Source: an uncultured Chloroflexia bacterium (lineage in GTDB: Bacteria; Chloroflexota; Limnocylindria; Limnocylindrales; CSP1-4). From it: a stretch of 64,000 bases of DNA. The translations under genes and the position numbers were made by a program. Positions 1 to 64,000 of the stretch are shown here, piece by piece. Where the stretch lies: positions 7,876-71,875 of the forward strand of contig CAVQSY010000023.1 of NCBI GenBank assembly GCA_963716025.1. The letters are read 5' to 3'. Positions within the stretch are counted from its first letter, which is position 1; the number at the start of each line of letters is the position of its first letter. Under the pieces are notes generated by a model. It saw only the letters and a program-made list of their open reading frames with translations, made no database searches and was not told where the DNA came from.

Positions 1-183
1 GTTGGCCTCGCGCCTGCACCGGGTGCTTTTGGGAGACCGATGACCGTGATGGTACCCGCGGCAGAAAACAGCGAAATTGCCAGCCGATTGGCGGTCACAA
101 TATCCTGGGGCAATTCTTGTCAGCATGCCACGGGCTAGCCGCTAGAACGCAAGATTCCCTAGTGCTTTGTCACAATTGAAAAT

Positions 184-264
184 CAGGGTTGTTGCTATTA
201 GCCGTTTTGGCACAGCCACGGTTGCTCCGAGGAACCGTGGCAAGCACAAAACGGCTAATCCCTG
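184..264. repeat. Imperfect 81-bp hairpin/palindrome upstream of the MoxR gene
   Basis: Arms ATTAGCCGTTTTG..GCCACGGTT (197-223) and AACCGTGGC..CAAAACGGCTAAT (233-259) pair around a 9-nt loop. CAGGG (184-188) and CCCTG (260-264) extend the stem across a bulge. The motif AAACGGCTAAT recurs at 7767-7777. Confidence 0.6.
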
Positions 265-303
265 CTTTTGAGTTTGACAAAACGCTCGTGATGTAGAAAA
301 AGA

Positions 304-1262
304 ATGATGACTCCTCACGAATCCATTCTAAGCATCTCCGCCGCGATGAATGCGGCAGTCATCGGCCAGCAGACGGTGGTCGAGCGATTGCTGATCGCAT
401 TGTTGGCCGACGGCAACGTGCTGATGGAAGGCTTGCCCGGCACCGCCAAGACACGTTCGATCAAGACCCTGTCCGGACTGATCGAAGGCGTGAATTCGCC
501 GCGTTCAGTTCACGCCTGATCTGTTGCCCTCCGACGTGACCGGCTCGGAGATCTATCGCGAGCAGACCGCGACGTTCGAGTTCCAGCCAGGACCGCTATT
601 CGGCAATTTGGTGTTGGCCGACGAGATCAATCGGGCCCCGGCCAAAGTCCAGGCCGCGCTGCTCGAGGCGATGGAGGAACGGCAGGTGACGTGTTGCCGG
701 CAAGACGCACAAGTTACCGGACTTGTTTCTAGTTCTCGCGCCACGCAAAATCCAATCGAACAAGAGGGGACGTATCCGCTACCGGAGGCGCAGATGGATC
801 GATTCTTGGTATACGTCCAAGTGCCCTACCCGCTGCGGAGAATGAGCTCGCGATCCTGCGTCTGGTCCGCAGTGAAGAATCGGCAACCAGCGGCCAACCG
901 GAGCCGGTTTCGCAGCAGACGATCTTTGCCGCCCGCCGGGAAGATTGGGTCGATGCATGTCGCCGATGCCGAACGCTACCTTGTAGACCTGGTCATTGCC
1001 ACGCGGCATCCAAAGCGTTACGGGGATCTCGCCAAATGGATTCAGCTGGGCGCCACCGCGAGCCACGATTGCCTTAGACGCTCGCCGCACGGGCTCGCGC
1101 TGGCTACGGGGCAACGATTTTGTTTCGCCAGAAGACATACAAGCCGTCGCACCCGCTTGCTTGTCCCATCGCATTCACTTGTCCTACGAAGCCGAGGCCG
1201 CCGGAAGGACGCGCGAGGATGTCGTGGACGAGGTACTGCAACGCGTCGCGGTGACTGCATGA
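304..1262 (+). pseudogene. MoxR-family AAA+ ATPase, reading frame broken repeatedly (pseudogene or error-ridden sequence)
   Basis: Walker A GLPGTAKT lies in the 304 [55 protein letters not shown] and [20 protein letters not shown] lie in a second frame. [11 protein letters not shown] and the C-terminal [31 protein letters not shown] lie in other frames. I count at least 6 frame changes. Confidence 0.85.
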
Positions 1263-1270
1263 TTTCGGTA

Positions 1271-1435
1271 GCAGAGCTCGCGCAGCGTTTGGGTTGGTTT
1301 GTTGTTGCGGAACTCGCGTAGAGTTTCGGCTCTGGTTTGTTGTAGAGTTTCGGCTCTGAATCGAAAGTCTGCGCGACTTCCGCTACGATAATGCGCCTGG
1401 CCGAAAGTCTGCCGCAACTTCCGCTACGATAATGC
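1271..1435. repeat. Two adjacent short tandem-repeat arrays in the MoxR-DUF58 spacer
   Basis: A ~37-bp unit (GCrGArCTCGCGyAGnGTTTnGGnTnGGTTTGTTGT) is present about 2.4 times at 1271-1358. A ~34-bp unit (CGAAAGTCTGCnnnnACTTCCGCTACGATAATGC) is present twice, at 1362-1394 and 1402-1435. Confidence 0.7.
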
Positions 1436-1475
1436 AACGGGACGAGGTCTTTAATGCCCAGCACGACTGCCACTC

Positions 1476-2381
1476 GTGTTTACAGTACGCCTCGATGATC
1501 TGATCCGCTTCCGGAGCTCGGCACGTGGATTTTCGCTGCTTCCTCGGCAACCGATCAACAGTTTGCTCAGCGGCCAACATGTTTCTCGTCTACGTGGCCG
1601 TGGATTAATGTTCGAGGAACTTCGCGGCTACCGCCCTGGCGACGATATTCGCCAGATGGATTGGAAGGCGACGGTCCGCCATGCGAAACCGCAGGTTCGC
1701 GTCTATTCGGAAGAGCGAGAGCGACCGATATTGTTGGTCGTAGATCAACGGTCAACGATGTTTTTCGGTAGCCATCGTATGACCAAGGCGGTCGCGGCAG
1801 TCGAGGTCGCTGCTCTGGGAGCTTGGCGGGTCTGGACGCAGGTGATCGCGTGGGCAGCGATCTTATTCGACGATGAGGAAACCATGGAGATTCGTCCCTG
1901 CCGAAGTCGCGATAGCGTACTTCGGATCTGCACGAAATCGTGCGCATGAATAATCAATTGTCTGCCGAAAAGACTTTTGCCCATTCTGACAATCGCTTGA
2001 ACGACGCATTGCGGCGTGCCGTCCAGGTGGCCAACCACGATTACCTAGTCGTATTGATCACCGACTACCATGGCGACGATGCAGAGACTCGAGCTCTGGC
2101 CACTCGGCTCGCCGTACACAATGATGTGCTAGCTGTACTCGTCTACGATCCGCTGGGAATTCGACTGCCACAGGCGGGCGGACTCATGGCGACCGACGGT
2201 CACGCGCAATTGTCGATTCCAACGGGCGAGAGATTTGGGACACTGTTCGAGTCTGGAGTTTCAAAAACGCTGTGATCAATTGCGTGACAGGTGCGCACGA
2301 TCCGCATTCCGAATCTTACCAATTTGCACGCATGAGTCGGTGTTGGACCAAGTTCGTTCGGCATTGGGTGGCCAGCCATGA
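1476..2381 (+). pseudogene. DUF58 (MoxR-associated, VWA-like) protein, frameshifted
   Basis: LRGRGLMFEELRGYRPGDDIRQMDWKAT is the typical DUF58 signature. GDRVG and AILFDDEE sit in different frames near 1840. The 1940 ORF continues the protein. The tail ...ICTHESVLDQVRSALGGQP reaches a TGA that overlaps the next ATG (ATGA at 2378-2381). Confidence 0.8.
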
Positions 2382-2858
2382 ATGATGACCTAGCCAGCTT
2401 GGACAATTTGCGAGACATCGTCGAACCGCCTCCAGTTTCGTGGTGGCCCGCCTGCCCGGGCTGGTGGATGTTGCTCGCGATACTCGCCAGCGTAGCCTCG
2501 GTCATCATCTGGCGGCGCTGGCAAACATGGCGAGCCAATGCCTATCGGCGTGCCGCCCTGGCCGAACTCCGCTCGGCAGCCAACGCGCGTGCAATTGCGG
2601 AGATTTTGAAACGTGCGGCGCTGGTCGCCAACCCTCGCACGGAAATAGCTTCGAAAACGGGGCCAGCCTGGCTAAGTTGGTTAGAGAGCGAGGGAGGCCA
2701 ACCCCTGCCGCGTCACGTGGCGCTGATGATGACCGATGGAGTCTTCGGATGAATTTGCCCCAGCCAACATAGCTGATTTGACTAGCTTCGCCTCCGCTTG
2801 GATCAAACATCATCCCGATCGCCGTAAATCGGAAAAGCCCGAGGTGGTCGAGTGTTGA
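2378..2858 (+). CDS. Small single-TM protein of Bat operons (DUF4381-like), one frame change near 2748
   Basis: It has a TM helix (WWPACPGWWMLLAILASVASVIIWRRW) and sits in the conserved position between DUF58 and BatA. After the frame change the tail ...ADLTSFASAWIKHHPDRR ends at TGA 2856-2858, overlapping the TTG start of the next gene. Confidence 0.6.
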
Positions 2859-3891
2859 CTTTTGGCAATTCTTGGATGTTATTTCTGTCGCCATTGCCGC
2901 TGCTAGTCTGGTGGCTGTTGCCACCGCGAAGCGAAACGAATGTGGCCGTTCGCATTCCATTTTTCGACCGCGCAAGGCAGGCAAGCATTGCCAGCCCGCC
3001 AACGATCGAGCAACAGGGTTAAGAATCCCACTCTGGCTGCTCGATGGTTTGGTTGCTGATCGTGTTCGCACTGGCTCCGTCCCCAGTGGTTGGAAGAACC
3101 CATAGAAAAGTTGATTCCAACGCGCTGACCTGCTATTGGTCGTTGATCTGTCAGGTTCGATGGAACAGGAGGACTTTACCAACGCGCAAGGAGGTTCCGT
3201 TAGCCGTTTGGACGCTGTGAAAGAGGTTGTTGGCGATTTCCTGACGCGTCGCCAAGGAGATCGAGTTGGGCTGGTGGTGTTTGGCAATTCTCCGTTTTTA
3301 CAGGTTCCGTTTACGACGGACCTGGAGCTTTGTCGTCAATTGTTAGACCAAACCGCGGTCCGTATGGCCGGGCCCAAGACGGCGCTGGGCGATGCAATCG
3401 GTTTGGGAATCCATCTGTTCAACGACAGTGATGCCCCTACCAAAACACTGATTGCACTGACCGATGGAAATGACACTGCCAGTGCCGTTCCGCCGGTCGA
3501 AGCGGCACGTGTTGCCAGCGATCGTGGGATCACTATTCACACGGTGGCAATCGGGAATCCAGAGACGACCGGCGAGGAAAAATTGGACGAATCAACGTTG
3601 CGGTCGGTAGCCGAAGCGACCGGTGGACAATTCTTTTTGGCACTCGACCGACAGGAGCTGCAAGGAATTTATCAGCAGTTGGACGAGATTGAAACGCGTG
3701 ATGTGAAGACGGTCAGCCATCGACCGCGACGCGACTTGTATTATTGGCCACTCGCCGCAGCGCTATTGATTTCATTGGCTGCTCATAGTTGGCAGTGGTG
3801 GCGCATGCGGGGTCGAGTGCCAGTCCGCCGGAAGCAGACGCGATTGAAGGTCAATCCCAGAACCTTCGAGCTGGAGACGATCGAGTCATGA
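2855..3891 (+). pseudogene. batA: VWA-domain membrane protein, BatA-like, frameshifted in the N-terminal third
   Basis: It carries the MIDAS motif VVDLSGSM, then GDRVGLVVFG and LTDGNDTAS, and a C-terminal TM (YYWPLAAALLISLAA). The N-terminal TM segments (SWMLFLSPLPLLVWWLL and VWLLIVFALA) are spread over other frames. Confidence 0.75.
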
Positions 3892-3911
3892 ACGGAGACG
3901 ATCGAGTCATG
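3873..3911. repeat. 21-bp tandem duplication spanning the batA stop / batB start
   Basis: GGAGACGATCGAGTCATG occurs at 3873-3890 and again at 3894-3911, separated by AAC. The first copy holds the ATGA stop/start overlap (3888-3891). The second copy creates another in-frame ATG at 3909. Confidence 0.8.
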
Positions 3912-4840
3912 TACATTGTCGAGCAATTTCACTTCATTCGTCCGGCATGGTTGCTGATGATCCCCGTCGTCGTCTGGCTGTGGTGGCTCGGGAGACGCTG
4001 GCGCGATCCGACTCGGCGGCTGGCGGGTGCAATGGATCGCGAGTTGTTGGCGGCGCTCACAGTTGGCCAAACGTCAGCCAACCATTGGTTGTCGCTATCG
4101 CTGCTGGCCGCTTGGTTGTTAGCCTCGGTCTCGCTGGCTGGGCCAACATGGCATCTTGAGCCATCACCGTTTGCCGATGACCCAATCCCGTTGATGTTAT
4201 TGCTCCGCGCCGATGCTTCCATGGACCAAGATGATCTGTCACCCAGCCGCATAGAACGGGCGCGACTGAAAGTGGCGGATATCGCCGAGCTCCGCAAGGG
4301 ACAGCCGCTGGGACTGATCGCCTATGCAGGTTCGGCGCACCTCGGTGCTTCCTCCAACCCGTGAAACGTCGCTAGTTGCGACGATGGCATCGGAGATTAG
4401 CTCAGCCATTATGCCCAAGCTGGGGGACAAAGTTGTGGAGTGCTTCAACTCGCCCACAGAACGCTCGCCTCAACCGGCGGCTCGGTAATCGTAATTGCGG
4501 ACTCTATCGAGCAAGCGAACATTGGCGAACTAGAAAAATTTGGGCGTACAAGTCAGCTCGACGTCCAGTTCCTGACGGTGGCCCCGGCCAATACACACGA
4601 AGCGGAAAGTGTTGCGACAGCGGCAACGGCAATTCGCGGTCGCGTCAACATGCTTACTCCCGACGACGACGATGTTCGAGCACTCGTCCACCGCGCCGCC
4701 AACGCCCCTCGCTCTGTCGTCTCAGCCGAAAACGGCACACTCTGGGCCGAAGCCGGCTGGTGGCTCTTAGCTCCGCTGTCAGTGTTGTCACTGATCGGCT
4801 TTCGCCGCACTCGAACCAATGTAGAAAGCTCGCCCGGTGA
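3888..4840 (+). pseudogene. batB: VWA-like membrane protein, BatB-like, frameshifted
   Basis: It has an N-terminal TM (PAWLLMIPVVVWLWW), a VWA-like core (PLMLLLRADASMDQDDLSPSRIERARLKVADIAEL, GGSVIVIADSIE) and a C-terminal TM (GWWLLAPLSVLSLIGF). There are at least 3 frame changes. The end is placed at TGA 4838-4840, which overlaps a GTG. Confidence 0.6.
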
Positions 4841-5472
4841 ACTGTTCGACGATAACCAAGGCGCAAGCAGTGCGTCCGTTGCCTATTCGTCCCTTCTGGC
4901 CGTTGGAGTCCTCACTTGGTCGAGCCTTTGGTTCTCACCTGACCAGCAGGGGCAGCGATTGATGCGATCTGGCAACTTTCAGCAAGCTGCCGAAACGTTT
5001 GCCGACCCTATGCGTCAAGGAATCGCATGGTTCCGCGCGGGGGAGTTCAAAAAGGCCGATCAAAGCTTTGCCCGACTAACGACTGCCGATGCGCTCTACA
5101 ATCGAGGTAACGCTCGTATCATGCTTGGCCAATACGAATCGGCGACAAAATCGTTTGATCAGGCACTTAAAAAACGTCCTGATTTTGCGGACGCGAAGAC
5201 GAACCGAGATATCGCCATTGCCCGCGCAAAACTAACCAAATCTGAAGGTGGTGATATGGGCGACCAGGAAGCTCGGCGCTGACGAAATTCGCTTCGATAA
5301 ACAGAAATCGGGTGGCCAGGAGACGATTGTGGAGAAACAACAGGCAGTCTCCGACGCGACGATGCAGTCGCTGTGGCTTCGCCGTGTGCAGACGAAGCCC
5401 GCCGAATTCCTCAAGGCCAAGTTTGCTTATCAGCTCGCAACCCATGACGAGCAACCGGAGGCGAGTCAATGA
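4837..5472 (+). pseudogene. batC: TPR-repeat protein, BatC-like, frameshifted
   Basis: TPR-type repeats are present (IAWFRAGEFKKADQSF, ALYNRGNARIMLGQYESATKSFDQALKKRPDFADA). The C-terminal piece (KLGADEIRFDKQ...KPAEFLKAKFAYQL) is in another frame and ends in an ATGA overlap with batD. The start is approximate. Confidence 0.6.
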
Positions 5473-6853
5473 AGCCAAACTCTGAGCGGGAAAAAAATGT
5501 CAGATACCATTTGCCAGGAACTGGCCCTACGGGTGCTTTGTACAAATGGTATCTGACGCTTTTTTCCCGACTGTTTATTCTGTTCTTCTCCTGGTCACAA
5601 CTCTGGGGGCCGGCGGTCTGTCTCGCTGAGACAGAAATTGTTCGTGCGGAATTGAAACAAAAATCTGCTTGGACCGGTGAGGGAGTTTCGATGTCAGTCA
5701 CTCTCTATTCTCCTGGACCATTTAGCGGCACTCCATCATTCGACCTACCTCACTTGCCTACCACAGCCATTGTCAAATCGGCCGGTAGTCCGCTGATCGG
5801 AAACAAAACCATCGGAGACGACTCATGGTTTACGCAGCGCCATGAATTTAGCATCTACACACAACAGACTGGAGTCATTGTCATTCCTGCATTTCGCGTT
5901 CGCTTTGCTGGGAAAAAGTCGTTCACCGGCGACGCGGAACCCATGCAGGGTGAGTCGGCTGAGCTACGTTTCTCCTCGAAACGACCGCCCGGGAACCGAA
6001 CAGCTTGGAATGGTAGTCGCGGCCGGCGAGCATGGAAGTCTCACAGACATGGAAGCCCCAGGATCCTGAAACGGTCAACGCTGGCGACGTGATCGAGCGC
6101 AATATCATGCGCCGAGCGACCGAGACATCGGCTATGATGTTTGCTCCCATACAATTGTCCCCCATTGACGATGTGCGCATTTATCCAGGCGAACCGACTG
6201 TCCAGGATCATGAGCAGCGAGGGGCAGATACCGCGCAGCGGAAGGACACTTTCAAGTACCAGTTTGCGAAACCTGGACAATATGTGGTGCCCGATTTGTC
6301 GATTGTCTGGTGGGATACAACGGCAGAGAAGTTACAGCATGAAACTCTTGCTGGGGTTGCGATCACAGTCCACAACGCTCCCTTGTCTGCAGACGCTGCC
6401 GCCGAGCTAAGCCACAGATATAGGCGGGGATTGGTTGTATTAGTTGTACTGATAACTCTCGCGGTCTGGCTTACCCGTCGCCCGCTTCGCAGAATGGTAA
6501 CTCGCTGGTGGGCGTGGAGGCGCGAGCCGAGTCACTTGGCCGCGCGGCAACTGCTCGCCGCTTGTCGAATGCACGACGCCCCAGCCGCTTGTATGGCACT
6601 GACTGCATGGAAACAGACATCGGGGTTTGCTCGTGAAGATTCCTGCCGCGCCAAACATGTGTCCACCTCACTGGTGAACGAATTCCAAAAAGAATCGGCT
6701 GAGCTACTGCGGCGAGTCTACGGCGGGACACAATCGCAGGCTGCTTGGCGCGGCGACAGGCTGGCAGTCGCGTTTCATCGCATACAATCGGCAATGGTAG
6801 CCGACGTTGAAACACATGAAGCGACACGTAGTCTTCCACGGCTCAATCCATAG
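5469..6853 (+). pseudogene. batD: BatD-like secreted/membrane protein, two frame changes near 5990-6035
   Basis: It occupies the last position in the Bat operon. The signal-peptide-like RLFILFFSWSQLWGPAVCLA is followed by a beta-rich ectodomain and a C-terminal TM (GLVVLVVLITLAVWL). The protein continues across the 5469, 5842 and 6032 ORFs. Confidence 0.6.
5488..5568. repeat. 81-bp palindromic element embedded in the first codons of batD
   Basis: 26-nt arms GGGAAAAAAATGTCAGATACCATTTG (5488-5513) and CAAATGGTATCTGACGCTTTTTTCCC (5543-5568) match at 24 of 26 positions around a 29-nt loop. The length is exactly 27 codons. Confidence 0.8.
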
Positions 6854-7119
6854 CGACTACCTGCCGTACCGTGGAGAAAAGCATTGCTCCATTGCCGATA
6901 CCGGCGCGGTGGACTTCGAAAAGACTAGCAAATAGTGAGATTTTCAAAGGTAACATAGATTCCCGCATAGTGCGAACACAGGATTGTTTATGGCGGCGAC
7001 GATTGAAAGTTGCCCAGAATCGTGCTATAGTTCGCAAAGGAAGCTGAGTCGTAATCCGCTGTGCGGAGTGTGGCTGCGTGGGCACAATTGCAAATCTTTT
7101 CTAAAAAGCGAACTACACT

Positions 7120-7713
7120 ATGTCCACTGGCCCAGACTCTTCGGAGCCTTTGAGCAGCGACATCTCCATTCTGAATGCTATTGCGGGGAACTGGTGGATC
7201 CTCTTGGTGCGTGGCTTGTTACTTATCGTGCTCGGACTCTATGCGCCGTTCAACCCCGGACTCGCGCTCCTAGCTTGGGCCTTTATGATCGGCTGCTTTC
7301 TGATCGCAGATGGGTTGCTTGCGATTGTCGCGGGCATCGCTGGCTGGACTAAATCTCGAGGCTGGACGATTCTGCGCGGAGTGCTTGCCGTGGTGGCAGG
7401 GGCGTTTGCTGCCGGCCACCCGGCCCTATTCGGAGTTATCGCGGCGATGACCGTCGTCCTGCTGATCGCCGCTTGGTCGATCATCGGCGGGGTTTTCGAG
7501 ATCATCATCGCAGTTCGCGAGCGCAAGGCGATCCAGGGGGAGGGATGGATGATCCTCGACGGCATTTTCTCCATCCTCTTCGGCGTCGTGCTTGCATCCG
7601 CACCGTTGCTGTCCGGCGGCTTACTGATTCGTGTGAGCGGTGCGTTTGCAATTTTGTTTGGTTTTGTGGTAATCTTTTCGTCATTCAAGCTTCGCAAGCT
7701 CAAGCACGTCTGA
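7120..7713 (+). CDS. hdeD: HdeD-family (DUF308) acid-resistance-type membrane protein
   Basis: This is an intact 197-aa ORF with about six TM helices and the repeated DUF308 pattern (WWILLVRGLLLIVLGL, GWTILRGVLAVVAGAFA, WMILDGIFSILFGVVL). Confidence 0.75.
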   Translation: MSTGPDSSEPLSSDISILNAIAGNWWILLVRGLLLIVLGLYAPFNPGLALLAWAFMIGCFLIADGLLAIVAGIAGWTKSRGWTILRGVLAVVAGAFAAGHPALFGVIAAMTVVLLIAAWSIIGGVFEIIIAVRERKAIQGEGWMILDGIFSILFGVVLASAPLLSGGLLIRVSGAFAILFGFVVIFSSFKLRKLKHV

Positions 7714-7803
7714 TTAAGTGACCGCGCATAAGTTTTCAGCATTAAGAACAACCGTAGCAAACGCCGAAACGGCTAATGATGCGTAAAAATTTGTGCATGG
7801 AGT

Positions 7804-7976
7804 CTTAATTGGACAGCGCCACTTTGCGTGCAATGGTAACCCGAAGCGTAAGCGAGGAAAAGAGTTACGCAAAAAGCCTCGCTAACGCTTCGGGTTACCA
7901 TTGAAATCGCCGCATCCTGCTTTATGCAAACAACTTATGAATACTATTACGTAAAAAGTGGCGCTGTCCAATTAAG
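7804..7976. repeat. 173-bp composite nested palindrome (MITE-like or bidirectional terminator-like)
   Basis: The outer 22-nt arms are perfect: CTTAATTGGACAGCGCCACTTT (7804-7825) and its reverse complement (7955-7976). The inner 27-nt arms (7831-7857 and 7877-7903) match at 26 of 27 positions around a 19-nt loop. TTACGyAAAAAG recurs at 7865 and 7947. Confidence 0.8.
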
Positions 7977-7995
7977 TGATGAGGTTTAAAGAAGC

Positions 7996-8614
7996 ATGAG
8001 TACTGCCGAACGTCCCAACTTTGTCACAGAAGACGATTACTTAGCATCCGAGGAATTGGCGATAACAAAAAGCGAGTACATCGACGGATGGATCCGCGCG
8101 ATGGCGGGAGCGACCAATCGACACAATCGTGTGAAAATGAATTGCCTGTTGAACCTCGGGGTTGGATTGAAGAACAAGTCTTGTCAGCCATGGGATTCGG
8201 ACACCAAGGTTCGTATACGTGGTTTCGGTTATACTCGCTTTTACTATCCTGATGCACAGGTCGTCTGCGAGAGCAATGCACCGACAGACGTGTTCCAAGA
8301 CAAACCAGTGGTCATCATCGAAGTCTTGTCACCATCGACGCGGGCCTACGATTTGGATGAAAAGCTGAACGCCTATCTTAGGATTGCGTCGTTGCAATGT
8401 TATGTGATTCTTGAAAAGCACACACCGCTGGCAATTGTAATGCGACTGTACGCCGGCTGGGTTTCTGCGTGAGACCTACGAAGGCACTGATGCGACGATC
8501 GATCTGCCATCCATAGGTTGTGAGCTGCTACTTCGTGAGGTCTATAAGGGGGTTGAATTCACACCAACCTGCGTTCAAGAATCTGAACAAGAGTACGAGC
8601 GAACCACAGACTGA
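7996..8614 (+). CDS. Uma2-family (DUF820) PD-(D/E)XK endonuclease, one frame change near 8455
   Basis: EYIDG, YYPDAQVVCE and VVIIEVLSPSTRAYDLDEKLNAYLRI match the Uma2 catalytic pattern. After the shift the tail is ...RETYEGTDATIDLPSIGCELLLREVYKGV, ending at TGA 8612-8614. Confidence 0.75.
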
Positions 8615-8728
8615 TAGACTAATCCCAATAAAAGTGCTGTAACCGTTCACACGATAGAGAGATAGCGATGTTTACCTTGATGATATAGGACTTTATCCGT
8701 GCTCCGGCATTGCCATCCGTGCTAGTCC

Positions 8729-12179
<3,451 letters not shown>

Positions 12180-12182
12180 GGC

Positions 12183-13216
12183 GTGACCCCCGATCTGCGG
12201 ACCCGCTATCTGGGGCTCGATCTTCGGTCCCCGATCGTCGCGTCGTCCACGCCGCTCACCGGCGACCCGTCGTCGGCAAGCAGCTCGAGGACGCCGGCGT
12301 CGGGGCCGTCGTCCTGCCGTCGCTGTTCGAGGAGGAGATCCTCCACGACGAGATCGAGCTGTCGCGGGCCCTCGACCAGGGCACCGAGCAGTTCGCCGAG
12401 GCGCTGGACTACTTCCCGGCGTCAGGCCGAGTTCCAGGGCGTCGGCGACCGGTACCTCGCCCGGCTCGAGAAGACCAAGAAGGCGGTCTGCGATCCCGGT
12501 CGATCGCCAGCCTCAACGCCGACTCGACCGGCGGCTGGGTGCGCTACGCGCAGGCTGATGCAGGACGCCGGGGCCGACGCCCTGGAGTCTCAACCTGTAC
12601 CACGTGGCCGCGGACCCGCGAGCTCGGGTCGTCGCACCGCGAGCAGGCGGACCTCGACCTCGTGGCCGCGGTCCGCGCCGCGATCACGCATCCCGCTCGC
12701 CGTCAAGCTCAGCCCCTACTACTCGGCCATGGCGAACTTCGCCGGGCGGGTCGTCGAGGCCGGCGCCGACGGCCTCGTGCTGTTCAACCGCTTCTACCAG
12801 CCGGACCTCGACCTCGACACGTTCGACGTCGTCACCAAGGTCTCGCTGAGCCACCCCTCGGAGCTGCGGCTGCCGCTCCGGTGGATCGCCATCCTGCGGC
12901 CGCAGCTGGGCGTCGGGACGGGCCTCGCGGCCACGTCGGGCATCCACCGGGCACCGACGCCGTCAAGGCGCTCGCCGTCGGCGCGGACGTGGTGATGATG
13001 GCCTCGGCGATCCTGCGCCACGGCGCGGCCCAGGTCAGCACCCGTCGACCGGCGAGCTGCGTCGCCTGGATGGAGGAGCGCGAGTACGAGTCGGTCGCCC
13101 AGCTTCGTGGGTCCGCAACCGCGGCCACCGTCGCCAACCCGACGGCGTTCGAGCGGGCCAACTACCTCAAGACGCTCCACTCCTGGTCCGCACCGAGCGA
13201 GCTGGCCGGCGTCTAG
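12183..13216 (+). pseudogene. Dihydroorotate-dehydrogenase-like protein (PFOR-associated), heavily frameshifted
   Basis: There is a GTG start after GAAGGGAG. The fragments YLGLDLRSPIVASSTPLTGD, LEDAGVGAVVLPSLFEEEI, IPLAVKLSPYYSAMANFAGRVVEAGADGLVLFNRFYQPD and AVGADVVMMASAILRHG are spread over all three frames, with about 9 frame changes. Confidence 0.75.
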
Positions 13217-13232
13217 GCTCCTCGCAGCGGGT

Positions 13233-13275
13233 GGCGGGCGCGCGGCCTCCGGGCCGGCGCCCGCCTCGTCGTTTT
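13233..13275 (+). terminator. Rho-independent terminator after the PFOR/DHOD-like operon
   Basis: A GC-rich stem (GGCGGGCGC at 13233-13241 pairing with GCGCCCGCC at 13257-13265, plus inner GCGGCC/GGCCG pairing) is followed by TCGTCGTTTT. Confidence 0.6.
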
Positions 13276-13405
13276 CGACCCGACCCATCCGCCGCGCGCC
13301 ATGGGGCGAACAGGGCGCAGAGACCACAGCGTCTCGGATCGGTGCCCGGCGGCCTGACCGCCTGCGTCGTCATCCCGATCCCCCAGTCGCCAGGAGGAAC
13401 CTATC

Positions 13406-14038
13406 GTGGAATTCCGGAAGACGATCGCCGTCGTGCTGGCCGCCAGCGCCCTTGCCGCCGCGGTCGCCGCCCCGGTGGCAGCCGCCGACCCCAGCGTCGT
13501 CGACGTGCTCGCCGCAGACGGGCAGAAGTTCGACACCATGTGGAGCGACTACGACATCGTGGAGCGTGCGGCTCTCACCGTCCTCGCCGCCAAGCCCTCC
13601 AGCGCCGTCGGGGCGCTCGCCGACCCCACCGCGACGCTGACCGTGTTCGCACCCACCGATCGCGCCTTCCGGAAGCTCGTCCACGATCTGACCGGCGTGC
13701 GCCCGGCCACTGAGGCGCGGACGTTCAACAAGCTCGTCAAGGCCGTCGAGGGCCTGGTCGGGCCGAGGAACACGATCGATACGATCGAGGCCATCCTGCT
13801 GTACCACGTGGTGCCCGGCAACGTGCCGTCCTCTGCCGCGCTCGGGCTCGATGGCGCCAAGGTTGCGACCGCCAGCGGCGTCAAGTTCACGGTCAGGGTC
13901 GACACCAGCGTTCGGCTGGCCGACAAGGACCGCAACGCCCGCAACGCGCGGCTGGTCCTCGACCGCCTCGATATCGGCGCCGGCCTCAGCGTCATCCACA
14001 CGATCAACCGGGTCCTACGACCGATCGACCTCCCCTGA
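13406..14038 (+). CDS. Secreted fasciclin (FAS1) domain protein
   Basis: There is a GTG start after AGGAGG and a signal peptide (AVVLAASALAAAVAAPVAAA). FAS1-type motifs are present (LTVFAPTDRAF, ILLYHVVPG, VIHTINRVL). Confidence 0.8.
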   Translation: MEFRKTIAVVLAASALAAAVAAPVAAADPSVVDVLAADGQKFDTMWSDYDIVERAALTVLAAKPSSAVGALADPTATLTVFAPTDRAFRKLVHDLTGVRPATEARTFNKLVKAVEGLVGPRNTIDTIEAILLYHVVPGNVPSSAALGLDGAKVATASGVKFTVRVDTSVRLADKDRNARNARLVLDRLDIGAGLSVIHTINRVLRPIDLP

Positions 14039-14062
14039 CCCCAGTCCCATCCCCACGCCATC

Positions 14063-14094
14063 GGATCAGCCAGGCCTCACGGCCCGGCTGATCC
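14063..14094 (+). terminator. Stem-loop downstream of the fasciclin gene (possible terminator, no U-tract)
   Basis: GGATCAGCC (14063-14071) pairs with GGCTGATCC (14086-14094), with additional inner GGCC pairing. Confidence 0.35.
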
Positions 14095-14510
14095 GAATTC
14101 CGGGGACTCGACGGCGGCGCGGGCAGGCGTCTGCGTGCTGGTCCGCGTCCGAGACGTGGATGCGGGCCATCGCTTTGGGGCGCGGCCAATGGCAGGTGGC
14201 CGCTTCGTCGATTCGGGGCCCGTGATCCATGCCCGAGCCCTCCGGCCCGGACTCGGCGCCCAGCAACGGCAGCATGATCACCACCGGTGATCAATCACGA
14301 CTACGTGGCACCGGCGGCGCCCCGCCAGCGAACGTGGAACGTGCCTGGGCCGTCGTACCGGCCGATGTCAGCTCGATCATCACCACTCGTGATCGGCTTG
14401 GGCTGCTTCACCGGGTCGAGCCCGAGGGCAAGGCGACATCGATCAGGGTTGATGATCGGCCGGATGATCGAGTGGCCGGCGCGGGCGGTGACTCCGGGCC
14501 GGCTGTCCGA

Positions 14511-15359
14511 CTAGGTTCCCGAACGCCAGTCCGAGACCGTCGTGTCGAGGAAGCCGATCACGCTGCGGTAGTAGCGGCGGCGAGCATAGGGGTCGAGGAT
14601 CGCGGTCGCTCCCGGGGTCCGCACCGACGTGAACTGGAAGTCGAAGTCCCGCGTCCGGCTCGGGTCGGTCCAGAACAGCTGCGAGAGGGTCGTCGCGCCA
14701 GCAGCATCGAACAGCCCGTTGATCACGTATTTCACGCTCGTGATGCCGCTCGCGTAGACCGCCTTCGCCCCTGCTCTCAGGAAGCCGCGACCGTAGTTGT
14801 CGACCCGCTTGATGGCCGTCGACTTCTTCGGGTTGCCGGCACCCCACTCATTGTTGCCGGATGCGTAGCACAGACGGTTCAGGACGACGACCGCGTTCCT
14901 GGCCAGGTCGAGCTTCGCCATGTACGACTCACCGTAGTACCGCAGGTTCGAGTTGCCGTGACGTGCGCTCCGGTTGAGGCCGAACCCGTCCTTCGAGTCG
15001 GCCGAGAACGGGGCGTACGGGCTGGGCCAGCCATTGCCGTGACCGAGGTAGATGAGGAGGCTCGCACCCTCGGCGGCGTTGCGAACGCGCTTCCAGGTAG
15101 CCCTTGGGCTGTAGACCTTCTTCACGTTGGCGCCGTAGCTGCGAGCCAGGTCGGCGAGCTTGTTGGCACCGGACTTGTAGTCCCGGGTGGCACTGCCCAC
15201 GGGACCGACCACGATCACCACCTTGGCGGTCGCCGCCCGGGTCTCGGGGGCCGTGGCGGCCGCCGCCGTCACGAGGACCAGCGCGGCGAGGAGGGCGCTG
15301 GCGAGGGATCGAACCGTTCTGGCGGACGCCCGTTGGGCGCCATTCCGTTGCTGGGGCAA
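14511..15359 (-). CDS. Secreted hypothetical protein with a possible gingipain/caspase-like (clan CD) His-Cys pattern
   Basis: The ORF extends to 15470, but a TTG at 15359 is preceded by GGAGG and followed by a signal peptide (SLASALLAALVLVTAAAATA). Candidate catalytic motifs are LLIYLGHGNGWPSPY and, about 55 residues later, VVVLNRLCYASGNNEW. Confidence 0.55.
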   Translation of the reverse strand: MPQQRNGAQRASARTVRSLASALLAALVLVTAAAATAPETRAATAKVVIVVGPVGSATRDYKSGANKLADLARSYGANVKKVYSPRATWKRVRNAAEGASLLIYLGHGNGWPSPYAPFSADSKDGFGLNRSARHGNSNLRYYGESYMAKLDLARNAVVVLNRLCYASGNNEWGAGNPKKSTAIKRVDNYGRGFLRAGAKAVYASGITSVKYVINGLFDAAGATTLSQLFWTDPSRTRDFDFQFTSVRTPGATAILDPYARRRYYRSVIGFLDTTVSDWRSGT

Positions 15360-15732
15360 TCGTCGTGCCTCCGTTCCACCGGAACACCGCTGGGGCGCGG
15401 TGACGGTCGGATGTTGGCCGTTCGCCAGCGGGCGCTGGAGCCACAAGGACGCGCTGCGGCGCGAAGCCAAGGCTCGAGGCGAGCCGACCGGAGTCGGGTC
15501 GCGGGCTTGGGTGGCGGACCACCCCGAGAGGTGACAGGAGGGCCTGCCGGGGGCGACGGCTCTTTGGTTGTGGCCTATCTGCGTTCAGATGTCGACCTGT
15601 GGGTCGGCGCGAGTATGCCAGAGGTGACCCCGCGTCGTCCCCGAGCCATCCGGCCCGTGAAACGGGGAGCCGATATCGTAGAAATGGCACCTGCGTTCCG
15701 AGATGCGGCACGGGGCGGCGAGGAGAGGCGCG

Positions 15733-16771
15733 GTGGTTGACGGAACGGGGGTTGCCCTGGCCACGCAGGCGTTGGCCAAGCGATACGGCCCACGCATCGC
15801 GCTCGACGGGCTCGACCTGCGGGTGCCGACCGGCGTGGTCTACGGGTTCCTGGGGCCCAATGGAGCCGGCAAGACCACGACGATGCGGATCCTCACCGGC
15901 CTGGTCCGTCCCGATGCCGGGCGGGTGGAGCTCCTTGGCCGCCCCTTCGGACGCGCTGACCGCCGGCGGCTGTTCGACGTGGGCGCCCTGATCGAGGCGC
16001 CGTCGTTCTACCCGTACCTGTCCGGCCGCGAGAACCTTCGGGTCCTTGCGGCAGCCGGTGCCCCGACGCCGCCGTCGCGCGTCGATGAGCTGCTCACGCT
16101 GGTGAATCTCCGGGACCGGGCCGGCGACCGTGTCTCCGGCTACTCGCTGGGGATGAAGCAGCGGCTCGGAATCGCGGGCGCGCTCCTCTCGGATCCCCGC
16201 CTGCTGCTTCTCGATGAGCCTGCGAATGGCCTCGATCCGGCCGGGATCGCGGGCATGCGCGACACGCTGCGCGCGCTGGCGGCAGTCGGCAAGACCGTGT
16301 TCGTGTCGAGTCACCTCCTGTCCGAGATCGGGCAGCTCGCCGATGTCGTCGGGATCATCGCGCGGGGACGGCTTGTCCGGCGAGGGCCGCATCGAGGACC
16401 TGCTGCGCGAGGAGGGCTCTGTCCGGGTGCGGGTGGCATCGAGCGAGGTCCCCGCGGCCGGCGCCGTGCTGGAGTCAGTGGCGGGTCCACGCGCCGTCCG
16501 GGCCGAGGTCGGGCCGGAGGCGGGCTGGATCGAGGTGCGGATCGACCCGGCTCGAGCTGCCGAGCTCAATCGCGCCCTGGCCTCGACCGGCGTGTTCGCG
16601 TCACGGATCGAGGCCGGGACGACGCTCGAGGCGCTGTTCCTCAACCTGACCGGGACGAGGCCCGACGTCGGTGGCGCCGCGCAGAGATCAGCCTCGGCGA
16701 GCGGCGGAGGCGACGCCGGCGGGGGCGCGACCCCACCGGCGCCCGGAGCCGTCCCCGGGTGGCCGTCGTGA
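15733..16771 (+). CDS. ABC transporter ATP-binding protein (ABC-2 exporter type), one frame change near 16375
   Basis: Walker A GPNGAGKTT, signature YSLGMKQRL and Walker B LLLLDEPANGLD are present. The C-terminal domain continues in the 16214 ORF. There is a GTG start after AGGAGAGG. Confidence 0.85.
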
Positions 16772-17582
16772 GGCTGTTGCGCGCGGACCTCCGCAAGCTC
16801 CGGAGACGGCCGGCGACGTGGGTCACGTTCCTGCTCCTGGTCGCGCTCCACGCCCTGGTGACGTTCTTCGTCATCGTGGGCAGCAAGGCATCGGCGGATC
16901 CGATGGCCGCGCTCGCCGCCCGCCAGTTCCTCACCTTCCCGACGGCGTATGAGCTGATCCTGTCGATGGTCATCGGGATCGGTGGGCTGCTCGCGGTGAC
17001 GTACGGCGCGGCAATCGCCGGCTCCGAGTGGTCCTGGGGGACGCTCAAGGCTGCGGTCGCGCGGGGCGAGGGGCGGGCGACGTACACGCTGGTCGGCTTC
17101 ACGGCAGTCGCGGTGTTCACGTGGGTCGGCCTCGTCGGAGCGTTCCTCGTGGGCGTCGCCGTCACCGCCCTGGGGCTGCCCTGACCGGCGTCGGGCTGTC
17201 GGGGATGGGCGATGGCGACACCCTCCTCCGGCTGCCGGAGCTGTTCGTTCGCTCCGGTCTGGCGATGGCGATGAATGCGGCACTGGGCTTCGCGATCGCG
17301 ACCGTCACCCGCAGCCAGCTCGCCGGGATCGGCGTGGGGATCGGGCTCTACTTCGCCGAGGGGATCGCCGGCATCTTCGCCCCGCACGTTCTCAAGTGGT
17401 TCCCGTTCACGGCGTCGGGCGCGGTGGTCAGCAGCGGATCAGGTGGGAGCGTGGTGGTCAACGGCACGGAGGTGGGAGCGACGCTCGACCCCTCGACGGC
17501 GATCGTCGTCACCGTCCTGTGGCTGATTGCGGCACTCGCGGTCGCGGTGCTGCGCACGGAGCGCGCCGAGATCGGGGGCTGA
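16768..17582 (+). CDS. ABC-2 family permease, one frame change near 17180
   Basis: A GTGA overlap joins it to the ATPase stop. Multi-TM sequence (TWVTFLLLVALHALVTFFVIV, ILSMVIGIGGLLAVTYGAAIAGSEWSWGT) continues in the 17028 ORF. Confidence 0.75.
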
Positions 17583-17621
17583 GCGAGGGACGGGCGCCGG
17601 CGTGGCGGGCCGCGCCACGGG

Positions 17622-18122
17622 TCAGGCGCGGCGAGCAATCGACGCCACCGACCCGCCAACCAAGGCCACGAGATCCACGACCGCCAGCTCGATCTCCAGG
17701 CCACGCCGGCCAGCCGATACGTGGATCGTCGGCCACGCACCCGCCGAGGTGTCCACGACCACCGGCAGCCGGCGCCGCGTACCGACTGGCGAGATCCCGC
17801 CCAGCACGTACCCGGTCGCCCGCTCGGCCTCCCCGAACGGGGCCACCACGGCTCTCCGGCCACCCAGCGCGCCGGCCGCGGCCTTGAGGTCGACCTCGGA
17901 ACCCGCCGGGACCACGGCAAGTCCAAGCCGCTCGTCCACGCTGAGGACGATCGTCTTGAACACGCGGCTCGCCTCGATCCCCAGCGCGTCCACCGCCTCG
18001 AGCGCATACCCGCGCCCACCATCGCGCACGGCAGGCCGGGCACTCAGCGCATATTCATGCACCGTATGCGCGATTCCTGCGCGGAGCACTGCATCGATGG
18101 CCCGCGTTCCCCGAGAACTCAT
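17622..18122 (-). CDS. ybaK: YbaK/EbsC-family Cys-tRNA(Pro) deacylase
   Basis: This 166-aa protein runs from the internal ATG (MSSRGTRAIDAVLRAGIAHTVHEY). VFKTIVL, DLKAAAGALGG and ERATGYVLGGISPVG are typical of YbaK. Confidence 0.75.
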   Translation of the reverse strand: MSSRGTRAIDAVLRAGIAHTVHEYALSARPAVRDGGRGYALEAVDALGIEASRVFKTIVLSVDERLGLAVVPAGSEVDLKAAAGALGGRRAVVAPFGEAERATGYVLGGISPVGTRRRLPVVVDTSAGAWPTIHVSAGRRGLEIELAVVDLVALVGGSVASIARRA

Positions 18123-18309
18123 GGCCGCATTTTCGCGTATGCTCGGGCTGGTTGGGCGGTGCCTCGGACCACGCCGCAACACGGCCCACGCCGCCCGTGC
18201 GCACCGCGAGGGCGCCCGCGCCGGGACAACAAGACACGACCTCCCAACCCGCTGGGCGATCGGCCCCGTACCGGGCGACCGGCCCTGAACCGAAGGAACG
18301 CGACCCACC

Positions 18310-19605
18310 TTGCAATTCGAAGACCTGGGGCTTTCGGCCGACCTCCTGCAGACCGTCGCCGAGGAGGGGTACACCGAGCCGACGCCGGTCCAGGAGCGCG
18401 CCATCCCCCTCATCCTCGAGGGCAGGGATGTCCTTGCTGCCGCCCAGACGGGCACCGGCAAGACGGCGGCGTTCACCCTGCCCATCCTCGACCGCCTCCG
18501 GCCCCACGCGAACACCTCGTTCTCTCCGGCGCGCCACCCTGTGCGGGTCCTGGTGCTGACGCCCACGCGTGAGCTGGCCGTCCAGGTGGCGGAGGCGATC
18601 AAGACCTACGGCCGCAAGGTGCCGCTCCGGGCGGCGGTGGTCTACGGCGGCGTCCCGCTCGACCCCCAGATCAAGGAGTTGCGCGGCGGCGTCGAGATCC
18701 TGGTGGCCACGCCCGGGCGCCTGCTGGACCTCGTCGGGCAGCGCGCCGCGAACCTGGGCCAGGCGGAGATCCTGGTGCTCGACGAGGCGGATCGCATGCT
18801 GGACATGGGGTTCATGCCCGACATCCGGCGGATCCTTGACCTGCTGGTGAGCCGCAAGCAGACGCTGCTCTTCTCGGCCACCTTCAGCGACGACATCAAG
18901 CGCCTCGCCGGCTCGATCTTGAGCAACCCCGAGACGATCGAGGTTGCCCGCCACGGAACCGCTGCCGAGACCGTCCGCCAGCTGGTCTACCCGGTGGATC
19001 GGGACCGCAAGGAGGAGCTGCTTCGCCACCTGGTGATCGACGGTGACTGGCACCAGGTCCTGGTGTTCACCCGGACGAAGCTCGCTGCGTCGCGACTCGC
19101 CTCATGGCTGGATCGCCACGACGTGGCCGCCACCGCCATCCACTCGGACCGGGCGCAGGCGGATCGGACGAAGGCGCTGACGTCGTTCAAGGCGGGCGAG
19201 ATCCGGGTCCTCGTCGCCACCGATGTCGCGGCCCGGGGCCTGGACATCGACAACCTGCCCCACGTGGTGAACTTCGAGCTGCCCTGGAACCCGGAGGACT
19301 ACGTCCACCGCATCGGGCGGACCGGGCGCGCGGGGGCGACCGGGGACGCGATCAGCCTGGTGACCGTAGACGAGGCCGATCTCCTGCGGGGCGTCCAGCG
19401 CTTGCTCCAGCGGGCGATCGCGTGGGAGGTCGCCGACGGGTTCGAACCCAGCAGGCAGGAGGCACAGCCGCTGCGCGCACCACGGGGTGCGGGCGGGCCG
19501 GCTGGCGGCGGCCGGGCTGGTGGTCGGGCTGGCGCCGGCGGTCGGGCTGGCGCCGGGAGCCGGGCCGCCGGGAGCCGAACGCCGGGATCTCGAAGCCGGA
19601 CCTAG
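18310..19605 (+). CDS. rhlE: DEAD-box ATP-dependent RNA helicase (RhlE-like)
   Basis: It has the Q motif (TEPTPVQ), [18 protein letters not shown] ([13 protein letters not shown]), SAT and [10 protein letters not shown], plus a Gly/Arg-rich tail. Confidence 0.9.
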
Positions 19606-21050
19606 GGAGCCGGCGTGGGCGAGGGGGACGCATCCGGCTCGGGCAGCGGCGGCAGGATCAGCTTGAGCAGTCCCTCGGCGATCCGGGCAGGATCCTGCAC
19701 CCCCTGGTTCGTCAGCACGGCGACCGTCACCCCTTCGCCGGGCAGGTAGCGGACGACGTTGCGGAACCCCAGGAAGCGGCCTGAGTGGCCGAGCGCGGGG
19801 CGTCCCGCGATGGGCAGTGCCTGGATCCCGAGCCCGTACGGGATCTCGGCATCGAGCGCCTTGGTATGCGCGACGTCGGCAAGCATCTCGCGCTGCATCG
19901 CGGGTCCCACCACATCGCCGCCGGCGTACGCCCGCATCCAGCGCGCGGCGTCGAACGCGGTGGCGGCGATTGAGCCCGCGCCACCGGCGGCGGTCACGAC
20001 CGAGCGGAACGGCATCACGTCGCTGAGCTTTGCCACGGCGACGGGGCGCAGGCCGCCCCCGGTCGCGGGCAGCAGCCGGTAGCCCTGCGTTCCATCCGCA
20101 CGGGGCTCCTCGACGGCCTGGTACCACGCCGACTCCAGCGAGAGGGGGGCCAGGATCCGGTCACGGACCTCGCTTGCGAGCGACCGGCCGGTGACCACCT
20201 CCACCAGCTCGCCCAGCAGCAGGTAGTTCGAGTTGGAGTACAGCCAGACCCGGTCGGGGCGAAAGCGCTTGGCGGGCGGGGCGACATACGCCCACGTCTG
20301 CTCCGCCGTCCACGCCGCCGCCTTGTCAGCCTGCAACGGCCGATCGATCTTCGCGTTGAGGAAGTAGTCGGGGATGCCGCTCGTGTGGTCGAGGAGCTCG
20401 CGCACGGTGATCCTGCGGTCGATGCCGTAGGTCGGCAGCAACGGCGCCACGCGCCCGTCGAGCGAGAGCTTGCCCTCCTCCACCAGCTGCAGCACGACGC
20501 CGGCGGTCAGGGTCTTGGAGATCGAGGCCAGTGCGAACGCCGTCCCGGTGGTCATCTGGTCTCCGGCCTTCACGTTGCGAAGGCCTGACGCACCCAGCCA
20601 CTGCCGTCCATCGTCCCACAGGATCGCGACGGACACCCCCGGGACGCTGAGCCGTTCGCGGATCTTGTCGAGGCGTGCCTGGAGTGCACCGGCAGGAACG
20701 CCGGTCGGGTCCAGGCTTGGCGAGGGAGTCGGTGTCCCTGGCGCGGCCGTCGCCGGGGGTCCGGTTGGCGACGGGGTCGGGGCAATCGCCGTGGGCGACG
20801 ATCCGGGCGTGCTCGCCGTCGACGACGGGACCGGCGCGACGGCCGCCGAAGCTCCGGGGCTTGCCTGTGCCGCCTCACCCGTCGACCGGCCAGCACCAAG
20901 TGAGCCCCCGACGGCCACCAGCGCGATGAGCATGGCAACGGCCGCGATCCCCGCTCCGGCCCGCGTCCGCAGCACGGCCGCGATCCGGGATCCGAGCGGA
21001 GGACGACCACCTCCCGGACGGACGTGAGGCGATCGGGCGGCGTTTGGCAT
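19602..21050 (-). CDS. Serine hydrolase of the beta-lactamase / D-Ala-D-Ala carboxypeptidase (class C-like) family, membrane anchored
   Basis: It has an SxxK motif ([13 protein letters not shown]) and YSNSNY. The N-terminal TM ([16 protein letters not shown]) is followed by a Pro/Ser/Thr linker. The start is taken at the ATG at 21050 (MPNAARS). Confidence 0.8.
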
Positions 21051-21091
21051 GGGATGACGATACGCTTGACCGCCCCAGTGAGCAGGAGCCA

Positions 21092-22309
21092 ATGCCCGAC
21101 GACCGCAGCGCCCCCGTCCTGATCCGCGAAGTCGGCCTGATGGCTGACGGCCCAGCACCGTGGGGTCGTCCGCTCAGGCATACGGGACCCGGCGTGTTCG
21201 TCGTGGAATTGCCCGCGCCATTGGCCGCGCCCTCGCTTGATCTCGCGCTGGTGGGCAAGTGGCTGGAACGCGTCCCGCAGCTGTCGCTCGATGGCGCGCG
21301 CCCGGTGTCGAAGGACCTCCAGCATCGGCTGGCCGCGTTCTGGTTGCCGTCCCAGCCGATCCTCCTGGTCGGGGGCTCCAGCGGCTCCGTCGCGGGCCGT
21401 CTGTCGGCGATGGCGCGAACGGTGCCTGGTGACCGCAAGCCTGCCTGGACCGGGTTCTGGCTGCACTTCCTGCGCAACGCGTCCGACCTGCGCGTCTGGT
21501 GGGCTGCCACGACCGACCCGGAGCTGTACGAGGATGCGCTGATCGACGCGTTCGCCTCCCGCGTGTCGGAGGCGGAGAGGCGGAAGCTCCCCGGGGACGC
21601 GACGGCGATGCCGTGGGCGGTGCTCCGGACGCCATCCGGCATCCGGAAGCCGACGGGGATCGCCAACCCGCTCCTTCCCGAGGTCAAGGCTCCAGCACCC
21701 AGGGCCGTCTCGCGGATCGTGGACCTGCCCCCGGCTGAAGCCGACGGCGCCAGGGACGAGGCGAAGCGCGGCCGACGACCGTCCCCGGGGAGAGGCACCG
21801 GGCGGATCGCGGCGGCGGCTGCCTTCGCGGCCCAGGGTTCGCCGCGCAAGGTCCCGGAGCCCGTGATCCTCTCGCCGGAGGGCCACGAGCGACTCCAGGG
21901 CGAGCACGCGGAGCTCGTTGCCCAGCGCCCGGACGTGATCCGGCGGATCGCGACCGCCCGCGAGCACGGGGACCTCAAGGAGAATGCCGAGTATCACGCC
22001 GCCCGTGAGGAGCAGGGCTTCCTCGAGGGGCGGATCAAGTCGCTCGAGGCGAAGCTCAAGGTGGCCGTCGTGGTCGCCCCAACGGAACGGGGGGCCGCCG
22101 TGGGGCTGGGATCCCGCGTCCGCGTGTCGGAGGACGGCGACGAGGCCGTCATGCAAGTCGTGTCGTCGGCCGAGGCGGACTCGCGCCAGGGCCGAATCTC
22201 GTCCGCGTCTCCGGTGGGTGCGGCCCTGATGGGCCGCAAGGTCGGCGACGCGATCACGGTCATCACGCCCGGAGGCCAGATCCGCTACGAGATCCTCGAG
22301 ATCTCGTAG
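21092..22309 (+). CDS. greA: GreA/GreB-family transcript-cleavage factor with an approximately 245-aa N-terminal extension
   Basis: The C-terminal ~155 aa form a GreA coiled coil plus globular domain (GDLKENAEYHAAREEQGFLEGRIKSLEAKL, ISSASPVGAALMGRKVGD). The N-terminal part is unrelated. The ATG at 21092 is preceded by AGGAG. Confidence 0.75.
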   Translation: MPDDRSAPVLIREVGLMADGPAPWGRPLRHTGPGVFVVELPAPLAAPSLDLALVGKWLERVPQLSLDGARPVSKDLQHRLAAFWLPSQPILLVGGSSGSVAGRLSAMARTVPGDRKPAWTGFWLHFLRNASDLRVWWAATTDPELYEDALIDAFASRVSEAERRKLPGDATAMPWAVLRTPSGIRKPTGIANPLLPEVKAPAPRAVSRIVDLPPAEADGARDEAKRGRRPSPGRGTGRIAAAAAFAAQGSPRKVPEPVILSPEGHERLQGEHAELVAQRPDVIRRIATAREHGDLKENAEYHAAREEQGFLEGRIKSLEAKLKVAVVVAPTERGAAVGLGSRVRVSEDGDEAVMQVVSSAEADSRQGRISSASPVGAALMGRKVGDAITVITPGGQIRYEILEIS

Positions 22310-22357
22310 CTCAAGGTTCGGGCATACCCGGGGGCCCGCCGCCCGGCCAGACGCCGG

Positions 22358-23050
22358 TCAGCGAGGTCGTTGCGAGTCCGGGCGTCGCCGGCCGCCGAAG
22401 AAGCTGAGCACGACCAGCAGCGCCCCGAGCCCGATCACGGCGAACGGCAGGATCTCCCCGAGGTTGGGGATCGGGTCGCCGGAGAGCCCGATGACGCCCT
22501 CGAAGAACAGTGCGAACCCCAGGAACAGGCCGATGCCCACCAGCATCGTGCGGAACCCGTCGCTGACGAGCTCGCCATCGCGGTGGACGAGGCCGTAGAT
22601 CAGCATGCCGAGACCCGGTCCCGTCGGTGCCACCAGCGCCCAGGCATAGGCCCAGGTCGCGTACAGGCCATACGTTTCCTGGACCCACAGGATCAGCCCC
22701 ACGATGGTGACGATCGTCCCGGGGATCGCCAGGCCCACGCCACCCTTGGACGGGATGAACAGCGAGCCGACCAGCATCGCCACCCCGGGCACCACGATCC
22801 ACAGCGGCCACGTCACGCCGATGACGCTGAGGTCGACGACCCGGGCCAGGAGCAGCGCCCCGCCGATGAACACGAGGATGATCCCGGCGACGAGTCCGGG
22901 CGGCGTCGAGCGCCCGGCGCCGCGGAAGGGGGCCGCCGTCCCGAAGGGCGGGTTGGCACCCGGCGGTGCTGTCCCGACCGGCGGCGGAATGGTCGGCGTA
23001 CGGTCGTCTGGACCCGGGCCGGAACCCGGGAACGGATCGCGTGTGGTCAT
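22358..23050 (-). CDS. Integral membrane protein, function unknown
   Basis: A Pro-rich cytoplasmic N-terminus is followed by about 6 TM helices (GLVAGIILVFIGGALLLA, WPLWIVVPGVAMLVGSLFI and others). The start is at the internal ATG (MTTRDPF). Confidence 0.6.
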   Translation of the reverse strand: MTTRDPFPGSGPGPDDRTPTIPPPVGTAPPGANPPFGTAAPFRGAGRSTPPGLVAGIILVFIGGALLLARVVDLSVIGVTWPLWIVVPGVAMLVGSLFIPSKGGVGLAIPGTIVTIVGLILWVQETYGLYATWAYAWALVAPTGPGLGMLIYGLVHRDGELVSDGFRTMLVGIGLFLGFALFFEGVIGLSGDPIPNLGEILPFAVIGLGALLVVLSFFGGRRRPDSQRPR

Positions 23051-23219
23051 GACGGGCAAACCTCCCTGCACAAGCCTGATGCTACACGCGGCGGGCATCT
23101 GCGCACGGCTGATCGCCTGGCGGGGCCGTGAAGGGGACGGGCGACCCGGAGTATCGTGGATCGGCCGGCGTCTGCCGGCGCATGCGCTGTCGGGCATCTC
23201 GGCGCGCCAAGGGAGGCCG

Positions 23220-24141
23220 ATGCTCGAGATCCGTCGACTCACCAAGCGTTACGGGCCCGTCACCGCCCTCGACGATGCGTCGTTCAGCGCGATGCGCGGG
23301 CGGTTGGTCGGGTTCCTCGGTCCCAACGGCGCCGGCAAGACCACGGCGATGCGCTGCATCTTCGGGCTCGCCACACCCGACGCCGGAGACGTGCGGTGGG
23401 ATTCCCGGCCGGTGGATGCCCGGGCGCGGCTCCGCTTCGGCTACATGCCCGAGCAGCGCGGCCTCTATCCGCGGATGCGTGTCGCCGAGCAGCTCGCGTA
23501 CTTCGGCCAGCACCATGGGCTCTCAGGGCGCGACGCGCGGGAACGTGCGGGCGTCTGGCTGGAGCGATTTCGGGCTGACCGACCGCTCGAGGTCGAAGCT
23601 CGAGGACCTCTCCCACGGCAACCAGCAGCGGGTCCAGCTCGCGACGGCGCTGGTCCACGACCCGGAGCTGCTCGTCCTCGATGAACCGTTCTCCGGGCTC
23701 GACCCGATCGGGATCTCCACCATGTCCGAGGTCCTGCGGGAGCGGGCGCGAGCCGGAGTCGGGGTCGTCTTCAGCTCGCATCAGCTCGACCTGGTCGAAG
23801 AGGTCTGCGAGGACGTGGTGATCATCAGCCGCGGCCGCGTGGTTGCCGCGGGGAGCATCGAGGCCCTGCGCGCGGCCTCGGGACGGAGGCACCTCGAGGT
23901 CGAGGTGGTCGGTTCGGGGGGAGCGTGGATGGGCACCACGAACCACCACGAGGTGCTCGAACGGAACGGCGATCGGGTCAAGCTGCTCGTCGATGAGGAG
24001 GTCGATCTGGACGTCCTGCTGGCCGCGGCGACCGCGGCGGGTGAGGTGCGGCGATTCAGCTTCGAGCCGCCCCGCCTGTCGGAGCTGTTCATGGAAGCGG
24101 TCAACGCCCCCCAGCCCTCCGCCACCGGAGATGGCCAGTGA
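23220..24141 (+). CDS. ABC transporter ATP-binding protein (NatA/ABC-2 type), one frame change near 23570
   Basis: The ATG follows GGGAGG. Walker A GPNGAGKTT is present, and LSHGNQQRV and LLVLDEPFSGLD lie in the second frame. There is a C-terminal DUF4162-like domain. Confidence 0.85.
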
Positions 24142-25296
24142 GCCGCCTGCGCGCCATCCGCCTGGTGGCGATGCGCGAGATCATCGAGCGCGGCCGGAGC
24201 CGCGGCTACGTCCTGTCGCTGCTGTTCACCCTGTTCCTGCTGGGCGCCGGGTTCGTCCTTCCAACACTGATCGTCGCCGATCGGGCGACGCGTCTCGCCG
24301 TCGTGGAGCCCGTGCCCGCCGGCCTCGAAACGGCGCTCGAGGCGACGAGCCGCGCCTACCAGATGGAGCTGGAGCTGTCGCGGCTGCCCGACCGGTCGGC
24401 TGCCGAGCGGGCAGTGACAGACGACTCGATCGACGCCGCGCTGACCGTCCCGGCAGACCTATCCGGCCCTGGCGAGGTCATCGTCAAGGAGAGCGTGGAC
24501 AGCCAGCTGCAGGCGGTCACGACGGGCGCGGTGGTCGCCATCCGGGCCGCTGATGCGGCACAGCTCCTGCTACCCCCGGCGATGACCGCACTCGAGCCCC
24601 GGACCGATTTCGGACGTCACCGCGATCATCTTCGCGAACGCGGGCATCGTGCTGATGTTCATCGGCATCGTCACCTACGGGACATGGGTGCTCACGGGCG
24701 TCGTCGAGGAGAAGCAGAGCCGTGTCGTGGAGGTGGTGCTGTCCACGGTCCGCGCTCGCGACCTGCTCATGGGCAAGGTCATCGGCATCGGGGTGCTGGC
24801 GATCGCCCAGCTCGCCATCCTGGTTGCCGCCGGGATCATCGCCGCTCAGCTGAGCGGCCGCCTCGTGCTGCCTCCCACGACCCTCGGCGCGGTGGTCCAG
24901 CTGCTCGCCTGGTTCATGCTCGGGTTCGCGCTCTACGCCACCGCGATGGGCTTCCTCGGCTCGCTCGCCTCACGGGTCGAAGAAGCCTCCAATGCGTCGC
25001 TGCCGGTCACGATGACGGCGACGGCGTGCTACATCGCCTCGCTGTTCGTCGTCCAGGAGGCGCCCGACGGGCTGCTGGCGCGGGTGATGACGTTCTTCCC
25101 GCCGGCAGCCCCCATGGTGGTGCCGCTGCGGGTGGCGCTGGGCGCCATCGAGCCCTGGGAGATCATCCTGTCGATCTCGCTCATGGTCGCGGCGATCTGG
25201 CTGCTGTTCGTGTTCGGCGCACGGGTGTATGCAGGTGCCGTGCTCCAGACCGGATCGCGGATCCGCATCCGCGACGCCTGGCGCGCGCGCCACTGA
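24138..25296 (+). CDS. ABC-2 permease (NatB-like), one frame change near 24600
   Basis: It overlaps the ATPase stop. An N-terminal TM plus a large loop is followed by a multi-TM core in the 24649 ORF (VVEEKQSRVVEVVLSTVRARDLLMGKVIGIG). Confidence 0.75.
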
Positions 25297-25367
25297 GCCG
25301 GGCGCACGATGAAGCGACAGCCGTGAGCCGGTGGTCGGCGAGGCCGCAATGGACACCGCGGCCCGAC

Positions 25368-25946
25368 ATGAAGCCGGTCGATCGGGATCGGCGGCCGACG
25401 ATGCTCCTGATCGCGGACCTGCTGCTCGCCGGGATCCTGCTCGCCAACGTGCGCGTCATCTCGGGGGCGCTGCTCGTCCCCGGGTACCTGGGCGATCCCT
25501 TGACGGTGCCACCGGCGGTCGTCGATGCCCACCTCGGCGTCCCCGCGGCCGTCCTTGCCTTCGGGCTGCCGACCATCCTTGCGGCCCTCGCCCTGTTCCG
25601 TTCGCGTCGCCCCGGCCGGGCGCCCTGGACCTGGTCCCAGCTGGGGGCGGCCTGGGTGATCCTCGCCTTCATCGAGATCCCGCTGGCCTCGGCCGACCTC
25701 ACGGCGATGGTCCTGGTGATCGGCTTCGTCCCGGCGGTGCTCATCAGCCTCCAGCAGTCGTTTCTGCGCCGAATTGCCGGTGAGCCCCGGGAGGACGCAC
25801 GGTGGTCACCGCTGCGCCGGACGCTGATCCTCGTCACCTGCGCCGTGGTGGTCGCCTGGCTGTTCGGCTACCTGGTCGTCGGTGCCCAATCGATCTTCCA
25901 CCTGTGGCAGCAACCGCTCACCGAGTTCCTCCCCGAGGCCCCCTGA
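25368..25946 (+). CDS. Hypothetical membrane protein
   Basis: The in-frame ATG (MKPVDRD) is followed by 5-6 hydrophobic helices. No recognisable motif was found. Confidence 0.45.
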   Translation: MKPVDRDRRPTMLLIADLLLAGILLANVRVISGALLVPGYLGDPLTVPPAVVDAHLGVPAAVLAFGLPTILAALALFRSRRPGRAPWTWSQLGAAWVILAFIEIPLASADLTAMVLVIGFVPAVLISLQQSFLRRIAGEPREDARWSPLRRTLILVTCAVVVAWLFGYLVVGAQSIFHLWQQPLTEFLPEAP

Positions 25947-25991
25947 CGGCCGCTCCCGGCAGCCCGCCGTCGAGACGAGCCGTCGGGCGCC

Positions 25992-26567
25992 TCATCCCTC
26001 CTGGACCTCTGCCCAGCGGAAGCAGGCCACCTCGTGGTCGTTCACGAGACCAGCGGACTGCATCAGGGCATAGCAGATCGTCGGGCCGACGAACCGGAAC
26101 CCCCGGGCCCGCAGATCCCGGCTCATGGCGCGCGATGCCGGCGCCTCGGCGGGGATCTCCGACGGGTTCTGGTGACGATTCACGACCGGTGTCCCATCCA
26201 CGAACGACCACAGGCGGTCGACGAGCGTGGTTCCGGCGTCGTGCAGGGCGAGTGTGGCCCGCGCGTTCCCGATCGAGGCGGCGATCTTGGCCCGGTTGCG
26301 GACGATCCCGGCGTCCGCCAGCAGGCGGGCCACGTCACCCTCGTCAAAGGCTGCGACGGCGCCGATGTCGAACCCGGCATATGCCCGCCGGTAGCCATCC
26401 CGCTTGTGCAGGATCGTGGACCAGGACAGCCCGGCCTGGGCACCCTCGAGGATCAGCAGCTCGAACAGGTGGCGCTCGTCACGGACCGGGACCCCCCACT
26501 CCGTGTCGTGGTAGGCCTGATCGTCAGGGTCTGGGCCTGCGCCCCACGAACAGCGGTATGTCTGCAT
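25992..26567 (-). CDS. tag: DNA-3-methyladenine glycosylase I
   Basis: YHDTEWGVPVRDERHLFELLILEGAQAGLSWSTIL, IVRNRAKI and GPTICYALMQSAGLVNDH are close to the Tag consensus. Confidence 0.9.
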   Translation of the reverse strand: MQTYRCSWGAGPDPDDQAYHDTEWGVPVRDERHLFELLILEGAQAGLSWSTILHKRDGYRRAYAGFDIGAVAAFDEGDVARLLADAGIVRNRAKIAASIGNARATLALHDAGTTLVDRLWSFVDGTPVVNRHQNPSEIPAEAPASRAMSRDLRARGFRFVGPTICYALMQSAGLVNDHEVACFRWAEVQEG

Positions 26568-26682
26568 CCGCCCATGGTGTCCGGCCGGCAGGTCGGCCGC
26601 AACCGGGTGAGGGCACCAACGATCTCGGACAGGCGCGTATGATCGCCGCGCCGGTGCCCGCCGGCCGGAGAGTTGAGGTGCC

Positions 26683-27246
26683 ATGTCGGAGCGCGATCCG
26701 TACGACGTGCTCGGAGTCCCGGCGTCTGCCGATGCCGACGCCATCTCGGCTGCGTATCGTGCGCTGGCCCGCCGCCACCATCCGGACGTGTCCTCGGATC
26801 CGAACGCCGAACGGCGGATGGCCGAGGTCAACGCCGCGTGGTCGATCCTGCGCGACCCCGAGCTGCGTGCCACGTGGGACCGGACCCATCATCGCCCTGA
26901 CGTGGCGGCCATCACCCAGCCATCGGGTACGCGGGGCGGTGTGCCCGGCGACCGGGCCGACGGCTCGCCGCTGTCTGCCTGGCGGCGGGGCCCGAACGGC
27001 GAAGGGGCGGCCGGACCGCCCCCGGGGCCCCGCCGGGGGTCCGTGCTCCCCTTCGGCCGGCACATCGGCTGGTCGCTGGGTGAGATCGCACGTGTGGATG
27101 CCGGGTATCTCGCCTGGCTCCGGGACCGCCCCGAGGGCGCACCGTACCGGGCCGAGATCGACCAGCTCCTGGCCACGATGCGCAGGGACGGGTCGCCCAT
27201 GCCGGCCGCTCAGCCGCCGCGACGTCGCGGGATCTTCGGAGGATAG
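26683..27246 (+). CDS. J-domain protein with a DUF3820-like C-terminal domain
   Basis: It has a J domain (DPYDVLGV...YRALARRHHPD) and a C-terminal FGRHIGWSLGEIARVDAGYLAWL motif. Confidence 0.8.
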   Translation: MSERDPYDVLGVPASADADAISAAYRALARRHHPDVSSDPNAERRMAEVNAAWSILRDPELRATWDRTHHRPDVAAITQPSGTRGGVPGDRADGSPLSAWRRGPNGEGAAGPPPGPRRGSVLPFGRHIGWSLGEIARVDAGYLAWLRDRPEGAPYRAEIDQLLATMRRDGSPMPAAQPPRRRGIFGG

Positions 27247-27262
27247 AGCCGCAGAGTCCGCC

Positions 27263-27811
27263 TCAGCCGGCGGCGGGGTCGAGCTCCCGCAGGAATGCGA
27301 CGATCCGCGCGAGCGCGGCATCCCGGACGGGCAGCAGGCCGTGGCCGAGCTTCGGCCAGGTTTCCAGCCGACCCGCCGCGAGCCTCGACATCGACCCCTC
27401 CAGGAGGTCGACCCGGGCAAAGGGGTCGGATCGGCCTGAGAGGAGGAGGGCGGGGATGTCGATCCGTGACCAGTGCGCAACCCTGGTCGCGGCCGTCTCG
27501 GGGGCGCCGGGCCGGTGAAGCGGATAGGAGAGGCACACGAGCGCCGTGTAGCGCCGCGCCGGCTCATCCTCCTCCTTCCCGATCCCTGCGGCCGACAGGC
27601 TGGCGACCCGGCCGCCGAACGAGTGACCACCGACCACCACACCCGGCAGGTCGGGCACCTGTGCCTCGAAGGCGGCGATCGCGTCCTCTGCCTTCCGGCG
27701 AGGAAGCGTGAGTGGGTGGGCCTCGTAGCCGGCCCCGCGGAGCCCGTCGATCCACGGAGCCATTGACGCGGCACTGCCCGAAGCTCCGTGACCCAGGAAG
27801 ATGTGCAGCAT
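27263..27811 (-). CDS. Alpha/beta hydrolase (KANL3/Tex30-like, dienelactone-hydrolase fold)
   Basis: The start is at the internal ATG ([13 protein letters not shown]). It has the nucleophile elbow GGHSFGG and a C-terminal GHGL. Confidence 0.7.
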
Positions 27812-27920
27812 GCGGGGACAATACCCGGGCCACGTGGCATGCTGGTACTCCCCGTACCGGCGTCGAGATGGTCCCCTCGAGCCATGGCCGGCGCGATCCG
27901 TCACCGCCAGACTTGGGAGC

Positions 27921-29501
27921 ATGGGTATCGCCACCACCGTCAGGCCGCGGTCGGTCCCGAGCCGCCAACGCACGGCTCGCTGGTTCACGGCTGTCGTCCT
28001 CGCATCGTCGATCGTCGGAGGCGCTGTCGCGCCCGCTCTCGCCGTCGATCCCGCCCCGACCGACCCAGTGGTGGTGACGCTCGAGGATCCCACGCCGACG
28101 CCTGAGCCCATACCGACGCCGTCACCGGATCCCACGCCGTCACCGGATCCCACGCCGTCACCGGATCCCACGCCGTCGCCCGAGCCCACGCCGTCGCCCG
28201 AGCCCACGCCGGACCCCACGCCGACGCCGTCGCCGTCGCCGTCGCCCGAGCCCACGCCGTCGCCGTGGCCCTCGCCGGACTGGCCGACGACGGTCACCAC
28301 GCTGGGCTCGACGGTCAAGTTCTACGGCCAGGGCTACGGCCATGGCGTCGGGATGAACCAGTACGGCGCCAGGGGTCGCGCGGCTGACGGACAGACGGCG
28401 CAGGAGATCCTCGCCGCCTACTTCAAGGGCGCGACGATGTCGACCGTCAACCCCGAACGACTGGTCAGGGTCCGGCTCATGTCCGGGTACACGGCGAGAA
28501 AGGCCACGCCCCTGCTCATCTACGGCCGAGGCGGGACCTGGGGCATCGACGGCACCACCCGGGCGTTCCCGCCGGACGCCGAGCTCCGGACCTGGCGCAA
28601 TGACCGTGGGCGGTGGCGGGTCAAGGTCACGGCGGCCGATACCAGGACGGTGCTGTACAAGACACGGGTCCACGGCCAGCCGTTCGTCACGCCGCTCGAG
28701 ACCACGTCCTACCTGCAGCTGTTCTCCAAGCCGTCGACGTTCGACACGTACCGGGGCACCCTGCGGCTGATCCCCGGCACATCGTCATCGTCGGTCTCGG
28801 TCGTCAACCACCTGGGGATCGACGACTACGTCCGCGGCGTGGCCCCGGTCGAGATGCCCGTCACCTGGCCGCGGGAGGCGGTCCGGGCCCAGGTGATCGC
28901 GGCGCGGTCGTACGGGATCCGCGGCCTCAACCCGGATCGCGGCACCTACGACGTGTACGACGACACCCGGTCCCAGGTGTATCGCGGCATCGAGGCCGAG
29001 CGGACGGTGACCGACAACCTTGTCGCTGCCGAGCCGGGGGCGGTCATCCGCTACAAGGGCGAGAAGGTGATCAAGGCCTTCTTCTTCTCCACCGGTGGCG
29101 GCGCCACCGAGAACAACGAGTACGTCTTCGTGTCATCGGGCGGCACGCCGGGGACCTCGAAGGTGAAGTACCTGCGCGGCATCGTGGACCGGTCCGAGCA
29201 CGGCGTCCCATACGACGCCGGAGCCCCGTACTTCCGATGGTCAACGACGCGGCTGTCACTGGACGCGCTGTCATCGATGTTCCGCAAGGACAGCCGGACC
29301 AACGTGGGCTCGCTGACCAGGCTGGACCTCACGCGGCGCGGCGTCTCCGGGCGCCTGTACCAAGTCGTCCTGTACGGGACCAAGGGCACGAAGATCGTGT
29401 CCGCGGACGTGTTCCGATCGGTGTACAACGCGCGGCGGCCGGCCGGCACGAAGGTGCTTCGGTCGAACATGTTCGACACGCGCAAGATCCCGCGCCCGTA
29501 G
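27921..29501 (+). CDS. spoIID: SpoIID/LytB-domain protein with a Pro/Thr/Ser-rich linker
   Basis: A signal/TM segment ([21 protein letters not shown]) is followed by a (PTPSPD/E)n linker encoded by 18-bp in-frame repeats (~28080-28270). The SpoIID core includes [24 protein letters not shown] and AQVIAARSY. Confidence 0.85.
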
Positions 29502-29511
29502 GCTGGGCCGA

Positions 29512-29568
29512 GGGCCCGGCCACACACGGCCCGGGCCGGCCCCCGGGCCCGGCCACACACGGCCCGGG
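29512..29568. repeat. Two copies of a 24-bp GC-rich self-complementary unit
   Basis: GGGCCCGGCCACACACGGCCCGGG occurs at 29512-29535 and 29545-29568, immediately after the spoIID stop. Confidence 0.75.
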
Positions 29569-29570
29569 CC

Positions 29571-29765
29571 CGGCCACGGAGCCGGCGGGCGGCCACGGAG
29601 CCGGCGGGCGGCCACGGAGCCGGCGGGCGGCCACGGAGCCGGCGGGCGGCCACGGAGCCGGCGGGCGGCCACGGAGCCGGCGGGCGGCCACGGAGCCGGC
29701 GGGCGGCCACGGAGCCGGCGGGCGGCCACGGAGCCGGCGGGCGGCCACGGAGCCGGCGGGCGGCC
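29571..29765. repeat. Perfect minisatellite, 10 copies of a 19-bp unit plus a partial 11th
   Basis: CGGCCACGGAGCCGGCGGG is repeated head to tail from 29571 to 29760 without a single mismatch, then CGGCC follows. The array lies between convergent genes. Confidence 0.95.
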
Positions 29766-29926
29766 GACGCCCCAACGGTCGCGCGCCGGCGGGTGTCGGG
29801 CTTCCCGCGCCCTGATTGATGCGGGAGGCGTGCTACTGGGGTCTCCTTCGGGCTCCCGGCGCCCGAACTGGTCGCGCCATGGAACCGTTCGAGCTGCCGG
29901 CGCCCGCCACGGCCCGGGAACGCGCT

Positions 29927-30793
29927 TCAGAGCTCGCGCCGGCGGAACAGCAGGATACCCGCGAGGAGCACCAGCCCGACCCAGACCGCTGCCCAGAGCG
30001 TGAACGCGAGGGGCGGCGGCGCATCCGCGAAGAACGGGTTGGCCCGCATCGCCTCGCCGCCACGACCCAGGGTCGCCAGCAGCACCGCGGGAGGCTCGAG
30101 GCCGTAGATCACCCCGCGCCACAGGCCATCGGTCGGGATGAGGATCCGGACGGTGTCGCCCAGGCTCTGCAGCGGCGTCGCCGAGAACGCGACCGCGATG
30201 TTGCCGAGCACGCCCGAGAACCAGCCAAGCCCGAACAGCACCACGGTCACCGCCCCGGCGGCGATCCCGGGCAACCGGGCACCCAGGGCCAGCGCGAGGG
30301 TGAGCACCGCCACGGCCTGGAAGGCGAGGAACCCGACGGCGACCAGCGGCGCCGGGGGCACGTGCCCGCTGACCAGTCCCACGACGGCAATCGCGAGCAG
30401 GCCCGACAGCACCGCGTACCCGGCAATGACGGTCGACAGCCCGAGCCACCGCCCAGCGACCAGCTCGGCACGGCGCATGGGGCGGGCCAGCATCGCCTGC
30501 ACGGTGCCCGTCTCCACGTCGGACGCGATGGCGGGGGCCGCGAGGAACGCCGCCGACATCGCCAGGACGAAGCTGAACATGAATGCGATCAGGATCAGCA
30601 CCTGGCTGACCCCGATCCGGACCTGGAGCTCCTCGACGCCCTCCTCGCGAGCGATGGTGACCAGGCGGTCGACGCCCCATCCGACGAGGACCACGCTCGC
30701 GATCGACAGCCCGAGGAGCACCCACAGGATCCGCCGGCGAGCGACCTCGCGCAGGGTGAGGCCGGCGATGACGAAGACCACGCTGTGGATCAC
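29927..30793 (-). CDS. ABC-2 family permease
   Basis: This is an intact 288-aa ORF with six TM helices and a GTGA overlap with the upstream ATPase gene. Confidence 0.8.
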   Translation of the reverse strand: MIHSVVFVIAGLTLREVARRRILWVLLGLSIASVVLVGWGVDRLVTIAREEGVEELQVRIGVSQVLILIAFMFSFVLAMSAAFLAAPAIASDVETGTVQAMLARPMRRAELVAGRWLGLSTVIAGYAVLSGLLAIAVVGLVSGHVPPAPLVAVGFLAFQAVAVLTLALALGARLPGIAAGAVTVVLFGLGWFSGVLGNIAVAFSATPLQSLGDTVRILIPTDGLWRGVIYGLEPPAVLLATLGRGGEAMRANPFFADAPPPLAFTLWAAVWVGLVLLAGILLFRRREL

Positions 30794-31716
30794 GGATGGC
30801 GCTCCGCGTCGCCCGCGGTCCGGACCAGGTCGAGGAACAGGTCCTCGAGAGAGCGACGCGCCGGGTCCACCGCGTGAACGCGGCCTCCGGCGGCCACGGC
30901 GACGGCCACGACATCGGGGATCCGCTCCGGGTCCACCGGACGGATCACCGTCCAGCCCTGCTCGTCGGTCGAGACTTCACCGAACCTGGAGAGGTCCGTG
31001 ACGGCGGTGGCGGGCAGGCCCGTGACCCGAAGGCGAACGGCAGGCTCACCCAGCAGATCGTGGAGGGTCCCCGCCGCCACCACCCGCCCGTGGTTCACGA
31101 TCGCGACCCGGTCGCACAGGCGCTCGACCTCACCCAGGAGATGCGAGTTGAGCAGCACCGCGCTGCCGCGCTGCCGCGCCTCGCGAATGATCGATCGGAC
31201 ATCCTCCCTGCCCACCGGGTCCAGTGCGGACGTCGGCTCGTCGAGGATCACGAGCGCCGGGTCGCCCATCAGCGCGGCTGCCAGCCCGAGGCGCTGTTGC
31301 ATGCCCTTCGAGAATGCGCCGGTGCGCACCCGGTCTCGGCCCGCGAGCCCCACGACCGCGAGCACTCGGTCGACCTCACCGCTCCTGGCGGGTGGCACCA
31401 GGCCCGCGAGCCGCGCATGGAGGTCAAGGACCTCGCGGGCCGTCAGCCATGCCTGGTAGCGAAACAGCTCCGGCAGGTAGCCAATGGACCGGCGCGCCCG
31501 GAGGTCACCCAGGGGTCGCCCCAGCACGGTCCCCTCCCCGCTCGTGGGACGCGTGAGCCCTAGCAGCAGCTTCACGGCCGTGGTCTTGCCGGCGCCGTTG
31601 GGTCCAAGGAACCCGAACACCTCACCCGGCTCCACCCGGATGTCGAGCGCCTCGAGCGCGATCGTTGACCCATAGACCTTGCGCAGGCCCCGGGTCTCGA
31701 CAGCGGGATCGATCAT
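30790..31716 (-). CDS. ABC transporter ATP-binding protein
   Basis: It starts at the internal ATG (MIDPAVETRGLRKVYG). Walker A GPNGAGKTT, FSKGMQQRL and LVILDEPTSALD are present. Confidence 0.9.
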   Translation of the reverse strand: MIDPAVETRGLRKVYGSTIALEALDIRVEPGEVFGFLGPNGAGKTTAVKLLLGLTRPTSGEGTVLGRPLGDLRARRSIGYLPELFRYQAWLTAREVLDLHARLAGLVPPARSGEVDRVLAVVGLAGRDRVRTGAFSKGMQQRLGLAAALMGDPALVILDEPTSALDPVGREDVRSIIREARQRGSAVLLNSHLLGEVERLCDRVAIVNHGRVVAAGTLHDLLGEPAVRLRVTGLPATAVTDLSRFGEVSTDEQGWTVIRPVDPERIPDVVAVAVAAGGRVHAVDPARRSLEDLFLDLVRTAGDAERHP

Positions 31717-31812
31717 GTGCGCATTCTCGGGCGGATCGCGATTCCGGGCAGGAGGGCCCACGGAACCTGGGACGCTGGTGACACCCTAGGTGGCACGCGG
31801 TGGGCCAAGGAT

Positions 31813-32010
31813 ATGGTCATGACAACCACGCCGACGTTCCGATTCCCCCTCGAGATCGGGCCGATGCTGTTCGCGGACTGCCCGTTCTGCCTTCGGCCGC
31901 TGCCGTTCGATGCCGTGGCCGGATCCATGGACTGCCCCGATTGCGGTGTCCACCTCGAGCTCGGTCTGCAGCGGGACCGCGGACCGGAGACGCTGGCGCC
32001 CGCGGCCTGA
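31813..32010 (+). CDS. Small (65-aa) zinc-ribbon-like protein
   Basis: MVMTTTPTFRFPLEIGPMLFADCPFCLRPLPFDAVAGSMDCPDCGVHLELG contains paired CPxC motifs 16 residues apart. Confidence 0.4.
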   Translation: MVMTTTPTFRFPLEIGPMLFADCPFCLRPLPFDAVAGSMDCPDCGVHLELGLQRDRGPETLAPAA

Positions 32011-32160
32011 GGCGCCATGTGCAGGGGTGCACGTGGCGCGCCGCGTGCCCATCCGGTTTGACCCAGCGCGCGGAGCGTGCCTATTGTGGCGCGGGCAGCG
32101 GGGAGAACCTGCCCAACGGGATGTCCGGACGCGGCCGCCGGCGTCGAGGAGAGGAGCACC

Positions 32161-34116
32161 ATGCGCGCACCCGTCCGTCAACGCATTCTTCGCCTGTTCG
32201 CAGCGCTGGCCATGACTGCCGTGCTGCTGATGCCCTCGATGGCCGGACCCGCGAAGGCAGCCGATCCGCTCGTGCTGCGCGTGGGCACGACCCAGGACCT
32301 CGATTCGCTCAACCCGTACACCACGATCCTCGTGTCCGGCTACGAGGTCTACCAGCTCACCTACAACCTGCTCGTGGACTTCGGGCCCAACCTCGAGCCC
32401 GTCCCCGGGTTCGCGGACAAGTGGGAGCGTTCCGCCGACGGGACCTCGTGGACCTTCCATATCCGGGAGGGCATGAAGTGGTCTGACGGCGAGCCGGCAA
32501 CCGCCCAGGACGCCTGCTTCTCGTGGGGCCTCAACCTCGACGCCAACAACGCGGACGACTACGTCGGCGAGGGCTACATCAACCCGGGCCTCGCCGATGC
32601 CCAGGTCACGGCGATCGAGTGCCCGGACGACCAGACGATGATCGTCTCCACGGTCGACGCGTCGGACCGGGTCCTCCAGACCTACATCCCGATCATCCCG
32701 AAGCACATCTGGGGAGACACCGACTACTCGGCGATGGGTGACGCCAAGTTCGACACGCCCCTGGTCGGGACTGGTCCGTATCACGCCGTCGAGTGGCAGA
32801 CGAGCCAGTTCGTGCGGTTCGAGCGCAACCCCAACTACTGGGGCACGCAGGGCGCGGCTGACGAGGTCGTCATCCAGTTCTTCAAGAACGACGACACGAT
32901 GATCCAGGCCCTCAAGGCCGGCGAGCTCGACTATGCGCGCAACCCCAACTCGGACCAGCTCAATGCCCTCGCGTCCGAGCCCAACATCAAGACGGTCGTG
33001 GGCGCGTCCAACGGCTGGACCCAGCTCGCGTTCAACACCTACGGCACCGGCACCGGCAACACCATCAAGAAGGGCGGACCGTCCACGGAGGCGCTCCTCG
33101 ACCCCGCCTTCCGCGACGCTCTCGGCTACGCCATTGACAAGGATGTCCTGGTCGACCGGATCCTTGGCGGCTACGGCGACCCGGGAAACACGATCGTGCC
33201 GCCGGTCCTGGGCAAGTGGCATGTTGACCCCACGACTCCCCGGTCGTTCAACATCGACCTTGCCAAGCAGAAGCTCGACGCGGCCGGATACCCCCTCGAC
33301 GGGAGCACCCGCCTCGACAAGCAGGGCAAGCCGATCAGCCTGCGGCTGTACTACCCCAACACGGATTCGAGCTACGACAAGACCGCCCAGTTCGTGAAGG
33401 ACTGGTACGGGCAGCTGGGCATCAAGGTCTCCACGCAGCCGTACGACTCCTCGACCCTGGCGGACATCGTCCTGCCGCCGGAGGCGTGCCCCAAGAGGGA
33501 CCCGAACTGCCCCGAGTACCGGGCCGACTACGACATCGAGCTGTGGGGCTGGGCCTGGGGGCCGGATCCCAACGGCATGACGCAGATCTTCCGGTGCGAC
33601 TACATCGGCAGCTCGTCGGACAGCCAGTACTGCAACCCCGAGTACGACAAGCTGTATGACCAGCAGGCCACCGCGACGTCGGACGACGAGCGCCAGGCCA
33701 TCCTCGCCGAGATGCAGAACCTGATCTACGACGAGGCGCCATACGACGTCCTGTTCTACGACTCGGCCCTGGCCGCGTATCGCACGGACAAGTTCGCCGG
33801 CTGGCAGAACCAGCCGATCGACAACGGGACGCCGCTGTTCACCTACGGCACGCTCCAGTACACGATGCTGACCGATGCGACCAAGGTGGCGGAGACCCCG
33901 TCGCCGGCGGCCGAGAGCCTGGCACCCGGTGTCACCGCAGCGCCGACGTCGGCGACCGCGACGGCGTCACCGGGCTCGGACGATGGCTCGACGACGGGCG
34001 GCGGAGACAACAGCGCCCTGATCATCGGCGCCATCGTGGTCGTCGTGGTCGTGGTGGTCGCCGGGCTGGTGATGGCCCGTCGACGATCCGCCGGCCAGGC
34101 GGAAGAAGAGGAGTAG
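32161..34116 (+). CDS. ABC peptide/nickel substrate-binding protein (family 5, DppA/OppA-like) with a C-terminal TM anchor
   Basis: The ATG follows GGAGAGGAG. It has a signal peptide without a lipobox Cys and an SBP_bac_5-type core (LRVGTTQDLDSLNPY, FHIREGMKWSDGEP). The tail is ALIIGAIVVVVVVVVAGLVMARRR. Confidence 0.85.
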   Translation: MRAPVRQRILRLFAALAMTAVLLMPSMAGPAKAADPLVLRVGTTQDLDSLNPYTTILVSGYEVYQLTYNLLVDFGPNLEPVPGFADKWERSADGTSWTFHIREGMKWSDGEPATAQDACFSWGLNLDANNADDYVGEGYINPGLADAQVTAIECPDDQTMIVSTVDASDRVLQTYIPIIPKHIWGDTDYSAMGDAKFDTPLVGTGPYHAVEWQTSQFVRFERNPNYWGTQGAADEVVIQFFKNDDTMIQALKAGELDYARNPNSDQLNALASEPNIKTVVGASNGWTQLAFNTYGTGTGNTIKKGGPSTEALLDPAFRDALGYAIDKDVLVDRILGGYGDPGNTIVPPVLGKWHVDPTTPRSFNIDLAKQKLDAAGYPLDGSTRLDKQGKPISLRLYYPNTDSSYDKTAQFVKDWYGQLGIKVSTQPYDSSTLADIVLPPEACPKRDPNCPEYRADYDIELWGWAWGPDPNGMTQIFRCDYIGSSSDSQYCNPEYDKLYDQQATATSDDERQAILAEMQNLIYDEAPYDVLFYDSALAAYRTDKFAGWQNQPIDNGTPLFTYGTLQYTMLTDATKVAETPSPAAESLAPGVTAAPTSATATASPGSDDGSTTGGGDNSALIIGAIVVVVVVVVAGLVMARRRSAGQAEEEE

Positions 34117-34151
34117 CCCCCACTCCCCGCCTCCGCTCGGGTTGACCGCGG

Positions 34152-35171
34152 GTGAACGCCCGGTACCTGGTCAGGCAGTCGCTGCAGGCGATCTTCACGA
34201 TCGCCATGATCGTGCTGCTCAACTTCATCCTGTTCCGGATGATGCCGGGTTCACCCGACCGGGTGAACCCGCGGAACCCGAACATCACGCCCGAGCAGCG
34301 GGAGGCGGCGAAGGCCCGCTGGGGGCTGGACAAGCCGCTGCTCCCGGTTGGGTTTTCCGTGGATCCACCCGCCGTTGAGCTGAACGGCGACAACCAGCTG
34401 TTCGCCTTCATCGGCTCAACGCTCCAGGGCGACCTTGGCTACTCCATCAAGTTCCAGGGACAGGAGGTGACCAAGGTCATCGGCGACCGATTCTGGCCGA
34501 CGATCATGCTCATCGGCCTCGCCGAGATGATCGCGATCGTCTTCGGCCTGGGCCTCGGTGCCTACACGGGATGGCGGAGAGGAGGGGTGGCCGACCGGAT
34601 CGGCAACGGTGCGAGCCTGATCCTGTACTCGATGCCGTACTTCGTGATCGGCATGCCGCTGATCATCATCTTCGCCGCCGGATTGCACTGGCTGCCGACC
34701 TCCGGGATGCTCACCGCGGGAGCCACCTATGCCGGACCGGTGGAGTTCCTGGCGGACCTGCTGCCGCACCTCGTGCTGCCGCTGGCCACCATCAGCCTTG
34801 GCCTCATCGGCGGCTACTCCATCCTGATGCGCTCGTCGATCACCGAGACGCGTGCCGAGGACTACATCGGAACGGCACGGGCGAAGGGCCTGACGGACGG
34901 CAAGATCCTTCGCTCGCATGCCCTGCCCAACGCGATGCTCCCCGCCGTCACCCTGATCGCGATCAACCTCGGATATGTCGTGGGCGGGGCGATCACGGCC
35001 GAGATCGTGTTCAACTGGCCAGGCCTCGGCACGCTCACCGTTGATGCCCTCGGGTCCCGTGACTACCCGGTCATCCAGGGTGTGTTCCTGTTCCTGAGCG
35101 TATCCGTGGTGCTCGCCAACTTCGTGGCCGACATCATCTACGGCTTCCTTGACCCGAGGGTACGACGATGA
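34152..35171 (+). CDS. ABC peptide transporter permease (DppB/OppB-like)
   Basis: This is an intact 339-aa ORF of the BPD_transp_1 type with an N-terminal DppB-like segment (YLVRQSLQAIFTIAMIVLLNFILFRMMPG). Confidence 0.85.
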   Translation: MNARYLVRQSLQAIFTIAMIVLLNFILFRMMPGSPDRVNPRNPNITPEQREAAKARWGLDKPLLPVGFSVDPPAVELNGDNQLFAFIGSTLQGDLGYSIKFQGQEVTKVIGDRFWPTIMLIGLAEMIAIVFGLGLGAYTGWRRGGVADRIGNGASLILYSMPYFVIGMPLIIIFAAGLHWLPTSGMLTAGATYAGPVEFLADLLPHLVLPLATISLGLIGGYSILMRSSITETRAEDYIGTARAKGLTDGKILRSHALPNAMLPAVTLIAINLGYVVGGAITAEIVFNWPGLGTLTVDALGSRDYPVIQGVFLFLSVSVVLANFVADIIYGFLDPRVRR

Positions 35172-36118
35172 CCGCCGGCACCGTCGCCACGCCCAACCTG
35201 CGCAACGAGCGCTGGCGGCTTCGCCTGCGCAACGCGCGTGAGTTCGGGCGGCGCTTTGCCGGTCGGAGCGACGGCGTGGTGGGCCTGGCACTGCTCCTGT
35301 TCTTCGCGTTCCTCGCGCTGGCCCCGGACCTCCTGGTGGGCCCCCTGCAGACCGTCACGACCGCGACGGGAAGCTCCCTTGAGCCGCCCTCGGGCGCGCA
35401 CCTCCTGGGCACGGACGAGTCAGGCCGGGACCTGCTCAACATGACCATTCACGGGGCCCGCATCTCGATGGTGATCGGGCTCATGGCGACCGCGATCACG
35501 ATCATCCTGGGCGCGGTCATCGGCATCGTGTCGGGCTACGTCGGCGGACGCTGGGACCAGTTCCTGATGCGCATCACCGACTTCTTCCTGGTTCTGCCGA
35601 CATTCGTGCTGGCGATCGTGCTGGCCCCGCTCATCCTCGACCTGATCGGCGTCGACGCCGAGTTCTTCGGGATCCGGGCGACCCTGCTCGTCATCGTGGT
35701 CGTGATCGGCGTCACCAGCTGGGCCTCGACGGCGCGGATCATCCGGTCACAGGCGCTCTCTGTCCGGGAGCGGATGTTCGTCGACCGGGCCCGCGTGATC
35801 GGCGGCAGCAGCGGGCACATCATGCGCCGGCACATCCTGCCCAACGTGCTCAACCTCATCGTGGCCAACACGGTTCTCACGTTCGCCGCCGCCGTGTTCA
35901 CGGAGACCACCCTGTCCTTCATCGGCCTCGGCGATCCGTCCTCGCCGTCCTGGGGACAGCTCCTCAACGCGGCCCAGGAGTCGGGGGCTCCGGGCCTCGG
36001 GGCATGGTGGTACATCGTGCCGCCGGCGGTCTGCGTGGTCGCCGTGATCCTTGCCTTCACCCTGGTGGGCAACGCCCTGGACGACGTCCTCAACCCGAAA
36101 GCCGGCCTCAAGCGATGA
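35168..36118 (+). CDS. ABC peptide transporter permease (DppC/OppC-like)
   Basis: This intact 316-aa ORF overlaps the neighbouring genes by 4 nt. It carries GTDESGRDLL and an EAA-like loop (SQALSVRERMFVDRARVIG). Confidence 0.85.
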   Translation: MTAGTVATPNLRNERWRLRLRNAREFGRRFAGRSDGVVGLALLLFFAFLALAPDLLVGPLQTVTTATGSSLEPPSGAHLLGTDESGRDLLNMTIHGARISMVIGLMATAITIILGAVIGIVSGYVGGRWDQFLMRITDFFLVLPTFVLAIVLAPLILDLIGVDAEFFGIRATLLVIVVVIGVTSWASTARIIRSQALSVRERMFVDRARVIGGSSGHIMRRHILPNVLNLIVANTVLTFAAAVFTETTLSFIGLGDPSSPSWGQLLNAAQESGAPGLGAWWYIVPPAVCVVAVILAFTLVGNALDDVLNPKAGLKR

Positions 36119-37221
36119 CACCGCACTCCGAGCCTGACGTGCCGGCCCCGGGCATGGACCGCGCCGCCATTCGCGGGCGACGCCAGTGGCCGCTGCCCAA
36201 GCAGGCCGATCCAGACGCCCCGCTCCTTGTCGTGGAAGGGCTCTCGACGCACTTCCGCCTGGGCAATGCGACCGTTCATGCAGTCGACGACGTCAGCTTC
36301 ACGCTCGACGACGGCGAAGCGCTCGGTATCGCCGGCGAGTCAGGGTGCGGCAAGACGACGACGGCCCTGTCGCTCCTGCGGCTCCTGCCGAGCAACGCCA
36401 AGGTGGTCTCGGGGAGCGTCCGCCTGTTCGGGATCGATCTCGCCCAGAAGAGCGAGACCGCCCTCCGCCGTTACCGGTGGCGCGAGATCTCGGTCATCTT
36501 CCAGGGCGCCATGAACGCGCTCAACCCCGTCCAGCGGGTGGGCGACCAGATCGCCGAGCCGATCGTGGAACGCCTTGGCATGGCCCGGCCCGCGGCGGCG
36601 AAGCGCGCGCGCGAGCTCCTGGAGCTGGTCGGGATCCCGAAGGCCCGCGCACGCGCCTACCCCCACGAGCTCTCGGGCGGCATGCGCCAGCGCGCGATGA
36701 TCGCGATGGCCCTCGCCTGCGACCCGGCCGTGATCATCGGTGACGAGCCGACCACGGCGCTCGACGTGATGGTCCAGGCACAGATCCTCGAGCTGCTCGA
36801 GGACCTTCGGGAGAAGCTTGGCCTGTCGATGATCCTGATCACCCACGACCTGTCGGTGCTCGCCGAGACCTGCGACCGGGTGATGATCATGTACGCGGGG
36901 CGGGTGGCCGAGGAGGGCCCGGTCGGCACGATCTTCGCGACGCCCCGCCACCCGTACACGCAGATGCTCCTGCGGGCCTTTCCCGATGTGAAGGCCGGCC
37001 GGCGCGACCTGGGGACGATCCCCGGCTCGCCGCCGGACCTGCGCACGCCACCTCCGGGCTGCCGGTTCGCGCCGCGCTGCCCCGCCGCGATGGACGTCTG
37101 CCGGACGGAGGTTCCGCCGGAGGTCCGCTTCGAGGACAGGGTCCGTGTCGCCTGCCACCTCTACCCGCCGGGCGACGGCGGGACACCTCGCGTGCTCCCG
37201 GTCGTCGAGGCCGCGTCGTGA
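36115..37221 (+). CDS. ABC peptide transporter ATP-binding protein (DppD/OppD-like)
   Basis: An ATGA overlap joins it to the permease stop. [24 protein letters not shown] and [11 protein letters not shown] are present, with an oligopeptide C-terminal CRFAPRCP motif. Confidence 0.9.
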
Positions 37222-38330
37222 GCGAGCAGCCGGTGCCCGACGGCCAGGCGCCCGGCGGCGAGGCGCTCATTCGGCTCGAGGGGCTGGAGGTCCACTTCCC
37301 GATCCACGGAGGTCTGCGCGACCTGATCCGGCGCAAGCCGGCGGGCTATGTGCGGGCCGTCGACGGGATCGATCTCGAGCTCCGGCGGGGCGAGGTCCTC
37401 GGCCTCGTCGGAGAGTCCGGGAGCGGCAAGACGACCGCGGGCCGCGTGATCGTCAAGCTCACCCATCCGACCGGTGGACGCATCCTGCTCGAGGGCGAAG
37501 ACGTCACCGACACCTGGGGCGGCGAGGCGCTGCGCGCCTACCGGCGACGTGTCCAGCTGATCTTCCAGGACCCATACGAGACCCTGAACCCCAAGCAGAC
37601 GATCCATGACTTCGTGGCCGAGCCGCTCGAGGTCCAGAACCTCGGCCTGAGCGCCGCGGAGCGCGAGAAGCGGGTCCTCGAGGCCATCGATGCCGCAGGG
37701 CTGCGACCCGCCACGGACTTCGCATTCCGCTATCCGCACGAGCTGTCGGGCGGCCAGCGTCAGCGCGTCGTGATCGCCGGCGCACTCGTCCTCGACCCCA
37801 AGATCGTCGTCGCCGACGAGCCGGTCAGCATGCTCGATGTCTCGATCCGGACCGAGATCCTCAACCTGATGCTGGATCTTCGGCGGCAGCGCGACCTCAC
37901 CTACCTGTTCATCACCCATGACCTCTCGGTGGCCTGGGTCATCGCGGACCGGATCGCCGTCATGTACCTCGGCAAGATCATGGAGATCGGACCGGCCGAG
38001 GACGTCATCCACGATCCGCGGCACCCGTACACGCGGGCCCTCGTCTCCGTCATGCCCACGCCCGAACCCCCGGAGCCCGGTCTCCGGGCGCGCCGGGTGA
38101 TCCTCGAGGGCGAGACCCCGGATGCCGCACACATCCCGACCGGCTGTCGATTCCACCCGCGCTGCCCGCTCGCCGAGCAGGCCGGGATCATCGAGCGCTG
38201 CCGGACGGAGGAGCCGCCCCTGATCGAGGTCGGCGATGGCCGGGCCGCCGCGTGCTGGCTCGCGGAGTCCGGGCAGCCGCTGCCCGCGGTCGTGCGGCGC
38301 GAGGCCGCGGAGGAGCAGGGGCCCACGTAG
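37218..38330 (+). CDS. ABC peptide transporter ATP-binding protein (DppF/OppF-like)
   Basis: [35 protein letters not shown] and CRFHPRCP are present. Confidence 0.9.
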
Positions 38331-38539
38331 GCTCCCGCGCCAGCCGCTCGGCCCCCATACCAGCCCCGGCTCACCACGACCCCTGGTTGATTCCGCAAGC
38401 GGATCGCCAATGCTGTGCGATCTCCCTCGATCCACCACCCTCGGTGGTGCGGCCGCGGGTTTCCATGGTCCCGTGACCCGATTCTGTGGCATTCGACCAT
38501 CACCCTTGGTGCGGACGGAGTCGTCCGTTCCAGCCTGCA

Positions 38540-38800
38540 GCGGTTCATGGCGATCAACCACGGGCCATCGTGCCCCGAGAGTCGCAGCGCGCGGCGGTCG
38601 AGCCGAAACGCCTCGAGCTCCGGCGCGGACGGGGTCGACCCATCCACCGCGAGTTCCGGCCAGGATCCGGACCAGGTACCGACGCGAAGTTGTAGACGTC
38701 TGGCTCTGGCCAGATCTCCGATGGACCGCGAACGTGCCCACCATCCGAGGACTCGGACGCGCGTCCACGCTGGATGCCGGCGCCCGCCGAGCCACTGGCG
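38540..38800 (-). pseudogene. Relic 3' fragment of a sarcosine-oxidase-like (SolA/MSOX family) gene
   Basis: The minus-strand translation ...YNFASV..ELAVDGSTPSAPELEAFRLDRRAL parallels the C-terminus of the intact gene at 39537-40727 (AYKFASVLGRIMAELAVDGATPSAPELEAFRIDRPVL). The DNA at ~38596-38700 aligns with ~39584-39690 at roughly 85% identity by eye. Confidence 0.6.
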
Positions 38801-38837
38801 AGGCCACCTGCTGTGTGCGTCCCGAGGAGGATCGTGC

Positions 38838-39497
38838 ATGCTGCGACGCGGCGTTTCGAACTCGCCCCTGGCGAGCCTGCTCGCGATCGCGCTGCTGGCG
38901 GGATGCTCCGGGGACGCGAGCCGCACGGCGACGCCATCGCGCCCCACCGCGCCGCCGCCGGCCCCGACCGCATCGCCGACACCGCAGCCGACACCGCAGC
39001 CGTCGCCCTCGCCCGACGCCGAGCTGATCGGTGCCTGCTACGGGAGGCCTGTCGCGTGGGCGGCTCCCTATGCCGGCAGGGTGCACCCCCTGGTGATCGC
39101 TGCCCCCTGGGGGAAGGCTGGCGTGTGGAACTGGCTGCCCGACGACGTCAACGGGAAGTGGCGTGATGGCGAGTGGGCGAGCCCAATGATCCAACTGGTC
39201 CTCTGCCCAGAAGCCAGGGAGCCCAAGGCCGGTGGATCGTGCGGGAGCTACACGATCGCCGACGGGGTGAAGGGCGAACTCCTTCGCCTCCGCGAGGTGC
39301 TGAAGGTCCGAGTGGTCATCGCTCGGACCGGCAAGACCCTCCAGTCCACACTGCTGTTGGGCCCAAAGACCAGGTGTCCCGCGAGCACGGGCGTCTTCCT
39401 GGGAGTCGCCCCCCCGTGGACCTTCCTCGGGGAGAATGTGACCAAAGAGCAGATCAGGGAGTACGCGGCGAAGGTGTCGACGCAGCCGGTGGAGTAG
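38838..39497 (+). CDS. Lipoprotein, function unknown
   Basis: The ATG follows GAGGAGG. It has a lipobox (LLAIALLAGC) and then a Pro/Thr/Ser linker. Confidence 0.65.
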   Translation: MLRRGVSNSPLASLLAIALLAGCSGDASRTATPSRPTAPPPAPTASPTPQPTPQPSPSPDAELIGACYGRPVAWAAPYAGRVHPLVIAAPWGKAGVWNWLPDDVNGKWRDGEWASPMIQLVLCPEAREPKAGGSCGSYTIADGVKGELLRLREVLKVRVVIARTGKTLQSTLLLGPKTRCPASTGVFLGVAPPWTFLGENVTKEQIREYAAKVSTQPVE

Positions 39498-39536
39498 GCC
39501 GCTCGGCGTGGCATGCACCCGCTGACGGGCCGGGCA

Positions 39537-40727
39537 TCAGATCGCGAACCGGCGCTCCGGGTGCTCCTCGCGCAGGACGGGACGGTCGATCCGGAACGCC
39601 TCCAGCTCCGGCGCCGACGGGGTTGCTCCGTCCACCGCGAGCTCGGCCATGATCCGGCCCAGGACCGACGCGAACTTGTAGGCGTGCGCTGACCCGAGGC
39701 AGACGAGGATGTCCGGGTGCCCGGGGACGGCATCGACGATGAAGTCCCGGTCCGGGGTCATGGTGTAGAGACAGCTCCTGGTCAGGAACGGCTCCACGGC
39801 CATGCCCGGCAGGCGCTCCTCGAGGAACGCCATCGTCCGCGCGAGGGCAGCGCGATCGGTGTCGAAGGTGCGGGTCGCCGGGGTCACCTCGCGCCCGCCC
39901 ACGTCCTGGCCGATCTTCGGGCCCGGGTGGCCATGGGTCGGGAAGCCGTAGAAGCTGGGCTCGTCCATCCAGATCCAGGTCGGGAACCGGTCCGGGGCAA
40001 ACAGCGCGGGGTCGCCACGCGGCGTGAACCACGAGACCTGTTCCTGGGTCACCGTCAGCGGCAGCGGGCAGCCAAGCGGCGCCAGCAGCTCGTTGGCCCA
40101 GGCATCGGTCGCCATGACCACGCGGCCGGCACGGATCCGCTGACCGTCCTCAAGCTCGACGGTGACCTCGCCCCCGCTGCCGAGGAGTCGGGCGACGGGC
40201 GCCAGGCCTCGGAGCTCCGCGCCGTGCTCCACGGCCAGACGGCGGTGGGCCGCGTTGCCACGCGAAGGGTCCGCGATCCCCGTGTCCGCCTGGTACAGCC
40301 CCACGTGGTGATCGTCGAGGCGCCAGGCGGGCCAGCGACGCATGATCTCCGCCGCGTCGAGGCGCTCGAACAGCACGCCCTCCGCGGCCATGGCGTCCGC
40401 GTATCGCTCGAGATCCACCTCCGACCCGTGATCCGGGTGGGACGGGCCGACGTCGAGACCGCCGGTGCGGAACACGACCTGCTGGCCGCTCTCCCGCTCG
40501 ACCTCGGCCCACGACGCGTACGCCCTCGCAGTCAGCCGGACGTAGTCCCGCCGGTGGTAGCTGCGCCGGATGATCCGGCTTACGTCCTCCGAGGCGCCGT
40601 AGGGATGGCCGATCTCGAACTGCTCCAGGCCGAGCACCCGCAGCCCGGTCCGCCGGGAGAGCCAGTACGCGGCTGCCGACCCGAGGGCCCCCAGCCCCAC
40701 CACGACGACGTCGGCGTCCCGCGTCAC
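39537..40727 (-). CDS. solA: FAD-dependent N-methyl-L-tryptophan / monomeric sarcosine oxidase family protein
   Basis: The GTG start gives DADVVVVGLGALGSAAAYWL (GxGxxG). RAGRVVMATDAWANELL and the C-terminal SAHAYKFASVLGRIMAEL are present. The start overlaps the NUDIX stop (GTGA). Confidence 0.75.
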   Translation of the reverse strand: MTRDADVVVVGLGALGSAAAYWLSRRTGLRVLGLEQFEIGHPYGASEDVSRIIRRSYHRRDYVRLTARAYASWAEVERESGQQVVFRTGGLDVGPSHPDHGSEVDLERYADAMAAEGVLFERLDAAEIMRRWPAWRLDDHHVGLYQADTGIADPSRGNAAHRRLAVEHGAELRGLAPVARLLGSGGEVTVELEDGQRIRAGRVVMATDAWANELLAPLGCPLPLTVTQEQVSWFTPRGDPALFAPDRFPTWIWMDEPSFYGFPTHGHPGPKIGQDVGGREVTPATRTFDTDRAALARTMAFLEERLPGMAVEPFLTRSCLYTMTPDRDFIVDAVPGHPDILVCLGSAHAYKFASVLGRIMAELAVDGATPSAPELEAFRIDRPVLREEHPERRFAI

Positions 40728-41290
40728 GAGCGCACCTCCAGCGCATACCGGGTCACGCCCACGATGGTCAGGATGTCGTGGATCTCCCCGGCGTCGATCT
40801 CGGCGAGCACCTGGTCCAGGGTCGCCCACCGGATCGCCAGGTCCTCGCTGGGCTCCGGCGCGGCGATCCCAGCGCGCAGCCCGGTTGCAAGGAACACGAC
40901 GCCACGCTCGTCGGTGACCGAGTTGGACAGCGAGAACGACACCAGCTCCCGCCACTCGGCCGCCTCGTAGCCGGTCTCCTCGGCGAGCTCGCGCGCCGCG
41001 CCATCGACAGGCGCCTCGTCGAGCGCCGCGCCGCCCTCCGGGATCTCCCAGCTGTAGGTGTCGAGGGTGTAGCGGTGCTGGCCGACGAGCAGGATCCGGC
41101 CCGCATCGTCCACGGCCACGACGCCGACGGCCATGTTCCGGAAGTGGACGACACCGTAGATGCCGGGCGATCCGTCGGGGCGGTCCACCTCGTCATGGAG
41201 CACCTCGATCCACGGGTTCGCGTACGCGGTGCGGCGAGACCGGCGACGCCAGCCGCCCACGCGAACCGGATCCGGCATGTCGTCCCTCAT
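40724..41290 (-). CDS. NUDIX hydrolase (ADP-ribose pyrophosphatase-like)
   Basis: It has the Nudix box (EIPEGGAALDEAPVDGAARELAEETGYEA). The start is at the internal ATG (MRDDMPD). Confidence 0.85.
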   Translation of the reverse strand: MRDDMPDPVRVGGWRRRSRRTAYANPWIEVLHDEVDRPDGSPGIYGVVHFRNMAVGVVAVDDAGRILLVGQHRYTLDTYSWEIPEGGAALDEAPVDGAARELAEETGYEAAEWRELVSFSLSNSVTDERGVVFLATGLRAGIAAPEPSEDLAIRWATLDQVLAEIDAGEIHDILTIVGVTRYALEVRS

Positions 41291-41357
41291 CGGTTGCACG
41301 GTACCGCCTGGAGGTCCCGCAGGCCCGGGCGCCCCGCACGGGGCTAGACTCCACGCG

Positions 41358-43427
41358 ATGGCCACGCGCACCGACCGCCGCACCGACGCGAGCAGACCCG
41401 ATCACGCCTTCGAGACCCGCTGGGACGTCCGCATTCCCGTCCGCGACGGCCTCGAGCTGTCCTCGAACCTGTGGCTGCCGCTGCCTGCCCCCGAGCGCCC
41501 CGACGAGCGGTTCGGCGCCGTCCTCGAGATGATCCCGTACGGCAAGGACAACTGGCGCCGCAACAGCGACACCGCGAGGGGCGAGTGGCTGGCGGCACGC
41601 GGCTTTGCCCTGTGCCGGCTGGACGTGCGCGGCACGGGCTCCTCGCCGGGTGTCGCGGAGGACGAGTACACGGAGGCCGAGACCCTCGATGGGTACGACG
41701 CCGTCGAGTGGCTCGCGGCCCAGCCGTGGTGCAACGGCAACATCGGCATGTGGGGGATCAGCTACGGCGGCTTCACCTCGATCCAGGTGGCCAAGCTGCG
41801 GCCGCCCCACCTGCGCGCGATCCTGCCGATGTACGCCACGGACGACCGCTATCGCGACGACGTCCACATCCGTGGCGGCTGCGTGACCGCCAGCGAGAAG
41901 TGCCAGTACGCGGTCAGCCAGCTGGGCATGAACGCGATGCCGCCCCACCCGCCGTTCCGCGGCGAGCGGTGGCGCGAGGAGTGGCTCGCGCGCCTGGAGC
42001 AGACGCCGCCTTGGCTCATGGCCTGGATCCGCAACCAGACCGACGGCGCGTACTGGCGCCGGGGTTCGCTCGCGCCCGAGTACGACGCGCTCGATTGCGC
42101 CGTGTTCCAGGTCGCCGGCTGGACCGACGCCTACCCGGATGCCGCGTTCCGCATCCAGGAGCGCTGCACGAGCGCCGCCGTGCGGACCCTCGTCGGCAAC
42201 TGGGTCCACAGCTACCCCGACGACGCCTACCCGGGGCCGAACCTCGACTGGCTCCACGAGCTTGTCCGCTTCTTCGACCGATATCTCAAGGGCCGCGACA
42301 ACGGCTGGGACCGGGAGCCCGCCCTGGTCTGGTTCGAGCGGGAATGGGCAGCCCCGGAGCCGTTCCCGAAGGAATGGCCGGGCCGCTGGCGGGCGGCAAG
42401 CGCGTTCCCGGTGCCGGGCACCGAGCGCCGAGAGCTCTGGCTCGGCGACGGCGGCGGGCTCCGCGACGCTTCGCCGGCGGAGGGGACCAGCGTCGATGCC
42501 CTCCCCCACCGGGCCACGGTGGGCACGGCCGGGGCGCTCTCGTGGGGCGCAGGCGGCGCCCCCAACGGCCTGGCGCGCGATCTCCGCCCCGACGAGCTGC
42601 GCGGCCTGACCTACACGTCACCGCCGCTGGAGGCGCCCCTCGCGATCATCGGCTCCCCGGCCGCCGTCCTCCACCTGGGCGCGTCGATGCCCGTCGCGAC
42701 CGGCGTCGTCCGCCTGTCCGAGGTCACGCCCGACGGGGTCTCCTCGCTCGTCGCCACGGGGGTGCTCAACCTGACCCACCGCCGCTCGGACATCGATCCC
42801 GCGCCGATGCCCGCCGACCCGCCCTCCGTCGAGGAGATCCGGATCCCACTGCGTGTCTCGGGCTACCGCTTCACCCCCGGCAACCGGATCCGGCTGACCG
42901 TACTCACCAGCTACTGGCCCGTCCTCTGGCCGTCGCCCTTCCCTGGCGAGCTCCACGTCCACCACGGGCCGGCCGCGCCATCGCGCCTCGAGCTCCCGGT
43001 CCTGCCCGCGGACGCGGCGACCCTGCCCGTGCCGCCGTTCCGCGTCGAGCCAGCGGTCCTGCGAGAGGTGGGCGCGTACGAGGAGGATGCGCCCGAGTGG
43101 CGGATCGAGGAGGACATCCTGCGCGGCACGGTCGCCGTGACCATCTTCGACGGCGGGGGCAGCACCCAGGAGGATGGCTCGCACCTGTACAGCAGCGAGC
43201 GACTGGTCCTGACGGCCTCGGACGCGGACCCGGCGCACGCCAGCCTCGAGAGCGACGTCGTCTACCGCTGGTCCGGCTTCGGCGCCGACGCCGACATCCG
43301 GGCGCGTGGCACGATCACCTCGGACGAGGCGGCGTTCGACGTCACGGTGGCCCTGGACGTCGCCCTCGACGGCGAGCCATCCTTCAGCCGGCAGTGGCGC
43401 GAGACGATCCCGCGCCGCCTGGTGTGA
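41358..43427 (+). CDS. CocE/NonD-family hydrolase (X-Pro dipeptidyl-peptidase S15 fold)
   Basis: LEMIPYGKDNWR, the nucleophile GMWGISYGG and YATDDRYRDDVHIRGG are present in an intact ~689-aa frame. Confidence 0.85.
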   Translation: MATRTDRRTDASRPDHAFETRWDVRIPVRDGLELSSNLWLPLPAPERPDERFGAVLEMIPYGKDNWRRNSDTARGEWLAARGFALCRLDVRGTGSSPGVAEDEYTEAETLDGYDAVEWLAAQPWCNGNIGMWGISYGGFTSIQVAKLRPPHLRAILPMYATDDRYRDDVHIRGGCVTASEKCQYAVSQLGMNAMPPHPPFRGERWREEWLARLEQTPPWLMAWIRNQTDGAYWRRGSLAPEYDALDCAVFQVAGWTDAYPDAAFRIQERCTSAAVRTLVGNWVHSYPDDAYPGPNLDWLHELVRFFDRYLKGRDNGWDREPALVWFEREWAAPEPFPKEWPGRWRAASAFPVPGTERRELWLGDGGGLRDASPAEGTSVDALPHRATVGTAGALSWGAGGAPNGLARDLRPDELRGLTYTSPPLEAPLAIIGSPAAVLHLGASMPVATGVVRLSEVTPDGVSSLVATGVLNLTHRRSDIDPAPMPADPPSVEEIRIPLRVSGYRFTPGNRIRLTVLTSYWPVLWPSPFPGELHVHHGPAAPSRLELPVLPADAATLPVPPFRVEPAVLREVGAYEEDAPEWRIEEDILRGTVAVTIFDGGGSTQEDGSHLYSSERLVLTASDADPAHASLESDVVYRWSGFGADADIRARGTITSDEAAFDVTVALDVALDGEPSFSRQWRETIPRRLV

Positions 43428-43450
43428 GGGCCGGTGCGGCCCGTGGAGTC

Positions 43451-44140
43451 GTGGACGTGAGTCGCCTCGTCGTTGGCCTGCTGATCGCGGCACTCCTGGC
43501 CATGGTCGCCCCGTCGACGGCGTCGGCCGAGTGCACCGCGTATGACCGACCTGTCGACCGGACGTTGAACGTCGGGTTTGCGTTCATCGCGACCGTTGTC
43601 GACGCATCCGGCGAGACGGATCCCCCGCATGCGGGCTCGGCGCCGTTCGACTGGCACGTGGCGCTCCGGATCGAGCGCGTCCTCGCCGGGGAGGTGCCGG
43701 AGGAGCTGGTGTTCAATGGCTGGAGCGTCGGCTGTCACAGCGTTCGGGGGAACAGGCTCTCGACCGGCGACCGGGTCGTGATCGCAACCGAGCGCTTCCG
43801 GCGGGGCCATCTCCCGGTCGAGCCGTTCGGTGGCGATGTCGTCGTCTGGCGCTGGGACGGCGATCGCTGGCAGTACGCACGCCGCGTCGTGGGCGTGGAG
43901 GAACACCCGCTCGATCAGTTCCCGCTGACGGCAATCCGCAGCGCCAGGACGACCGCCGACATCGTTGCGATCGTGCGCCAGGCGATGCCCGATACCGCCA
44001 CCGCCCCAGCCACGGCCCGTGTAGCGGAGGGTCCAGGACCTGTGCCCTGGATCGTGCTGCTGACGGCGGGCCTGCTCGGCCTCGTCGCAGGCGCCAGGCT
44101 CACCGCTAGGGGATCGAGCCCAGTGCCGCCTTGGCGATGA
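43451..44140 (+). CDS. Hypothetical secreted protein with a C-terminal TM anchor
   Basis: There is a GTG start and a signal peptide (LVVGLLIAALLAMVAPSTASA). The C-terminal hydrophobic segment is PWIVLLTAGLLGLVAGA. No known motif was found. Confidence 0.5.
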   Translation: MDVSRLVVGLLIAALLAMVAPSTASAECTAYDRPVDRTLNVGFAFIATVVDASGETDPPHAGSAPFDWHVALRIERVLAGEVPEELVFNGWSVGCHSVRGNRLSTGDRVVIATERFRRGHLPVEPFGGDVVVWRWDGDRWQYARRVVGVEEHPLDQFPLTAIRSARTTADIVAIVRQAMPDTATAPATARVAEGPGPVPWIVLLTAGLLGLVAGARLTARGSSPVPPWR

Positions 44141-45068
44141 CCGCGCTCAGGAAGGCCACCGACACGCTGGCGAGGGTGCCCAGCAGGTAGTACTCGGCGA
44201 AGCCGCGGTCATCGAGCTGCTTGAACCGGGCGATGGTCTTGGCCGCGATGACGAAGCCGACCGCCGCCTCCGCGTTGACCAGCACGAACGCCACGATGAG
44301 CAGCCGCTCGAGGGCGCCGATGGTCGCGCCGATGCGGGCGGGTGCCCCGGTGGGAACGGAGGGCGTGGCCCCCAGCGCAACCGACGGCTCGGTCGCGACG
44401 TCGGCCGTCCTCCCGGCGGCTGTCGTCCCGGGGGCAGACTCGGCCCGGTGCCCCGCTTCCGGCAGCTCGCGCGGCGAGACGAGCGCGAGGACGAAGTAGA
44501 AGGCGGCGCGGGTGTTGATGATGAACAGCGAGACGAGCACGACGCCGGTCAGGATGGCGGCGTGCACGACGGCCCGGTCCCAGCTCCGGAGCGCGGTATT
44601 CACGACGTCGATGAACCCCTGCTGGATCGCGACGCCCTCCAGGATCACGAGCCAGCCGACGAGGGCGATCGTGATGTGGAGCGCCTGGTCGGCGAGGTAC
44701 AGCATCCCCGGCCACGGGGTCCAGGCGCTGCCGAGCCCCGACTCCGGCGCCTGGCTGGTCCGTCCCAGCCGCGCCCGTGCGGCTGCGAGGGCCCTCCGCT
44801 CCGCGCGGCGCGTCGTCTGGACCTTCCAGCGGTCGACCAGGACGTGTGTCGTGACCACGACCGCGATGTAGAGCACCGCCGGCATCCCGTAGGCGAACAG
44901 GAACGGGACCAGGCACAGCCCGACGTGGAATCCATGGACCCCCAGCGCGGCCCACCCGCCACGGCCCCCGGTTCCCTTGTTGATCGCGATCCAGTCGTTC
45001 TGGAGCACGAAGTCCGCGACGAGATGGGCCAGGATCAGCCAGGCCAGGACCAGGATCGTGTCGGTCAC
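44106..45068 (-). CDS. DUF3307-domain membrane protein (SatE-like)
   Basis: The GTG start overlaps the satD-like stop (GTGA). It has the DUF3307 signature (AHLVADFVLQNDWIA) and multiple TM helices. Confidence 0.7.
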   Translation of the reverse strand: MTDTILVLAWLILAHLVADFVLQNDWIAINKGTGGRGGWAALGVHGFHVGLCLVPFLFAYGMPAVLYIAVVVTTHVLVDRWKVQTTRRAERRALAAARARLGRTSQAPESGLGSAWTPWPGMLYLADQALHITIALVGWLVILEGVAIQQGFIDVVNTALRSWDRAVVHAAILTGVVLVSLFIINTRAAFYFVLALVSPRELPEAGHRAESAPGTTAAGRTADVATEPSVALGATPSVPTGAPARIGATIGALERLLIVAFVLVNAEAAVGFVIAAKTIARFKQLDDRGFAEYYLLGTLASVSVAFLSAVIAKAALGSIP

Positions 45069-45754
45069 GCCGTGCTCCCCGGTGGACGCGAATCGGGGGC
45101 GGGATCGTCCCCGGTGGCCGCAGCGGCACGGGTCACGCCGCCGTGGAAGATGGATGCGAGGGCCGTGCTGAGCCTCGCCAGGTGGCGGACCCGGGCCCGG
45201 TCCGCGATGACCGAGACGGTCGCCCGGCTCACCCGCAGGCGCTCGGCAGCCTCCGCCTGCCGGAGGTTCTCCACCAGGAGCAGGCGCGCGATCTCGCGCT
45301 GGCGGGCGGTGAGCTCGGCCAGCAGCGCCGGGAGCAGCGGAGCGAGGTCGGCGAGCAGCGCGTCCGCTTCCAGGTCGCCCGTGACGGCCGCCATCCCCTC
45401 GCGCCGTGTCTTGGCGCGATCGAGCAGCTCCCGCGCCGCGTGGAAGGCAGGCCCGTTTCGCTCCGTCGCGGGCCCGGTGCCCCGGTCGACATCGCCGGCG
45501 ACCACCGCCCACCGCAGCTCCCGTGCGTCGGGGTGCACCGCGGCCCGCACCACACCACGAAACGGGTCCGCACCGGGGGCGAGCAGCAGCTGGATCTCGT
45601 CGCCCTGGGTGAACCCCGCCGTGGCGAGACGCTCCCCGTCATACGCCGCGTCCAGGTCGTCGCGCAGCGTCCGCAGGAACGCGGCGGCGCCGGCGTCGCG
45701 GCGTGAGTCCACGACGTCGCCGAAGAGCACGATGGCCGGCACCTGGGCTGTCAC
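45065..45754 (-). CDS. SatD-family protein (N-terminal nucleotide-cyclase-like fold plus C-terminal sigma-70 region-4-like HTH)
   Basis: The N-terminus is IVLFGDVVDSR...GFTQGDEIQLL. The C-terminus is LTARQREIARLLLVENLRQAEAAERLRVSRATVS. It is paired with a DUF3307 gene, as in sat operons. Confidence 0.65.
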   Translation of the reverse strand: MTAQVPAIVLFGDVVDSRRDAGAAAFLRTLRDDLDAAYDGERLATAGFTQGDEIQLLLAPGADPFRGVVRAAVHPDARELRWAVVAGDVDRGTGPATERNGPAFHAARELLDRAKTRREGMAAVTGDLEADALLADLAPLLPALLAELTARQREIARLLLVENLRQAEAAERLRVSRATVSVIADRARVRHLARLSTALASIFHGGVTRAAAATGDDPAPDSRPPGSTA

Positions 45755-45838
45755 ACGCGGGAGCCTATCGCAGATGCAGTTAGCCGAATAGGGCTACAAG
45801 CCATCAAGATAGACGATTCCGGCAACTCCGCTGCCGTG

Positions 45839-47374
45839 TCAATCTGCCGACACACCGGCCGGCATCGCCCCGAACAGCCGCCCGACCGCCTCCGCGAGCG
45901 CGGCCCGGTGGGCCTCCGTCGCGAAGTCGAGCAGCGGGTCCGCCGGCAGCGCATGCTCGGTCAGCGAACCGTCACGCCGCACGTAGGCGACCGGGTACAG
46001 GCCACCCTGACCGTCCGACTCGACCGTCATCGCGAGGAGGTCCTCGGTCATCCCGTCAAGCGCGTGTGTCAGCGGCAGGATCCCGGCGTCGCGCAGGGTC
46101 CCGTCCCGCTCGGCGGTGACCACCCGGGCGAGGTACGCCTTCTGGTGCCACAGCTCCGGGGCGGAGGTCGCCTCTCGCAGCAGGTAATCGATGACCTCGT
46201 CGCGGGCCACGATGGGGCACTCGCGAGCCCTGCCGAACACCGTCTCCGCGAGATGCCGGGCCAGGACGAGGCTGTTGTAGCGATGCCCGTGGACGGCGCC
46301 CGAGTTGGCGGGCACACCGTGCTTGCGAAGACCGGGTGCCGCCTGGCTGATCGTGCCCGCAAAGTAGATCCCGTGGACGGTGGTGCTCTCCCAGAACGGC
46401 GTCACCACCGGCAGCTTCGCCGCCCCGAACGTGGCGACCCCGAGATCCGGCAGGTCGCGCAGCGGACACGTGAAGCCCGTGGCCGCGATGACCTCGTCGG
46501 CCTCCACGCACAGGTCCTCTCCGGTGTCGGTCCGGTGGAGGTCCACCCGGATGGCTTGGCCCACCTGGGTGAGCCCCGTGATGGACGCGTTGAGGATCCG
46601 CACTCCGAGCCCCAGGAAGCCGTCCTCGAACGGCTGGACGTAGCGCGCGCGGACACCGGCGAGCGACTTGGTCTGGATGCTGGTCTTGGCCGGCGATGGC
46701 GAGCAGACGGTGATCGACGACGCCCATTGGGCGAGTCCCGTCGCCAGCTCGAAGCCGCTGTTCTGCTTGCCGATGATGAAGATCCGCTTGCCGGCATAGG
46801 TCGCGGCATCGCGGGTGTCGGCGTAGTGGCGGGCGAGCTCGATGCCCGGGGTGACCGGCAGCGACGGCTGGGCGATCCCCACCGCGAGCACCAGCGCGCG
46901 ACAGCGGTATTCGCCGTCGCTGGTCTGGAGCACGAACGAGGGGCCGTCGGGACCCTCCTCGCGGCGTGTCGACTCCCAGCGGGTTTGGAACCGGACCGCG
47001 ATCCCGGCTCGTTCCGCGAACGCCTCGAGGTTCTGCTGCATCGCCGGACGCGACGGAAAGTAGGAGGTGTCGTCGAGAAACTCCGCCTGGAGGCTGCGAA
47101 GCTCCGGCTCGTCCGCGAGGAGGCTGTTCCAGTCGTAGCGCTGGTACTCGCGCGTGGTCCGCTCGGCCGGGGCGTAGGGCTTGGACCAGGACAGCAGCCG
47201 CTGGAAGAACGGCCATCGCCGGAACATCCCGCCCGGGCCCACGTCGGCGGAGATCACGGCGTGCTCGATGCCTTCGCGGCGGAGCGCGTAGGACACCTGG
47301 AGCCCACCCGGACCCGACCCGATCACGACCACCGGGTAGTCACCCGGTGGGAAGGGACGTTCCGCCGCCTCCAC
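45839..47374 (-). CDS. FAD/NAD(P)-binding oxidoreductase (flavin-monooxygenase / TrxR-like fold) with a C-terminal extension
   Basis: The GTG start lies 2 nt after the stop of the upstream cNMP-binding gene. Motifs include YPVVVIGSGPGGLQVSYAL, a second dinucleotide site (KRIFIIGKQNSGFELA) and ATGF. Confidence 0.8.
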   Translation of the reverse strand: MEAAERPFPPGDYPVVVIGSGPGGLQVSYALRREGIEHAVISADVGPGGMFRRWPFFQRLLSWSKPYAPAERTTREYQRYDWNSLLADEPELRSLQAEFLDDTSYFPSRPAMQQNLEAFAERAGIAVRFQTRWESTRREEGPDGPSFVLQTSDGEYRCRALVLAVGIAQPSLPVTPGIELARHYADTRDAATYAGKRIFIIGKQNSGFELATGLAQWASSITVCSPSPAKTSIQTKSLAGVRARYVQPFEDGFLGLGVRILNASITGLTQVGQAIRVDLHRTDTGEDLCVEADEVIAATGFTCPLRDLPDLGVATFGAAKLPVVTPFWESTTVHGIYFAGTISQAAPGLRKHGVPANSGAVHGHRYNSLVLARHLAETVFGRARECPIVARDEVIDYLLREATSAPELWHQKAYLARVVTAERDGTLRDAGILPLTHALDGMTEDLLAMTVESDGQGGLYPVAYVRRDGSLTEHALPADPLLDFATEAHRAALAEAVGRLFGAMPAGVSAD

Positions 47375-47376
47375 CG

Positions 47377-47799
47377 TCAGCTCCGCCAGCGGTTGGCGTT
47401 GCGGAGGCGACGGGCAAGCGCCTGGAGCATCCGGAACATCACCGGTGGGTGGGCCAGGAGGAATGGCTGGACCGCCGTCGGCCCCAGGACGATGCAGCGG
47501 AGGGTGGAGGTGGCGACGATGTCGGCCGTGGGCGGCTCTCCCAGCAGGATCGAGACCTCGCCGAAGAAGTCGCCGCGGTGGAGCGTGCCGCGCGTCGTCC
47601 CATCGATCCGGACGTCCGCCGTGCCGTCGAGGATGATGTAGAACCCGGAACCCGTGAGGCCCTGGCGGAGGACCCGCTCGCCCTCCGCCATCGCGGTCTC
47701 CTCGAACAGGCCCGCGACGCTGAGCAGCTGTGGGGACCCGAGGTCCGAGAACAGGGCGAACCCGGCCAGGGTGTCGGCGAGCTCCTCGCGCGTAGCCAC
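47377..47799 (-). CDS. Stand-alone cyclic-nucleotide-binding (CNB) domain protein
   Basis: The GTG start follows GAGGAGG. It has a CNB fold (LFSDL, GERVLRQGLTGSGFYIILDG, FFGEVSILLGEPPTADIVA). The phosphate-binding Arg is replaced (PPTA). Confidence 0.8.
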   Translation of the reverse strand: MATREELADTLAGFALFSDLGSPQLLSVAGLFEETAMAEGERVLRQGLTGSGFYIILDGTADVRIDGTTRGTLHRGDFFGEVSILLGEPPTADIVATSTLRCIVLGPTAVQPFLLAHPPVMFRMLQALARRLRNANRWRS

Positions 47800-47966
47800 G
47801 GGACGGCCCCTCCTCGTTCTCCCCCACTCAGTACGACCCGGGACGGCCGCAGGGGCGCATGGTCCCACGAATCACGGTGCCGTGCCCGGGTCCTTCCGCC
47901 ACGTGCCCGGCTCTTTCGGCCACGTGGCTCCAACCGGGTTGACGCCGACGGCCGGCCCGGCGCACG

Positions 47967-48422
47967 ATGCGATCCGTGCCCGAGGAGGAGCCCGTGTCCC
48001 TGTCCGCGTCCCACCGCGTAACGCTCATGCGTGCCTGCCCGCTGTTCACCGGGCTGGACGAGTCCGGGCTGGCCGCCGTCTCCGCCGCGGCCGTCGAGGT
48101 GGCATTTCCCCCCGACCGGGTGATCGCGCGCGAGGGCGAGATCGGCACCGGGCTGTTCATCGTCGGTGAGGGCCGGGTCCGGGTCATGCGTGACGGCCTG
48201 GCGATCGCCCACCTTGGACCGGGCGAGTTCTTCGGTGAGCTCTCGGTCCTCGACGGCGGTCCGCGCAACGCCGCGGTGATCGCTGACGTGCCCACCACGT
48301 GTCTTGCGCTCGCGACCTGGGATGCCGAGCGTGTCCTCCGCGAGCAGCCGGGCGTCGCCCTGGCGATCCTGCGGGTCCTCGCGGGACGCCTTCGCGCAGC
48401 CACCTCCGACCACCGGACCTAG
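47967..48422 (+). CDS. Stand-alone cyclic-nucleotide-binding (CNB) domain protein
   Basis: CPLFTGL, REGEIGTGLFIVGEG and FFGELSVLDGGPRNAAVIA are present, with a canonical Arg in the phosphate-binding cassette. Confidence 0.85.
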   Translation: MRSVPEEEPVSLSASHRVTLMRACPLFTGLDESGLAAVSAAAVEVAFPPDRVIAREGEIGTGLFIVGEGRVRVMRDGLAIAHLGPGEFFGELSVLDGGPRNAAVIADVPTTCLALATWDAERVLREQPGVALAILRVLAGRLRAATSDHRT

Positions 48423-48450
48423 AGGTCGCGTCCCCCCAGAGGCCTGAGCC

Positions 48451-51150
48451 GTGTCCCCCGAGCTCCCCAGCGGTACCGTCGCATTCCTGTTCACGGATAT
48501 CGAAGGGTCCACCAGGCTCGTCAGCCGGATCGGCGACGCTGCCTACGGAGACCTGTTGGCCATCGAGCGCCGACTCGTCGTCGATGCCGCGGTGGGCGCG
48601 GGCGGGGTCTACTTCGGCTCCGAAGGGGATGCCCACTTCATTGCCTTCACGTCTGCGGCATCCGCGATCCGTGGAGCCGTGGCCGCCCAGCGCGCGCTCG
48701 CGGCCCAGCCCTGGCCGGACGACCAGGCCGTCACGGTGCGGATGGGGGTCCACGCGGGAGAGGCCCGGGTGGTCGACGGCAATTACGTCGGCTACGAGGT
48801 GCACCACGCCGCGCGCGTCGCTTCCGCCGCTCACGGCGGCCAGGTGCTGGTCTCCGGGGCGGCCAAGGGGCTGGTGGGTGATCCCGGTGGCGGGATCACG
48901 CTTCGCGACCTCGGGCAGCACTCGCTCAAGGATGTGGCGGCTGCAGAGCACCTGTTCCAGGCCGACGCCGACGGGCTGCGTGCGGCCTTTCCACCGCTGC
49001 GGACGGTCGGGCAGGTCGCCGGCAACCTGCCGGCCCAGCTCACCTCGTTCGTGGGCCGTGCCGAGCTTGCCGATGCGCGGGCCCTCCTGGACCAGGTCAG
49101 GCTCCTGACGCTCACCGGACCGGGTGGCACCGGCAAGACCCGGCTGTCACTGGAGCTCGCGTCGGGATGCGCGGACCGGTTTCCGGATGGCACCTGGTTC
49201 GTGCCGCTGGCAGCGATCCGGGACCCGGAGCTCGTCCCGTCCTCGATCGCGAGCACCCTGGGCCTGCTGTCCCCGTCCCAGCCACCGCTGGACCGTGTCC
49301 GCGACCACCTCCGGGGCCGGCAGAGCCTCCTCGTCCTGGACAACCTGGAGCAGGTGATCGAGGTGGGACCCACGGTCGCCGATCTGCTGCGACAGGCCCC
49401 GGGGCTGACCGTCATCGCGTCGAGCCGGGCCCCGCTCCGGGTCGCCGGCGAGCAGGAGTTCCCGGTCCCGCCCCTCGCCCTGCCGCCCCTCGGCACCCGG
49501 GACCCTGTGGCCGTCGCGGGGTCCGAGGCCGGTCGCCTGTTCGAGCAGCGTGCGGCGGCGGTCCGCCCCGGCTTCTCGATCATGGCCGACAACGCCGGGG
49601 AGATCGCCGAGATCGTCCGCCGCCTCGACGGCCTGCCGCTGGCCATCGAGCTCGCCGCCGCCAGGATCCGCCTGCTGTCACCGCAGGCGATGGCCCGTCG
49701 CCTCGATGGCCGGCTGTCGCTGCTGTCGTCGGGGGGTCGGGATCTGCCCGAGCGGCAGCGGACGCTGCGCGGGGCCATCGACTGGAGCCACGACCTCCTG
49801 GAGCCCGGGGAGCGGCGCCTGTTCGCCCGGCTGGCCGCCTTCGCCGGCGGCGGGTCCATCGATCTCGTCGAGCAGGTGTGCGTGCTCCCCGGGGATGCGG
49901 ACGACGACCCGGAGACCGACGCGATCGGCCTGCTCGAACGGCTCGCCGAGCAGAGCCTGGTGCGCGTCGAGGAGGACGCCCACGGCGACGTCCGGTTTGC
50001 CATGCTCGAGACGCTGCGCGAGTACGCGCACGAGCGCCTCGAGGCCCGCGGGGAGACGCGCGTCGTCGCCGACAGGCACGCGGCCGCCATGCGGGAGCTG
50101 CTCGATGCGGCGGTCTCGGACATGCGCGACCGGGGCGCGGTGCTCGACCGACTGGACGACGAGCACGACAACATCCGGGCCGCCATCGACCACGCGATCG
50201 CGGTCGGTGACACCGTGACGGCCTCCGCGCTCGCATTCGGCTCCTGGCGCTTCTGGCAGATGCGGGGGCATATCGTCGAAGGGCGACGGCGCCTGGACCA
50301 GGTGCTTGCGATGCCCGGCTGGACGATGGAGCCATCGCGTGCTCGTCTCAAGGCCCTCGAGGCAGCCGGGGGCCTGGCCTACTGGGCCGGCGACATGACC
50401 GGGTCCGGCCCCCACTACGCCGATGCCGTCGTGGAGGCCCGCCGGCTGGGCGATGATGCCGAGGTCGCGAACGCGGTCTACAACCACTGGTTCACGCGCC
50501 GGGTGACGGAGAACGTCGCCGATTGGGGGAAGCTGCTCGCGGATGATGACCGAGCCCTCCTCGACGAGGCCCTCGAGATCTGGACCAGGATCGATGACCA
50601 GCACGGTGTGGCGAAGGCGCTGTGGGGCCTGGGCGAGCACTACGCCTACCGGGAGGAGTACCCGGCCGCGGAGGATGCGACCACCCGGGCACTGGCGATC
50701 TTCGAGCGAGGTGGTGACCGCTTCTGGATCGCCTGGACTCGATTCACCCGGGCGTTCGCGCGCGGGTCCGCCCAGGACGTGCGCGGCGCTGCCGAGGACT
50801 TCGCCGTCATCCTTCGCGAGTTCCGGGACAGTCGGGACGTGTCCGGCCTGTGCCTGTCGATGTCGGCCATGTCGGGGCTCCTGCTCGCGGCCGGCCGCGC
50901 CGAAGATGGGTTCGCCGTCGCCGCCGCAGCCGCCCGTGCGATCGCGGAGACCGGCCTTCACCTGGCAACCCTGTGGCCGACCGCGGCCCTCACCGTCCCG
51001 GATCTTGAGCAGGCGACCGGCGCGCTCGCGCAGGCCGCGGCGCGCGGCCGCGCATGGTCACGCGAGCAGGGTCTGGACGAGACGATCCGCATGGCGGATG
51101 ACCTCGCCGCAATCCGGGCGGACGGCTCGGCGGCGACGACGCCAGCGTAG
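48451..51150 (+). CDS. Class III adenylate/guanylate cyclase fused to a STAND (NB-ARC/AAA) NTPase and TPR-like repeats
   Basis: The cyclase motifs are VAFLFTDIEGSTRL, GDAHFIAF, RMGVHAGEA and GYEVHHAARVASAAHGGQVLVS. Then come Walker A (LTGPGGTGKTRL) and Walker B (LLVLDNLEQV), followed by a helical repeat C-terminus. No HTH was seen. Confidence 0.85.
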   Translation: MSPELPSGTVAFLFTDIEGSTRLVSRIGDAAYGDLLAIERRLVVDAAVGAGGVYFGSEGDAHFIAFTSAASAIRGAVAAQRALAAQPWPDDQAVTVRMGVHAGEARVVDGNYVGYEVHHAARVASAAHGGQVLVSGAAKGLVGDPGGGITLRDLGQHSLKDVAAAEHLFQADADGLRAAFPPLRTVGQVAGNLPAQLTSFVGRAELADARALLDQVRLLTLTGPGGTGKTRLSLELASGCADRFPDGTWFVPLAAIRDPELVPSSIASTLGLLSPSQPPLDRVRDHLRGRQSLLVLDNLEQVIEVGPTVADLLRQAPGLTVIASSRAPLRVAGEQEFPVPPLALPPLGTRDPVAVAGSEAGRLFEQRAAAVRPGFSIMADNAGEIAEIVRRLDGLPLAIELAAARIRLLSPQAMARRLDGRLSLLSSGGRDLPERQRTLRGAIDWSHDLLEPGERRLFARLAAFAGGGSIDLVEQVCVLPGDADDDPETDAIGLLERLAEQSLVRVEEDAHGDVRFAMLETLREYAHERLEARGETRVVADRHAAAMRELLDAAVSDMRDRGAVLDRLDDEHDNIRAAIDHAIAVGDTVTASALAFGSWRFWQMRGHIVEGRRRLDQVLAMPGWTMEPSRARLKALEAAGGLAYWAGDMTGSGPHYADAVVEARRLGDDAEVANAVYNHWFTRRVTENVADWGKLLADDDRALLDEALEIWTRIDDQHGVAKALWGLGEHYAYREEYPAAEDATTRALAIFERGGDRFWIAWTRFTRAFARGSAQDVRGAAEDFAVILREFRDSRDVSGLCLSMSAMSGLLLAAGRAEDGFAVAAAAARAIAETGLHLATLWPTAALTVPDLEQATGALAQAAARGRAWSREQGLDETIRMADDLAAIRADGSAATTPA

Positions 51151-51159
51151 GATGGGCCC

Positions 51160-51582
51160 GTGAGCGGCGCCGCCTCCCCGATCGACCTCTCCCTCGACGC
51201 TTCCGTCTCGCCCAACCTTGCCTGGGCGGCCATCACGGATCCCGCGCGAATCGCCGAGTGGTTGACGGAGGCCACCGCGCTGGGTGCCGTGGGCTCCCCC
51301 TACCGGCTGGACTTCGGTGACGGCAGCGTCGTGGGTGGCATTGTCCTGGGCGTTGACCCGGGCCGATCCTTCTCCCACTCGTGGCGCTGGCAGGGCGCGG
51401 ACGACACCGAGACGACCGTGGTGACCTGGACCGTGTCCGCCCTGCCCGACGGCGGATCGCGGATCCGGATTGTCCACGACGGCTGGGACGAGGCTGGACT
51501 GGACGGTTCGGCGCGCGACGATCACGAGGGCTACTGGAAGGGCTACCTCGAGGACCTGCGCGACATCCTCGCGGACGGGTGA
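51160..51582 (+). CDS. SRPBCC (AHSA1/START-like) domain protein
   Basis: This 140-aa protein carries AWAAITDPARIAEWL, RLDFGDG and VTWTVS...RIVHDGW, typical of the Aha1-like SRPBCC family. Confidence 0.7.
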   Translation: MSGAASPIDLSLDASVSPNLAWAAITDPARIAEWLTEATALGAVGSPYRLDFGDGSVVGGIVLGVDPGRSFSHSWRWQGADDTETTVVTWTVSALPDGGSRIRIVHDGWDEAGLDGSARDDHEGYWKGYLEDLRDILADG

Positions 51583-52919
51583 CCACCCCGGGACGGTTCT
51601 CGTCCCTGCGCCATCGAACCTTCGGCCGCTTCCAGCCCGATGCGCGCCTGATCCTGGTCACGAGCCTGGTCACCGGCGCGGCGGTGAGCCTGTGGTGGAT
51701 CGACTTCAACCTGTACCTCGGCGCGCTCGGCTTCGAGCCGGCGACGATCGGTCTCGTCTCGACCCTCGCCTCGCTTGCCGGCGGGCTGGTGGCGTTCCCG
51801 GCCTCGGCGGCGTCGGACCGGCTCGGCCGGCGAGCCGTGCTCTTCGGCGGGATCATCGCCGGCATCGTGGCCCTCGTGGTGCTGCTGGTCTCCGAGGCGC
51901 TGGTCGTCGTGATCGTGGCCGCGTCGCTGTGGACGATGGGGTTCAACGCCTTCAACGTCGTGATCGCGCCGTTCATGACCGAGCACAGCGAGCCCGAGCA
52001 CCGTAACGAGCTGTTCGCCGTCCAGTTCGCGATCCAGAACGTGACCAACATCGTCGCGGCCATCCTCGGCGGCGTGGTGGCCACGGCCGTCGCGTCGTGG
52101 CTCGGCCTGGAGGCGGGCGGGCCCGGCGTCTACCGGATCATCCTCGTCATCATGCTGGGGCTGTCGGCCCTCGGCCTGGTCGCCGTGGGTCGGCTCACCG
52201 ACGACCGTCCGTCGCGGATCGAGGGATCCCGGCTCCGGCGGCTCGGCGAGCCTGCGTGGTTCCCGGCCGATCCGCGACGGCGCCGGACACGGCTCGGCAT
52301 CGTGATTCGGGACCACGGCCGGTTCGCGAGGCTGGTGTTTCCGGGCTTCCTGATCTCGATCGGGGCCGGGCAGGTCATCCCGTTCCTCAACGTGTTCGTG
52401 CAGGGCAGGTTCGGGCTGGATCTCGCCCAGCTCAATGCGGTCTTCGCCTTCACCTCGCTCGGGACCGTGCTCGCGATCCTCGCCCAGCCACGCCTCGCGC
52501 GGCGGTTCGGGCAGATCACCTCGGTCGTCATCGTCCAGGGGGCGTCGATCCCGTTCCTCGTGGTGCTCGGGTTCTCGCCGGTGCTGTGGTCGGTCATCCT
52601 CGCGATGGCCGTCCGGAGCTCGCTGATGAACGCCGGCAACCCCATCTTCAATGCGTTCTCGATGGAGCAGGTGTCGCCCGTGGAGCGAGCCTCCCTGGCG
52701 GCGGCCATGAGCGTGTTGTGGCAGGCGGGCTGGGTGCTGGGCGGGGCGTGGTATGCCCTGCTCCAGGCAACGCTCGGGTTCGACGGTGGCTACACGGTCA
52801 ACTTCCTGACGATCATCGCGCTCTACTCGGTCGCGACCGTGCTGTACTGGACGTGGTTCCGCGAGGCGGACCGCCAGGCGCTCAGGCGACGGGTATCCGC
52901 GTCGACCACCGGCCGGTAG
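51579..52919 (+). CDS. MFS transporter
   Basis: A GTGA overlap joins it to the previous stop. It has about 12 TM helices and an MFS loop motif (SDRLGRR). Confidence 0.8.
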   Translation: MTTPGRFSSLRHRTFGRFQPDARLILVTSLVTGAAVSLWWIDFNLYLGALGFEPATIGLVSTLASLAGGLVAFPASAASDRLGRRAVLFGGIIAGIVALVVLLVSEALVVVIVAASLWTMGFNAFNVVIAPFMTEHSEPEHRNELFAVQFAIQNVTNIVAAILGGVVATAVASWLGLEAGGPGVYRIILVIMLGLSALGLVAVGRLTDDRPSRIEGSRLRRLGEPAWFPADPRRRRTRLGIVIRDHGRFARLVFPGFLISIGAGQVIPFLNVFVQGRFGLDLAQLNAVFAFTSLGTVLAILAQPRLARRFGQITSVVIVQGASIPFLVVLGFSPVLWSVILAMAVRSSLMNAGNPIFNAFSMEQVSPVERASLAAAMSVLWQAGWVLGGAWYALLQATLGFDGGYTVNFLTIIALYSVATVLYWTWFREADRQALRRRVSASTTGR

Positions 52920-53001
52920 ACTTCGGGTCATGGCAGAGGCACCCGTTCCCGGCCGGACCAAGACCGCCATCCCGCGCAACCCCGGCCGCCACGAGCTGGG
53001 C

Positions 53002-53787
53002 ATGAAGGCCACCCTCCTGTTCCCCGACAGGCAGATCGTGGAGCGGTTCTACGTCCCGCTCGTGTACACCGCGTGCCGCACCTGCTACTCGGAGCTGGAA
53101 CCGCAGGAGATCTTCCGGCGGGCGGTCGAGGGCGAGGTCGCCCCGGCCTCGATGCAGCGCCTGATCTCGAACGTCATCGAGTCGGGGCACGGCTCCACCA
53201 TCGAGCACATCGTGTTCACGTTCGGCCTGTCGGGCGTGTCCCGCACGCTGTCGCACCAGCTTGTCCGCCATCGTGCGGGCGTCGCCTTCGACCAGCAGAG
53301 CCAGCGGTACGTCAAGTACAAGGGTGCGGCCACGATGCTCCCGGCAACCATCGCCGAGGGAGACCCCGGGCTCCGTTCCCGGTACGAGGAACAGGTGGAC
53401 GGGGCGCTCGGCCTGTACGCGGAGATGGTCGATGCCGGGGTGCCCGGCGAGGACGCCCGGTTCGTGTTCCCCAACGCGACCCGCACGAACCTGGTCATGA
53501 CGACCAACCTCCGGGCGCTGATCCACATGTCCGGTCTGCGCCTGTGCACGATGGCCCAGTGGGAGATCCGGCGGCTGTTCCAGCTCATGCGGCACGAGAT
53601 CTTCGGCGTGTCTCCCTTCCTGGGGTCGTTCCTCGCGCCCAAGTGCGTTCCGCTGGGCTATTGCGACGAGTTCAACAACCGGGACGAGCACTGCCCCATC
53701 CGGCCCCACAAGGACAACGTCCTCGCCGCGTGGGCGCAGAAGCGCGATGCCGCGCGTGCCGCGGGCCGGGAGCTGCCCGTCACGTGA
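53002..53787 (+). CDS. thyX: FAD-dependent thymidylate synthase ThyX
   Basis: It has GHGSTIEH and the ThyX signature (LVRHRAGVAFDQQSQRY). Confidence 0.9.
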   Translation: MKATLLFPDRQIVERFYVPLVYTACRTCYSELEPQEIFRRAVEGEVAPASMQRLISNVIESGHGSTIEHIVFTFGLSGVSRTLSHQLVRHRAGVAFDQQSQRYVKYKGAATMLPATIAEGDPGLRSRYEEQVDGALGLYAEMVDAGVPGEDARFVFPNATRTNLVMTTNLRALIHMSGLRLCTMAQWEIRRLFQLMRHEIFGVSPFLGSFLAPKCVPLGYCDEFNNRDEHCPIRPHKDNVLAAWAQKRDAARAAGRELPVT

Positions 53788-53806
53788 CGGCGCCGGGGAC
53801 CGCCCG

Positions 53807-54484
53807 ATGACGATCCGCCTCGAGTTCAACCGCATCGCGCCCGGAGTGGAGATCGGCCCCCACCGCCACGGCGTGGAGAGCATCGTGTATCTCGCCGGCG
53901 GCGAGCTCGTGTTCGAGCACGGTGATGGGATGTCGCGCCGGGCGGTCGTTGGCGCGGGTGACGTGCTGTACGAGGCACCCACGGAGCTGCACCGGGTCCG
54001 CAACGAGGGCACGCTCGACGCCCTGGCGCTGATGGCCGCGGTCGAGGTCGACCCCACCCGGCCCCGGCCGTCGTTGCCCCGCTGGCACGATGGAGCCGAG
54101 CCGGTCCGCCGGCGGTCAGAGGCACGGGTCGTCGGCGGCGAGGGGATCCGCCGTACGCTCCTCGTCGAGCCCGGCGACTTCGGCTCCGTGACGTTCACGG
54201 TGACCGAGGTGGAGATCGCGCCCGGCCACGAGGATGCCTGGCACCGGCACCCGGGCTCGGAGCACGCGATCGTGGTGTTCGAAGGTCGCGGGTCGATCCA
54301 GGTGGGCAGCGTGGAGGAGGTCCTTGAGCCACTCAAGGGCATCCGGATCCTGCCCGGACGCCGGCACCGCGTCCGCAACGACGGCCGTCACCGGCTGCGC
54401 TACTACGTCTGCGCGTCGCCCGGGACGGACCCGACGATCGACCGGGCGCCGGCCGAGGCCCCGAGGCGAACGCTGGACGCCTGA
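53807..54484 (+). CDS. Bicupin protein
   Basis: There are two cupin modules (GPHRHGVESIVYLAGGEL...ELHRVRNEG and WHRHPGSEHAIVVFEGRG...RRHRVRNDG). Confidence 0.75.
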   Translation: MTIRLEFNRIAPGVEIGPHRHGVESIVYLAGGELVFEHGDGMSRRAVVGAGDVLYEAPTELHRVRNEGTLDALALMAAVEVDPTRPRPSLPRWHDGAEPVRRRSEARVVGGEGIRRTLLVEPGDFGSVTFTVTEVEIAPGHEDAWHRHPGSEHAIVVFEGRGSIQVGSVEEVLEPLKGIRILPGRRHRVRNDGRHRLRYYVCASPGTDPTIDRAPAEAPRRTLDA

Positions 54485-54560
54485 CCCCGGCACCTTGCAT
54501 GCCGGGGCCAGACGGGCGCCCGGAGCGGACGCCTCCCTCTCGCGCCGGCCGCTGTACCGG

Positions 54561-55445
54561 TCAGCCGGGCTGGCTCAGGCCCGACGCCGGCTCCAGCTCC
54601 GCGATGAACCGCCGGAGGACCCGGGCAAGGTTCGGACCCGCGGCTGCGCCCGCCTCGAGCACCTCCGTGTGGCTGAGCGGCTGGCCGGAGTAGCCCGCGC
54701 CCGCGTTGGTCACGAGCGAGACACCAGCCACCTCCAGCCCGACCCAGCGGGCGGCGATCGCCTCGAGGACCGTTGACATCCCGACGGCATCCGCGCCCAA
54801 GCCCCGGAGCATGCGAACCTCAGCGGGCGTCTCGTAGCTGGGTCCCACCAGGCCGGCGTAGACGCCTGCCTCGAGGGCGACCCCCTCTGCTTCGGCGGCC
54901 GCGCGCAGGCGAACCCGCAGCGCCGGTGTCCAGACATCGGTCATGTCGGCAAAGCGCGGCCCGAGCTCGTCCGCGTTCTGGCCGAACAGCGGGGTGCGCC
55001 CGGTCAGGTTGAGATGGTCCGTGATGACCATCAGCGTCCCAGGGCCATAGGCGGGGTTCACGCCGCCCGCGGCGTTGGTCAGGATGACGAGGCGGGCGCC
55101 GAGCTGCCGGAACAGCAGGACCGGCTGGACGACGAGACCCGGGTCGTTGCCCTCGTAGAGGTGGAAGCGGCCCTGGAGGGCGGCGACCGGGACCCCGGCG
55201 AGGCGGCCGACCAAGAGCCGGCCGGCGTGGCCCGGGGCGGTCGCGACCGGCCAGCCCGGAAGGTCCTCGAACGGGATCGAGACGGCGTCGTCAACGTCGT
55301 CGGCGAGGCTGCCCAGCCCCGAACCGAGCACGATGCCGGCGGCGGGCACGATATCGGTGCGCGCGCGGACGGAGGCCACGAGGGCCGCCAGCCTCGCGGG
55401 CTGATCAGCGGGGGGGATGGGCCGAGAGCGATTGACGTCAGTCAT
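54561..55445 (-). CDS. punA: Purine nucleoside phosphorylase (PunA-type, trimeric family)
   Basis: GIVLGSGLG, GRFHLYEG, ILTNAAGG, GPSYETPAE and GADAVGMST are present. The start is at the internal ATG (MTDVNRS). Confidence 0.9.
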   Translation of the reverse strand: MTDVNRSRPIPPADQPARLAALVASVRARTDIVPAAGIVLGSGLGSLADDVDDAVSIPFEDLPGWPVATAPGHAGRLLVGRLAGVPVAALQGRFHLYEGNDPGLVVQPVLLFRQLGARLVILTNAAGGVNPAYGPGTLMVITDHLNLTGRTPLFGQNADELGPRFADMTDVWTPALRVRLRAAAEAEGVALEAGVYAGLVGPSYETPAEVRMLRGLGADAVGMSTVLEAIAARWVGLEVAGVSLVTNAGAGYSGQPLSHTEVLEAGAAAGPNLARVLRRFIAELEPASGLSQPG

Positions 55446-55951
55446 CCACAGAGGATAGGGCGCCGGTCCGGGTTCGGACACGCAGGCAGGCGGCGGGGCG
55501 GGCTGCAGGGCGCGTTAAACTTCGACGCCCGGCAGGAGTACCGACACCGGGATGCCGGTCGCGTCCTTCCGGGCGCCCATCGCAGATGGACCCTCGCGGG
55601 CCGTTCCACGGTGGTGGACGAAGCGTCCGAGGAAACCGGAGAGCGCACCGGCCCTTGATGTGATCGCGGGTCGGGCGTCGGCCTGGCCTTGAGGTGATCT
55701 CCGGCCTGACCGGGTGCAGCGTCCTTGAGGTGATCTCCTCCGCTGCGGGCCTCCGTCGGCCCCCTCGGACAACGTCTACGCTATCGGGGCGCAGGCGATC
55801 CTCCAACGGGGTTGTCCACCAAGTCCGCGGTCGATCGGGCGGCGCCATCCACCAGATTCCCACCGGTGTTGACACGCTGTGGATGACGCCCGCGGGCGCA
55901 TCGCTACCCGGAGCCGCCGGGCGGCGGTGGGACGACCGGTCGAGGGCGGGC

Positions 55952-57034
55952 TCAACCCCCCAGCGCGAACATCTCCACCCTCGGCAGCTGCTCGGTCGCC
56001 TCGCTCCGCAGCTCGGAGTACCGATCGGCCCGCACCGCCCATACCGCCCGGATGCGGTCCGCCAGCTCCCGGTCGCTGTCCCCGTCCCGCAACGGCTCCT
56101 TGAGGTCCGTCCCCCCAGCCGCGAACAGGCACGTGTACAGCACGCCCTCGGCCGAGAGACGCGCCCGTGTGCAGTCGCCACAGAAGGGCCGCGTCACCGA
56201 GGCGATCACGCCGACCTCGCCGCCACCATCGCGATACCGGTAGCGTCCGGCCACCTCGCCGCGGTAGTGCGCGGCGACGGGCTCGAGAGGCATCTCAGCG
56301 TCGACCAGACCGAGGATCTCGTCGGCCGGCACTACGTCGTCGAGCCGCCAGCCGTTGGTGGTCCCCACGTCCATGTATTCGATGAACCGAAGGATCAGCC
56401 CTTCCGTGCGCGCCCACCGTGCGAGCGGGAGGATCGACGCCTCGTTGAGGCCGCGCCGGACGACGGTGTTCACCTTGATCGGGGCGAGCCCGGCCGACCG
56501 CGCCGCGGCAATGCCATCGAGCACCCGGGAGACCGGGAAATCGACGCCGTTCATGCGCCCGAAGACCTCATCGTCCAGCGAGTCGAGCGAGATGGTGATG
56601 CGCGCGAGCCCGGCATCCCGGAGCGGACCGGCGAGGGACCGCAGGGCGGACCCATTCGTCGTCAGGGTCAGATCGACGCCATCGCCCTCGGGCGTGTGCA
56701 GCGCCGCGAGCTCGGAGATCAGGATGGGGAGGTCGCGACGGACGAGCGGCTCGCCACCCGTGATCCGCAGCTTGCCCACCCCGAGCCCGACGAAGATCCC
56801 GGCCAGCCTCGTGATCTCCTCGAACGTGAGCACCTGGTCGTGCGGCAGGAAGGCGAAGTCGCGCCCGAACAGCTCGGCCGGCATGCAGTACGAGCAGCGG
56901 AAGTTGCAGCGGTCGGTCACCGAGATCCGGAGGTCGCGCACCGCCCGACCAAACCGGTCCGGCAGTCCCGGGCGACCGTCGAAGCCCCCGGCGGCGATGA
57001 GTTCAGCGTCCTGGGAGGGGTCCATCGCCCACAT
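55952..57034 (-). CDS. moaA: GTP 3',8-cyclase MoaA (radical SAM)
   Basis: It has LRISVTDRCNFRCSYCMP (CxxxCxxC), ITGGEPL and a C-terminal cluster (CGDCTRARLSAEG), and ends in GG. The start is either the ATG at 57034 or the one at 57025. Confidence 0.9.
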   Translation of the reverse strand: MWAMDPSQDAELIAAGGFDGRPGLPDRFGRAVRDLRISVTDRCNFRCSYCMPAELFGRDFAFLPHDQVLTFEEITRLAGIFVGLGVGKLRITGGEPLVRRDLPILISELAALHTPEGDGVDLTLTTNGSALRSLAGPLRDAGLARITISLDSLDDEVFGRMNGVDFPVSRVLDGIAAARSAGLAPIKVNTVVRRGLNEASILPLARWARTEGLILRFIEYMDVGTTNGWRLDDVVPADEILGLVDAEMPLEPVAAHYRGEVAGRYRYRDGGGEVGVIASVTRPFCGDCTRARLSAEGVLYTCLFAAGGTDLKEPLRDGDSDRELADRIRAVWAVRADRYSELRSEATEQLPRVEMFALGG

Positions 57035-57198
57035 GGTAGGGGAAGCCGCGACGTGACCGAACGAACTGGTGGTGCGTGCCGGTACCACCGGGACACCCGA
57101 CTGGTACCTCTAGCGACTGCACCGCAGCCCACTACGCCGCCTATGGTGCACGCAGGCCCCGGCCCTGCCAGACGTTCACGAGGAAGAGTGCCCGACCT

Positions 57199-58908
57199 AT
57201 GGCGACCACCGACACGCGCTCCGGCTTCCGCCTCCCATGGAGCTCCGACCGATCACACGACGCCGATTCCGCCGGCAATGGTGCGGAAGCGGTCGCCGAG
57301 GCAGCTGAGCAGTCGATGGATTCCATCGCGCGGCCCGCATCCGGCGAGAACAACTGGCCGGAGCCGGCAGCCCAGCAGAACCCGGCAGGCCAGTCCGATG
57401 CCCCCTCCCAGCCCGACGTCCAGGAGCCCGAGATGATCGACATGGAACCCGCCCCGCTTCCGGCTCCGGTGGCACCGAGGAAGCCCACGAAGCTCATGAC
57501 CGAGCTCTCCGCGGCCATCCGGGCGACGGCAGAGACCGCGCGCGACCAGGCGTTGACGCAGGTCGACGCAGACGTTGCGGCGGTCGTGGAACAGATCCGG
57601 GCGGGCTCCAAGGAGGGTGAAGACCTCCTTCGGGTCCGGTCCGACGAGGACATCGCGCGGATCAAGGAATGGTCACGCGCCGAGATCGCGCGGATCAAGG
57701 AGGAGACGGAGAGCCGCACCAGCGCTCGCAAGCTCAACCTTGACGGCGAGCTGGCCGCGTACGCGGCAGCCATCGAGCAGCGCGTGGGCGAGGTCGAGGA
57801 TGCGGCGGCCGGATTCCGGGCTGACATCGAGTCCTACACGGAGCGCCTGTCCGGCGAGGACGATCCCGCACGCCTCGCGACGATGGCCGAATCCATGCCG
57901 GAGGTCCCGGTTCTCGATGCCCTGGCCGATCTGGGCGACCTGAAGCTCGACCTGTCGGCGATCACGGTTGCCGAGGCCGATGCACCGGAAGCCGCGCTCG
58001 AGACCCAGGAGCCGGAGACCGACGAGGCGGTGTCCGATCAGCCGGCCGTCGATGCCGACGCCGCTGGTGACGAAGTGGCGGCTTCCGCCGCCACCGATGA
58101 CACGGTCGCCGACGAGGCCGCCGGTGAGCCCGGCGGCGAGGCCGCCGTCGACGAGGCTTCGCCCACACCCTCACCGTGGCGTGAGGCCGATGGGGCATGG
58201 GGGTCGCGCGTCGCGGTCACAGCTGAGGCCGAGGTGGCCGCTGAGCCGGAGCCGCTCGATGATGACGGCTCGGGTGCGTATACCGTGCATGACGATGTCC
58301 CGAGCTGGGGCGCCGACGAGACGCCCGTGGGGGCATCGGCGGGCGCGACCGGCGACCCGGCCGATCGGGGTGAGATCATGGCCGCGCTCGAGGCAGCCGC
58401 CGAGGCTGTCGTGGCCGCCGAGTCCGCCGCCGAGTCCGCCGATCAGGCGGAGGCTGCGGCCGACCTCGCCGAGACCGCCGCAGGGATCCTCAAGGGACGC
58501 CCTGAGCACGACGAGAACGTGGATCCGGAGGCTGCGGCCGCCATGTCGGCGCGGGTCGATGCCGGCGGCTTCGAAGAGTCCTACACCGGCCGACTCGCCG
58601 CGCTGCTCCCGAGCCACGCCGAGGGGCTGGCCGATGGGGAGCCACGCAGCACGCAGGTGACCGTGTCCGGGCTCGTCTCCGTCGCCAGCATCGCGAGCTT
58701 CAAGCGCCACCTTGGCCGGCTGGCCGGCGTTCAGACCGTGGCGGTCGCGTCCGGACCCGACGGCGAGTTCGTGTTCAACGTCACCCACCGACCCGACGTC
58801 TCGTTCCGTGACGCCCTGCCCACCATGCCTGGCTTCGCGGCCCGTGTCACCAGCACCGAGGACGGCTCCGTCCACGTCACCGCACGCGATCCTGAAACCG
58901 AGGGCTAG
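57199..58908 (+). CDS. Highly acidic, Ala/Glu/Asp-rich protein with a coiled-coil segment and a small structured C-terminal domain
   Basis: This is a 569-aa intact frame. It has a coiled-coil-like segment (DIARIKEWSRAEIARIKEETESR) and a long low-complexity acidic middle. The last ~80 aa are non-repetitive (VTVSGLVSVASIASFKRHLGRLAGVQTVAVASGPDGEFVFNVTH). Confidence 0.6.
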   Translation: MATTDTRSGFRLPWSSDRSHDADSAGNGAEAVAEAAEQSMDSIARPASGENNWPEPAAQQNPAGQSDAPSQPDVQEPEMIDMEPAPLPAPVAPRKPTKLMTELSAAIRATAETARDQALTQVDADVAAVVEQIRAGSKEGEDLLRVRSDEDIARIKEWSRAEIARIKEETESRTSARKLNLDGELAAYAAAIEQRVGEVEDAAAGFRADIESYTERLSGEDDPARLATMAESMPEVPVLDALADLGDLKLDLSAITVAEADAPEAALETQEPETDEAVSDQPAVDADAAGDEVAASAATDDTVADEAAGEPGGEAAVDEASPTPSPWREADGAWGSRVAVTAEAEVAAEPEPLDDDGSGAYTVHDDVPSWGADETPVGASAGATGDPADRGEIMAALEAAAEAVVAAESAAESADQAEAAADLAETAAGILKGRPEHDENVDPEAAAAMSARVDAGGFEESYTGRLAALLPSHAEGLADGEPRSTQVTVSGLVSVASIASFKRHLGRLAGVQTVAVASGPDGEFVFNVTHRPDVSFRDALPTMPGFAARVTSTEDGSVHVTARDPETEG

Positions 58909-58913
58909 CCGAC

Positions 58914-60143
58914 ATGTCGCAGTCCCCGGCCCGGCCGGCGATCGCGCTCCTGCTGCCGGCGACGGAGCGCGATCCCGTCGCCGCAGAGCTCCACGCGGGC
59001 GGGTACGACCCGGTCCTGCTCGACCACGTTCGCGACCTGGGCGCACTGCTCGCGGCGCGCAAGGACATCGCGGTCGGCATCATCGACGCCGAAGTCGAAC
59101 CCGACCTGGCAAGTCAGGCCTGGTCGCTGCTGCACGCCTCCCGCCACCCGATCCCGGCGCTCATGATCGTCAACCCGGCGACCATGGACGCGCTGGATCT
59201 CGCCGCACCCGGCCACGAGGATGACGAGTACCTCACCCGTCCCTACTCGGCGGAGGCCATCCGCTGGCGCGTCGAGGCGATGTGCATCCGATCGGCGGCC
59301 GTCGATGACGGGTCCGGTCCGGTGCTCCAGGGTCACCTGGGACCGGGCGACTGGGGCCGGCGCGGCCAGCTGGTTGCCGTGTTCAACCCAAAGGGCGGCG
59401 TGGGCAAGACGACCATCGCCACCAACCTCGCGGCGATGCTGGCGAACCGGGACCTGGGCGTCCTGCTCATCGATGCGGACACCGTCACTGGCCACGTCAG
59501 CACCTCCCTGGGGATGGAGGGGGTGACCACGGTCGTCGATGCCTGGCGAGACGAGCTCGACGGCGCACCCGTGCTCCCGTTCTTCGACCTCGCGTCGGCG
59601 CACCCCTCGGGGCTGCGCGTCCTGCCGCTCACGTCGAGCCCCATCCACACCGAGATCCTCGATCCCGACCGCGTGGCCGAGGCGATCGCGGCCGCCAAAC
59701 GATCGGTCGAGTACGTCATCGTTGACCTGCACCCCTCGTACAGTCCGCTCAACCGCGCGGTCTTCGGCAAGGCGGATCGGATCCTGGTCCCGGTGACCCC
59801 GGACCTCCCGTCGATCCGGGCCGTCGTCAAGCTCCGCGAGGTTGCCGACGAGCTGGGGATGCGCGACCGCCTGCACCTCGTGGTCAACCGGGCCAATACG
59901 GGCGTGCCGACCACCGACATCGAGCAGGCGATCGGGGTGCCCGTGTACGCCCAGATCCGCTCGGCGGGCCCGGTGATGGTGAAGGCCGCGAACGAGGGGC
60001 GGACGCTCGTCGAGCTCGCTCCCGCACACGGGATCACCCGGGACTTCGAGATCCTTGCCGACCGGATCATCGGCCGGGCGAGCACCCAGCCCGCCAAGGC
60101 CGCGTTCAAGCTCTTCGGGAAGTCGCTGCCTGCCCGGGTCTGA
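58914..60143 (+). CDS. ParA/MinD-family ATPase with an N-terminal receiver-like domain (CpaE/TadZ/Ssd-like architecture)
   Basis: It has a deviant Walker A (NPKGGVGKTTIATNLA) and LLIDADTVTG. The N-terminal ~120 aa has a CheY-like beta-alpha pattern (IALLL, VGIIDAEV, ALMIV, EYLTRPY) but lacks the acidic pair, and has R instead of the conserved K. Confidence 0.8.
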   Translation: MSQSPARPAIALLLPATERDPVAAELHAGGYDPVLLDHVRDLGALLAARKDIAVGIIDAEVEPDLASQAWSLLHASRHPIPALMIVNPATMDALDLAAPGHEDDEYLTRPYSAEAIRWRVEAMCIRSAAVDDGSGPVLQGHLGPGDWGRRGQLVAVFNPKGGVGKTTIATNLAAMLANRDLGVLLIDADTVTGHVSTSLGMEGVTTVVDAWRDELDGAPVLPFFDLASAHPSGLRVLPLTSSPIHTEILDPDRVAEAIAAAKRSVEYVIVDLHPSYSPLNRAVFGKADRILVPVTPDLPSIRAVVKLREVADELGMRDRLHLVVNRANTGVPTTDIEQAIGVPVYAQIRSAGPVMVKAANEGRTLVELAPAHGITRDFEILADRIIGRASTQPAKAAFKLFGKSLPARV

Positions 60144-60199
60144 TCCTCAGCCCTGTGCCCCGGGAAGGTGACGCCTTCGAGACGCGGCCAGCGCCACCG

Positions 60200-60862
60200 C
60201 TAGCTGCGCTCCTGCCAGCTGGTTCCCCCCAGAGGTGAGCCCGGGAGCCGCTGGTGTGGCTCTCCGGTCCGCCTGTCGATCTGTTCCACGCCCCGCAGGT
60301 AGAACCGGTTGACGAGGATCACCTCGACGTCCGGATCCGTGACCTCAGCGTCACCCAGGCGCGCCGTGGCGTCCGAGATCGCCACGAACATCTCACTCGA
60401 GCGATCGAGCAGCCGCTCCGGTTCCGAACCGGGGTGCATGTACACGGTTCCGATCACCCGGAATGGCGGCACCTCGAGCGCCACGTCGTACGCCACCTTG
60501 TGGATCTTGAGGGCCGCGCGTTCGGTGTCGGTCAACGGAGGCAGCGAGTCCTCGCCCGCCGTGACCAGGATCAGGTCATACGGATCCACGCTGCGCAGGC
60601 CCGGTGCCGCCTCCAGCGTGGGTGCGTCCGGCGGCCCCCACGCCACGTCATGGATGGGGATCGCCTCGCGCCGGTTGAGCGCGTCGGACAGGCGGCCGGT
60701 GATGTCCATCCGGCCATGCAGCCGCCAGTCCTCGGTCAGGCCCGTGAACGGCACGCCCCGGACCGGCCCGCTGTGGAGGCGCGAGGAATCGATGGCGGAG
60801 GGCGTTCCCCCGCTGGGGGGGCTCTCATCGCCCTTGCGTCGCTTCAGGAAGCCGAACGGCAC
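60200..60862 (-). CDS. Hypothetical protein
   Basis: This is an intact 220-aa ORF with normal composition for this genome. No motif was recognised. Confidence 0.5.
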   Translation of the reverse strand: MPFGFLKRRKGDESPPSGGTPSAIDSSRLHSGPVRGVPFTGLTEDWRLHGRMDITGRLSDALNRREAIPIHDVAWGPPDAPTLEAAPGLRSVDPYDLILVTAGEDSLPPLTDTERAALKIHKVAYDVALEVPPFRVIGTVYMHPGSEPERLLDRSSEMFVAISDATARLGDAEVTDPDVEVILVNRFYLRGVEQIDRRTGEPHQRLPGSPLGGTSWQERS

Positions 60863-60866
60863 CCGC

Positions 60867-62837
<1,971 letters not shown>

Positions 62838-62904
62838 GGGTCCCTCCCTACGCACGCATGGGTCCGGCCATTCTACGCGGGCGAGAGACCAGCGCCTCGG
62901 CGCT

Positions 62905-63820
62905 TCACTCTGCGCCCTCGGCGGATCCGTCGGCCACCGGCTCCGAACCCACCGACCGGGTGATCATCACGCGGTGCGGGAAGGGGATCTCGATCGACTC
63001 GTTCGCGAAGGCCGTGAGGACGCGTCGCCGGAACTCCCCGGCGGCGGCCCACTGGTCGGCCGCGCGCACCGTGCCCAGCACCTTGATCTTCACGCCCGAC
63101 TCTCCCAGCGTCTGCACCCGGAGCACGGCAGGCGCCTCCAGCAGGCGGCGGCGCCATTCCGCATCCTCGAACATGGCCTGGCCGACGGCGTTCACGGTCT
63201 TGACGACGTGATCGATGTCGCTGCCGTAGGCGACCTCGACCTCCTCGTTGATGCGGGCCCAGACGCGCGTCCGGTTCGAGGCCACCCGGATCTCGCCGTT
63301 GGGAACCGTGTGGACGGTGCCGCTCAGGTCCCGGAGGGTGGTCCGGCGGAGGCTGAAGTCCTCGACCTCGCCGGACACCCCGGCAAGAGAGACCACGTCT
63401 CCCACGCTGAACTGGTTCTCAAGCAGGATCAGGGCCCCGTTGAAGTAGTCGCGCACGAGGCTCTGGGCACCGAACCCGACCGCGATGCCCACTACGCCGA
63501 GGCCGGCGATCGCAGGTCCGACGTTGAGGTTGAGCTGGTCCAGGATCATGACCAGCGCGATCAGCAGGATGAACCCCCGGATGACGGTGCCCGCCATGTC
63601 ATCGATCGTGTCCATCCGCTTCTTGATCTCGACCGCTGAGAGCTCCTGGGCCGTTCCCTCGGCGAGATTCATGGTCGAGCAGGGCCTTTACGACCCCGTG
63701 GACGGCGACGCTCGAGAGCCGGATGATGACCAGCGCGAGCACGATGATCGTGACGATCGGCAGGATCGGATCCTCGAGCAGGGCGAGCAGCCGCTCCTCG
63801 ATGTTGGCCGGGATCTTCAT
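62905..63820 (-). CDS. mscS: Small-conductance mechanosensitive channel (MscS family), one frame change near 63660
   Basis: The N-terminal TM is in the 63599 ORF. The pore helix and beta domain are in the 62905 ORF ([38 protein letters not shown]). Confidence 0.85.
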
Positions 63821-63864
63821 GGCCCTAGCCTAGCGCGCTGCAGGCACCGGCGACGACGACGGGG

Positions 63865-64000
63865 TCAGGCCGCCGTCCCGCCGATCCGGACGGACACCGC
63901 CGCGGCCGATTCCCGGACCTGCTGCACCAGCTCCTGCATGCGGGGCGGGGTGATCCGGAAGGCCGGGCCCCATACGTCCACCGCCGCGGAGACCTGGCCG
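63865..64000 (-). CDS. 3' end of an IclR-like transcriptional regulator gene (partial, runs off the window)
   Basis: The minus-strand translation ...GQVSAAVDVWGPAFRITPPRMQELVQQVRESAAAVSVRIGGTAA* resembles the effector-domain C-terminus of IclR regulators. Only 45 codons are visible. Confidence 0.4.
   Translation of the reverse strand, partial: GQVSAAVDVWGPAFRITPPRMQELVQQVRESAAAVSVRIGGTAA

Follow-up and report, generated by a model that had tools for sequence, protein, structure and literature searches.

We report that the batD gene of a Pirellulales bacterium carries, inside the codons for its putative signal peptide, what is probably a mobile, terminator-like palindrome inserted in frame and tolerated in much the way that Rickettsia palindromic elements (RPE) are tolerated by their host genes, a reading to which we assign a probability of about three in four. 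Sequence comparison identifies the inserted hairpin as one copy of a dispersed palindromic DNA repeat of ~90 nt, abundant in some Pirellulales genomes. The family has apparently not yet been described: it is absent from Rfam, where the search matched no family and returned just sub-threshold miRNA-precursor hairpin noise, and no description appeared in the literature searched.

The copy analyzed here was found in a stretch of 64,000 nucleotides, which we refer to as the window. Its Bat operon sits in a 16.5-kb, 55%-GC Pirellulales fragment that has apparently been mis-joined to a 71%-GC genome to form a chimeric contig, with the join ~3.2 kb downstream of the hairpin. Because the quality of the assembly is poor, the exact length of the element and the length and intactness of batD are uncertain.

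Structure and position of the hairpin

A repeat search delimits two arms of 27 nt each, 93% complementary (25/27 pairs) and separated by a spacer of 29 nt (Table 1). The arm sequence occurs nowhere in the window beyond its two sites, and none of 100 shuffles matched it. As RNA, the hairpin folds with -44.9 kcal/mol (z = -7.9), and 0/200 shuffles fold equally well. The covariance model (R1) used to delimit its full extent was built from the copies of other genomes, and the window copy was scored against it. At the apex, mini-hairpin H1 differs from its counterpart in the copy of genome G092 by one extra base pair and a compensatory C-G to G-C change.

The original prediction, made from the sequence of the window, had described 26-nt arms at 5488-5568. 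The hairpin itself is real, but its arms measure 27 nt, with an added C-G pair at 5487/5569. Its onset at 5488 lies 19 nt past the batD ATG, precisely as proposed, and 15 nt past the batC stop. The element had also been given a length of exactly 27 codons that keeps the reading frame: the span 5488-5568 does comprise 81 nt and the open reading frame (ORF) 5469-6092 continues unbroken across it, but the boundaries are fuzzier under family alignment, which places the conserved element from about 5484/5486 to 5570/5572 (83-89 nt). The figure of 27 codons would thus describe the core, the exact boundaries and length of the insertion itself being unproven because no empty batC/batD site was found in a close relative. 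The lengths of the A7 and T6 runs may likewise be miscounted, since the assembly carries about one indel per kb.

Table 1. Coordinates of the hairpin, its substructures and the surrounding batC/batD features within the window
Feature	Position	Strand	Evidence and remarks
batC C-terminal piece (TPR protein), ending in KFAYQLATHDEQPEASQ and stop	5248..5472	+	Stop TGA 5470-5472; frame-shifted relative to 4440-5282
Shine-Dalgarno-like GGAGG, 7 nt before batD ATG	5457..5461	+	Direct reading; outside the hairpin in the fold
batD ATG, which shares bases with the batC stop (ATGA)	5469..5471	+	Same [A/G]TGA overlap at 26/30 orthologous loci
BatD residues 1-53, putative signal peptide	5469..5627	+	Translation; alignment to orthologue N-termini; call by inspection
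batD N-terminal ORF piece, 207 aa	5469..6092	+	BatD orthologues, best E 3e-121; frame breaks near 6000-6040
batD C-terminal ORF piece, 273 aa, with DUF7939	6032..6853	+	PF25607, E 1e-10
Covariance model R1 match, full extent	5483..5575	+	80.8 bits, E 1.6e-17; reverse strand just 45 bits
Left arm, C-GGG-A7-TGTCAGATACCATTTG	5487..5513	+	Repeat search; covaries with right arm across family
Apical core, conserved, three mini-hairpins	5514..5542	+	Family alignments; loops vary, stems kept
Apical mini-hairpin H1, CCAG-GAA-CTGG	5514-5524	+	Family alignments
Apical mini-hairpin H2, CCC-TAC-GGG	5525-5533	+	Family alignments
Apical mini-hairpin H3, TGC-TTT-GTA	5534-5542	+	Family alignments
Right arm, CAAATGGTATCTGACGC-T6-CCC-G	5543..5569	+	Repeat search

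The BatD N-terminus and its orthologues

With the element in place, the putative signal peptide of BatD has an n-region enlarged to 34 residues, of which residues 7-34 correspond to the element; it has a net charge of ~+4 by inspection and is followed by the h-region LFILFFSWSQLWGPAV, the c-region CLA and then ETE. The putative signal peptide aligns with those of orthologues. In-silico deletion reproduced exactly the junction that had been predicted, MKPNSERLFILFFSWSQLWGPAVCLA/ETE, and the insert-free product, judged by inspection and by the alignment of orthologue N-termini, resembles the textbook signal peptide that had been described. Immediately upstream, batC retains the C-terminal motif WLRRVQTKPAEFLKAKFAYQ that is common to all orthologues.

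The comparison with orthologous proteins suggested in the original prediction also came out in its favor: the hairpin family was found at 0/35 orthologous batC/batD junctions, none of the BatD orthologues shares the 27 element-encoded residues, and a protein-database search with the element-encoded N-terminus alone yielded no candidate. The closest BatD relative is 51% identical, and a search for a closer junction, made with a BatD profile among genomes whose copies are most similar to that of the window, recovered its positive control and nothing in seven other genomes, all of them rich in the element. Inverted-repeat scores at the junctions range from 4 to 10 in orthologues versus 21 in the window.

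The BatD n-region is naturally hypervariable: the distance from the start codon to the SPGPF motif spans 47-99 codons (47 in insert-free orthologues, 79 in the window) and keeps the frame throughout. In Bat operons this segment is a highly permissive site. The conjecture that every n-region extension among the orthologues is a hairpin repeat was borne out just in part, most of them having weak inverted repeats; the extension at locus L009 occurs a single time in its genome, and that at L020 carries another dispersed repeat.

Anatomy and distribution of the repeat family

Copies of the family share a common anatomy, in which an A-run of 4-7 nt, a covarying stem of 26-29 bp, a near-invariant apical core of 29-31 nt and a T-run of 4-7 nt are arranged so that the inverted repeat spans the whole element. 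A GGGG...CCCC stem lies between the A4-7 and T4-7 runs in all copies, and the elements end in GGTCGGG or GCGGG. Paired cells amount to 94.7% in the alignment; shuffling lowers the figure to 85% and sliding to 53% or less. Of the 29 stem pairs, 20 have changed on both sides. The two sides of the stem change together between genomes and between subfamilies, with variable ends and a conserved center; in the predicted structure, apical core and stem would form a four-way junction.

Whether the element belongs to a dispersed family was a further point raised by the original prediction, and the answer is affirmative. BLAST finds a single copy in the source assembly, which says little because just 16.5 kb of the Pirellulales organism is present there, and related Pirellulales genomes hold many. 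With both strands counted, G002 gives at least 150 covariance-model matches, Stieleria sedimenti 92, G006 84 and G004 69, and further genomes give 26, 21 and 17. Each copy scores on both strands, and copies range from tens to at least 75 in some genomes. In an even sample of 120 Pirellulales genomes, 10 carry the family. The window copy is 81-85% identical by BLAST to copies in G001 and G092, and 73-80% to those in G002. No sibling of its own subfamily was found in its own assembly or in scans of genome and metagenome contigs: exact-pattern scans of both contig sets with the window arms (13 + 13 nt) gave no match, nor did a scan of metagenome contigs with the window apical core. A plasmid search with the element gave no match either. 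In G012 the copies are part of a larger shared unit of ~159 bp that has no ORF; identification of this unit as an insertion sequence (IS) was rejected on account of its small size.

Genomic context, mobility and in-frame copies

A gene 3′ end lies within 150 nt of 23 of the 43 copies considered, with ~13 sites between convergent and ~7 between divergent genes, and the window copy fits this rule. Many copies sit at contig ends. Evidence on how copies come and go is provided by the congeners G002 and G145, which share flanks that are 91% identical while G145 is devoid of ~107 nt including the element. This filled-versus-empty site has a ragged right boundary and no target-site duplication, and the difference may be a loss by deletion rather than a gain; no direct repeats were detected flanking 20-44 aligned copies.

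The analogy with RPE drawn in the original prediction is supported by two further in-frame genic copies, one in a histidine kinase, with HisKA profile position 30 on one side of it and HATPase_c on the other, and another in a phage head-maturation protease, a protein that is identical in four IMG/VR contigs. A viral contig (L114) in which the element seemed to lie at a stop/start overlap was dismissed, as its plus-strand ORFs look like antisense artefacts. The frame used in the window is stop-free in 40/44 copies.

Proposed explanation and alternatives

We propose that copies of the family are gained and lost as units, surviving chiefly in intergenic DNA near gene 3′ ends, and that their A-run/stem/T-run layout is similar to that of an intrinsic terminator working in both directions. 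The window copy would have landed 15 nt past the batC stop; as that stop and the batD start share bases (ATGA), the copy would thereby occupy batD codons 7-34, open in frame and with the downstream frame kept. It would add about 27-29 residues to a signal-peptide n-region that in relatives tolerates large changes of length. Most likely the inserted copy is a passenger, selfish or neutral, that has persisted because the BatD protein was not destroyed. We infer translation of the element, continued export of BatD and any terminator effect.

An unlikely alternative is that this copy has been exapted as an operon regulator (an attenuator, a terminator or a 3′-end stabilizer) that uncouples batD from batABC; a ribosome crossing from the coupled start would then suppress termination at a U-run hairpin of -45 kcal/mol. 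The element has the intrinsic terminator traits of a GC-rich stem followed by a U-run and preceded by an A-run (A7/T6 in the window), the family is enriched next to the 3′ ends of genes and in convergent intergenic regions, and it is kept across genomes whose BatD proteins are just 40-60% identical. The hairpin also leaves the Shine-Dalgarno sequence and AUG free at a site where orthologues couple batC and batD by a 4-nt overlap and which is therefore structure-sensitive. However, no orthologous junction holds a comparable hairpin (by the scores given above), and the 29-31-nt apex far exceeds the short loop (about 3-8 nt) of efficient intrinsic terminators, a terminator scan making no call. 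Nor are the copies biased in strand, with about 15 in sense and 16 in antisense to neighboring genes and with G-U versus A-C counts of 19 and 10.

We consider it improbable that the Bat operon is decaying to pseudogenes, with the in-frame state of the element a coincidence devoid of protein consequence. At least about 8 frame breaks interrupt the 6.5-kb operon, batD accounting for two, no ORF of at least 300 aa exists within window positions 1-8500, and an element could well be both in frame and stop-free by chance, with a probability of roughly 0.2 (or up to 0.7) that varies with whether its length is taken as fixed. The 71%-GC portion of the contig, to which the operon is unrelated, is, however, equally broken, its PFOR gene alternating between real and garbage translation, which points to long-read consensus errors rather than biology, and the protein segments between breaks are well conserved (see the E-value for BatD in Table 1).

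Even less probable is an untranslated leader, with BatD starting within or after the hairpin, a case that the original prediction had named as its own refutation. In-frame TTG 5511 and CTG 5571 are available for such a start, and gene callers do over-extend ORFs through palindromic repeats, which are open in 2/3 frames; yet the stem buries TTG 5511, CTG rarely serves as a start codon and here lacks a Shine-Dalgarno sequence, and no in-frame ATG or GTG occurs from the element to mature BatD. ATG 5469, in turn, has an ideally spaced GGAGG and the stop/start overlap conserved in orthologues, from which the frame is open at 26/30 orthologous loci; in 19 orthologues with extended n-regions it is open without exception, a regularity unexpected of non-coding DNA. 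That the hairpin arose in assembly, from a fold-back or chimeric read in a noisy long-read contig, is scarcely credible even in a contig demonstrably chimeric and error-rich. Fold-backs duplicate local sequence in inverted form, whereas this is a diverged member of a family that independent genomes, from short reads and from isolates, also contain; it has compensatory stem variants of its own, a conserved asymmetric core and flanks that seamlessly continue the batC-to-batD reading frames.

Comparison with known elements

RPE are MITE-like elements of ~150 bp found as in-frame fusions with many unrelated genes (PMC10969869). The Pirellulales family resembles them in being palindromic, multi-copy and non-autonomous, and in that it could add peptide where copies are genic and in frame (BatD, histidine kinase, phage protease), but it belongs to another phylum, measures ~90 nt, is mostly intergenic near 3′ ends and has a conserved tip; the two are likened by architecture, not by sequence. 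The three in-frame copies would extend the RPE phenomenon, in which proteins carry selfish hairpin DNA within their genes, to a phylum of free-living bacteria and also to a structural gene of a phage.

Small size, dispersal and accumulation in intergenic regions are shared with SPRITE-like terminator-resembling repeats, which are unrelated in host and sequence; the Pirellulales element differs in its much longer stem, its structured apex of 29-31 nt and its symmetric A-run/T-run. REP/REPIN elements comprise a palindrome of 20-40 nt whose GTAG or CGTC head is conserved, and they are mobilized by RAYT (Y1 HUH) transposases (PMC3733652). As with these, the family consists of extragenic hairpin palindromes that are enriched after stop codons and between convergent genes and have no target-site duplication, but the unit is ~90 nt long and has no GTAG or CGTC head. 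An association with RAYT/Y1 enzymes was not supported, as PF01797 counts do not track the elements (15 genes but 0 elements in G005, and 6 element matches but 0 genes in G011), and no family copies lie within 1.5 kb of the 12 best Y1 loci.

Like MITEs such as Correia/NEMIS and ERIC (PMC2229807, PMC10969869), the element is small, non-coding, high-copy, foldable as RNA and occasionally intragenic, with an inverted repeat over its full length. Unlike with them, neither a target-site duplication nor a parent IS was seen, and its variable ends and conserved center are the reverse of what transposase-bound terminal inverted repeat (TIR) elements display. The Rhodopirellula-1 motif, a hairpin with a conserved AACAA...GAUGAAC / GUUAUC...GACGUU base (PMC2864571), was set aside as a candidate, as the published supplement alignment (Weinberg et al. 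2010, PMC2864571) shares no sequence with the family.

Broader implications

Because a conserved tip with variable arms opposes the pattern of transposase-bound TIR elements, the family points to an unstudied mode of moving. One possibility, which we advance tentatively and regard as doubtful at present, is that Pirellulales and their phages harbor in it a mobile palindrome of a separate class, in which a mobilizing enzyme would recognize the asymmetric three-hairpin tip rather than the ends, the arms would be re-templated from each other at each transposition and insertion would take place just past stop codons. Re-templating of the arms, if it occurs, would explain their compensated divergence without selection on structure. 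If such a class exists, the element would amount to a two-way terminator a few nt downstream of stop codons, gene overlaps such as that of batC and batD would steer it into the 5′ part of the coding sequence that follows, and signal-peptide n-regions would be recurrent landing pads.

On the practical side, the family breaks short-read assemblies, inflates ORF calls and can pass for protein sequence, in a group, the planctomycetes, that is poorly covered by repeat and RNA catalogues. One of its carriers, Stieleria sedimenti ICT_E10.1, is a cultured strain, and the family is therefore experimentally tractable.

A hairpin within the putative signal peptide codons of batD

The hairpin lies in a MoxR-DUF58-DUF4381-BatA-BatB/C-BatD operon, recognized by Pfam and homology searches. 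Its arm sequence has no other occurrence in the window and matched in none of 100 shuffles, and the predicted RNA fold of the region has an energy of −44.9 kcal/mol (z = −7.9 relative to shuffles). An arm search and the ORF at 5469-6092, which is open across the hairpin, confirm the original prediction of an 81-nt core that begins 19 nt past the A of the batD ATG and keeps the frame, and in-silico removal of 5488-5568 again yields MKPNSERLFILFFSWSQLWGPAVCLA/ETE. In the predicted fold both GGAGG and AUG lie outside the hairpin. The MFE and centroid folds also place the Shine-Dalgarno region (CCGGAGG, 5455-5461) beside a complementary CUCCUGG within the signal peptide codons (5588-5594), a weak predicted pairing of low ensemble frequency.

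Coordinates of sequence features in the window (R1, covariance model of the element family)
Feature	Position (nt)	Description
GGAGG	5457-5461	Upstream of the batD ATG
batD start ATG	5469	Overlaps the batC TGA as ATGA
Inverted-repeat arms	5487-5513 / 5543-5569	27 nt each, 25/27 complementary, centre 29 nt
Alternative start TTG	5511	Within the stem
Alternative start CTG	5571	No ribosome-binding site
Hairpin with 31-nt arms	197-259	Same fragment; no match to R1
Nested palindrome	7804-7976	Between DUF308 and Uma2 genes; no match to R1
Nested palindrome, outer arms	7804-7838 / 7942-7976	
Nested palindrome, inner arms	7831-7857 / 7877-7903	

A dispersed family in Pirellulales

BatD orthologues of the window protein are Pirellulales proteins, the closest being 51% identical. 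The 89-nt window element was used as a query against the genomes of 36 orthologous loci that we retrieved, giving 39 mostly full-length matches of 73-80% identity in one Pirellulaceae genome (G002) and a single match of 81% identity in another (G001). The aligned copies form a clear family, from 21 members of which a covariance model (R1; cut-off E ≤ 1e-3) was built. Against R1 the window copy reaches 80.8 bits (E = 1.6e-17) in plus orientation, compared with 45 bits when reversed. Every copy is counted once per strand, so the number of R1 matches is roughly twice the true copy number; the matches amounted to at least 150 in G002, 92 in the isolate Stieleria sedimenti ICT_E10.1, 84 in G006, 69 in G004, 26 in G010, 21 in G001, 17 in G009 and zero, at this cut-off, in G005 and G007. 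The suspicion that the palindrome belongs to a dispersed repeat family is thus borne out by these related genomes. Among 120 evenly sampled genomes of the order the family is present in 10, the counts being lower bounds in four; the element is likewise abundant in several congeners of G002, and the copies nearest to that of the window (83-85% identity) reside in G092. Many copies sit at contig ends, as expected of a repeat that breaks assemblies. The source assembly holds one copy, which carries no information on dispersal because almost nothing of the source organism is in that assembly. Rfam contains no such family, and no description of it was found in the literature searched; the Rhodopirellula-1 motif (Weinberg et al. 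2010) was rejected as a candidate identity, being a different hairpin.

Several local arrangements were observed. In S. sedimenti, five copies (L077-L081) have flanks that are 100% identical, giving a 159-bp unit of 38 nt, the element and 30 nt and pointing to either a composite repeat or a burst of very recent date. Two same-orientation copies lie 40 nt apart between two genes in G001 (L041:1498-1718), and two are about 900 nt apart in locus L073. In G004, a relative of the element (L008:5989-6118; 34 bits, 72-nt centre) about 2.2 kb downstream of batD has the same base of A-run, GGGG stem and T-run, which the element may have in common with ordinary terminators of these genomes.

Element structure and covariation

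The plan of the element is constant in eight genomes and the window: (GGTC)GGG and 4-7 A on the outer left, a left arm GGGGTCAGAYNCCAAWAG, a core of three apical mini-hairpins H1 to H3 (GCCG-GAA-CGGC, CCC-NNN-GGG and TGC-TYY-GCA), the complementary right arm 3′ of the core and, on the outer right, 4-7 T and CCC(GACC). Across 41 copies, 94.7% of cells in the long stem and mini-hairpins are paired, compared with 85% for shuffled and at most 53% for slid partners, and both partners have changed in 20 of 29 stem pairs. The mini-hairpin stems are almost invariant and their loops variable (TTC, GAA, GGA, TAA and TAC in H2). In the copies of the window, G001 and G092, H1 is longer by one base pair, its stem reading GCCAG/CTGGC in the window versus GCGAG/CTCGC in G092, and H3 has one compensatory variant (TAC/GTA); pairing of the mini-hairpins is thus plausible, though the events that speak for it are few. 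Wobble counts (19 G-U, 10 A-C) favour neither strand, and copies adjoining gene 3′ ends are about equally sense (~15) and antisense (~16), so that the constraint acts on a DNA palindrome or an element working in both directions, not on one RNA strand. Conservation is highest at the tip and the ends vary, the reverse of a classical TIR element.

Genomic positions and relation to known repeats

Flanking genes were judged from codon-position GC. A gene 3′ end lies within 150 nt of 23 of the 43 non-window copies, often only 5-60 nt away, and neighbouring genes are convergent in about 13 cases, tandem in 16 and divergent in 7. The window copy, starting 15 nt past the batC stop, occupies this usual position, and falls inside batD only because batC and batD overlap. 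One G002 copy separates two long convergent genes that are 91% identical in the congener G145; their spacing is 117 nt in G002 versus about 10 nt in G145, which lacks some 107 nt including the element, with a sharp left and a ragged right boundary. Neither this site nor the aligned flanks of further copies show a target duplication. All genomes have Y1 (IS200/RAYT-type) transposase genes, whether rich or poor in the element, and no copy lies within 1.5 kb of any of the 12 best Y1 loci; since these genes are not tied to the element and the larger unit around the S. sedimenti copies spans only 159 bp, we assign no mobilizing function.

Among known kinds the family comes closest to RPEs, which share its in-frame carriage, to SPRITE, likewise a dispersed repeat resembling a terminator, and to long-inverted-repeat MITEs; REP/REPIN elements are also close, in position and in the absence of target duplication. 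The family nevertheless lacks the target duplication that defines MITEs and both the head tag and the RAYT link that define REP/RAYT systems. We therefore file it as a variant within the palindromic-repeat kind, outside any named family.

In-frame copies in other genes

Two further genic copies are in frame. A 529-aa histidine kinase of G001, a Pirellulaceae MAG (L087:944-2530, minus strand), carries 1.5 copies, which encode residues ~313-357 and separate the first HisKA helix from the remainder of the kinase; HisKA is matched at residues 289-317 (positions 2-30 of 66 in the profile), and HATPase_c follows in the same frame at 424-524. An NtrC-type response regulator gene adjoins it. Seven IMG/VR contigs also contain the conserved core, in every case within a full element. 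Four of them, from four samples (L117, L118, L119 and L120), represent the same (pro)phage, in which the gene of a head-maturation protease (L118:5236-6594) overlaps the preceding lambda-type portal gene by ATGA and carries the element about 45 residues from the protein's N-terminus. The phrog_53 match (residues 17-384 against profile 19-364) spans the element (~47-72), across which there are about 22 extra residues, and Peptidase_S49 lies at 143-294. On each strand two of the three frames of the element contain no stop, and 40 of 44 copies are open in the frame that the window copy uses; in-frame survival is hence easy, and the in-frame state alone is weak evidence of selection.

The batC/batD junction and interpretation of the insertion

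We favour, with a probability of roughly three in four, an RPE-like event in which insertion into the first batD codons was tolerated. A normally extragenic, terminator-like small mobile palindrome would have entered these codons and been kept because it introduces neither frameshift nor stop and the n-region of the signal peptide would accept extra residues. The analogy with RPEs drawn in the original prediction is supported by the two further in-frame copies, in the histidine kinase and the phage protease.

Orthologues support such tolerance. Of 30 orthologous loci, 26 start batD at an [A/G]TGA that shares nucleotides with the batC stop, and from there the frame is open to a conserved SPGPF motif 47 to 99 codons away (79 in the window); the 47-codon forms are plain signal peptides such as MNRLSLGILLLVMAWTSTCLAQ. 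Extensions of at least 10 codons occur in 19 orthologues, every one in frame, which a non-coding spacer would not yield, so the BatD n-region appears to be translated, with great tolerance for changes in length. The family is absent from all 35 orthologous junctions, as anticipated if orthologues lack the insert, and a word search of a large protein database with the peptide encoded by the element gave no match; the window insertion is thus lineage-specific.

A regulatory role, for example attenuation or protection of a 3′ end at the batC/batD boundary that the coupled ribosome would lift, is unlikely given the lack of conservation at this site. It is also less likely that the hairpin is only a leader and BatD starts further on: the two alternative starts are TTG and CTG, the window has neither an ATG nor a GTG in frame from the element to mature BatD, and the overlapping start of the orthologues points to initiation upstream.

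The other n-region extensions are of mixed origin. That of L009 is unique within its genome, and a palindromic 27-codon extension in a Fuerstiella-labelled MAG (L020:2405-2540) includes a single arm of another short repeat, dispersed in at least 11 further copies in that genome. Hypervariability of the n-region covers Pirellulales and Verrucomicrobia (L005-L039, ~2350-2700 in each locus), and the C-terminal codons of BatC (GG[DE]x) also serve as the batD ribosome-binding site. In a Fuerstiella MAG (L012:1324-2560), batC and batD are fused in one ORF (…KFAYQLATGDQQGGEPVSLIITLYSPGPF…) without the BatD signal peptide and first ~25 mature residues.

Sequence quality and origin of the contig

Inactivation of batD or the whole Bat operon would fit the at least eight frame breaks in its 6.5 kb, two of them in batD near 6000-6040. 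Such breaks are very dense over 300-13200, affecting otherwise conserved genes (MoxR, DUF58, BatA, BatB/C, BatD, PFOR); no ORF of 300 aa or more is found in 1-8500, and translation of PFOR (pyruvate:ferredoxin oxidoreductase) switches between real and garbage. This looks like an indel-rich long-read consensus and not pseudogenization, which makes the pseudogene reading less likely, as is an artefactual hairpin; the lengths of homopolymer runs, such as A7 and T6 in the element, consequently cannot be trusted to the base. The assembly (3.2 Mb, 70% complete) has a GC content of 67-73%, compared with only ~55% in the first 16.5 kb of the contig, of which the window covers positions 7876-71875. GC rises abruptly from ~0.5 to ~0.7 within 100 nt near 8700 (8650-8760), with dense frame breaks on both sides, and this step, which truncates PFOR at its head so that it begins mid-protein, is probably a mis-join between a genome of 71% GC and a Pirellulales fragment.

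Follow-up and report, generated by a model that had tools for sequence, protein, structure and literature searches.

A composition switch within a pyruvate:ferredoxin oxidoreductase gene of an uncultured Chloroflexia contig probably marks an inter-phylum assembly chimera

[quoted passage not shown] The authors of the catalogue report that its MAGs of lower coverage contain Nanopore-associated errors and that microdiversity is high in some of the soils (PMC12313526). The relatives of the window, as we term the whole 64,000-nt stretch of DNA analysed here, belong to this catalogue, including the locus designated L005, which is identical to the window at the breakpoint described below. The contig from which the window derives was itself most likely assembled from Nanopore reads with Flye plus Medaka. 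The second point of reference is the single-polypeptide pyruvate:ferredoxin oxidoreductase (PFOR), represented by PDB entries 6CIN and 1B0P. The window contains a PFOR remnant that is homologous lengthwise to these 1171–1232-aa enzymes; unlike them, it lacks residues 1–66 together with the start codon and changes frame more than 10 times.

In our opinion, the junction at 8727/8728, which cuts this gene, would best be explained as a mis-join in a long-read metagenome contig, at a place where the contig is poorly supported, and not as a cellular structure. Judging from sequence comparisons, we give this reading a probability of roughly 85%. The principal features of the window are the following:

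1–8644, plus strand: Pirellulaceae-like Planctomycetota block, 55% GC (homology and composition)
8645–8727, no strand: orphan of 83 nt, 47% GC, between the last left homology and the first right identity
8727/8728, no strand: breakpoint of the inter-phylum join (alignment starts of the relatives; identity to L005)
8728–12186, plus strand: PFOR (NifJ/YdbK-type) remnant, residues 67 to ~1218 (PDB alignment, tblastn, translation)
9760–13050, plus strand: tract with many indels and mixed ancestry, which takes in the remainder of PFOR together with DHOdh (private indels, informative sites)
12183–13210: DHOdh gene, frameshifted
13051–14570, no strand: second L005-like stretch, with a fasciclin-domain gene and an intergenic region (identity to L005)
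13358–14035: fasciclin-domain gene (Fasciclin Pfam match)
14571–64000, no strand: main body, Limnocylindrales (Chloroflexota) genome, ~71% GC (synteny, taxon names, block identities, Pfam)

The first line of evidence is compositional. Per-kb GC runs at 52–59% across 1–8 kb and at 66–74% across 9–64 kb (block values of 55% on the left and ~71% on the right), with the step at 8.70–8.73 kb; a two-state maximum likelihood model places the change point at 8696–8726. GC3 of verified genes is 0.55–0.70 in the left block and 0.88–0.96 in the right. When GC-normalised tetranucleotide profiles are compared, 8.6-kb chunks of the right block correlate with the rest of that block at r = 0.913 ± 0.024; the corresponding value for 1–8644 against the right block is r = 0.41, which lies ~20 SD from the right-block values. 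An earlier sequence-only reading of this DNA had proposed an abrupt switch of composition and codon usage at ~8.7 kb, and GC, GC3 and the change point all confirm it. The same reading had recommended the comparison of GC3 and tetranucleotide profiles between the halves, which clearly differ by both measures.

The left block carries the following genes:

304–1256, plus strand: MoxR
1491–2378, plus strand: DUF58
2378–2746, plus strand: DUF4381
2852–3885, plus strand: BatA
3927–4643, plus strand: BatB
4893–5442, plus strand: BatC/TPR
5625–6850, plus strand: BatD
7120–7713, plus strand: DUF308/HdeD, intact
7996–8614, plus strand: Uma2, frameshifted by one extra T at ~8447

The DUF308 protein is 72–74% identical to its counterparts in Rosistilla spp. 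and 95% identical to one ENA protein. The named relatives of the BatA-like protein come mostly from Pirellulaceae, Rubripirellula, Rhodopirellula and similar planctomycetes, and the tetranucleotide profile of the block scores 0.80–0.87 against Pirellulaceae references. Protein relatives and tetranucleotide profile thus bear out the planctomycete-type character ascribed to this half from sequence alone, and specify it as Pirellulaceae-like. Moreover, a contig assembled independently with MEGAHIT from a different ENA sample (L001) matches window positions 6437–8638 at 94.6% nucleotide identity and carries, in order, DUF308, an intact 205-aa Uma2 gene and a sulfatase gene. Because of this identity to an ordinary Pirellulaceae-type contig and because of its Pirellulaceae composition, the left block cannot be regarded as ameliorated.

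The coding sequences of the left block are extensively damaged. With respect to an intact Pirellulaceae-type operon (L086), MoxR, DUF58, BatA, BatC and BatD change frame, with at least 10 switches in 6.5 kb, and the extra T relative to L001 breaks the frame of Uma2; the Bat operon and Uma2 together account for at least 11 frameshifts in 1–8.6 kb. The Rosistilla DUF308 locus (L085) was dropped as a reference for the Bat operon, as it is not syntenic, and L086 was taken instead. It should also be mentioned that nested inverted repeats occupy 7804–7976, between DUF308 and Uma2: inner arms of 27 nt at 7831–7857 and 7877–7903, with 96% complementarity, are enclosed by 35-nt arms with 83% complementarity. 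At least the 3′ part of this region, from 7900 onwards, is kept in L001, and the repeats may serve as a terminator in the Planctomycetota fragment or belong to a REP-like element there.

The second line of evidence is the precision with which the relatives delimit the join. Homology to L001 stops at ~8644, at the point where L001 enters its sulfatase gene. On the other side, the alignments of six independent Limnocylindrales relatives (L003, L004, L005, L039, L044 and L071) each start at 8728 or 8729. The closest of them, L005 (MFD09964.bin.2.77), equals the window base for base over 8728–9195 (468 nt) and is unrelated to it upstream of 8728. The intervening orphan, 8645–8727, matches neither the continuation of L001 (sulfatase) nor any PFOR relative, and no second copy of it was found in the window or in L001–L004, where only chance matches of 9–14 nt occur. 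Its 47% GC is ordinary for the left block and lies below that of every 83-nt segment of the right block (55 kb; minimum 53% GC); for this reason, the orphan probably comes from an intergenic region of the Planctomycetota fragment that is specific to its strain, and the join is accordingly placed at 8727/8728. The AT-rich stub at 8615–8692, in which the two blocks had been thought to meet, therefore gives way to a different partition, namely left homology to ~8644, the orphan at 8645–8727, and right identity from 8728.

Several other features of the orphan were considered and set aside. The ONT, PacBio and Illumina adapter sequences compared with it align over 5–12 nt only. The 9-bp direct repeat ATCCGTGCT, present at 8695–8703 and 8716–8724, is too short to mean anything, and the repeat search was silent there. 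A possible extension of the PFOR homology into the orphan (‘AGTCCG’ after a 9-nt gap), which would move the break to ~8720, is indistinguishable from chance. The adjacent sequence did not reveal the same junction elsewhere: no exact match was found for the left-adjacent 61-mer (8633–8693) among GTDB representatives, nor for a 27-mer of the orphan or the right-adjacent 60-mer in JGI metagenomes, an absence that constitutes weak evidence.

The right block belongs to the Chloroflexota. The best 80 genome loci for its lineage-specific product P0121 are Chloroflexota MAGs, with the exception of one bin labelled Saccharimonadales, and these Chloroflexota loci are either Candidatus Limnocylindrales or ‘uncultured Chloroflexia’ MFD bins. 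Thus, the description of this half as GC-rich and of actinobacterial type holds for its GC and GC3, which are high, and fails for its taxonomy, which the P0121 loci place in the Limnocylindrales. When the halves are placed separately, as had been advised, they do fall in different phyla, the left in Planctomycetota and the right in Chloroflexota rather than Actinobacteria. Synteny with L003 and L004 extends over 8.7–25 kb, in the order PFOR, DHOdh, P0121, an ABC transporter, tRNA_edit, a DEAD-box helicase, a gene of the beta-lactamase family and a GreA-like gene. In the syntenic region, the main body is about equidistant (84–90%) from L005 and L003. Elsewhere in the right block the genes are of ordinary housekeeping and transport types, most of them intact and with full-length Pfam matches; among them are an oligopeptide ABC operon, peptidase S15, an MFS transporter, MoaA and acetyl-CoA synthetase. 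The oligopeptide ABC transporter operon at 32000–38300 consists of SBP_bac_5, two BPD_transp_1 permeases and two ABC_tran+oligo_HPY ATPases, and GC is somewhat lower there (66–68% over 32–36 kb).

Isolated private frameshifts occur in the right block at ~16379, ~17172, ~23570 and ~24592, where they affect conserved genes (two ABC ATPases, one DUF2705 permease and one ABC-2 permease), all of which are intact in the relatives. The frameshifts point to a background indel error of ~0.5 per kb across the contig. A relative has a split gene of its own, at positions 38–615 of L003, where Adenine_glyco is called in two pieces of 148 and 44 aa, which suggests that long-read assemblies of this kind generally retain some indel errors.

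The gene cut by the join is readily recognised. The PFOR frame opens at 8726 (SAAGAVHG...), directly behind an in-frame TAG, and the first 358 aa of the remnant align in the PDB comparison with E = 2.5e-130. The start of the remnant corresponds to residue 65 of Moorella PFOR (6CIN), to residue 66 of the D. africanus enzyme and to residue 67 of intact 1218-aa orthologues. The sequence-only reading had recognised PFOR only from about residue 60–70 and had concluded that the start codon, some 60 N-terminal codons and the promoter are missing; the alignments agree on both counts, with ~64–66 N-terminal codons absent in addition to the start codon and promoter. Its description of the gene as beheaded is correct as far as the N-terminus is concerned. 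This is not the sole damage, as many frameshifts are present as well, also in DHOdh and in most left-block genes. The first 1 kb of the remnant, 8728–9759, is clean and L005-like, and frameshifts are abundant from 9760; tblastn with the intact PFORs of L003 and L004 passes through frames 2, 3, 2, 1, 2 and 3 along the remnant, which retains ~90% aa identity to the L003 enzyme. Given the missing N-terminus and start codon and the more than 10 frame changes, PFOR as written cannot encode a functional enzyme. In L003, L004 and L005, PFOR and the genes upstream of it were checked and are intact (called genes upstream were seen in L003 and L004), and L005 carries an intact 1218-aa PFOR together with a 341-aa DHOdh. 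The identity to L005 over 8728–9195 means that any truncation must be extremely recent or artificial.

A very recent real transfer, in which a Pirellulaceae MoxR–Bat–DUF308–Uma2 segment was inserted in PFOR, with deletion of the 5′ end and decay of the broken genes, would account for the presence of the junction in the deposited contig, and insertional inactivation could explain why the adjoining PFOR and DHOdh are non-functional as written. We nevertheless regard such a transfer as very unlikely. The close identity of the left block to an ordinary Pirellulaceae-type contig, its unameliorated composition, and the 468 nt that the PFOR remnant shares without a difference with a relative that has the intact gene all argue against it. 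The border, moreover, bears no signature of mobility: no integrase or transposase lies near it (DUF308 and Uma2 flank it to the left, PFOR to the right), ARAGORN found no tRNA or tmRNA in the whole 64 kb, and the repeat search of the window returned no repeats bracketing the border and no target-site repeat. The tRNA scan, repeat search and neighbouring genes thus agree with the earlier statement that no integrase, transposase, tRNA or att-like repeat marks the border. Were the junction nevertheless real, illegitimate recombination into PFOR would very recently have given a member of the Limnocylindrales a piece of Pirellulaceae chromosome of 8.7 kb or more, with no mobile element involved and amelioration still to come, a sequence of events that we consider barely credible.

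The third line of evidence comes from the DNA immediately downstream of the clean PFOR segment. Private indels were defined as non-triplet indels found only in the window, at alignment columns without disagreement among the six relatives, and are distributed as follows:

8728–9759: 0
9760–13050: 21–25
13.7–25.3 kb: ~0.5 per kb

The tract 9760–13050 thus holds private indels at ~10 times the background. They are 1–2 nt long and mostly outside homopolymers, with 17 insertions and 8 deletions. Nucleotide identity of the tract to L003 (88%) is not below that of neighbouring regions, and private substitutions amount to 1.4–2.0%, compared with 0.9%. Natural pseudogene decay of PFOR and DHOdh is contradicted by the bias towards insertions and by the small rise in substitutions; because insertions outnumber deletions, identity is undiminished and substitutions are barely increased, the pattern looks technical in origin. 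The same insertion bias without a matching substitution excess speaks against the decay that a real transfer would entail, as do the sporadic frameshifts in conserved genes elsewhere on the contig, which sequencing error predicts.

The indel-rich tract is also of mixed ancestry, as can be seen from the closest relative of successive segments:

8728–9227: L005, 100%
9228 to ~10.5 kb: L005, 91–98%
~10.5–13.0 kb: L039/L044 clade, 90–97%, with L005 down to 81–92%
13.4–14.5 kb: L005, mostly 91–100% (one 100-nt stretch at 84%)
from ~14.57 kb, inside the P0121 gene: identity to L005 of 80–87%

Among the sites that separate L005 from L039 and L044, the window is L005-like at 41 of 41 beside the join. 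In the middle of the tract the two states are finely interleaved, and at 12.5–13.0 kb 74 of 84 sites are L039/L044-like. Further on, 200 of 200 nt at 13.8–14.0 kb are identical to L005, and identity is 96–98% at 14.3–14.5 kb. Besides the main body of the contig, at least three sources contribute to the mosaic of the first ~14.6 kb. A consensus of reads from two related populations, or of very few reads, would fit the interleaved tract with its many indels; the interleaving of L005-like and L039-like sites could also reflect a third, intermediate lineage rather than a mixed consensus. That the indel island coincides with mixed ancestry is a further point against real transfer. Two details of the adjoining DNA deserve mention. 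A second seam is seen at ~14570, in the 3′ end of the P0121 gene (14511–15359, minus strand), where identity to L005 drops from 96–100% to 80–87%; this seam could mark another switch in the assembly or the edge of a natural recombination event. In addition, ~110 nt of intergenic DNA at 14204–14312 is missing from L005, the flanks being 96–100% identical to it.

It can be argued that the inter-phylum join is an artefact and that the mosaic of 8.7–14.6 kb arose by natural homologous recombination among soil populations, with sequencing noise superimposed. Blocks 95–100% identical to L005 do stand beside DNA of ~85% identity, with a sharp edge at ~14.57 kb, as in recent recombination imports, and PFOR is conserved enough for recombination. 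The L039-like tract, however, is finely interleaved and not block-like, and it coincides exactly with the 10-fold excess of private indels, for which a collapsed or low-coverage consensus is a better fit. We therefore consider a natural origin of the mosaic improbable.

The public record bears on the remaining possibility, that the two sides were brought together after assembly, through concatenation (deliberate or accidental, as in a synthetic window or in scaffolding) or through an error of binning. The extreme sharpness of the switch and the want of any linking feature would be in keeping with this. The exact products P0242 (DUF308) and P0243 (BatA-like) of the left block and P0121 of the right block, however, are each recorded in NCBI and ENA on a single contig of 178,810 bp, and the identical length makes it by far likeliest that this is one shared contig. 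The presence of products of both sides on a 178,810-bp contig disfavours deliberate concatenation, which the sequence-only reading had offered as an option and which we find very unlikely; the window contains no N run either. Its other option, a binning chimera, is excluded because binning groups whole contigs and the join sits inside one. Post-assembly joining as a whole is left with a very low probability.

Taken together, these observations favour an artefactual join over recent horizontal transfer, the preference already voiced in the sequence-only reading: native contexts, indels, mosaic ancestry and the lack of a mobile-element signature agree. The closest relatives of the two sides are in unrelated taxa, Pirellulaceae and Limnocylindrales; each side continues, in independent assemblies, into another and intact native context; and the consensus near the join is degraded or mixed, as evidenced by the frameshifts on the left, the private indels and the mosaic ancestry. 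In the mis-join model, a Pirellulaceae fragment, 1–8727, would have been attached to Limnocylindrales DNA at a point within PFOR; the join could have arisen in a chimeric read or when the assembler took a wrong path through its graph. For the following ~6 kb, sequences of two or more co-occurring Limnocylindrales populations, one resembling L005 and another resembling L039/L044, would have been pieced together or averaged, before the contig settles into the main genome at ~14.57 kb. The order would thus be Pirellulaceae fragment, L005-like PFOR, mixed L039-like tract, L005-like DNA and main genome, and the many 1–2-nt indels would stem from support by reads that were few or of mixed origin. 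The junction itself presumably lacks support from reads.

Two observations count against this model, namely that the 1 kb beside the join (8728–9759) is clean, so that the indel island stands apart from the breakpoint, and that the join carries none of the adapter sequences compared with it. For the former reason, and because the noisy tract is of mixed ancestry, a single noisy chimeric read spanning 1–13 kb fits only partly.

The switch is most likely a flag of data quality, i.e., of contamination or misassembly, and does not signify a new biological system. The deposited MAG contig of 178.8 kb appears to hold ~8.7 kb of another phylum followed by ~6 kb of indel-laden sequence from mixed populations, and users of the contig should trim or mask about the first 14.6 kb of the window. 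The uses at risk include calls of PFOR and DHOdh presence or absence, pseudogene counts, HGT screens and analyses of taxonomic markers. More generally, inter-phylum ‘HGT’ calls from long-read soil MAGs require read-level validation.

Compared with genomic islands, the window shows the same arrangement of a block of foreign composition adjoining a disrupted host gene. It differs from them in that the border has no integrase, transposase, tRNA or direct repeat; that the genes carried form a MoxR/Bat operon of housekeeping type, broken by many frameshifts; that the left block runs to the start of the window, with no second boundary within it; and that the disrupted PFOR matches an intact orthologue without a difference as far as the breakpoint. 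Like inter-genome chimeric contigs, considered here with the workflow of PMC12313526, the window exhibits an abrupt taxonomic and compositional switch with a gene cut mid-codon, native contexts that are intact elsewhere, a local drop in consensus quality and a mixture of close populations. It departs from such contigs in that its join is free of a mid-read adapter and is flanked by 1 kb of clean sequence.

Follow-up and report, generated by a model that had tools for sequence, protein, structure and literature searches.

A co-conserved locus of Limnocylindria encoding a cyclase-STAND-TPR protein, two single-domain CNB proteins and a flavoprotein: a candidate cyclic nucleotide signalling module

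The window analysed here, a stretch of 64,000 nucleotides from an uncultured Chloroflexia bacterium of the class Limnocylindria, carries four genes arranged as two divergent operons, and all four open reading frames of the original prediction were found at their coordinates. On the plus strand, the gene of a single-domain CNB protein, CNB1 (47967-48422, 151 aa if read from ATG 47967), is the first of its operon and ends 28 nt before that of an 899-aa cyclase-STAND-TPR protein (48451-51150), which is identical to the database gene call P0121. On the minus strand, a second single-domain CNB protein of 140 aa, CNB2 (47377-47799), has its stop 2 nt before the GTG start of FLAVO (45839-47374), a 511-aa FAD/NAD(P)-binding oxidoreductase identical to gene call P0001.

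The 899-aa protein consists of a class III (Ma1120/Rv1900c-like) cyclase homology domain (aa 1 to about 175, 48451-48975), a STAND nucleotide-binding oligomerisation module (aa about 200-520, 49048-50010) and a C-terminal TPR superhelix (aa about 536-886, 50056-51108), domain calls that had been made from the letters and that hold in phmmer, Foldseek and Pfam searches. It has more than 8000 homologues, many of them annotated as 'predicted ATPase/class 3 adenylate cyclase', and its AF2 model reaches a pLDDT of 87.5. Although the cyclase domain scores below the Pfam gathering threshold (17.5 vs 21.9 bits), it is clearly homologous to class III cyclases: phmmer aligns it to Ma1120 with E=2e-18, and its Foldseek matches show TMt values of 0.91-0.93 at an rmsd of 2.1-2.5 Å, the Ma1120 adenylyl cyclase among them (TM 0.93). 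Across 113 family members of 45-100% identity, the two metal-binding Asp residues and the Arg are conserved in 100%, while the terminal Lys is retained in 111 and replaced by Arg in the remaining two. The concern that the cyclase might lack catalytic residues on alignment is thus dispelled. The STAND module comprises an NBD with helical and winged-helix parts, and the Walker A (GPGGTGKT) and Walker B (LLVLDN) motifs quoted in the original prediction are present and invariant across 40 homologues. Pfam recognises AAA_22 in the window protein and NB-ARC, nSTAND1 and AAA_16 in homologues, and the module matches the 6mfv STAND-TPR structure, Apaf-1, CED-4 and the NRC1 NB-ARC in Foldseek. The all-helical C-terminal part contains Pfam TPR_12 and gives partial NCBIfam matches to the TPR regions of HaaT and AfsR; this superhelix is presumed to be the sensor arm of the protein. 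In agreement with the expected absence of a LuxR HTH, Pfam detects neither this nor any other DNA-binding domain in the 899 aa, and the AF2 model ends in TPR helices.

Both CNB proteins score above the Pfam cNMP_binding threshold (66 bits for CNB1, 49 bits for CNB2) and the genes of both are complete and evolve under purifying selection, which answers the objection that they might be fragments. The nearest solved relatives of CNB1 are the CNB domains of PKG and of PKA regulatory subunits and the stand-alone 149-aa CNB protein 2pqq; those of CNB2 are likewise PKA regulatory subunits and PKG CNB domains. Their phosphate-binding cassettes (GGPRNAAVIA and GEPPTADIVA) read as originally quoted and are likewise invariant. 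That of CNB1, FFGELSVLDGGPRNAAVIA, is canonical, and 73 orthologues keep its Gly-Glu and Arg. In CNB2, the cassette FFGEVSILLGEPPTADIVA places a Pro at the position of the phosphate-binding Arg of PKG and PKA-R, and this Arg-less arrangement recurs in every CNB2 orthologue, Actinomycetota-labelled ones included, so that the difference noticed between the two proteins is both real and ancient. In addition, an invariant acidic residue lies two positions past the Pro (PTAD, as against RTAS or RSAT in PKG). Lacking the phosphate-anchoring Arg and carrying a nearby acidic residue, CNB2 is a doubtful candidate for canonical cNMP binding.

The divergent control region (47800-47993) holds a -10-like element for the CNB2-FLAVO operon, TGGGACCAT on the minus strand (plus-strand atggtc, 47859-47864), and a promoter-like element for the CNB1-cyclase operon, TTGACG (47939-47944) and CACGAT (47963-47968) separated by N18. 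Both recur in orthologous intergenic regions (71 loci). Since a generic promoter consensus scan of the region found no promoter, the two are read from conservation only. The conserved TTGACG-N18-CACGAT element overlaps the ATG at 47967, a ribosome-binding site, GAGGAGGAG, lies at 47981-47989, and orthologues start at GTG 47994; for these reasons CNB1 probably starts at this GTG and has 142 aa. The 151-aa open reading frame originally described is real, but its length is more likely the shorter one. CNB2 orthologues, for their part, begin at the same 'MATREE' position.

FLAVO (Pfam Pyr_redox_3, 115 bits) combines a TrxR/YpdA-like two-Rossmann fold (aa 1 to about 370) with a family-specific alpha/beta C-terminal domain (aa about 380-505). 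Its AF2 model (pLDDT 73) matches Bdr/YpdA 7a7b (TMt 0.70), TrxR 3cty (0.69) and the TrxR-like FNRs 3ab1 and 2zbw. The protein lacks a CxxC motif as well as any conserved cysteine, and every NCBIfam equivalog falls far under its cutoff, TIGR01292 scoring 40 bits against a cutoff of 343. FLAVO would be an NAD(P)H/FAD oxidoreductase rather than a disulfide reductase. The view of CNB2 and FLAVO as a split version of fused CNB/thioredoxin reductase-like proteins stands only as an analogy; the FLAVO subfamily, with no CxxC and with its low TIGR01292 score, is a different one. Database entries that appear to fuse a CNB domain to the flavoprotein are frameshift artefacts.

The four genes occur together in 74 of 86 well-covered Chloroflexota-labelled loci, contrary to the possibility that they might be co-conserved nowhere else. 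Part of this co-occurrence reflects shared ancestry, since the entire 20 kb around the locus is syntenic among Limnocylindria, unrelated housekeeping genes included. In 135 of 137 loci, CNB2 is the gene immediately preceding FLAVO, and for 134 of 136 the distance between its stop and the FLAVO start falls between -13 and +18 nt. Loci labelled with other phyla have kept not one of nine window genes that flank the cassette (0/20), yet the CNB2-FLAVO pair persists in 19 of the 20, and the pair recurs with a nearby cyclase in Actinomycetota-labelled genomes whose synteny is otherwise lost. Here the cyclase differs in architecture: one lies within 6 kb of CNB2-FLAVO in about half of the other-phylum-labelled loci, and TPR-cyclase, hydrolase-cyclase and Zn-ribbon-cyclase-STAND proteins are found beside the Actinomycetota-labelled pairs. 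One locus (L210) shows the divergent layout of the window again, an Arg-containing CNB protein being followed by a hydrolase-cyclase. The Lys-Asp pair that canonically specifies adenine is present in five of the cyclases adjoining CNB2-FLAVO in Actinomycetota-labelled loci, an indication that the module originally used cAMP as its messenger.

The description of the locus as self-contained is borne out by this co-conservation but does not hold strictly, as the cyclase has been lost in at least four Limnocylindria genomes that retain both CNB genes and FLAVO, and two further cyclase-less genomes also lack CNB1. The retention of both CNB proteins and FLAVO after cyclase loss fits a receptor and effector that listen to a diffusible messenger. 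Likewise, several Actinomycetota-labelled loci have CNB2-FLAVO with neither a second CNB gene nor a cyclase within 6 kb, showing that the pair is not strictly dependent on nearby partners.

Taking these domain identities, conserved residues, gene couplings and co-occurrences together, we favour, with a probability of about 0.5, a vertically inherited housekeeping cNMP signalling module made of two divergent operons, with its output on a redox enzyme. We infer each step of the mechanism that follows. The 899-aa protein would act as a STAND switch, in which a ligand on the TPR arm and ATP on the NB-ARC-like module lead to oligomerisation and bring the N-terminal class III cyclase domains together; as class III active sites form only across a dimer interface, this proximity is proposed to switch on cNMP synthesis. 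The product is most likely cAMP, the non-canonical Gly/Asn specificity pair leaving room for alternatives. CNB1, with its canonical cassette and its co-transcription with the cyclase, would be the cNMP receptor. CNB2, the Arg-less paralogue, would be made in fixed proportion with FLAVO through the stop/start coupling, a step that is in part observed, and could serve as a dedicated regulatory subunit of FLAVO in the manner of the PKA regulatory subunit, a likeness drawn from the nearest solved relatives of both CNB proteins. It may sense the messenger in a non-canonical manner or via CNB1, and the output would be control of the non-disulfide-reductase NAD(P)H/FAD oxidoreductase. The central claim of the original prediction, a co-conserved STAND-gated cyclase/CNB/flavoprotein module, is supported and survives the objections it had itself raised. 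The maintenance of the four genes across two phyla suggests an undescribed link in bacteria between a second messenger and a redox enzyme.

The signal could also run in the opposite direction, which is an unlikely reading. CNB2-FLAVO would then be a redox or metabolite sensor feeding the TPR arm of the STAND cyclase, with CNB1 as the downstream cNMP receptor acting on other targets; as part of the same unlikely scheme, CNB2 would bind a non-nucleotide ligand or read the state of FLAVO. CRP-family beta-barrels bind many non-nucleotide ligands (CooA, CprK, PrfA and NtcA), and the CNB2 cassette, with its invariant Pro for Arg and neighbouring Asp, is ill-suited to a cyclic phosphate. Moreover, structural matches identify STAND TPR arms as sensor modules, and the operon partner of the cyclase is CNB1, not CNB2. 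However, CNB2-FLAVO stands without a nearby cyclase in several genomes and other genomes lacking the cyclase keep CNB1, CNB2 and FLAVO, while partner cyclases bearing sensors as unrelated as an alpha/beta-hydrolase and a Zn-ribbon fit poorly with a conserved docking of CNB2 on the cyclase.

It is rather improbable that the cyclase-like domain is catalytically dead, or that its product is not a 3',5'-cNMP, in which case the domain would serve mainly as an oligomerisation or effector-docking module with both CNB proteins as ligand-independent adaptors. Besides the sub-threshold Pfam score, this notion draws on the specificity residues. Their inspection, proposed at the outset, yielded a pair that fits no canonical assignment: in the window cyclase, Gly stands in place of the substrate-specifying Lys and Asn in place of the Asp, the second substitution being found in just 2 of the 113 members, and among paralogues the residues range over G/S/R/N at the first position and D/E/G/S/N at the second. 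The transition-state Asn is also replaced, by His. Against this, the metal Asp residues and the Arg are invariant and the Lys nearly so (111/113), which is hard to explain without catalysis; the co-transcribed CNB1 keeps a canonical Arg cassette, and the Actinomycetota-labelled partner cyclases are canonical Lys-Asp enzymes. Rv0386 is reportedly active with Gln/Asn at the specificity pair. Loss of the transition-state Asn is tolerated too, Ma1120 being an active cyclase with Ala at this position (PMC4215837).

An anti-phage or abortive infection system, in which an NLR-like STAND sensor would produce a cyclic nucleotide to activate, as in Pycsar or CBASS, a CNB-coupled effector, with FLAVO as the toxic component, is very improbable. 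The layout of a STAND sensor, cyclase, CNB proteins and enzyme fits formally, and the CNB proteins weakly match the CNB portion of PycTIR effectors; however, these matches cover the generic CNB domain only, and PADLOC returns none for the cyclase-STAND protein or FLAVO. As foreseen, Pfam finds no TIR, nuclease, pore or other toxic domain in these proteins. The locus has the composition of the surrounding genome (GC 0.71-0.73) and belongs to a conserved core-genome block that also holds thyX, PNP, a peptidase and a NUDIX gene; across the class it is near-universal rather than patchy. The PADLOC result and this synteny uphold the earlier preference for a regulatory over a defence role.

Inherited synteny with no functional connection, which the conserved 20-kb Limnocylindria neighbourhood would allow, is just as improbable for the four genes and is already largely refuted for CNB2-FLAVO, whose adjacency and tight stop/start coupling persist where all other neighbours have changed and beside which cyclases recur in different orientations and architectures, against 1 of 80 control loci of the broader flavoprotein family with a cyclase within 6 kb.

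Downstream of the cyclase gene, after 9 nt, starts the gene of an SRPBCC/AHSA1-family protein (51160-51582, plus strand; Pfam AHSA1, 55 bits). Found in 35 of 138 Chloroflexota-labelled loci and in 0 of 20 others, it is possibly an accessory to the locus, outside its conserved core.

The segment 45839-51150 contains all four open reading frames of the cyclic-nucleotide cassette proposed in the original prediction, arranged as two divergent operons. On the minus strand, CNB2, a small cNMP-binding (CNB) protein of 140 aa (47377-47799) whose orthologues start at the same MATREE position, precedes FLAVO, a FAD/NAD(P) oxidoreductase of 511 aa (45839-47374) identical to the database gene call P0001. 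On the plus strand, CNB1, a second small CNB protein (47967-48422; 151 aa from ATG 47967), is followed by a cyclase-STAND-TPR protein of 899 aa (48451-51150) identical to P0121. The spacings originally described also hold, with the CNB2 stop 2 nt from the GTG of FLAVO and the end of CNB1 28 nt before the cyclase gene. The window has about 71% G+C from about 10 kb onward. The closest relatives of its proteins are found in metagenome-assembled genomes with the label Candidatus Limnocylindrales, Limnocylindria or Chloroflexota, and FLAVO is 62-91% identical across 80 species-level loci.

The comparison of 71 orthologous intergenic regions revealed a conserved promoter-like element, TTGACG-N18-CA(C/G)(G/C)AT, directed toward CNB1, together with a conserved TG-extended -10-like element directed toward CNB2; a generic consensus scan for promoters and terminators gave nothing meaningful. 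The CNB1 reading frame stands as described, but its 151-aa start is probably wrong. Since the CNB1-directed element overlaps ATG 47967 in the window, and a strong ribosome-binding site, GAGGAGGAG, lies ahead of GTG 47994, where the CNB1 orthologues start, the latter codon is favoured and the protein would probably be 142 aa long. Two CACGTG palindromes 22 nt apart (GCCACGTGCCCGG ... GGCCACGTGGCT; window 47895-47930) in the divergent intergenic region were considered as a paired operator and rejected: CACGTG occurs in just 2 of the 71 regions, and is therefore a lineage-specific rather than a conserved site.

Beyond the cassette, an SRPBCC/AHSA1-family gene (51160-51582, plus strand) begins 9 nt past the stop of the cyclase-STAND gene and is probably co-transcribed with it; 35 of 138 Limnocylindria loci, a minority, have an AHSA1 gene in this place. 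Immediately downstream of FLAVO, on the minus strand (44106-45754), lie genes for a SatD-family protein of 229 aa with a sigma-70 region-4-like HTH and for a DUF3307 membrane protein, a pair that, at 43-54 of 138 loci, is restricted to the nearer Limnocylindria relatives and is missing where the locus is labelled as another phylum.

The conservation of this gene neighbourhood was addressed with tblastn and HMM scans, in which 238 fetched loci were reduced to 144 non-redundant loci carrying this flavoprotein clade. CNB2 is located immediately upstream of FLAVO and on the same strand in 135 of the 137 loci with enough sequence, and in 134 of 136 the distance from the CNB2 stop to an in-frame FLAVO start is between -13 and +18 nt. 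Among the well-covered Chloroflexota-labelled loci, defined by at least 5 kb upstream and at least 4 kb downstream (n=86), a cyclase-domain gene is present in 80, a second CNB gene likewise in 80, and all four genes occur together in 74. Because Limnocylindria genomes are broadly syntenic here, the decisive control is provided by 20 loci labelled as other phyla, mainly Actinomycetota including Acidimicrobiia and Egibacteraceae, with a FLAVO 44-57% identical to that of the window. None of the 20 keeps any of nine flanking window genes (thyX, PNP, S15 peptidase, NUDIX, DAO, MFS, AHSA1, SatD-like and DUF3307), and the CNB2-FLAVO pair is retained in 19, the remaining locus being truncated. The gene-neighbourhood check proposed with the original prediction thus turned out in its favour.

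In about half of these 20 loci, a gene for a class III cyclase lies no more than 6 kb away, with an architecture that varies from locus to locus: TPR-cyclase (L165, L174 and L202), alpha/beta-hydrolase-cyclase of the LipJ-like type (L210), Zn-ribbon-cyclase-AAA16-TPR (L175), and cyclase-NB-ARC-TPR, the last being placed upstream of the CNB2-FLAVO pair (L163), directly downstream of FLAVO (L198, L207, L216 and L225), or downstream of it on the opposite, convergent strand (L223). At L210, an Arg-containing CNB gene lies ahead of the cyclase, reproducing the divergent layout of the window. By comparison, a cyclase or CNB gene is found nearby in 1 of 80 control loci of the wider flavoprotein family. 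In this lone case, from a cyanobacterial MAG (L136, 10-7500), the wider-family flavoprotein is preceded at a distance of 2-6 kb by genes for a cyclase-domain protein and an MscS-CNB channel, a proximity that is probably coincidental. Such an exchange of cyclase partners around a fixed CNB2-FLAVO core is what would be expected of an effector module linked to a messenger.

Both small proteins are assigned to the Pfam family PF00027, cNMP_binding (CNB1 66 bits, CNB2 49 bits; gathering score 27.5), and their nearest solved relatives are PKA regulatory subunits and the CNB domains of PKG, in addition to the 149-aa structure 2pqq. The phosphate-binding cassette of CNB1, FFGELSVLDGGPRNA, is canonical: it aligns to the PKG cassette, and 73 orthologues keep its Gly-Glu and Arg. 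In the cassette of CNB2, FFGEVSILLGEPPTADIVA, phmmer alignments place the second Pro precisely opposite the Arg that anchors the phosphate in the PKG/PKA-R motifs EPRTAS and EPRSAT, and two positions further on an Asp takes the place of Ser/Thr. The difference in Arg between the two cassettes, already pointed out in the original prediction, is therefore real. Since Pro, and never Arg, occupies that position in every recovered CNB2 orthologue, including those labelled Acidimicrobiia, Actinomycetota and Dormibacterota, the Arg-less cassette is ancient and selected rather than decayed.

In the large protein, Pfam detects TPR_12 and AAA_22, and the cyclase domain scores 17.5 bits against PF00211, under the gathering score of 21.9, a threshold that many close homologues pass. 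Among solved structures, this domain matches Mycobacterium avium Ma1120 (phmmer E=2e-18, 33-34% identity) and Rv1900c/LipJ (E=2e-10). The AlphaFold2 model of the whole 899-aa protein has a mean pLDDT of 87.5, and its N-terminal domain superposes on Ma1120 with a TM-score of 0.91-0.93 and an rmsd of 2.1-2.5 A (Foldseek). Judged by alignment and predicted fold, the N-terminal domain is unambiguously a class III cyclase homologue despite its sub-threshold Pfam score. The rest of the model is laid out as NBD, helical and winged-helix parts followed by a repeat sensor, and best matches the STAND-TPR protein 6mfv, Apaf-1, CED-4 and the plant NRC1 NB-ARC (Foldseek; TMt 0.69). The Walker A (GPGGTGKT) and Walker B (LLVLDN) motifs, as first described, are invariant in 40 homologues of 46-86% identity. 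No LuxR/GerE or other HTH was detected by Pfam or NCBIfam, and the model ends in TPR helices, in agreement with the HTH-less terminus reported initially.

The active site was examined by aligning 113 full-length family members with Ma1120, for which the roles of the metal-binding Asp residues, of Lys101 and Asp157 in adenine specificity, and of Asn and Arg168 in the transition state have been described (PMC4215837). The two metal-binding Asp residues (FTDIEG and SEGDA in the window) are conserved in 112-113 of 113 members, the Arg168 equivalent is invariant, and the C-terminal Lys column, a conserved one of the active site, holds Lys in 111 and Arg in 2, so that these catalytic residues, the lack of which was named as a way to refute the prediction, are in place. 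The Lys101 equivalent is Gly in 90 members, Arg in 13, Ser in 9 and Asn in 1; the Asp157 equivalent is Asp in 84, Glu or Ser in others, and Asn in the window and one more. The transition-state Asn position is occupied by His in all 113; in this regard, Ma1120 is an active cyclase with Ala at this position (PMC4215837). The specificity pair is Gly/Asn in the window and Gly/Asp in the family consensus, matching no canonical pair (Lys-Asp for ATP; Glu-Cys/Ser and similar for GTP), and paralogues vary. With regard to purine versus pyrimidine specificity, these residues leave the product uncertain, and we read the window cyclase as a probably competent but unconventional class III enzyme. Of the cyclases located beside CNB2-FLAVO in genomes labelled Actinomycetota, five have the canonical pair Lys-Asp, which suggests cAMP as the messenger of the module in those genomes.

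Limnocylindria possess two cyclase-STAND paralogue lineages. In most genomes, CNB1 is immediately followed by lineage A, about 45% identical to the window protein; lineage B, the orthologue group of the window protein (52-87% identical, at least 58% in nearly all loci), is found in tandem behind A in some genomes, and stands alone in the window, L002, L004, L017 and L023 because A was lost. Tandem A/B duplication downstream of CNB1 with later differential loss can be followed across L009-L031 (e.g., L010 3445-8886 and L016 2567-7992). The residue pairs that specify the substrate also differ: in A, Gly is combined with Gly or Ser; in B, the first residue is Gly or Ser and the second Asp or Asn. 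The two lineages may have diverged in substrate or regulation. Both cyclases are lost while CNB1, CNB2 and FLAVO are kept in 4 genomes, and CNB1 is lost too in 2 more. A distant cyclase-STAND homologue, P0236, has neither CNB nor flavoprotein neighbours, and therefore the cyclase family as a whole is not tied to the cassette.

The cyclase-STAND-TPR architecture is common and already annotated, with thousands of homologues named 'predicted ATPase/class 3 adenylate cyclase'. The mycobacterial cyclase-ATPase-LuxR proteins Rv0386, Rv1358 and Rv2488c resemble the window protein in joining an N-terminal class III cyclase, related to Ma1120 and Rv1900c, to a STAND/AAA ATPase with helical repeats, and Rv0386 has a specificity pair, Gln/Asn, that is non-canonical as well. 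Unlike them, the window protein has no C-terminal LuxR/GerE HTH, and therefore its output must be the nucleotide itself; it further differs from the Rv0386 type in its Gly/Asn pair, in the invariant His at the Asn position and in the location of its gene inside a conserved CNB cassette. The cyclase domains of Ma1120 and Rv1900c/LipJ are its best matches in both sequence and structure, the hydrolase-cyclase architecture of LipJ being that of the L210 partner. Ma1120, like the window cyclase, lacks the canonical transition-state Asn, whereas it retains the canonical Lys-Asp pair and has no fused STAND-TPR module. A layout of N-terminal effector, NOD with Walker A/B motifs and C-terminal TPR is also shared with MalT, AfsR, PH0952/6mfv and Apaf-1/NB-ARC, and partial NCBIfam TPR matches of the window protein are to AfsR and HaaT; the effector is a nucleotidyl cyclase in the window, in contrast to the DNA-binding, CARD or nuclease domains of those proteins.

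FLAVO matches Pfam Pyr_redox_3 with 115 bits, and its AlphaFold2 model adopts the two-Rossmann fold of low-Mr TrxR. The best fold matches of its N-terminal 370 residues are YpdA/Bdr (7a7b, 0.70) and the Thermoplasma acidophilum TrxR (3cty, 0.69), followed by the TrxR-like ferredoxin-NADP+ reductases 3ab1 and 2zbw; a C-terminal alpha/beta domain of about 130 residues is confidently modelled. CxxC is absent from the sequence, none of its cysteines is conserved across phyla, and its scores fall far under all NCBIfam equivalog cutoffs (40/343 bits for TrxB TIGR01292; 57/340 bits for YpdA TIGR04018). Like FLAVO, YpdA/Bdr and the TrxR-like ferredoxin-NADP+ reductases have no CxxC; the likeness to YpdA/Bdr is one of fold only, FLAVO having an extra C-terminal domain and no conserved catalytic Cys. 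The FLAVO clade, marked by the motifs RYDWNSL, GKQNSGFE, WES and HRYN, belongs to a wider family of flavoproteins of about 520 aa (GAGPGGLQ, RWDWNSL, GKGNSAFE, TGF, WES.NV and GFRYN) from Streptomyces, Nostocales, Acidobacteriota and others. Neighbour clustering of this wider family is dominated by spurious high-GC ORFs, with mere hints of an AMP-binding enzyme and an antiporter, and for this reason no function was inferred from it. One wider-family flavoprotein, P0359 (1258 aa), is fused to AMP-binding adenylation and phosphopantetheine carrier domains, so that some relatives may work on substrates tethered to a carrier, as part of natural-product pathways.

The original prediction viewed CNB2-FLAVO as a split version of fused CNB/thioredoxin-reductase proteins. 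Such fusions exist, for instance ATII-TrxR and its Cupriavidus metallidurans homologue, and one has been expressed (PMC6544261); the analogy holds in that both systems join a CNB domain with an FAD/NAD(P)H flavoprotein that has the two-Rossmann fold of low-Mr TrxR. The notion of a split orthologue fails, since the fused proteins are genuine TrxB enzymes with redox cysteines, whereas FLAVO belongs to another subfamily that lacks them, carries about 130 extra C-terminal residues and has an Arg-less CNB partner. Also in contrast to the single ATII-TrxR polypeptide, CNB2 and FLAVO are separate genes in different frames, translationally coupled in the window. Five apparent Rosetta-stone CNB-flavoprotein fusions in the representative library (P0343, P0274, P0254, P0286 and P0265) were discarded as frameshift artefacts, each being a singleton cluster with long Arg-rich out-of-frame stretches. 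Together with P0280, P0290 and others, they are frameshifted, Arg-rich mistranslations from error-prone high-GC assemblies; many representatives of the family in the public clustered library are of this kind, inflating cluster counts and producing false domain fusions. A tblastn search of plasmids with FLAVO and CNB2 returned no fused relatives and no informative names.

The observed domain identities, invariant catalytic and binding residues, tight CNB2-FLAVO coupling and recurrent cyclase association are the basis on which we propose a model for the cassette. STAND oligomerisation would gather the N-terminal cyclase domains, and since class III cyclase domains must dimerise to form their active sites, this proximity would switch cNMP synthesis on. 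CNB1 would be the receptor of the nucleotide, and CNB2 a dedicated regulatory subunit of FLAVO, the output being an altered NAD(P)H/FAD-dependent redox activity rather than disulfide reduction. In its strongest form, to which we assign a probability of roughly one in four, the Arg-less CNB is an obligate trans-acting regulatory subunit of FLAVO in a holoenzyme with the logic of PKA, so that a STAND-gated messenger would directly switch a redox enzyme on or off without any transcription factor. Within such a holoenzyme, canonical CNB1 may pair with CNB2 and confer cAMP responsiveness; alternatively, the product of the Gly/His-type cyclase may be a non-canonical nucleotide that CNB2 recognises. 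If true, it would represent a new class of bacterial cNMP effector, widespread in Limnocylindria-type soil Chloroflexota and some Actinomycetota.

Like other stand-alone CNB proteins, such as 2pqq and the Pseudomonas aeruginosa CbpA mentioned in a review (PMC11139211), CNB1 and CNB2 have no fused output, and would therefore act in trans. They differ from PKA-R and PKG in being single-domain proteins, one of them Arg-less, with a presumed partner that is a flavoenzyme and not a kinase. Our literature search found no bacterial CNB protein paired with a flavoenzyme in a PKA-like manner, and no cassette in which a cyclase and a flavoprotein occur together with both a canonical stand-alone and an Arg-less CNB, the fused ATII-TrxR paper being the sole find. 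CNB2 might sense the messenger through CNB1, by non-canonical binding, or not at all; in the last case, the CNB2-FLAVO pair may be an input of the system rather than its output. A defence role of the Pycsar or CBASS type, toward which PADLOC offers just a match of the CNB proteins to the generic CNB region in the TIR effectors of Pycsar, is unlikely, since PADLOC models match neither the cyclase-STAND protein nor FLAVO, Pfam detects no toxic effector domain in the cassette, its composition is like that of the surrounding genome, and the locus is vertically conserved in core-genome synteny and near-universal in the class. The initial preference for regulation over defence is thereby reinforced.

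We classify the cassette with bacterial cNMP signalling modules, a known kind, from which its four-part combination sets it apart. To our knowledge, apart from transcription factors of the CRP type and a small number of fused enzymes such as the mycobacterial CNB-acetyltransferase, very few bacterial cAMP/cGMP effectors have been described, and we know of no established mode of action for stand-alone CNB proteins. In this regard, the cassette represents a concrete and testable system, in which a dedicated cyclase is expected to fire upon STAND oligomerisation, a canonical and a naturally Arg-less CNB are present side by side, and the activity of the output enzyme, FLAVO, has an optical readout in NAD(P)H and FAD. 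Limnocylindria are an abundant, uncultured lineage of soil and freshwater; the cassette being near-universal among them, its understanding would be informative on the core physiology of the group. The cyclase family, with its invariant His and variable specificity residues, offers in addition a natural experiment on class III substrate selection.

At the far end of the window, positions 1-8500 form a block of 54-57% G+C within the genome of about 71% G+C. A possible rRNA operon in these low-GC first 8-10 kb was dismissed, as Rfam and ARAGORN gave nothing there, nor did they detect rRNA or tRNA genes in the window as a whole. The block encodes a MoxR-type AAA_3 ATPase together with DUF58, VWA and TPR proteins, resembling a Bat/aerotolerance cluster, as well as a DUF308 protein and a Uma2-family endonuclease. 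Mid-domain starts in several of its ORFs (e.g., AAA_3 from profile position 37) suggest frameshifts, horizontal acquisition of an island or a chimeric assembly.
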